Source: Trichodesmium erythraeum IMS101
GTDB taxonomy: Bacteria > Cyanobacteriota > Cyanobacteriia > Cyanobacteriales > Microcoleaceae
Assembly: GCF_000014265.1 (NCBI RefSeq)
Contig: NC_008312.1
Span: forward strand, 3,420,001 to 3,452,000
Length of the DNA: 32,000 nt
Direction: 5' to 3'
Made by a program: the position numbers and the translations under genes. Numbering within the stretch: the first letter of the stretch is position 1; every line of letters starts with the position of its first letter. The notes under the pieces are model-generated. The model had not been told where the DNA came from, did no database searches, and saw nothing but the letters and a program-made list of their open reading frames with translations. Below are positions 1 to 32,000 of the stretch, in pieces.

Positions 1-668
1 TCCCTGAGAAAAATATGCCCCCAAGTGAGATGAAATGGCGGAGTAATTATCAAAAATCACCAAGTTTTTTAAGCTTGCATTTAGGAGTCGAAGCAACTGT
101 ATTTCCCCAGGGTACAGAATGTCATCATATTCTCTTAGAAAATTGGGAAAAAATGGAAGCAGTAGAAGGTACAATTTTTGTTTCTATTCCTACATTATTA
201 GACCCAAGTTTGGCGCCAAAAGGATATCATATAGTTCATACTTTTACACCTAGTTATATAAAAGATTGGCAAGGACTAAGTATAAAGGAATATGAAGCTA
301 AAAAAGAGGCAGCAGCAGGGCGAGTTATTGAGAGATTAGAAAATATTTTTCCCGGTTTAGATGCAGGTTTAGACTATGTGGAAGTTGGCACTGCGCGATC
401 GCATCAAAGATTTTTAAATCGTGCAGATGGAACTTATGGACCTATTCCTCAACGTAAATTAAAAGGTTTATTAGGAATGCCATTTAATCGTACTGCAATA
501 CCTGGTTTATATTGTGTTGGAGATAGTACATTTCCTGGTCAAGGTTTAAATGCTGTAGCATTTTCTGGTTTTGCTTGTGCTCATAGAGTTGCTGCTGATT
601 TGGGTTATAACTCTAAGGGCAAGTCAAAAGTCAATATAAACTTTACAAAAGTCAAAAATAATCTTTGA
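1..668 (+). CDS. crtH: Carotenoid cis-trans isomerase (CrtH/CRTISO-type FAD-dependent oxidoreductase), C-terminal portion; 5' end lies upstream of the window
   Basis: The frame of ORF 15..668 stays open back to the window edge. The C-terminal block [34 protein letters not shown] matches the conserved C-terminus I recognise from CrtH / plant CRTISO. A HIP1 site lies inside the ORF at 395-402. Confidence 0.75.
395..402. repeat. HIP1 octamer palindrome GCGATCGC (first of 11 copies in the window)
   Basis: Exact copies lie at 395, 7183, 7489, 8753, 10988, 16127, 16762, 26525, 26611, 30280 and 30796 (start coordinates). In ~35% GC DNA an 8-mer this GC-rich would be expected less than once in 32 kb. 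HIP1 over-representation is a cyanobacterial hallmark. Confidence 0.9.
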
Positions 669-1089
669 CTGAGTTTTTTGTCCCTTATGTGGAGCAAACA
701 GTATTTATAAATTTCCCAGCCTTAAATGCCTAGTACTAAAAAAATTATATTTTATACTACATTTTATCCTATAAAATATATAAGTCAAAAATCATGCATT
801 TAGGCCTCCCCTTTTTATTATTTCCCAAGGGGAAAAGTCACCCCAATTTGAAGAAAATTATAGTCGTCAATAGGATTCAATGATTTAGTTTAACCAAGCT
901 ACGGATTTTATACGAGTTTTTATGTTACAAATTGAAGTACGGAATGTGGGATAAAAAAAATTGACTTCTCCTGTGGCTAAAGGCAAAAGTCTGGTGTTGC
1001 TGAAATAGAGGATGAATTACAAGAGATTATACTAATTTCATAAACTTAAGCTACACTTTTAGAAGTAACCTATTATAGAAAATGTCCCC

Positions 1090-1593
1090 ATGTCAGGAGT
1101 AGTAAAAATTGAGATAAATGAATCGGTAGAAACTCTCAAAAAACTTTTAAAAAGTGCGAGTACAGCTCAAGAAAAGGAAAGACTTCAAACTATTTACTGG
1201 TTGAAAACTCAAACAGTAGAAACAGTAAAAGAAATTGCGATAATGTTAGGACGCAATCGAGTCACAGTACAAAAATGGTTAGGGAAATATCGTACAGGTG
1301 GACTGAATCTTTTACTAGAACCAAAGAAAAATCTAGGAGGGAGGCCAAGTTCAATTCCACCAAATGTAATCGAGAAATTAGAAGCAGAATTGCAAAACCC
1401 GGAAGGTTTCCAAAGCTATGGTGAAATTCAACAGTGGTTAACGACTTGTTTTGACATCGAGCTGTCTTATCGAACAGTTCATCAATTAGTCAGATATAAA
1501 TTAAAAAGTAAATTAAAAGTTCCACGTCCAAATCACATAAAACAAAATAAAGAAGCTCAAGAAAACTTTAAAAAAAACTCTCATCTCAACTAG
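1090..1593 (+). CDS. IS630-family transposase, N-terminal DNA-binding (HTH / winged-helix) part, orfA
   Basis: 167-aa ORF. The pattern ..IAIMLGRNRVTVQKWLGKYRTGGLNLL..GGRPS.. ..YRTVHQLVR.. is the paired HTH arrangement typical of IS630/Tc1-mariner transposase N-termini. Confidence 0.75.
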   Translation: MSGVVKIEINESVETLKKLLKSASTAQEKERLQTIYWLKTQTVETVKEIAIMLGRNRVTVQKWLGKYRTGGLNLLLEPKKNLGGRPSSIPPNVIEKLEAELQNPEGFQSYGEIQQWLTTCFDIELSYRTVHQLVRYKLKSKLKVPRPNHIKQNKEAQENFKKNSHLN

Positions 1594-2162
1594 AAGAGAA
1601 AATTAAGTTAATTAATAAATATTCGGAAAATCAACTGCCAATTCGCTATTGGTGTCAAGACGAGACTAGAATTGGATTAAAAACTATAACAGGTAAAGTC
1701 ATTACTGCTTGCGGTGTTAAGCCCATTGGTTTATATCAATGGCTATTTAAATATCTATGGCTTTATGGTTTAGTAGAACCAAAAACAGGAGATTCCTTTT
1801 TTTATGAATTTAGTCATCTAGATACTCCTTGCGTTGAAAGATTTTTAGAGCTTTTTTCTCAAACATATCCTGAAGAGATTCATATTATTCAACTAGATAA
1901 CGGGCGAGGGCATCTAGGGAATGATTTATCTATCCCTGATCACATCATTTTATTATTTCAACCTCCTTATTGTCCCGAAGTTAATCCCATTGAAAGACTG
2001 TGGAAAGAGGTGAAAAAATTCTTGAAAAATCGAGTTTTCGATTCCTTAGATTTCTTACGCAGAATCCTGAGAAATATATTAACTGGATTTAGTCAAAAAG
2101 ATATTGCTTCTTGTACAGGATATGATTTTATTCTTGAAGCATTATGTGTAGTCGGACTTTAG
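1572..2162 (+). CDS. IS630-family transposase DDE catalytic part (orfB), reached by a -1 frameshift from orfA, or a frameshifted pseudogene
   Basis: My translation of frame 3 is KKLSSQLEEKIKLINKYSENQLPIRYWCQDETRIGLKTITGKV...EEIHIIQLDNGRGHLGNDL...FQPPYCPEVNPIERLWKEVKKFL...CVVGL*. The D..D..E spacing and the NPIERLW motif are characteristic of IS630. It is absent from the ORF track because it has no start codon of its own. Confidence 0.7.
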   Translation, partial: KKLSSQLEEKIKLINKYSENQLPIRYWCQDETRIGLKTITGKVITACGVKPIGLYQWLFKYLWLYGLVEPKTGDSFFYEFSHLDTPCVERFLELFSQTYPEEIHIIQLDNGRGHLGNDLSIPDHIILLFQPPYCPEVNPIERLWKEVKKFLKNRVFDSLDFLRRILRNILTGFSQKDIASCTGYDFILEALCVVGL

Positions 2163-2354
2163 GAAATTGGTATTAGAATACCCAATTCAAGGTTCCCCTA
2201 TGCAATGTCCAGAACCAAATCTGGCCATATTTCTGACTTAGAGTAACAAAGGGTTTTTCCTTTGAGAGGAGGAAGATAACTCGGCAGTTATATCGCAACT
2301 TTAATGCAACAAAGACCTTGATCTTTATTATGCAGGACTACTAAAAAAACAACT

Positions 2355-2377
2355 AAAAAATCGCCCTAGAAGGGCGA
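2355..2377 (-). terminator. Rho-independent terminator-like hairpin (minus strand), orphan
   Basis: On the minus strand TCGCCCT-TCT-AGGGCGA forms a 7-bp GC-rich stem with a 3-nt loop (2361-2377). It is followed directly by TTTTTT (complement of 2355-2360). The nearest upstream minus-strand stop is at 2701. Confidence 0.45.
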
Positions 2378-2700
2378 GGCTTTCAACCCAATTTTTCAGT
2401 AAGTCCTGAGTTAGTCTCATGTTCGATATAACAATTATAATTAAGTTACTAGTTTTGCTTTAGCCCTTAAATACTTGTCTTAGAACTAAAGTAAACTACA
2501 AATAATAACTCTATTATAACTAATTATCTAAACATGATCACGACTCATAAATTTTAAGAAAAGTCAGGGTTTGAGATGTCTTCCTTTTGTCCCAATAAAT
2601 GATATTAATTCCGTCGGTTTTGTGTAAATCATGATCCAATAAGAAAACTAAAATTTTCAAAGCTCAAGGTTTTTTTGAGGTGATAGCTGACCTCTAAACC

Positions 2701-2922
2701 CTATGATAATAATTCAAAAGATTGAACTTCCAATACAGGACCAATCATTGCTATCGTCATTACATCATCTCGCACTATACCTGAAACTCTTGCCTTCTGG
2801 TCAGACTTACATAGATCCGTAGGAGCATCCTTTAATTCATAAGTTTCACCATCAGTCACTAACGCCCAAGTACCAGTACCAAATCCTTGTTTTTCTACCG
2901 AACCACTCACTGTGATATTCAT
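2701..2922 (-). CDS. Small conserved-looking hypothetical protein (73 aa), translationally coupled to the S8 peptidase gene
   Basis: Its ATG overlaps the stop of the upstream gene in an ATGA (2919-2922). The sequence is beta-rich and non-low-complexity (GTWALVTDGETYELKDAP...RVSGIVRDDVMTIAMIGPVLEV). I cannot make a family assignment with confidence. Confidence 0.55.
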   Translation of the reverse strand: MNITVSGSVEKQGFGTGTWALVTDGETYELKDAPTDLCKSDQKARVSGIVRDDVMTIAMIGPVLEVQSFELLS

Positions 2923-4724
2923 GCTAACTTTTCCTCTGTTCTAATTGCCAAACGTGCTAAACCTAAGCATAACAGGGCATTCACAACTAGGAAAATTTGA
3001 GCTGTTATACCAGTACCTAATCCCCAAACTGCAGGATCGACAACTGCACTCACAATTAAACAGCTAGCAACACCGATAGTAGTACCGATCGCTACCCACT
3101 TCCATTGCTGATGACCTAATAACAACAGAATTAATAACGCTGGAATCAATACACTAGCAAAAATGGGATTCAAAATACCACTACCTTGAATAGCTCCACC
3201 AAGTTCGGGTAAAGAACTACCCATTAAACGCATTGGCCATTGGGGCAAATCAAAAACATAGAAACCACGCAAGAAAAATAACCCACTGCTACCTACAACT
3301 AATCCAGTATGTAAGGGAAAACTCCAACTGAAAGGAAAATAATTCCGCAGCAACCAAGCTAATATATAAGATCCTAAAACCATTCCTAACTTAGGCAACA
3401 ATGCTATGGCGCCACCATCAAGCCAAAAACCAGGATTGAGATAACCATTATCATATAACCACCGGAAGAAGTCGCGGAAAGTTATTTGACCTTTAAGTGC
3501 CAATTTGACTGCTGCTGCTGCATCTAACTGACCTGCACCAAAATGGTTGAGGGGGTCTTCTTTAACAGTTCTAGCAGATTTTTTGAGAATGTTGGTAATT
3601 TCCTCTGGGTCTTGAATTCCACTAGATTTGATTAATGCTACCACTCCTGCAACGTGGGGAGATGCCATACTTGTTCCTTGGAAGGAGGCAAATACACTGT
3701 TGCCATTTTCTGGGTTAATGGTTTCTTGCAGGATACCGCCAGCTTCATTTTTATCTTTAGTGGAACCGCCAGGAGCAGAAATATCAACCCCTGCACCGAA
3801 ATTGGAGTATGGAGCTTTTTCTCCAGAAGCGTCAGTGGCGGAGACACCAATAACATGAGGATAACGAGCGGGGTAGCTGGCTGAATTTTGGTTAGCGTTG
3901 CCTACTGCAGCAATGATAACTACACCTTTATTATGAGCATAATTAATTGCTTCTTTCATGATTTGGCTTTCACCGCCACCACCTAGACTCATATTAATAA
4001 TGTCTGCACCATTATCAGCAGCGAATTTTATAGACTCGGCAATATCGGAAACTGTACCACCTCCACTAGCAGATAAGACTTTTAGGGGCATGATGCTAGC
4101 TTCGTAGGCGATACCTGCTACACCATAATTATTGTTAGTAGCTTGGGCAATAGTGCCTGCAACATGAGTACCATGACCGTTGTCATCAGTAGCTAATGTG
4201 CGATCATTAACAAAATCGTACCCGGGTACAAATTTTGTTTTTTCCAGGTCGGGAACTTTGGAAACACCTGTATCAATTACTGCTACAGTTATTCCGTCGC
4301 CTTGGGTTTCATTCCAGGCAGATTCGACATTGATGCTACGCAGGTTCCATTGTTTCCCATACATGGGATCGTTAGGAACGCCATCACCACTATCCAAGAT
4401 AATGGCATCGGTATTGTAAATATAGTTTGGTTCTATGTATTCAGTATATTTGCCTAGAGAACTTTTGAGGTTTTTGAGGAGTTGGCGATTACCCTTGACA
4501 ATATATACATTATCTGATATTGAAAATTCACTATTTAGGCGAGGTGCGACTTGGTACTCATCAGAAATTGTCCTGATTTGATCGAAAATTTTAGTAATTC
4601 CGATATCTTCACGGAAGTCTAAGACAATTGAGTCGTAGACTCCTTTATTGGCCAAACCAGAGAAGTTAGATAAGGCCCAACCAAGCCCAATTAAGAATAA
4701 GCAGACAAACAGAAATTTTTTCAT
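2919..4724 (-). CDS. S8 family (subtilisin-like) serine peptidase with N-terminal signal/anchor and C-terminal polytopic membrane domain
   Basis: The catalytic triad motifs are VAVIDTGV (Asp), HGTHVAGT (His) and GTSMASPHVAG (Ser). The N-terminus MKKFLFVCLFLIGLGWAL is hydrophobic. The last ~190 aa contain about five hydrophobic helices (e.g. ILNPIFASVLIPALLILLLLG, WVAIGTTIGVASCLIVSAVV). Confidence 0.9.
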   Translation of the reverse strand: MKKFLFVCLFLIGLGWALSNFSGLANKGVYDSIVLDFREDIGITKIFDQIRTISDEYQVAPRLNSEFSISDNVYIVKGNRQLLKNLKSSLGKYTEYIEPNYIYNTDAIILDSGDGVPNDPMYGKQWNLRSINVESAWNETQGDGITVAVIDTGVSKVPDLEKTKFVPGYDFVNDRTLATDDNGHGTHVAGTIAQATNNNYGVAGIAYEASIMPLKVLSASGGGTVSDIAESIKFAADNGADIINMSLGGGGESQIMKEAINYAHNKGVVIIAAVGNANQNSASYPARYPHVIGVSATDASGEKAPYSNFGAGVDISAPGGSTKDKNEAGGILQETINPENGNSVFASFQGTSMASPHVAGVVALIKSSGIQDPEEITNILKKSARTVKEDPLNHFGAGQLDAAAAVKLALKGQITFRDFFRWLYDNGYLNPGFWLDGGAIALLPKLGMVLGSYILAWLLRNYFPFSWSFPLHTGLVVGSSGLFFLRGFYVFDLPQWPMRLMGSSLPELGGAIQGSGILNPIFASVLIPALLILLLLGHQQWKWVAIGTTIGVASCLIVSAVVDPAVWGLGTGITAQIFLVVNALLCLGLARLAIRTEEKLA

Positions 4725-4918
4725 TGCTTAAGATATCTACTAATATACTGAGGACTTTTTTACTACGATAGCTTATTGTTTGGTGTCTTGGATAAAAATG
4801 TGGTGTTGCCTAATTCCCTGGGGCAAACTTTTAGGGGCATACCCCCCCATAGTTGCCTTTAGTGGTAAGTAGCTGAACAAAATTAACTATACATTGAACA
4901 TCTCAAGAAAAGATTCTC

Positions 4919-5613
4919 TTGCCCCTTGCACTGATGTTCGAAGATAAGCATTTTTGGAGATTTCTATCAATCAAAGGTGATGTATCATTTATAAATGAAT
5001 ACTTATCTAATTTATCACTGACTCACTCAGATATTAGTGCATGGTTAGCTCCTATAAAAATTAATAATCAAAAATGTTATGCTTGGGTAATTGGTCATCG
5101 TCTGCACTTATGGATGTTCATTCTAGGTTTGAGCAAGGGAGTGTAAAAGTTTGTGAAGATCCGATATTAATGTGTAAACAAGAACTAAAGCCATTAATGT
5201 TTATTGAAACTATAGGTGTTTCTCGGTTTAAAGAATCAAATTTATCTCAAAATGTTGATAATTCTTATAACCCTGATGATTTTGCTATTTTTCAAGTTGG
5301 TTATAAAAATCCTAACAAAAAGATTGAACGTTTTGATCAAAGATTAGTCCTCAATTTAACTTTACTTAAAAACAATTTTAAAAATTCTCTAAGAATAGGA
5401 TCAAATTTTATTGTTTAATTACGAAGAATTGACTTTAATTTTATTAATATTGAAGCTGAACTTTTAGCCATATTACACGCAGAAGGATATAACAGAGGAT
5501 ATTTTGCTAGAACTTGGCTATTTAATAATAATAAACGTTGTTTGCTTCATCAAGCGGTAGAGGAATTTCTTGCTTGTTTAAACGCTATTAAATGGTCTGA
5601 ATATTTAGGTTGA
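4919..5613 (+). pseudogene. Decayed hypothetical gene (one frame change near 5100-5146, one in-frame TAA at 5416-5418)
   Basis: ORFs 4919..5146 and 5074..5418 overlap in different frames. The 5074 frame reads on past the TAA at 5416 for another 64 protein-like codons (..DFNFINIEAELLAILHAEGYNRGYFARTWLF..EEFLACLNAIKWSEYLG*). I recognise no family. Confidence 0.3.
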
Positions 5614-6352
5614 AATGATTATAAAATGAATATTTTAGCTTTGGGTATATTTGCTGTTAATTTTTTTTAATTTTGGATATATATCATATATAAATCCGGT
5701 AAAAAATTGTCATAATATTTGTGGAATTTCGATAAAATTAATGTTTTTTTTAAGCTATTAAAAGAAGCTAATATATTGCAAGTCAATACAGATAGTATAT
5801 TTAAATATTATATTCAATATAAATTTTAAATAAGTAAAAATATTAAGCTAAATAAGAAGGATTAAAATATTACGATAAATAAGAATTTATTTATATAAAA
5901 TTGCATATAATCATGCCAACTTTTCTCTAAAAACACAAAAAATATACGCTCAAATTAAGGAAAATAATCTTCCAATATTAAATGCTATATTTTTTTAATA
6001 TGGAGTCAGTTTTTTTAGCTAGTTTATAGTCAGATAATTGTTAATCAATGAAGTAGATTTATGAATTATTTGCCAAATTTTTCTTTGTATTGCAACGGAA
6101 AATTTTACTATCGCATGATAAAATTTGATTCTATTTTTTTTGACATATCCTTAATTTTTGGCTTCACATAGCTAAAATTTATAGTCTTACTTCAATTAAC
6201 GATAGGCTGCATCATCTAAAAGTAGGAAAAAGCAAGTATTATTAGTTTAAAAAAGATTAAAACGCTTTGAAAAATAAAATACATAAATTCGTATTGATAT
6301 TAATAAAGCAGTAGAATTTTGCTTATCTTTAAAATCTTTTGACAAGAAAGTT

Positions 6353-6982
6353 ATGACTTTTCAACACCTAAGTATTATGGGATTAATTCAACCTTTTACT
6401 GCTGAAGTAAGATTAGGAGATCGCATTGCGTTTATTGGTGAAATAGTATAGAAAAAAGCCCTTTAATCAGATTTATTGCTGGAGATACAAGTGTTAACTA
6501 TACAGTTACTTTTACTTTAGGGGCTCGTGTTCAATAGGTTACTTTAATCAGCTACACGATCACCCTAATTTTTGGGGTAAAACTCCAGTAGAAATATTAG
6601 CTTATAATAAAATCCCAATGGAACAAGCGATGCCTTTATTAGCTCGTTATGGTTTAGCTGCAAGATATAATGTAAAGTTTGAGTATCTTTCAGGTGGACA
6701 ACAACCTCGTTTATAACTAGCCACCATTGAATCCTCAGAAGCTACCTTATTATTATTAGATAGAACCTACTGATAATCTTAATATTATTTCCGCAGGAGA
6801 ATTAGAGCATTAACTGAATGAATTTCAAGGTACTGAGATTTGTTAGTCACGATCGCTGTTTATGAGAAAATAGTTTTGATACTTAGCTGGTTATGAGAAA
6901 ATAGTTTTGATACTTATTGGAATCTCAATGATGATGTAAAAATTGAAAAACTATCTGAATTACCTGAAAGTTATTATTGTTA
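6353..6982 (+). pseudogene. ABC-F type ATP-binding cassette protein pseudogene (multiple frameshifts and stops)
   Basis: Piecing frames together gives ..RLGDRIAFIGE.., ..KSPLIRFIAGD.. (Walker A region broken), ..FEYLSGGQQPRL*LA.. (ABC signature LSGGQ), ..TLLLLDRTY** (degenerate Walker B LLLLDEPTN) and ..LLVTIAV (degenerate VSHDR). I count at least five stops or frameshifts. Confidence 0.7.
6855..6916. repeat. 31-bp direct tandem duplication (2 copies) inside the ABC-F pseudogene
   Basis: GCTG[T/G]TTATGAGAAAATAGTTTTGATACTTA occurs at 6855-6885 and again at 6886-6916, with a single mismatch. Confidence 0.9.
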
Positions 6983-7443
6983 ATACTTATAATTTTGACC
7001 AATTTTCTAGACATAAACCCTCAAGTTTAGCTAAATTAGGTATCATTATAAAGCACAAGTAAATCCTGAAAAATAGCGTTCACTGCAATTACAGTATTTT
7101 CGAGGATAGTGAGGTACACTAACAGTAACGAGTAAATCGATAAAATAATGTGTTATGGGTAATACAGCTGTTGCTACGCTTCGCGATCGCTAGAGTCAAA
7201 GCAAGAACTAAGTAATTTGGTCAAAGTTAAATTATTATCAGTTATTAAAAATCCAAATTTTTAACTAAAATAAAAGCTTATTTTCGATAATCTCAGAAAA
7301 AAAATATTGAAACATATTTGAATCAAAAAAAGCTCAAGAAAGTCAACTAGATTTTAGTTTTCAAGTGGTGAGTAGTCTTATACAAAAACTCATCAAGAGA
7401 TATGCTTAATCAAGTCCCTCTGCATTTAAAATATTAATCGTTA

Positions 7444-7706
7444 TAGAACCCCTTCAGGTATCTTTTAAGTCCAAAGTTATAAGGATTAGCGATCGCGAAT
7501 TATTAAACCAAGAGATAGGTAAATGCCTATTCCTGGATAAAGAGGTGTAAAAGCTTGACCAAAAAAATTGATTCTAACCCACCAACAATGCTACTGCTAA
7601 AATTAATCTTTGTTTGATGCGACTGATGCTTAAGAGATTAGCTCATATGAGTTAAGTGCAGTAGCTATATCGCTTAATTTTTTTAAAGATACCTGCAGAA
7701 GTTCTA
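7444..7706. mobile_element. MITE-like non-autonomous element with ~25-bp terminal inverted repeats and TA flanks
   Basis: The left end is TAGAACCCCTTCAGGTATCTTTTAAG (7444-). The reverse complement of the right end is TAGAACTTCTGCAGGTATCTTTAAAA (-7706). About 22 of 26 positions match. TA lies directly outside both ends (7442-7443 and 7707-7708). The 263-bp interior has no ORF. Confidence 0.5.
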
Positions 7707-7749
7707 TATGATGTCCGAAGCATAAGTTATAAAAAAATTTTTGTTTGTA

Positions 7750-7797
7750 GTAGGGCTTTAGTTCACGAAATATCTATTCTTCGCGAATTTGCCCTAC
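7750..7797 (-). terminator. Possible terminator hairpin downstream of the ATP synthase gamma gene
   Basis: GTAGGGC (7750-7756) pairs with GCCCTAC (7791-7797), with an inner CGAA/TTCG stem. On the minus strand a T7 run follows about 12 nt after the stem. The geometry is weak. Confidence 0.35.
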
Positions 7798-7837
7798 CAC
7801 TAGATTTCATTTCAACCGGACATAATATTATTGATGG

Positions 7838-8782
7838 CTACAGAGCATTAGCACCACCTACAACCTCAAGAATTTCTTGAGTAATAGCAGCTTGCCGAGC
7901 CTTATTATAGGCCAAAGTTAATGTACCAGCTAATTCACTAGCATTATCGCTAGCATTACTCATTGCGGTCATCCGAGATGCCAACTCGCTAGCAGATGAT
8001 TCTTGCCACGCTCTCAATAACTGGTTAGTTAAAAATAATGGCAACAAAGCATCTAAAATTTGAATTGGATCTTGCTCAAAAATCATGTCGCGGGGAAAAC
8101 TTTTAACAGCTGCAGAAACAGTTTCTCGCGATACTTCAAACTCACCACCTTTGGAAGTTAAACGAAAAATTTCATCATCCTTAACTTCCAAACCTTGAGG
8201 ATCTAGAGGTAACAGAGTTTGAATTACAGGTTTAGAGCTAATTAGGGAAATAAACCTAGTAAAAATTAACTCTACCCTATCTATTGAACCTGCCATAAAA
8301 CCCGCCAGAATTTCATCAGCAACTACTGAAGCATTATCTGCCGTAGGAATTTTTTCAGGGTTATCATAAGTATTTAAAATTGGAACTTCTCTACGTTGAA
8401 AATATTGAATAGCTTTCCGTCCAATTAACACATATTGGCAGTTAATTCCTTGTTGTGTCAGCTCACGAGCCCTCATTTCTGCACGTTTAATAACATTAGT
8501 ATTATAACTACCACACAGACCACGATTTCCAGAAATTACTAATAACCCGACTGTTTTAGCTTCTCTTTTTTGGAGTAGAGGTAGGTCTAAACTTTCAAAC
8601 TGTAAACGTTCAGCCAACCCATATAAAACTTGAGCAAGGCGGTCAGCAAAAGGTCTTGTACCAATTACTTGTTCTTGGGCACGACGCACTTTAGCTGCTG
8701 CCACTAGACGCATTGCTTCTGTAATTTTTTTCGTGTTTTTGATCGACTTAATGCGATCGCGAATAGCTTTTAAATTAGGCAT
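7838..8782 (-). CDS. atpG: F0F1 ATP synthase subunit gamma (atpC in cyanobacterial nomenclature)
   Basis: 314 aa. The N-terminus [36 protein letters not shown] and the C-terminus ..[23 protein letters not shown] are canonical gamma-subunit termini. Confidence 0.95.
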
Positions 8783-9437
8783 TGTTTTTTAAGAAGGAAG
8801 AAATAAGAAATAAGAAAGAAAATCCTTGACTTTTTCTTATCAGTCAACTATATTTTACTTTATTGAGATACTGCTTCATAAAACCTATATAAAACGTCAA
8901 AATAAGTAATATTTTAATGTTTATTTTCTGCTTTTACGGTTACTATCGACATCAGGAATTCTATTTTTAAGGTATTGACGGTCAAGCTAACCGAATTTAT
9001 CGCTCCTTATACTTGCATTCTTATCTTAATTAATAGATAGATATACATTCAGAGCAGTTTTGAGGTGAGGTAATATCTCTATTGATAACAACCCTAGCCA
9101 CCCTAAACGATGAGTGCTAACATTTGCTAACAATGCACAGCAAGAGCAATTGGCTTTGGGGGTATCTCCCAATATCTACAAGAAAAACTGTAGACCCTTT
9201 TTAGACCCTTTTAAACACTTACATCACCTTGATTATAAGCTAAACAAAACTTTTAAACATGCGAATAGTCACTTAATCAGGAAGTCGGTTAATTAGTGGC
9301 CTGGTTTTACACCACAAGTTACTCTATTTATCAGATTTTAGCATTTATACAACTTGATTAGTATTACTGTATCAATATATACAAGCTTATATCAATAAAT
9401 ATCAGTCAACCAACAATAGTTAATTAACCCAATTCCA

Positions 9438-9612
9438 TTCTACTAACCTTACCCCAACTTATATAAGCGTAATTGCATAAGCTTTGAAACTAGCTTCGGT
9501 ATTTCACCCTTATGCCCATTGATCCCAGTCTTCAACTTATCTTCAAGACCAGGCTTTAAAACGCAAGGAAGCTCAAGCTACTTATTCATATATAGTTTTC
9601 GCTCATTACCCA
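9438..9612 (-). mobile_element. Remnant of an IS200/IS605-family element: extreme 3' end of tnpB plus downstream omega-RNA/right-end-like region, with no intact ORF
   Basis: The reverse complement aligns by eye at roughly 75-85% with 31587-31824. Examples are ..GAGCGAAAACTATATATGAATAAGTAG.. and ..GTGAAATACCGAAGCTAGTTTCAAAGCTTATGCAATT.., the latter against GTGAAATATTGAAGCTAGCTCTCAAGCTTATGCAATT. This copy lacks about 70 bp that encode the zinc-finger segment in the other copy. Confidence 0.55.
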
Positions 9613-10008
9613 TACAGCTACAATATTCCTATGTATTTGTAAGTTTAAATAAGTATAGTTAGTTTTTATTTAACTATCAAGTCTCATCCCAGGAGAGAAG
9701 CTAGATTGGTAAATGAATTATAGCATTGTCTAGCTCTTGACTAGGTTTAGGTCATAAACACCTTTCATCTCGTGGAGCTAAACATTTTGATTAGCCTTTA
9801 AGAACTCTATTTAGACATTCCCAATAATATTGAAACGTCCCTTTAGATTCTACCTTGATCACTCCCTTTCTTTGTTTCCCAGCTACATACTCCAACACTT
9901 TAATAACTGGTTGCTTGTTTAGGTCCATAAGTCCATTAATGATTAGTGGCTAATTGTTCTTGATCATTAACAACTAACCACTAACCCTTGATATCTCAAA
10001 GCAACATA

Positions 10009-11541
<1,533 letters not shown>

Positions 11542-11711
11542 TCAAGCTTTTTACAAAAAATTATCGGGTATTATATAGCAGTTGCCAGGGCAGTTCGGAC
11601 ATTCTTACTCCTCTGAAATATAGTCACAGCAATAACTTAATGGATAATTGCCATTCCCACCTACTAAATTTACCTTAATTAGGGGTAAAGAGGGCGGACT
11701 TTTTACTTCTG

Positions 11712-12260
11712 CTATAGTGTTTTGAGGCTGATGCCAATACGACGCAGTTGTCCTTGCAGACTAGAGTCAATTATCTGAGAACCTATTTTGATAATGACAC
11801 CACCCAATATACTTGGGTCGACTTTAGTTTCTATTTCCACTTCCCTTGCACTAGTCATTGATTTGACTCGTTCACGGATTGTATTTTTTTGGTTTTCATT
11901 CAATTCTACTGTGGAGGTCACTTCTGCTAAAACAGTTTGATTGAGTTCACGCAATAGTGCTAAGTATTGTTTCCCTATCTGTTCTAGAAAAGTAATCCGA
12001 CCTTTATCAATTAGTAGCATTAAGAAATTACGCATTAAGGGATCAACCTGTTCTCCCAGCATGCGTTTTACCACTGCTTTTTTATCCTCTTGCTTAATAA
12101 CTGGATTTCCCACAAATTGCTTAAATTCCGGGGATTCATCCAGAATATTAATCAGGCTCCGCACATCTTCGGCAAATTTATCAGTCAAGTCTTTTGATTG
12201 AGCCAAGGACATCAGAGCTGCTGCATAAGGTTCTACAATTTCACCAGCTATTACACTCAT
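11712..12260 (-). CDS. atpH: F0F1 ATP synthase subunit delta (OSCP; atpD in cyanobacterial nomenclature)
   Basis: 182 aa. It sits between b and alpha. Its start overlaps the stop of the b gene (ATGA at 12257-12260). The N-terminus ..[13 protein letters not shown].. is typical of delta. Confidence 0.9.
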
Positions 12261-12790
12261 AATTGACCTCCTAATCGCCCTATGCTACTATCTATTAATT
12301 GTTGCTGGGCATTCTCATCTAAAGTTTCTTGCAATTGAGATTCTACTTTTGCCAATGCTTTAGATGCCAGAATTGAGCGCAGTTGGGCAATAGCCTTATC
12401 TTTTTCAGAATCCATTTCTTGGTTAGCAGCTGTCTTCATCCGCTCAATATCTTGTTCGGCCTGAAGTTCAATTCTTTGTTTAACCTCCTGAGCCCTTGTT
12501 TCAGCAAGAGCTAGAATTTTTTCTGCCTCTGCTTGAGCTTGGGTCAAATTTTGTTGTTGCTCTGCTAATGCTGTTGCTGCTTCTTGTTGACGCTGTTCTG
12601 CTTCTTTTATTGCCTGTTCAATAGTAGCTCGTCTTTCACTCAGGATCTTCCCGATAAAGCCTGGAGCAAAATACAGCAAAACTGCAATTAGAATTCCTAA
12701 ATTAATTAGGTTTGTATCTAAAAGATCCAGGTTTAGACCAAAACCTTTTTCAGCACTAGCTTCTGTCGCTAGTAATAAAACATTTACCAT
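12257..12790 (-). CDS. atpF: F0F1 ATP synthase subunit b
   Basis: 177 aa. It has a single N-terminal TM helix ([20 protein letters not shown]) followed by a long charged coiled coil. Its position in the operon follows b'. Confidence 0.9.
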
Positions 12791-12881
12791 TATATTCTGT
12801 GATAGTCAGCCTTTAATTATCTTGTTAGATGTTGAGCTTAGTTATCTAATCATTCAACTCTTCAACCTGGATTTTTTTTGG

Positions 12882-13367
12882 CTATCTGACCAATTCTGGT
12901 CCTAATAGTTTTTCTAGAATTTGGCGACTTAGAGAGTCTACCTGTTCTTCTAACTGTTCCAAAGCTACTTCCTTTTGCTTTTCTATTTCTTGAGCTGCTT
13001 GTTCTCTTTTCACTTGTGCTTCTTTTTGAGCAACAGCCACTTTTGTAGCTGCTATTTTTTCAGCTTCTGCTTGAGCCGCAACAATAACAACCTGAGATTT
13101 CTGACGGGTTTGTGCGAACTCTTGCTCGTATTGTTCAGCTAATTGTTTAGCCTTTGCCAAACGTTCTTTTGCTTTTACTTGATTTTCGCGAATATAATCT
13201 GCACGAGAATCTATAGCTTTACCCAGAGGCTTATAAAAAATTTTGTCCAAAACAAAAGCCAGAAGTAAAAACTGAATTGCCATTAGTGGTAGAGTTGCGT
13301 TGATGTCAAACAAACCACCCTTTTCTGCTACTTCTTCAACAGCTAGTACAATTGTCAAATTTATCAT
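12882..13367 (-). CDS. F0F1 ATP synthase subunit b' (atpG in cyanobacterial nomenclature)
   Basis: 161 aa. It has the N-terminal motif [31 protein letters not shown] typical of cyanobacterial/chloroplast b', followed by a coiled coil. It lies between the c and b genes. Confidence 0.9.
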
Positions 13368-13473
13368 TTTCTCTAATTTTTGGTGGTTCCCATAGTTTTT
13401 GATTTAAAGATTTTAGATTTTCAATCTCCTAAATTAAAAATCTAAAATCTCTACTTTCTATAAATCAGGGTTT

Positions 13474-13755
<282 letters not shown>

Positions 13756-13932
13756 TTATAAATATATTGATTACACTGTAGTGCAATCAACTACATAATG
13801 TTGACATCCTTCCCGGCCTTTAGGCACAGGAATTATTTGCGAGCCTTAACTCCTCGGCTCACCCCACTAAGAGCTTAGAATAACAGATTTTGAGTTTTTT
13901 TTAGCAAGTTTTTTTACTACCTACTTATTCTC

Positions 13933-14682
13933 TTAATCGTGATCTTCTGCGCCGTGCTCTTCTAAGGCTTCTCCAATATAGTTAGCAGCCAGGGTAGCAA
14001 AAATTAGCGCCTGAATAGCACTTAAGAATAGACCCAAAACCATTAGTGGTAGGGGGATAAACAGAGGTACTAACAGAACTAGTACTCCTACTACCAATTC
14101 ATCCGCGAGAATATTACCAAATAAACGGAAGCTCAGGGATAAAGGCTTAGTAAAATCTTCTATGATTTTAAATGGAACCATAAAAGGTACTGGCTCGGCA
14201 TAACCTGCAAAATATCCTAAGCCTTTTTTACTGATACCTGCATAAAAATATGCTATGGAAGTCAGTAGTGCTAATGCCACTGTAGTATTAATGTCACTTG
14301 TGGGGGCCGCTAGTTCTCCTGAAGGTAGTTCTATTACTTTCCAAGGGACTAACGCTCCTGACCAATTTGACACAAATATAAATAAGAACAACGTACCAAT
14401 AAATGGTACCCAAGGGCGATAATCTTTTTCACCTATCTGGTCTTTTGTCAGACTGCGGATAAACTCCAGGACAGACTCCATGAAATTTTGCATCCCACTA
14501 GGAATTCGCTGCACATTGAGTGAGGATATAAAAGCAGCCAAAAGTATCAAGGCAATTACAAACCAGGATGTGAGTAAAATTTGCCCATGTATTTTGAAAC
14601 TACCTAGCTCCCAGTAAAAATGCTGGCCAACCTCCAACTCAGCCAGAGGTAAAAAGTTAATAGTGTTTAAAACATCTAGCAT
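13933..14682 (-). CDS. atpB: F0F1 ATP synthase subunit a (atpI in cyanobacterial nomenclature)
   Basis: 249 aa and polytopic. It carries the conserved ..[17 protein letters not shown].. block containing the essential Arg. Confidence 0.95.
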
Positions 14683-14741
14683 TTTGGTTCTCAGGCTTCC
14701 AGATTTATATCAAAGTGTGGATTAATTAATATTCATAAGAC

Positions 14742-15182
14742 TTATGAGTTAGGCATAAGTGATGTTCGCAGTACATATATTATTAAGGCTGCTTTGTAAG
14801 TCAGAAATCCTAGGAAAATCGGTAAAATTTTTAGCTCATTTAACTGAGCTGCTAATATTATTAACCCAACAAGTATAGCTAGTCTTGTTTTGCTCAGACT
14901 TCCTTTTTCTCTACCAATACGTTCAACATCTTTAGCCAACATTCTTAAGTAAACCACACTTGTAGTTGCTCCTATCAAATAGTTTAGAGCTATGTTTAAG
15001 GAGTAAAAAACCCAGACAAAGATAAATATTATACCTGTAATTGTAAGGGTAATTACATATAATTCCTCTTGTAGTTTGTAATACTCTTTCATTGAAGGAT
15101 TTGGCTCTTCTGGTAGAGCACTAACTTCTGAAGTATTACTTTCAACAGTTATTGATTCTGGTGATGTATCAGATGTATTCAC
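14742..15182 (-). CDS. atpI: ATP synthase protein I (atp1), first gene of the operon; start uncertain
   Basis: This is a small hydrophobic protein directly upstream of subunit a, in the standard cyanobacterial atp1 position. The ORF-track start is GTG. An in-frame ATG (MKEYYKLQ..) 30 codons downstream would give a more typical 116 aa. Confidence 0.7.
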
Positions 15183-15884
15183 AAAAAATTAGATACTAAT
15201 CACAAGTGGTAGGCTTTTTTTTATATGCCAATAGTCATCATACCATGTTGAAGCCAGCATACCTAACATATATTGAATTGATATATATCTATCCATAAGT
15301 AATAAGGCATCCTTCTTTAGTCATAAGTCTGAGACTAGGAGAACCATAACATAACTTAGTTGACAATTTAGGAATTTAAGGGTTTTGAATGCCCTAGTTA
15401 TTCATTCGTTATGATTATGCTCAAGTATATCAACTCGCTTTTTTGCTGCTGACATAAGTTTGAATTAATGTAACCACTAGCTAGTCAAGTAAGAATAAAG
15501 CAGTCACATAATAATAGCTTATGCTTTATCAATATCTTCCTTAACATAAAAAGTGGACATTATAGATAAGTTATTTACTTACCATTGAATAGATATTTTG
15601 AAAGAGTAAATGTATTTAACAATACCTTTTTTTCCTGATGAGTCAAACTAATTCCCATTCATTAATGCTGTACTTAGGTAAGACTTCAGTTATTAAGTAA
15701 TTAAGAAAAAAAGAATAACTTTTTTACTAACTTGATCATAATTAATTTGTCTGTTCAATGCAAAGTCCCTAATCCCCTGATCAAAGTGTGAGGTTGAAAA
15801 GTTATGGATAAATGTTTAAGTTTTGGGCTTCCCTTGCCCCCTACTCTCCTATCTAATACCGTTTCACGAAAGTCAAAAGTCAAA

Positions 15885-15954
15885 ACTCAAAATTTAAAAG
15901 TTAGATTGTATATGCTCAAAACTTTGATTAAACAGTAATTTCAGGAAATTATTT
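15885..15954 (+). repeat. Dispersed ~70-bp repeat (module X), inverted relative to 25739-25808
   Basis: TTAAAAGTTAGATTGTATATGCTCAAAACTTTGATTAAACAGTAATTTCAGGAAATTATTT aligns with the reverse complement of 25739-25808 (TTAAAAGTAAGACTTTATCGGCTCAAAACTTTAACACATTCAGTAATTTCAGGAAATTATTT). The alignment includes perfect 22-nt and 11-nt blocks. Confidence 0.75.
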
Positions 15955-16076
15955 GACATTTAAAGTTGTAAACTATTTGTGACATCTTAAAAGTGAACTA
16001 TTATTAGAAAAGGTTTTTAGGAGTTCCTCATCATAGATATCTTTTAAGGGGGTAAGGGGAGAGTTAACTGCTGAGT

Positions 16077-17288
16077 TTAGTGATAACCGGAGTTAGGACT
16101 TAGCAAAATTAAAAGTCGGGACTGAAGCGATCGCACAGTTTCTACTCCTACTGGTACATCTGTTAATATCTCCCCTACGGTGGACTGAGATTTGTTGCTT
16201 ACTCCTTGAGTACAAGCTTCTAGAAATTCATATTCTGGCCTTGACAAATTTACTAATCTATAGTCACCATCAAAAATATTTTCACTAGGCCATCCCTGGA
16301 TACAAGGACTTAATTCAGGTATTGCTGCCTTGAGCAACTCATCATGAGACCAATCAACCTTTTGTAGAGGTGGTCTTCCCAAAAAAAACTCGTAATGACT
16401 AATTTGAGGGTCTAATAACTCAATCAAACGATAACGTTCTTGATCATTCAAATCAATTGCTCTTTCTATCAATTCGGGAGATTTTCCCAGAAGTCGCCCT
16501 AAGTCCCAGTATTCCCAATTGGAAAATCCCAGAAACTCCAAACCAGATGCTTCTATTAACTCAAACAAGGTATCAATATTGTAGTGAATTTCCTGGGGAT
16601 GAACATACATATCGGCAAAACACTCATCTTTTTTATTTTCCCAAGACCATCTTTCTTTTTCATACTTGACAATACGGTTATTCTCTGGTAAAGAAGCAAA
16701 AAGTTGACGTCCGATTTTCACTCCATCTTTGTAGTTGCCACGTTCATTACCTTGAAGGATGGCGATCGCCTGCTGCATGAGTCTAATTTCCCAGCGCCCC
16801 AACTCTGCATAAACAAAAATGTGCATAATCCCACCAGGGGCCAACTTCAAAGCGAGATTTTGGATACCTCGAATTGGATCTGGTAAATGGTGCAGTACCC
16901 CTACACAATTAATAAACTTAAACTCTCCCTCTAGTCTACCTACATCATATATGCTGAGATGATGAAAATCAACGCGGGAAGCTCCGGAACGACTACACCT
17001 TTCCTTTGCCACCCGTAAAGCACCACTACTTAAATCAATTCCTACTACAGAAGCTTGAGGGTTAAGGTGAACCAAATAATCTGTACTAGAACCTGTACCA
17101 CAACCTGCATCTAAAATTCTAATATCTTGTTTTTTCGGTTTTTGACCAGTGCAAAAACTATAAGCTACTGGCCAACTCCAACGCCAGTTGTATCCAGGAG
17201 GCGCTTCATCTGTCAAAGGGTCTGGAGGAAATGGAAAGGTATCATAGAGTCCCTCAACAGCAGAACTAATATTAATTCTATCTTTCAT
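16077..17288 (-). CDS. Class I SAM-dependent methyltransferase (403 aa) with a C-terminal extension of unknown function
   Basis: Motif I is ILDAGCGTGSS. Post-I is VVGIDLS. It also has the ..INCVGVLHHLPDP.. and ..LAPGGIMHIFVY.. motifs. Confidence 0.85.
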   Translation of the reverse strand: MKDRINISSAVEGLYDTFPFPPDPLTDEAPPGYNWRWSWPVAYSFCTGQKPKKQDIRILDAGCGTGSSTDYLVHLNPQASVVGIDLSSGALRVAKERCSRSGASRVDFHHLSIYDVGRLEGEFKFINCVGVLHHLPDPIRGIQNLALKLAPGGIMHIFVYAELGRWEIRLMQQAIAILQGNERGNYKDGVKIGRQLFASLPENNRIVKYEKERWSWENKKDECFADMYVHPQEIHYNIDTLFELIEASGLEFLGFSNWEYWDLGRLLGKSPELIERAIDLNDQERYRLIELLDPQISHYEFFLGRPPLQKVDWSHDELLKAAIPELSPCIQGWPSENIFDGDYRLVNLSRPEYEFLEACTQGVSNKSQSTVGEILTDVPVGVETVRSLQSRLLILLSPNSGYH

Positions 17289-17465
17289 CTCGTTTTGGGT
17301 TTAATAGTTACTAAATATATTTGCTAAAAATTATAGTGCTATATTTGTAATTATTTAAATGAAAAAATTTGCAAGTTGTTGTTAATTTTGCTGTGTTATT
17401 CTAGAAAAATATTATTACAAAGATACAATGATTGCCTCAATTATTAATATTAAGTTATAGGTAAC

Positions 17466-18727
17466 ATGACAAATTCTTTCTCGCCTCTAGTACAAGATGC
17501 GACAAAAGCTCAAAATGAAAGTATAAGAACTATTGTGGGGAAATTGGATGATAAAGAGGTATATATTCCTGGTTATCAAAGAGACTCTGAACAATGGGAT
17601 GATCGTAAACAATCTCTATTTATAGAATCTTTACTAAACAATCTCACCATACCAGCTTTCTTTTTTTTGTGAAGGTGAAGACTTGAATGATGAGGTAGTC
17701 GACGGTCAACAACGTCTTAGCACTATCTGGAAATTTTATAAAAATGATTTAATTATGAGTGCTAGTCATAAGGTTTCTTATATAGCACCTCTATCAATCT
17801 TATACAGTGGTAAAAAAATTAAGGATTTAGATAAAAAACTACAAAAAATATTCTTGAATTATCCTCTGACCATTATTTATCTTCCTAAAGACTTAAAACT
17901 AGAAACAAAACTGGAAATATTCAGAAGAATAAATGAAGGTGGTACACCTCTTTCTGGTCAAGATATTAGGTTAGCTTACTATAGTAAATCAAAATCAGTT
18001 ACTTTGATTAGATTAGTAGGTATTCACAAAAATACTACTACTTTCAATGATGAGGATAGTGAAGATGATGAAGATAATAAGAAGCCATTTCAAAGAATAG
18101 TTGAAATGGCTGAAAAAAAAAGAGCTATCTAACCCTTAGTAGAATTTTACTAATGCTAGAGAAAAGTGGTACGAATGGTGGAAAGAACAAAAGATATCCA
18201 AAGGTCAAGCACCTTCTTTGATGTTTTTATGGTATCTAGTTTGTCTTGATAGACAAAAGCTTAAAGATTTATTGCAGAATCCAACTCATCTTAAAATTAG
18301 ATTTGGAGGGTCAACAGAGAATGCTTTAGATATTTACTGCGCATAACTTAAACATCAAGACTTAAATCAAAATGAAATACCATTAGTTTCATCTTTCCAT
18401 AAAATTCAAAATCACTACTTTACAAAATTTGCGGAATGGATAGAGGTGATTTTAACTAGAAAATTACTAGGAATTAGCGTTAATAAATATAAACAGTTAG
18501 CTTTGTTTATTGCTGGAGCAGTTGAGTTAGATATATCACCAACAGAATTATCTGACGAACAATGGAATGTTACCGGAAATTTTATTAGAAGTTCTAGAAA
18601 GGTTGGTAAAGAATTATTAGATGGTGATAATTATCCAGAACAAAAGGGGCTATGGATTGAAAAAAGCGGGCAATTTAAACAGTGCGATGCCACAGTTGAA
18701 ATTGTCAGAAATATTTTTAACAAGTAG
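17466..18727 (+). pseudogene. DUF262 (ParB/Srx-fold, GmrSD-like N-terminal domain) protein gene, disrupted at four or more positions
   Basis: The N-terminus IPGYQRDSEQW..LFIESLLNNLTIPAFFF runs into a T8 run (17661-17668). The frame must shift there to continue ..CEGEDLNDEVVDGQQRLSTIWKFY (the DGQQR hallmark). A second break falls around an A9 run (18113-18121) followed by TAG TAG. There is an in-frame TAA at 18344-18346. The frame then continues to 18727. Confidence 0.7.
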
Positions 18728-18821
18728 AATTTTTATGAGAGAAATTCCTGAAGGTTTATAGCTATGTAATTCCCAGGCAATAAATTTTTCTATGAGTTGG
18801 AAAAAAGCTTATTTCAGATGA

Positions 18822-18999
18822 AATTTTAATTCAAAATTGGAAGGGTATATTTGTCAGATTTGCCAAAAGTTATTTCTAAGTTCTAAGGGTTTTAAAGAAT
18901 TTAGGGCTGATCATATTCACCCTTTCAGCAAAGGTGGTTTAAAAACTTGGAATAATATGCATTTATTGTAATGGCAAAAAGAGTAACACGTTAAAGTAG
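18822..18999 (+). pseudogene. HNH endonuclease-motif remnant (frameshifted)
   Basis: The translation is ..YICQICQKLFLSSKGFKEFRADHIHPFSKGGLKTWNNMHLL*. After a 1-nt shift it continues ..CNGKKSNTLK*. Together these give the C-x2-C ... H ... N ... C-N-x2-K pattern of HNH nucleases. Confidence 0.55.
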
Positions 19000-19370
19000 T
19001 AAAAGCTATATATATTTCCGTTTTAAGTACGTATAGCTATCAGAAATAACTCACGAAAAATATAAAAATAGATAAAAACTATGACACTGTTACCTCTGCC
19101 GGTTGGTACTTGTTGCTTAATTCCAATAGTTTTTTTCACGACTATACTGAAACTTCCTATTTAATATAGGGTTTTTGTCTAAGTCAGATTAAAAAAAATA
19201 TTAGTCGGTGTACATAAATTATGAGTTAATTTTTCAGTAATAATTCAGAACTTTAGCAGTCAGCTTGAGCACTTTTGCCTGCTCTAGCTGCGCAAAAAAG
19301 ATGAAGTTGAGCTTAACATCTATTTCCTGTTGGACTTTTAATTCTTCTTAGAGGCTAATTCTCCTTCTGG

Positions 19371-19405
19371 CTGATAGCTGATAGTTGATAGCTAAATACT
19401 AAATG
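19371..19405. repeat. Short heptanucleotide tandem array (STRR-like)
   Basis: Five consecutive 7-mers read CTGATAG CTGATAG TTGATAG CTAAATA CTAAATG. Heptamer tandem repeats are a known feature of filamentous cyanobacterial genomes. Confidence 0.6.
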
Positions 19406-19857
19406 CTTAAATTTTTCATGGCAAAAAAAATAAGTTCAATGCTTTATCTTGGATAGCTATTGCTGATTAACTGTGGCCAGAGAATATTTGTTACTCCAAA
19501 TTTTATGTTTAGTAATTTTGATGAGATAAATAATTTTTAAGTTAGTAGATTTTCTCTAGTGACCGTAAATATACCTGGCCTTGAATAAGGAATGAAAAAA
19601 AATATTTGGCATAGGTATTTCAAGCTAGATGTTAAGGATGGCTGGTAATGTTTTGCTACGGGACATGATAGACGCAGTTTATCTTCCGGAGGCTCACGGA
19701 CAATTGACATGGTCTAATATCCTAATATTATCAAGAATTACTTAACAAAATTTATTATTTTTTTTAAAATAAAAGACTATAAGTCTATAAAATAAAAATC
19801 TGTAAGGTTTTTCACAAAAGCAGGTAGTTTAAGTAGGTAAGTTTTGAAATTTGTCGC

Positions 19858-19945
19858 TATGTAAAAAAATGTAAATTTACCTCAAATCAACTGTGTGGAG
19901 GAGCTTGGAGTCAGTACATAAATCTTAATATAGCTAAGTTTTTTC
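19858..19945 (+). repeat. Dispersed ~90-bp repeat (module Y), inverted relative to 25821-25911
   Basis: It contains a perfect 16-nt core TTACCTCAAATCAACT. Flanking similarity to the reverse complement of 25821-25911 is about 70-75% over ~90 bp (e.g. ..CTTAATATAG.. and ..GGAGT.AGT..). Confidence 0.65.
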
Positions 19946-20573
19946 ATGCCTATCTACTTAGCTCAAAAAATTTTACCTGAAAAACTAGATAGGAAAAACT
20001 ATAAAGTAAAAATAGCAACAATAGCTAGTTTATTAGGCCTGAAGATTTAGATCAAGTTACTGTTATGAAAACCCAAGTTTAATAGTAAAAAAAATGATAC
20101 CAATAAATTAGGGTTTTTAGGCGGTGCGATACCTAAATCTTAAAGTAAACTTAGGCGTGTCAATACTTTAGCATAATACCTAATCACAAATAAGGTCTAA
20201 ATTTCTGTAAAGATTATTGGGAAAATATCAAAATTAAAAATTTGATGTCAACTTACAGTTCTTTAACGGTATAATTTAATTACTAGTGGTGTTATTTAAA
20301 GGGGAAAGAACACATAAAGCTTATTTAAGTACATAAAACCACCTAAATAATCCATAAACTCTAAAAGATTACAGGAGCTAGACAATAAATCAAATCTTCT
20401 GTAAAAGTGTTAAAGCCAAAAAAATTATCAATTATTGATTTGGTTTTAATATTAGCTTTTATGGCATAAAATATATTAAGGTAAATCTTAAAAAACTATG
20501 CTTTTATTCAAAGTAAAGCTTGTTTAAAATGCCATAAAAACTGCAGCTAAATAATCGAATCGGGAAGCTATAA

Positions 20574-22712
<2,139 letters not shown>

Positions 22713-22815
22713 GAAAACTATACTTTTATTCAAAATAGAGGGTCTTTGAAGTCTTATAAAAATTAAAAGCCAAAATGTCTGAATAGAAGCCGTAAAAACT
22801 TAAAATAGGAACTGA

Positions 22816-25560
<2,745 letters not shown>

Positions 25561-25597
25561 GCTATTGGTGATTTTTTTGGTTGGAATTGTTACTGTT

Positions 25598-25633
25598 CCC
25601 CTGCTATAGATTTTTATAGTAGGGGGTTTTTTT
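25598..25633 (+). terminator. Rho-independent terminator of apcE
   Basis: CCCCTGCTATA (25598-25608) pairs with ATAGTAGGGG (25616-25625), with one mismatch. A T7 run follows (25627-25633), 38 nt after the apcE stop. Confidence 0.8.
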
Positions 25634-25738
25634 GATAAGTTTAGGGAGTGGGTTTTATAGGTCAACTGAAAATTTACGGGCATTAATGCTAATTTAATTA
25701 ACTGAGATTACACTAATGATCTCAATAGAGCATAAGTT

Positions 25739-25911
25739 AAATAATTTCCTGAAATTACTGAATGTGTTAAAGTTTTGAGCCGATAAAGTCTTACTTTTAA
25801 TTTTTAACTAGTGAGTACGTACAAAAAAGCTGCACTATATTAAGTTTGATCAACTAACTCCGAAATATTCCATAGAGTTGATTTGAGGTAAGTTGATATT
25901 TTGTTATGTAA
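25739..25911 (-). repeat. Composite ~170-bp dispersed repeat (modules Y+X on the minus strand)
   Basis: 25821-25911 is the inverted partner of 19858-19945. 25739-25808 is the inverted partner of 15885-15954. The sequence after 19945 also shows faint X-like similarity (..GCTCAAAA..). Confidence 0.65.
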
Positions 25912-26067
25912 GGAGGTTGCTGAACAAGGATCACGATAAATTCTACCATGCATTGCTGAAATTCGCGATCAAATTTGTTCTTGTCGCAGTCGATCTAAAT
26001 TAAAAGTTAGTTTACTGCTAAAAATTCAGTTTCAGGGTAGTGTTGCTAGTGAATCAGTAAAATACTA

Positions 26068-26480
26068 GCAGCATTGAAGAAATTTCAAGGGTTAATTGAT
26101 GATTTGAAGTTCGGCTGATCAAATATTGATACTGAATATCAAGTTTTAATTGACTAACAGCTGCTCGTTCGCTTAACTGTAGATGAGGTGCTTAAGAAAA
26201 TTAAATGACTGTTTAATAATGGTAATTTGGCGGAAGCTCAGGGTTATTTACAAGTTGGGGATGATGCACGAATACAAGTTATGCAAGGATGAGGAGAATA
26301 GTGGGTTGATCAAATTGAATATGTAGAACAAAGGCTAACAGGTTTGCATTGCCTGGAGCTTGAGGTTATAGTTCAAGAACTACACAAGGGAAAGGGGAGG
26401 AATATTTTCCTTTTCTCTTATAGGAGAGGGGTCGGGGGAGAGGTCTTCCGGGTTGCTCAAATTTACCTACAATTGTTTTA
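26068..26480 (+). pseudogene. Possible decayed gene upstream of the GTPase cluster
   Basis: A single frame reads ..QQLKKFQGLIDDLKFG*..TEYQVLID*QLLVRLTVDEVLKKIK*LFNNGNLAEAQGYLQVGDDARIQVMQG*GE*WVDQIEYVEQRLTGLHCLELEVIVQELHKGK.. The text is protein-like and interrupted by five stops. I recognise no family. Confidence 0.25.
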
Positions 26481-26502
26481 GTTAATTTTATAAGTATTTT
26501 TT

Positions 26503-26595
26503 ATGAGTAAAGTTATTGTGATAGGCGATCGCCAAGTTGGTCAAACAAATATTCTTCAAAGTTTGGCCCAAATTTATGATAGGAGGTGGGAATGA
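26503..26595 (+). pseudogene. 30-codon ORF paralogous to the 5' end of the downstream GTPase gene (P-loop stub with Lys-to-Gln in Walker A)
   Basis: MSKVIVIGDRQVGQTNILQSLAQIYDRRWE* aligns with MSVIVIGDRAVGKTHMGLALAQPIGEWRV of the next gene. The nucleotide similarity includes the same HIP1 site (26525-26532 against 26611-26618). Its TGA overlaps the next ATG (ATGA at 26592-26595). Confidence 0.6.
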
Positions 26596-27344
26596 GTGTG
26601 ATAGTGATAGGCGATCGCGCCGTGGGCAAAACTCACATGGGATTGGCCTTGGCCCAGCCAATTGGTGAATGGCGGGTTAAGATCATAGACCCATCTTATA
26701 AGACGCTGAGAGAAAAACTTCAAAAAGTAGATACTGGTGATATGGTTCCAACTAGAGACATGATAAGAAGACCAGTCAGGCTAGAAGTTCAGTTAAATCA
26801 CCGCAAAATTATAGAATCAGTTTGGGTAGATACTTCTGGGGAAATCTGGGAAACTGAATGGCAGGAAAAAAATGAAGATGATTGGAATGACTTTAAGGAA
26901 AAAATCGGTCAAAATATAGGCATCATTTTGTTATTACCTCCCTATAAAGAAATAGTGCTCAATCATTTGCTCAAGAAGGCATCCTCAGGTATGACTTTAG
27001 ATCCAGACCAATTAATGAATGCTCAAGGGTGGTCTAATAATTTAGAAGATTGGTTAAGGTTTTTCAATCAATATTGTAGTCGAGTAGATAACATTGCTAT
27101 TTGCCTACATAAAGCTGATTTATTCTGTGAAAGTCTTGACGATGAAGCAATAAAAATGCAGGGACATCCCGTCGAGCGTCAAAAACAAGTACGCAATAGA
27201 TATTTTGCTGTTGCTAAAGAAGTAATAAACAGAAATAACCGAGAGGTAAGGCCTTTTCAGTTTTTTATTACTAGTATTAGCAATTGTACTTTATTAGAAG
27301 CACCCTGGCTTTATTTAAGTCCTTTTATTCTCCATTATCGTTAA
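26592..27344 (+). CDS. Small Ras-superfamily-like P-loop GTPase (about 250 aa) with an atypical G4 motif
   Basis: G1 is GDRAVGKT, G3 is VDTSGE (DxxG), G4 is HKAD (in place of NKxD), and a possible G5 is ITSIS. The AGGAGG Shine-Dalgarno (26581-26586) lies 5 nt before the ATG at 26592. The ORF track begins at an in-frame GTG at 26586. Confidence 0.7.
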   Translation: MSVIVIGDRAVGKTHMGLALAQPIGEWRVKIIDPSYKTLREKLQKVDTGDMVPTRDMIRRPVRLEVQLNHRKIIESVWVDTSGEIWETEWQEKNEDDWNDFKEKIGQNIGIILLLPPYKEIVLNHLLKKASSGMTLDPDQLMNAQGWSNNLEDWLRFFNQYCSRVDNIAICLHKADLFCESLDDEAIKMQGHPVERQKQVRNRYFAVAKEVINRNNREVRPFQFFITSISNCTLLEAPWLYLSPFILHYR

Positions 27345-27348
27345 AAGT

Positions 27349-27399
27349 ATGACTCAGATTAGTATTATTGGTACTAGAGCTTGTGGCAAGACAACCTAA
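27349..27399 (+). pseudogene. Third P-loop N-terminal stub (MTQISIIGTRACGKTT*), out of frame with the following ORF
   Basis: The ATG lies 4 nt after the GTPase stop. The Walker A-like GTRACGKT is followed by TAA at 27397-27399. The downstream ORF continues in the -1 frame with ..LSLGAAPNY.., which suggests a 1-nt indel near 27390-27400. Confidence 0.5.
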
Positions 27400-27902
27400 G
27401 TTTAGGAGCTGCTCCTAACTATGCAGTAGCTTTACGAGCAGGTGCTGGTTTTGAAATGACGGCAGAAATGGAAGAAAGATTTGAACAAGAACAAGACAAT
27501 TTGACTAGTCCTAAATTACCTCGTATCAGAAATGTCTATCGCCTTCAACTAGTTACTGAAGACGATCCACATACTCCTATTGAAGAAAACTTATCTATTA
27601 AACTGCCATATCATACTAAAGGTAAACCAATAATTATTGGTGGTGATGGTAGTGATTATACTGATGTAGACATTTACTTGCCAGGTATTGCTGATAGATG
27701 TGCCTCTTTATCTGTAAATAACCGTGTCGTTGAAATTCAATGTTGGGCTACAGGAAAAGTTCAAATTAATCGAACTTTAATGGAAAGAAGGGGAAAAAAG
27801 TCACTCCGCCACGGTCAAATTATAACCTTGTTACGAAACGATAAACCAGACAAATATTACTGTTTTTGCTTCTATGACACTTTATATGATCCGCAAAGCT
27901 AA
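27381..27902 (+). CDS. FHA-like domain protein (non-canonical); true start uncertain (frameshifted fusion with the 27349 stub, or an internal ATG at 27456)
   Basis: The C-terminal half KPIIIGGDGSDYTDVDIYLPGIADRCASLSVNNRVVEIQCWATGKVQINRTLMERRGKKSLRHGQIITL follows the spacing of the FHA pattern (IGR...D..L....vSR.HA.i......D..S.NGT.vNg......L..GD.I.lG). The pThr-binding Arg/Ser/His/Asn positions are substituted. The ORF-track start is TTG. Confidence 0.45.
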   Translation: MWQDNLSLGAAPNYAVALRAGAGFEMTAEMEERFEQEQDNLTSPKLPRIRNVYRLQLVTEDDPHTPIEENLSIKLPYHTKGKPIIIGGDGSDYTDVDIYLPGIADRCASLSVNNRVVEIQCWATGKVQINRTLMERRGKKSLRHGQIITLLRNDKPDKYYCFCFYDTLYDPQS

Positions 27903-29256
27903 ACTGTTAGCAATAGCAGTTTTTTCTGCTATATTACCATTCGGTTGTGCCGCCATACCTGAAAATATAATTAGTCAAGATGACTGTAGTAATACTAAAG
28001 AAAATCGTCAAAAATGCCTGGAAATTACTCGTATAATTACAGCAGAAAAAAATACAGTCAAAATGCGGATTAAAGTTTATAATAAAGCAGGAAACTTTAA
28101 TCCCAATTTACAAGAATCAGATTTTTCTGTAGAAACCATTAGTGAATTTGGTAGCAAAAAAACTATTAAACCAACTGTTATTCTCCCTACTGATACTAGG
28201 GCAAAAACTACTCCCGCTGACATAATTATTATGTTAGATATGAGTGGGAGTATGAAGTTTAGAGATTCTAGTCCAGGTAGAAGACGCATTAAATTTAAGG
28301 GTGCTATTAATGCTATATACAAATTTATTGATGCCGCTAATGATAAGCCAAATTTAACTGTTAGAATAGGTTTAGCACCTTTCGGTAAAGGAGGTAACCA
28401 GTTTAAAGTAAGTAATAAAAGTTTAGATGCCAATTTTTACCCATCTAACAGTGAGAAGCTAAAGGAAAAAATAGAAGAGTTAGCCAATCAAGAACTCAGC
28501 GCTTCTACTAATTTATATCAGCCACTAGAAACTGCTGTTAAATATTTGATAAATTCAGTTAATTCGACCTCCGATAGTAATAATAAAACTGATGATTCTC
28601 AATCAAAACAGTTAGTGGTAATTGTGTTATCTGATGGGTTTCATAATCACGATCGCGACACAGAAGAAATACAATTTGAAAGATTAAAAAATATTCTCCA
28701 GCCTCAAGATTCACAAATGCCAAAGGTTAAAGTTCACACATTAGGTTATGGTCAATCTCTAACAGAAATATACAATAGTTCAAGATGTAATATTGAATTT
28801 ACTGACGCACAATTAACAATAGATGAAATAATTATTAAAGACAAAGTTATCAATAAAATTATTGATAATTGTAAACATCCAAGAATAAGGATTGACCAAT
28901 TAATCGTAGATCAACCACGTTTAAGAGAAATTGCTGATTCAACGGGAGGTATTCATCAATTTCCAGATAATGCTGAAGAGGTAGCTCAGAGTTTAATTAA
29001 ATTCCTAGAAAGTCTACAAGAATATGAATTAGAATATAAGCAACCAGATGGCGATCGGGCAACTAAATATCAAGTCAAAGTTTTAGTCAAAGGTCTTACT
29101 TCTAATGCCCAAGATTACCGTATTACTAACATTGGCTACGAACCTTTAGAATTCAAAACTAGGGGATTATTAATATTGGTAGCTCTAGTTATTTTTGGTA
29201 TTATAGGAGTATATCCCTTCATCGAATGGAGTAAAAAATTACGGGTAGATAGATAA
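27874..29256 (+). CDS. von Willebrand factor A (vWA) domain protein with lipoprotein-type signal peptide and C-terminal transmembrane anchor
   Basis: The N-terminus is MIRKAKLLAIAVFSAILPFGCAA, a signal with a lipobox-like Cys; an alternative ATG lies at 27886. The MIDAS residues are complete: IIIMLDMSGSM (DxSxS), ..ASTNLYQPLE (Thr) and ..VVIVLSDGFHN (Asp). The end-of-vWA motif is ..IADSTGGIHQF.. The C-terminal helix is LLILVALVIFGIIGVYPFI. It overlaps the preceding ORF by 17-29 nt. Confidence 0.85.
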   Translation: MTLYMIRKAKLLAIAVFSAILPFGCAAIPENIISQDDCSNTKENRQKCLEITRIITAEKNTVKMRIKVYNKAGNFNPNLQESDFSVETISEFGSKKTIKPTVILPTDTRAKTTPADIIIMLDMSGSMKFRDSSPGRRRIKFKGAINAIYKFIDAANDKPNLTVRIGLAPFGKGGNQFKVSNKSLDANFYPSNSEKLKEKIEELANQELSASTNLYQPLETAVKYLINSVNSTSDSNNKTDDSQSKQLVVIVLSDGFHNHDRDTEEIQFERLKNILQPQDSQMPKVKVHTLGYGQSLTEIYNSSRCNIEFTDAQLTIDEIIIKDKVINKIIDNCKHPRIRIDQLIVDQPRLREIADSTGGIHQFPDNAEEVAQSLIKFLESLQEYELEYKQPDGDRATKYQVKVLVKGLTSNAQDYRITNIGYEPLEFKTRGLLILVALVIFGIIGVYPFIEWSKKLRVDR

Positions 29257-29259
29257 ATT

Positions 29260-29646
29260 ATGATAGAATATACTTTAATCTTAAAAATACCCAATCTCGG
29301 TCATAAATAGATTTACTATTCAGTGAATCTAACTGGTAGTGATATTAATTATCCAGAAGATTATTTTCATAATCAAACTGATAGAGGACAAACTAATAGA
29401 TTAAATTTGCGTCAGGAAATAGAAAAGCAATAATTACGACAAGTAAATAAGGAGCAATTTAACCGAATTATTAATTAATGGAATTACGGTATTAAAAATG
29501 GTAAAAGTAATTTCATAAATGTTATTATATCCTTGGAGCTTTTATCTTTAGAAAATAATAATAATAAAGTTTCGGTTTGCTCGAATACAACCTCGACTAT
29601 TGAGAAAACTTTTACATCTGCTAATTACAACAATTCCCCAAGATAA
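29260..29646 (+). pseudogene. Possible decayed fifth gene of the cluster
   Basis: The ATG lies 4 nt after the vWA stop. One frame runs for 129 codons with only three internal stops (29308, 29431, 29476) in sequence so AT-rich that roughly ten would be expected. I recognise no family. Confidence 0.25.
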
Positions 29647-29871
29647 CTCAAACAAATCCAGGGGTTATGCCTAAGCTTAAAAACCTTTTTTATAACCAAA
29701 AATACAAAAAAATGTTAACCTAACATCGAGGAAATTTTGATTCCAAATTCATAAAATATGATGCCTATATTTGAAGCTAAATATAATAACAATTAAGCCT
29801 GTTTTTTATGGATTTATTTAAAATAAAATTAGTTTTAAAAAATCATAAATAAAATATTATAATCAAAAAAT

Positions 29872-31476
29872 ATGGAACTTCCTTACAATAAATGCCAACG
29901 AGAACTACAAGAACTTTTACAAGCTCAATATCCCTTGATTTTCTTACGTTCATCAGAAGAAATTCGAGCAATTAATTGCATAATAGCTGCCTATCGTTCT
30001 CTATGTAATAATAATATTATTGAAGGAGAACTAGCTGAATGGAGAAGTATTAATGGATTTTATAAATTAACAACAGAAAACAATTGGCAAAGCACAAATT
30101 ATGCACCACAACCAAACACCGATCCAATAATTTATGCCCTTGATTTTTTACAGACGCAATTACAAAATCAAGCCAGGAAAAACATAGACCAGCAATACAC
30201 CTATATTCTACCAGACTGGTCAAAACTCATAGAACCAACTTTTTATTTAACTACCCGCAAACTCAAAGAATTAGTCCTCGCGATCGCACAAACAAAACCC
30301 AGACCCAGAATGAACTTAATAATAGTAGGTTCTGATTGGTCAATTCCTACAAGTTTGCGTAATTATATTCACATATTAGACCTGCCCCTACCCATTGGAG
30401 AAGAACTTTATCAAAATATCTTTAAACTTGCTGTTACTAAATACAATTTAGCAGAAAATAGAGCCAAAGACCTTGCAGAAAAAGCTCAAGGAATGAACTT
30501 TCAAGCAGTAGCACAAACCGCAAAATTAATCACAACAAAAAAGCTGTGGCAACAACCAGAAGAAGCTTCCAAACTATTATTAGAAGTCAAAAAACAAGAA
30601 ATTGAAAAAATCGGCATCTTAGATTATTACGAACCACTAGGAGAAGGACTCCAAGAAGTTGGTGGTTTAGAAAACATCAAAACTTGGGTCAAAGAACGTT
30701 ATCCTTGGTTTGAACAAGATGCAGACCCAGATATGCGCCCCCGCGCTCTTTTACTTGAAGGGTTTCCTGGATGTGGAAAATCTTTTATTGCCAGAGCGAT
30801 CGCTATTGAATGGCGCGTTCCTCAAATTAACTTTGAAATTAGCAGATTACAATCTCAATGGGTAGGGGAGTCCGAAAGCAATACATATCAAGCTCTCAGA
30901 GCAATTGAAGCTTCCGCTCCCAACATTCTATTTATGGATGAAATCGAAAAAGCTTTTGCAGGAGTTGGTGGTGATAGTAGCGGTACTACTACCCGACAGT
31001 TTGGCACATTCCTAACTTGGCTTAATGACCACAAAGAACCAATTTTTTTTATTGCTACATCCAATGATCGTTCCATGCTACCACCAGAAATATTTCGTGC
31101 AGGGCGTTTTGATGAAACTTTTATTGTTATGCCTCCCACAACTAAAGAACGCTACGAAATTATTCAGAAACGAATCAAAGCTCGTCAACTCAAGCCAATT
31201 TCTGATTCACTTTTAGAATATTTAGTAAAAAACACTCTCGGATTTTCAGGAGCTGAACTTGATAAATTAGTTAAAGAAACCAAAATTTTAACTGGACTTA
31301 ATCAAGAACCAACTGAAACTAATTGGCAAAAAGCTCTGAATAAAATTAATCCACAATATAAAAATCCTAGAATGAAAGAGCTTTTAAAGTCTTACATAAA
31401 TTTAATTGTAGAAGGTAATGTACAATCAGCATCCGAAGTTGAAGAAGGCTTTTTTGAGGAACTATTATCAGAATAA
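29872..31476 (+). CDS. Classic-clade AAA+ ATPase (534 aa) with an ~270-aa N-terminal domain lacking Walker motifs
   Basis: Walker A is GFPGCGKS and Walker B is ILFMDEIEKAF. Sensor-1 is IATSND. The second region of homology with arginine fingers is PPEIFRAGRFDETFIV. I see no P-loop in the N-terminal region (YPLIFLRSSEEIRAI...). Confidence 0.9.
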   Translation: MELPYNKCQRELQELLQAQYPLIFLRSSEEIRAINCIIAAYRSLCNNNIIEGELAEWRSINGFYKLTTENNWQSTNYAPQPNTDPIIYALDFLQTQLQNQARKNIDQQYTYILPDWSKLIEPTFYLTTRKLKELVLAIAQTKPRPRMNLIIVGSDWSIPTSLRNYIHILDLPLPIGEELYQNIFKLAVTKYNLAENRAKDLAEKAQGMNFQAVAQTAKLITTKKLWQQPEEASKLLLEVKKQEIEKIGILDYYEPLGEGLQEVGGLENIKTWVKERYPWFEQDADPDMRPRALLLEGFPGCGKSFIARAIAIEWRVPQINFEISRLQSQWVGESESNTYQALRAIEASAPNILFMDEIEKAFAGVGGDSSGTTTRQFGTFLTWLNDHKEPIFFIATSNDRSMLPPEIFRAGRFDETFIVMPPTTKERYEIIQKRIKARQLKPISDSLLEYLVKNTLGFSGAELDKLVKETKILTGLNQEPTETNWQKALNKINPQYKNPRMKELLKSYINLIVEGNVQSASEVEEGFFEELLSE

Positions 31477-31581
31477 TATTACCCAAAAATTGGGTCTCTA
31501 TTATCTCACCCATAAGCGGGCGACTGTTTAGTTGTTTTTTTGAAATATATCTGTTATAATAATAGTTAATATTAACAAAAA

Positions 31582-31824
31582 ATGCCATTGAGCGAGAAAA
31601 CTTATGAATGTATTACTTGTGATTTGACTATAGACAGAGACTTTAATGCTGATATCAACGAGCAAAAAGTATATGAATAAGTAGTTTTAGCTAACTTAGG
31701 ATTTTGTGGCCTGGGTCTTATATCAGTTACAGACTGTGCTTAGTGGCATCAGCGTGAAATATTGAAGCTAGCTCTCAAGCTTATGCAATTCCTGCATAGG
31801 TAAATTTGGGAAAGCTTAATAGAA
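31582..31824 (+). mobile_element. IS200/IS605-family remnant: C-terminal 32 codons of tnpB (zinc-finger/RuvC-III region) plus downstream omega-RNA/right-end-like sequence
   Basis: MPLSEKTYECITCDLTIDRDFNADINEQKVYE* matches the TnpB C-terminal pattern C-x2-C ... DRD.NAA.NI. The downstream ~145 bp is homologous to the minus-strand copy at 9438-9612. No upstream tnpB body is present. Confidence 0.6.
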
Positions 31825-31852
31825 CCGATATCAAGTTACAAAGATTATAAAA

Positions 31853-32000
31853 ATGGAAATAGGAATTGCTATATTTGGTGCAGGTCGTTGGGGAGTTCAC
31901 TTAGTTCGTAATTTTCTCAATCATCCTCATTCTCGTGTTATTGCTATAGTAGATCCTCATGCAGAACACTTACAAGTAATTCAAAAACGCTTGCAATTGG
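31853..32000 (+). CDS. Gfo/Idh/MocA-family NAD(P)-dependent oxidoreductase, N-terminal fragment (continues beyond the window)
   Basis: My translation MEIGIAIFGAGRWGVHLVRNFLNHPHSRVIAIVDPHAEHLQVIQKRLQL shows a Rossmann GxGxxG start typical of this family. The frame is open to the window end. Confidence 0.6.
   Translation, partial: MEIGIAIFGAGRWGVHLVRNFLNHPHSRVIAIVDPHAEHLQVIQKRLQL

Follow-up and report, generated by a model that had tools for sequence, protein, structure and literature searches.

Probable remains of a ten-gene GTPase/vWA/AAA+ cluster in Trichodesmium erythraeum IMS101

Genes and gene remnants at the locus

The window, a 32,000-nucleotide stretch of the T. erythraeum IMS101 genome (NC_008312.1, positions 3,420,001 to 3,452,000), retains on its forward strand three intact genes of a cluster that has ten in its relatives: GTPase A, a vWA protein, and an AAA+ ATPase. 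The open reading frames and motifs listed here by an earlier note were all found again at the same positions. GTPase A (26592..27344, 250 aa) is a TRAFAC/Ras-like protein with the motifs GDRAVGKT, DTSGE, and HKAD; conservation of G1, G3 (with the Glu), and G4 was seen in two sets, of 17 and of 69 homologues. The GTPase assignment holds by structure, as an AlphaFold2 model (pLDDT 87, pTM 0.87) has its best Foldseek matches in the PDB among Ras, Rab, Rho, and G-alpha GTPases (prob 1.00, E from 6e-6). Directly upstream lies a leader ORF of 30 codons (26503..26595) that duplicates the beginning of GTPase A in diverged form; its P-loop-like GDRQVGQT lacks the P-loop lysine, and its TGA overlaps the GTPase A ATG (ATGA). 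The earlier note was right about this ORF and its overlap, but it is a conserved leader and no product of decay specific to the window: it is open in the complete relative L087 and interrupted in Okeania (L014).

The vWA protein (27874..29256, 460 aa; PF00092, E 3.7e-7; PF13519, E 5e-7) has a complete MIDAS (DMSGS...T...D), and a TM scan placed a hydrophobic segment at residues 11-29 and a C-terminal TM helix at 432-450. The vWA domain is thus predicted to be extracytoplasmic. The vWA protein of L087 has equal length and 88% aa identity, and the cysteine of the lipoprotein signal proposed previously is not conserved in it; the N-terminus is therefore a signal or an anchor with no demonstrated lipobox, and the MIDAS and TM anchor stand. 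Downstream, a pseudogene of the small protein T183 (29260..29809) carries 1-nt indels, and its frame at 29260-29646, rightly called decayed, is broken by three in-frame nonsense mutations (CAG>TAG, TCA>TAA, GAA>TAA). The pseudogene is 59% identical to residues 1-93 of T185 (tblastn), and its DNA was aligned with L087 10326-10877. The last gene (29872..31476, 534 aa) encodes a classic-clade AAA+ ATPase of the Ycf46 family (PF00004, E 2e-25; motifs GFPGCGKS, DEIEK, and FRAGRFDE) that is 95% identical to its L087 counterpart and has its best NCBIfam matches in CDC48/FtsH/PAN. A profile of its ~270-aa N-domain found no match among PDB sequences.

Real mobile-element debris borders the region, as had been noticed: 25736-25906 and 31657-31824 are dispersed repeats, and a TnpB/Cas12f-like TNB fragment occupies 31582-31680 (E 6.9e-4, which does not reach Pfam's cutoff).

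The intact cluster and two losses in the window

We found 69 related loci, and all of those with a taxonomic label are cyanobacterial. L087 provides the intact version that the earlier note had sought, a complete cluster of ten genes in the same order, with proteins 74-95% identical to those of the window. The order is C1 (TM and coiled coil, ~384 aa), a small NrdG-like radical-SAM (rSAM) protein (TIGR02491 NrdG, E 2.5e-29; Fer4_12, E 8e-33), GTPase A (GA), GTPase B (GB; Pfam DO-GTPase1), GTPase C (GC; Pfam DO-GTPase2), "BIG" (bitopic, 600-1000 aa, with a conserved N-domain), a multi-TM protein with a C-terminal degenerate FHA-like domain (TM-FHA), the doubly anchored, extracytoplasmic vWA/MIDAS protein, T183, and the Ycf46-like AAA+. 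A second subtype of the cluster encodes ARC6-like IMS proteins and a serine hydrolase. A PG_binding_1 domain was present in five of the 22 BIG copies scanned, including that of the closest complete relative. Linkage was counted in the 51 of 69 loci with at least 8 kb of downstream flank: GB, GC, and BIG accompany GA in 48/51, FHA in 36/51, and vWA in 33/51, and the loci missing FHA or vWA mostly run off the flank. The proposal that these genes form one system was borne out by this neighbour search: in dozens of cyanobacterial genomes, the homologues adjoin and keep this order. L087 has exactly the gene spacing of the window, with its 4-nt and 3-nt gaps and 29-nt overlap.

Against this template, the window shows two losses. 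At the upstream end, a C1 pseudogene fragment (25910..26384) matches L087 422-894 at 80% identity (blastn) and C1 of L008, L010, and L012 at 30-46% (tblastn), and contains no long ORF in the open-reading-frame listing. It is followed by an 87-bp filler (26385..26471) in place of 1,541 bp (L087 895-2435, without a blastn counterpart in the window) that span the C1 3' half, the rSAM gene, and a spacer. This ~1.5-kb loss halved C1 and removed rSAM entirely; tblastn found no match for the rSAM gene in the window.

The second loss lies at 27397..27398, where blastn and a four-way alignment revealed an out-of-frame joint with 2-nt microhomology. Window 26472-27398 corresponds to L087 2436-3362 and window 27397-31497 to L087 8487-12607; ~5,124 bp are missing; they held all of GTPase B beyond codon 16, GTPase C, BIG, and the TM-FHA gene up to codon ~214. 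The "P-loop stub plus FHA-like ORF" described earlier is this junction and no gene; it fuses GTPase B codon 16 to the TM-FHA gene near codon 215. On its left, a GTPase B stub (27349..27399) comprises the first 16 codons, MTQISIIGTRACGKTT, and a deletion-created stop; GB residues 1-16 match it at 88-94% identity (tblastn), and the DNA alignment with L087 and L086 supports it. On its right, the C-terminal remnant of TM-FHA (27396..27902, about residues 215-375) is 61-77% identical to residues 215-end (tblastn) and has lost every TM helix. The ORF that covers it (27381-27902, 173 aa) is in a different frame from the stub, and its TTG start at 27381 lies inside the stub. P0148 from Trichodesmium sp. 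St5_bin8, 95-97% identical to the remnant, retains the TM part. A profile of the FHA-like domain (30-sequence alignment) matched the Ki-67 FHA best among PDB entries (E 0.0038), the Arg, Ser, and Asn conserved for phosphothreonine binding are absent, and the AlphaFold2 model of the fragment reached pLDDT 39; support for the putative FHA-like fold is weak but concordant.

The contig L086 is 98.99% identical over window 25515-27398, including the same C1/rSAM-loss state, parts from the window exactly at the junction, and runs on into an intact 277-aa GTPase B; the ~5.1-kb deletion is the more recent of the two. The contigs bearing it are all 100% identical to one another. The impression that components are decaying is thus borne out by the tblastn and blastn mapping and by the junction and T183 alignments, and the region is very probably what is left of a cluster of ten genes, all on one strand, that filamentous and colonial cyanobacteria conserve; deletions and decay have damaged it.

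Known systems and possible function of the intact cluster

The earlier note could not assign the genes to a named system; this can be narrowed, since GB (30.8-37.3 bits) and GC (27.7-38.8 bits) of intact relatives pass the Pfam DO-GTPase1 and DO-GTPase2 thresholds (cutoff 27). GTPase A falls below the DO-GTPase1 cutoff (E 5e-4), and hhalign aligned it with GB (97% probability, E 9.5e-11) and GB with GC (E 2e-63); profile comparison makes it the third paralogue, a distant one, beside the DO-GTPase pair. The closest named kind is the DO-GTPase ("double-GTPase") conflict systems, especially the GAP1-N2 type, an assignment drawn from the GTPases alone because BIG gave no Pfam match to GAP1, GASH, or FNIII. 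Both have side-by-side paralogous TRAFAC GTPases with a Walker-B glutamate and, directly downstream of them, a gene for a large conserved protein, BIG holding the gene position of GAP1; both occur in multicellular bacteria in variable, mobile neighbourhoods, and both lie close to the membrane and include extracellular vWA proteins with TM anchors as well as modules that bind peptidoglycan (PMC7159879). The cyanobacterial cluster differs in that its GTPases lack zinc ribbons and that it adds the third paralogue and a dedicated multi-TM/FHA-like protein and, in one subtype, the NrdG-like radical-SAM enzyme and Ycf46-like AAA+. DO-GTPase systems have been described as "nearly completely absent in cyanobacteria" (Kaur, Burroughs, Iyer & Aravind 2020, eLife 9:e52696; PMC7159879).

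Other systems share fewer features. MoxR-vWA ternary systems, likewise enriched in multicellular bacteria, pair a vWA protein with an AAA+ ATPase, and in their "FtsH ternary" subtype the AAA+ is of the classic clade and a radical-SAM effector sometimes occurs (PMC7159879). The AAA+ of the window, however, is not MoxR, as its PF00004 and CDC48/FtsH/PAN matches indicate, and has a single AAA+ domain with an unrelated N-domain; GTPases, not MoxR, form the conserved core of the cyanobacterial cluster. A TM scan predicted no TM segment or signal sequence in this AAA+, which is presumably cytoplasmic, and direct MoxR-like chaperone pairing with the extracytoplasmic vWA protein is therefore unlikely. 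TerY-P-type triads (vWA/FHA/Ser-Thr kinase/PP2C operons) also combine vWA and FHA modules in one operon, and the GA domain is fused to Ser/Thr kinases in other proteins (and to NACHT/AAA_35 STAND NTPases and a CHAT peptidase), but the cluster has no kinase or phosphatase and its FHA-like domain lacks the phosphothreonine-binding residues. PADLOC models found no match in the window save a generic AAA+ similarity to IetA. IetAS is an anti-plasmid/phage system in which the AAA+ protein IetA acts with the protease IetS. Models of IetA/IteA pick up the AAA+ core (PADLOC, E 1.9e-19; NCBIfam, 54 bits), but 54 bits is far under the curated cutoff of 510, only the generic core aligns, and an IetS-like partner is lacking.

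As for function, an envelope-spanning, nucleotide-gated surveillance or conflict device is a reading we hold tentatively, at somewhat less than even odds. The periplasmic vWA MIDAS would engage the wall or a foreign ligand, together with the PG-binding end in those BIG proteins that have one. BIG and TM-FHA would pass the signal through the membrane to the three GTPases, which would be assembled in the cytoplasm and act as a threshold switch, and the AAA+ would remodel or reset the complex. No effector was identified in the cluster; candidates for the output are the multi-TM protein, the rSAM enzyme, and peptidases or hydrolases linked to the cluster.

We consider it unlikely, if a serious competitor, that the intact cluster is instead a housekeeping envelope apparatus of multicellular cyanobacteria switched by small GTPases. 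Ras-like GTPases control envelope machines in other bacteria, and the peptidoglycan-binding domain of BIG, the predicted extracytoplasmic vWA, the ARC6-like IMS proteins and serine hydrolase of the second subtype, and the restriction to filamentous and colonial cyanobacteria would all suit such a role. Its task could be wall remodelling, septal or cell-cell functions, or motility or division. The behaviour of the genes speaks against it; much of it, like the GA domain fusions noted above, is of the kind typical of conflict systems. The cluster is patchily distributed, with several copies per genome, lies on eight cyanobacterial plasmids, and has decayed independently in other genomes; its neighbours include IS elements, TA/PIN/Imm genes, Prim-Pol, and NB-ARC (STAND) genes. 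The family is a rare one, with 99 representative clusters in a set of 1.84 billion proteins, and the proteins evolve fast (dN/dS 0.48-0.72 for GA, FHA, and vWA vs 0.21 for AAA+). At the orthologous chromosomal site, the whole cassette has been replaced by a divergent one (33-39% aa identity) that adjoins a 96.6%-identical AAA+. With this swap, the flanking repeats, and the plasmid-borne copies, the locus is variable, in keeping with the accessory island suggested earlier.

Membership of the AAA+ gene and state of the locus

Ycf46 is a conserved cyanobacterial and plastid AAA+ protein. The cluster AAA+ shares its architecture of an N-domain and one classic AAA+ module, and homologues are named ycf46 in the sources, but canonical Ycf46 (~500 aa) is ~35% identical and the cluster AAA+ belongs to a paralogous clade of its own, whose members share 46-96% identity and occur mostly in filamentous cyanobacteria, tied to the GTPase cluster. 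Some members carry fused pentapeptide, WD40, or TerB modules. That this gene is an independent Ycf46 paralogue merely beside the cluster seems to us improbable, at roughly one chance in a handful. Its near-identity beside the swapped cassette and its lower dN/dS would fit independence, as would the 225-bp gap with a promoter-like site that precedes it in the window, a 55%-identical Prochlorothrix homologue that stands alone, and its absence from most second-subtype clusters. Linkage tested in both directions nevertheless places it with the cluster, as the earlier note had it: it is linked in 8/9 rSAM-type loci, and reverse look-ups agree. In these loci it lies downstream of T183 or upstream of C1, and the linkage therefore survives rearrangement. 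Homologues at 62-68% identity map to the 3' end of full clusters (Dulcicalothrix, Trichormus), and in L090 the gene starts 14 nt after the preceding cluster gene.

The earlier reading of GTPase A, a soluble FHA-like fragment, the vWA protein, and the AAA+ as a functional, streamlined sensor/switch module is favoured by three full-length genes with intact motifs, tight spacing, and an identical arrangement recovered from several sequencing runs, but it is largely refuted and highly improbable: the identical deletion-bearing contigs represent one clone or population, the compact form is absent from every other genome among the 69 loci, GB, GC, and BIG accompany GA almost throughout, the junction is out of frame and leaves an FHA remnant without a natural start or TM helices, C1, rSAM, and T183 are destroyed too, and the 99%-identical sister contig retains GTPase B.

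What remains in IMS101 is instead the residue of the ten-gene cluster, from which GB, GC, BIG, the membrane half of TM-FHA, rSAM, and most of C1 have been lost. The cluster has almost certainly been inactivated in this genome by the 5.1-kb deletion and other decay, and GTPase A, the vWA protein, and the AAA+, still full length, could keep some residual activity. A literature search found no description of the ten-gene cluster, and the intact GTPase/vWA/AAA+ cluster of its cyanobacterial relatives is a membrane-spanning, previously undescribed system.

A deletion remnant of a ten-gene cluster

All open reading frames (ORFs) that the earlier note had placed between 26503 and 31476 were recovered at their positions. 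An ORF of 30 codons (26503-26595) overlaps the start codon of an intact gene for a 250-aa GTPase, here GTPase A (GA, 26592-27344), which is followed by a P-loop stub of 16 codons (27349-27399), a 173-aa ORF with an FHA-like domain in a different frame from the stub (27381-27902), an intact 460-aa vWA protein (27874-29256), a frame carrying three stops (29260-29646), and an intact 534-aa AAA+ ATPase (29872-31476). Pfam, NCBIfam, and PADLOC recognized in the window only the vWA domain, the classic AAA+ core, and a weak DO-GTPase1 similarity in GA (E 5e-4, 19.8 bits, under the Pfam cutoff). The reading of these ORFs as a compact module proved wrong in its anatomy: the locus is what a deletion left of a ten-gene cluster. 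The intact version that had been sought in other genomes is found on contig L087, the closest complete example, where the genes stand in the same order as in the window. They encode C1 (384 aa), a radical-SAM protein (215 aa), GA (250 aa), GTPases B and C (GB, 277 aa; GC, 295 aa), a large bitopic protein (BIG, 883 aa), a multi-transmembrane protein with an FHA-like C-terminal domain (TM-FHA, 375 aa), the vWA protein (460 aa), a small protein (T183, 183 aa), and the AAA+ ATPase (534 aa). Protein identity to the window copies is 74% for GA, 88% for vWA, and 95% for AAA+.

At the DNA level, window 26472-27398 corresponds to L087 2436-3362 and window 27397-31497 to L087 8487-12607; thus, 5,124 bp are absent from the window, and the two matching segments overlap by 2 nt where they join. 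GB residues 1-16 map to 27349-27396 (tblastn, 88-94% identity) and TM-FHA residues from ~215 to the end come directly after them (61-77% identity). Because the GB and FHA frames differ, the GB stub terminates at a TAA, and the FHA remnant is without a natural start and has lost all transmembrane (TM) helices. The adjacent GB/GC pair is absent, both genes being deleted. Upstream, 25910-26384 is a C1 fragment with 80% identity to L087. Where L087 then runs on for 1,541 bp through the 3' half of C1, the radical-SAM gene, and a spacer, the window has 87 bp instead. The T183 frame is interrupted by CAG>TAG, TCA>TAA, and GAA>TAA changes together with single-base indels. The window holds a pseudogenised allele, in which 27349-27902 and 29260-29809 should be annotated as pseudogenes. 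With GB/GC, BIG, the TM half of the FHA protein, the radical-SAM protein, C1, and T183 gone, the apparatus cannot work here as it does in the relatives; GA, vWA, and AAA+ are probably still intact because the deletion is recent, and AAA+ may retain a role of its own.

The order of the losses can be read from L086, a TARA scaffold that is 98.99% identical to window 25515-27398 and shares the C1/radical-SAM loss. The two sequences part precisely at 27398, where L086 runs on into an intact 277-aa GB, so the upstream loss is older and the 5.1-kb deletion very recent. Every deletion-bearing contig is 100% identical to the window, and the window matches contig JAGGDU010000160.1 of NCBI assembly GCA_018457135.1 without a difference. 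A protein fragment from Trichodesmium sp. St5_bin8 is 95-97% identical to the window remnant.

Decay particular to the window was considered for the 26503 stub and ruled out, since intact clusters keep the stub too. It is a diverged copy of the GA 5' end, similar to the first ~50 nt of the gene, and lies ahead of the GA Shine-Dalgarno sequence. The 30-codon ORF (~88% nucleotide identity) is open in L087 (2467-2559), is interrupted in an Okeania contig (L014, 9688-9755), and may be a conserved leader or uORF.

The window is cyanobacterial, with an ATP-synthase operon and apcE upstream of the cluster. A subtilase with a DUF5942 domain (2919-4724, minus strand), the ATP-synthase genes for a, b, b', delta, alpha, and gamma (7838-15182, minus strand; Pfam), and a SAM-dependent methyltransferase (16077-17288, minus strand) are ordinary core genes around a variable island. 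Two apcE-like ORFs lie in tandem, one of 702 aa (20604-22712) and a full-length ApcE of 913 aa (22819-25560). The shorter one matches the N-terminal ~707 residues of the longer at 94% identity; it is a tandem duplicate that has been truncated or, possibly, an artefact of assembly. Just 3' of apcE, a hairpin with a 13-bp stem followed by a T-run (25597-25626) separates apcE from the cluster remnant; it alone was convincing as an intrinsic-terminator-like site in a promoter and terminator scan whose counts were not above shuffled expectation.

Conservation of the cluster in cyanobacteria

Homologues of GA are few, and all those with a named source are cyanobacterial. In a set of 1.84 billion proteins, the GA family makes up just 99 representative clusters. 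In Okeania, Gomphosphaeria, Calothrix, and metagenomic contigs, they sit in a longer same-strand cluster. Scanning one genome per GTDB species yielded 69 loci; all record titles that carry a taxonomic label are cyanobacterial, and a few records are unclassified MAGs. Filamentous hosts predominate (Okeania, Trichodesmium, Hormoscilla, Moorena, Calothrix, Nostoc, Anabaena, and Scytonema), and colonial hosts also occur (Pleurocapsa, Prochloron, Gomphosphaeria, and Chroococcopsis).

The earlier note had expected the genes to be neighbours in other genomes. This holds: among the 51 loci with at least 8 kb of sequence downstream of GA, 48 have GB, GC, and BIG 3' of GA, 36 have the FHA gene, and 33 have vWA. 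The loci missing FHA or vWA are mostly stretched Okeania or Trichodesmium clusters that run past the fetched flank. Two subtypes can be told apart. Subtype I, to which the window belongs, additionally has C1 and the radical-SAM gene upstream, and the AAA+. The AAA+ gene follows T183 in Gomphosphaeria, Aerosakkonema, Argonema, Cylindrospermum, Microcoleus, Dulcicalothrix, Trichormus, and L087 and precedes C1 in Calothrix, Aetokthonos, and Dolichospermum. It is present in eight of the nine radical-SAM-bearing loci, and a reciprocal look-up placed AAA+ homologues with 68% and 62% identity at the 3' end of complete clusters; a Prochlorothrix homologue (55% identity) stands alone. The outcomes that the earlier note had named as refuting were thus not observed: the idea of one system stands, and for subtype I the AAA+ remains part of it. 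Subtype II has further genes downstream instead, among them ARC6-like IMS proteins (8 of the 37 loci with enough flank).

In one locus (L008, 7118-7984), a fourth GTPase paralogue of the GB/GC kind (288 aa, no Pfam match) lies between the radical-SAM gene and GA. Only the last codons of such a gene are left in the window (~26470-26490) and in Okeania.

Components and their relation to DO-GTPase systems

GA is a Ras-like GTPase, as had been read from its motifs: its AlphaFold2 model (pLDDT 87) has Ras, Rab, Rho, and G-alpha proteins as best PDB matches, and G1, G3 (D-T-x-G-E), and G4 ([NH]KAD) are conserved. A GA profile compared with PDB sequences matched only P-loops, and GA had no match in a phage collection. 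GB of the intact relatives reaches 30.8-37.3 bits against PF19975 (DO-GTPase1), and GC 27.7-38.8 bits against PF19993 (DO-GTPase2; cutoff 27). The two are adjacent in 48 of the 51 loci and homologous over their full length (hhalign E 2e-63); GA is more distant, aligning with GB over the N-terminal half only (hhalign probability 97%). All three paralogues keep the Glu after Walker B (D-x-x-G-E) of the DO-GTPase family, which belongs to the TRAFAC GTPases. Where the guanine-specificity motif NKxD is expected, GB and GC (L087 3313-5083 and 57-61 homologues) have [ST]KCE and GA has [NH]KAD, so from sequence the GB/GC pair may not be guanine-specific. GA-type domains are also occasionally fused to Ser/Thr kinases, NACHT/AAA_35 STAND NTPases, and a CHAT peptidase (P0153, P0167, P0174, P0208, P0168, P0185, and P0181), which are characteristic of signalling and death-type systems in bacteria.

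BIG has a conserved N-terminal domain of no known family. In the L087 copy, the one for which TM segments were predicted, a single TM helix (613-631) is followed by a PG_binding_1 domain (768-825), which would place the N-terminal domain in the cytoplasm and the C-terminus in the periplasm. A Pfam scan detected PG_binding_1 in 5 of 22 BIG proteins. C1 consists of a TM helix and then a long coiled coil; neither C1 nor BIG had a meaningful match in profile searches of PDB sequences. The radical-SAM protein of the relatives, missing from the window, appears NrdG/activase-like (Fer4_12, E 8e-33; TIGR02491, 102 bits, under the 126-bit cutoff) and has a CxxxCxxC motif (CPFRCSSC in L087); no glycyl-radical partner was recognized in the relatives.

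TM-FHA proteins span the membrane with five or six helices, share an invariant SPSYxVALRAGxGFE motif, and end in a beta-rich domain of ~110 aa. The best two PDB matches of a profile of this domain (35 sequences) are the Ki-67 FHA domain (2aff and 1r21, E 0.0038 and 0.0045), and Pfam FHA (PF00498) matched 2 of 30 members (best E 0.039). The positions of the phosphothreonine-binding Arg (G-R), Ser (S-x-x-H), and Asn (N-G) are not conserved in this family, whose consensus is I-G-S...D-I-Y-I-P...A.L...L-K-H-N. AlphaFold2 modeling of the 173-aa remnant, on a 6-sequence alignment, gave a pLDDT of 39. The positive-inside rule suggests that the FHA-like domain is cytoplasmic. The vWA protein exceeds the cutoffs of PF00092 and PF13519 and, in the window, has the MIDAS residues DMSGS, T, and D. 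It carries an N-terminal signal or anchor and a C-terminal TM helix with a basic tail, and the MIDAS domain should therefore face the periplasm. A lipoprotein reading was ruled out, the Cys being absent in an 88%-identical orthologue.

The AAA+ ATPase aligns with canonical ~500-aa proteins named Ycf46 (E 1e-67, 35% identity, 91% coverage); its closer homologues are also named ycf46, and the window protein falls in a distinct paralogous clade of Ycf46. Its earlier placement outside the MoxR clade is borne out: it matches PF00004, its best NCBIfam matches are CDC48, FtsH, and PAN, and FRAGRFDE stands in the SRH region. The Pfam matches listed at E<=1 do not include the MoxR-named family (AAA_3), and AAA_5 appears there just once, weakly (E 0.029). 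The N-terminal domain matched nothing solved in a profile search of PDB sequences. In MoxR-vWA systems the AAA+ belongs to the MoxR clade, and the cluster differs from them in this respect.

DO-GTPase systems are defined by DO-GTPases together with GAP1 (GAP1-N1 or -N2, -M, -C) and GASH (N1 type) or an FNIII-repeat protein (N2 type) and are reported to be nearly absent in cyanobacteria (Kaur et al. 2020, PMC7159879). The cluster shares with them the GTPase family and the adjacency of paired paralogues (GB/GC). The gene for BIG, a large conserved protein, lies downstream of the GTPases, at the position of GAP1. No GAP1-named Pfam family matched any of the 22 BIG proteins at E<=1, Pfam presumably holding GAP1 models, and BIG had no match among PDB sequences. 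GASH and FNIII had no Pfam match in any component of loci L059 and L087 or in the flanking genes listed for the loci looked up. Since no GAP1, GASH, or FNIII was found, membership is incomplete, and the family is best filed as a cyanobacteria-specific form of the DO-GTPase kind. PADLOC-DB v2 returned no match for GA, FHA, vWA, GB, GC, BIG, or T183 and only sub-threshold noise (generic AAA+, viperin, and LeoBC). Literature searches on the cluster, its Pfam accessions, ycf46 with GTPase and vWA, and the assembly turned up only the 2020 DO-GTPase paper.

Mobility, cassette exchange, and proposed function

GA homologues are found on eight cyanobacterial plasmids. Plasmid B of Trichormus variabilis ATCC 29413 (L093, NC_007411.1) carries a subtype II cluster (13001-26744) that takes up ~14 kb of its 35.8 kb and extends into genes for an ARC6/PARC6-family protein, a serine hydrolase, and two additional vWA proteins. 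On this plasmid, the one record inspected, six genes (the three GTPases, BIG, TM-FHA, and one more) are annotated 'hypothetical protein', and the remaining genes are annotated vWA domain-containing, ARC6/PARC6 family, or serine hydrolase. Neighbours of the clusters include IS605/IS66 fragments, PIN/Imm/TA genes, a Prim-Pol, and an NB-ARC/WD40 protein. Decay is frequent elsewhere too: Okeania has GC fragments only, and GB is split or truncated in three loci (L057, L060, and L089).

Dispersed short repeats with 74-81% identity flank the cluster in the window and recur elsewhere in it (25736-25906 at 15889-15957 and 19862-19944; 31657-31824 at 9438-9607); related repeats occur in an Okeania contig. 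A 32-codon ORF (31582-31680) resembles the C-terminal TNB/zinc-ribbon of TnpB/Cas12f-like proteins (E 6.9e-4, under the cutoff) and is a transposon-associated gene fragment.

The window and L087 differ with a dN/dS of 0.72 for GA, 0.48 for the FHA domain, 0.62 for vWA, and 0.21 for AAA+. Compared with L086, 14 of 19 differences lie inside the 753 nt of GA (26592-27344 versus L086 1078-1830; 9 non-synonymous and 5 synonymous) and just 5 in 1.1 kb of flanking non-coding and pseudogene DNA; this excess could be local diversifying selection or recombination. Three further contigs (L090-L092) carry a divergent cassette at the orthologous site. Their sequence is 96.6% identical to the window over AAA+, starting 7 nt before the ATG, and the same GFO_IDH_MocA gene follows AAA+ in L090, the sole contig that reaches far enough 3'. 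The FHA, vWA, and small-protein genes 5' of AAA+ have only 33-40% identity (L090 1-4925 versus window 27397-31497). This is allelic replacement of a whole cassette with a sharp breakpoint.

The idea of a real, accessory, decaying system to which the AAA+ belongs is upheld. Taken together, plasmid carriage, neighbours, decay, dN/dS, cassette exchange, and GA fusions point to an accessory system of the conflict type, as far as genomic evidence goes. Set against these observations, a housekeeping role of the intact cluster in the envelope is an explanation that we consider unlikely. For the intact system, we propose that the periplasmic vWA MIDAS would engage the wall or an incoming ligand, as would the peptidoglycan-binding end of BIG where present. 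A signal would then cross the membrane via BIG and TM-FHA to the three GTPases, which would act as a nucleotide-dependent threshold switch, and the Ycf46-like AAA+ would assemble, disassemble, or reset the complex. The output may be a radical-SAM product, the multi-TM protein, or linked hydrolases or peptidases. Our tentative reading, held with low confidence, is that the intact family is a cyanobacteria-specific, envelope-spanning immune or programmed-death system, in which periplasmic vWA/peptidoglycan sensors would act through three GTPases on a radical-SAM and/or membrane effector and the Ycf46-like AAA+ would be a constant partner. The sensor cassette would be swapped wholesale at a fixed chromosomal site in Trichodesmium, and the window would hold an allele that is being lost.

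DO-GTPase systems are known from one comparative-genomics paper only, and starting from this locus a distinct three-GTPase cluster was traced to at least 69 species-level cyanobacterial genomes and eight plasmids. What makes the locus of interest is the undescribed family, together with the cassette polymorphism that it exposes. The family comes as a defined gene set that is testable in tractable Nostocales strains and provides the first genomic context for this Ycf46-family AAA+ paralogue. In marine Trichodesmium-like populations, intact, partly decayed, deleted, and cassette-swapped versions form a natural series in which the gain, exchange, and loss of such systems can be followed.
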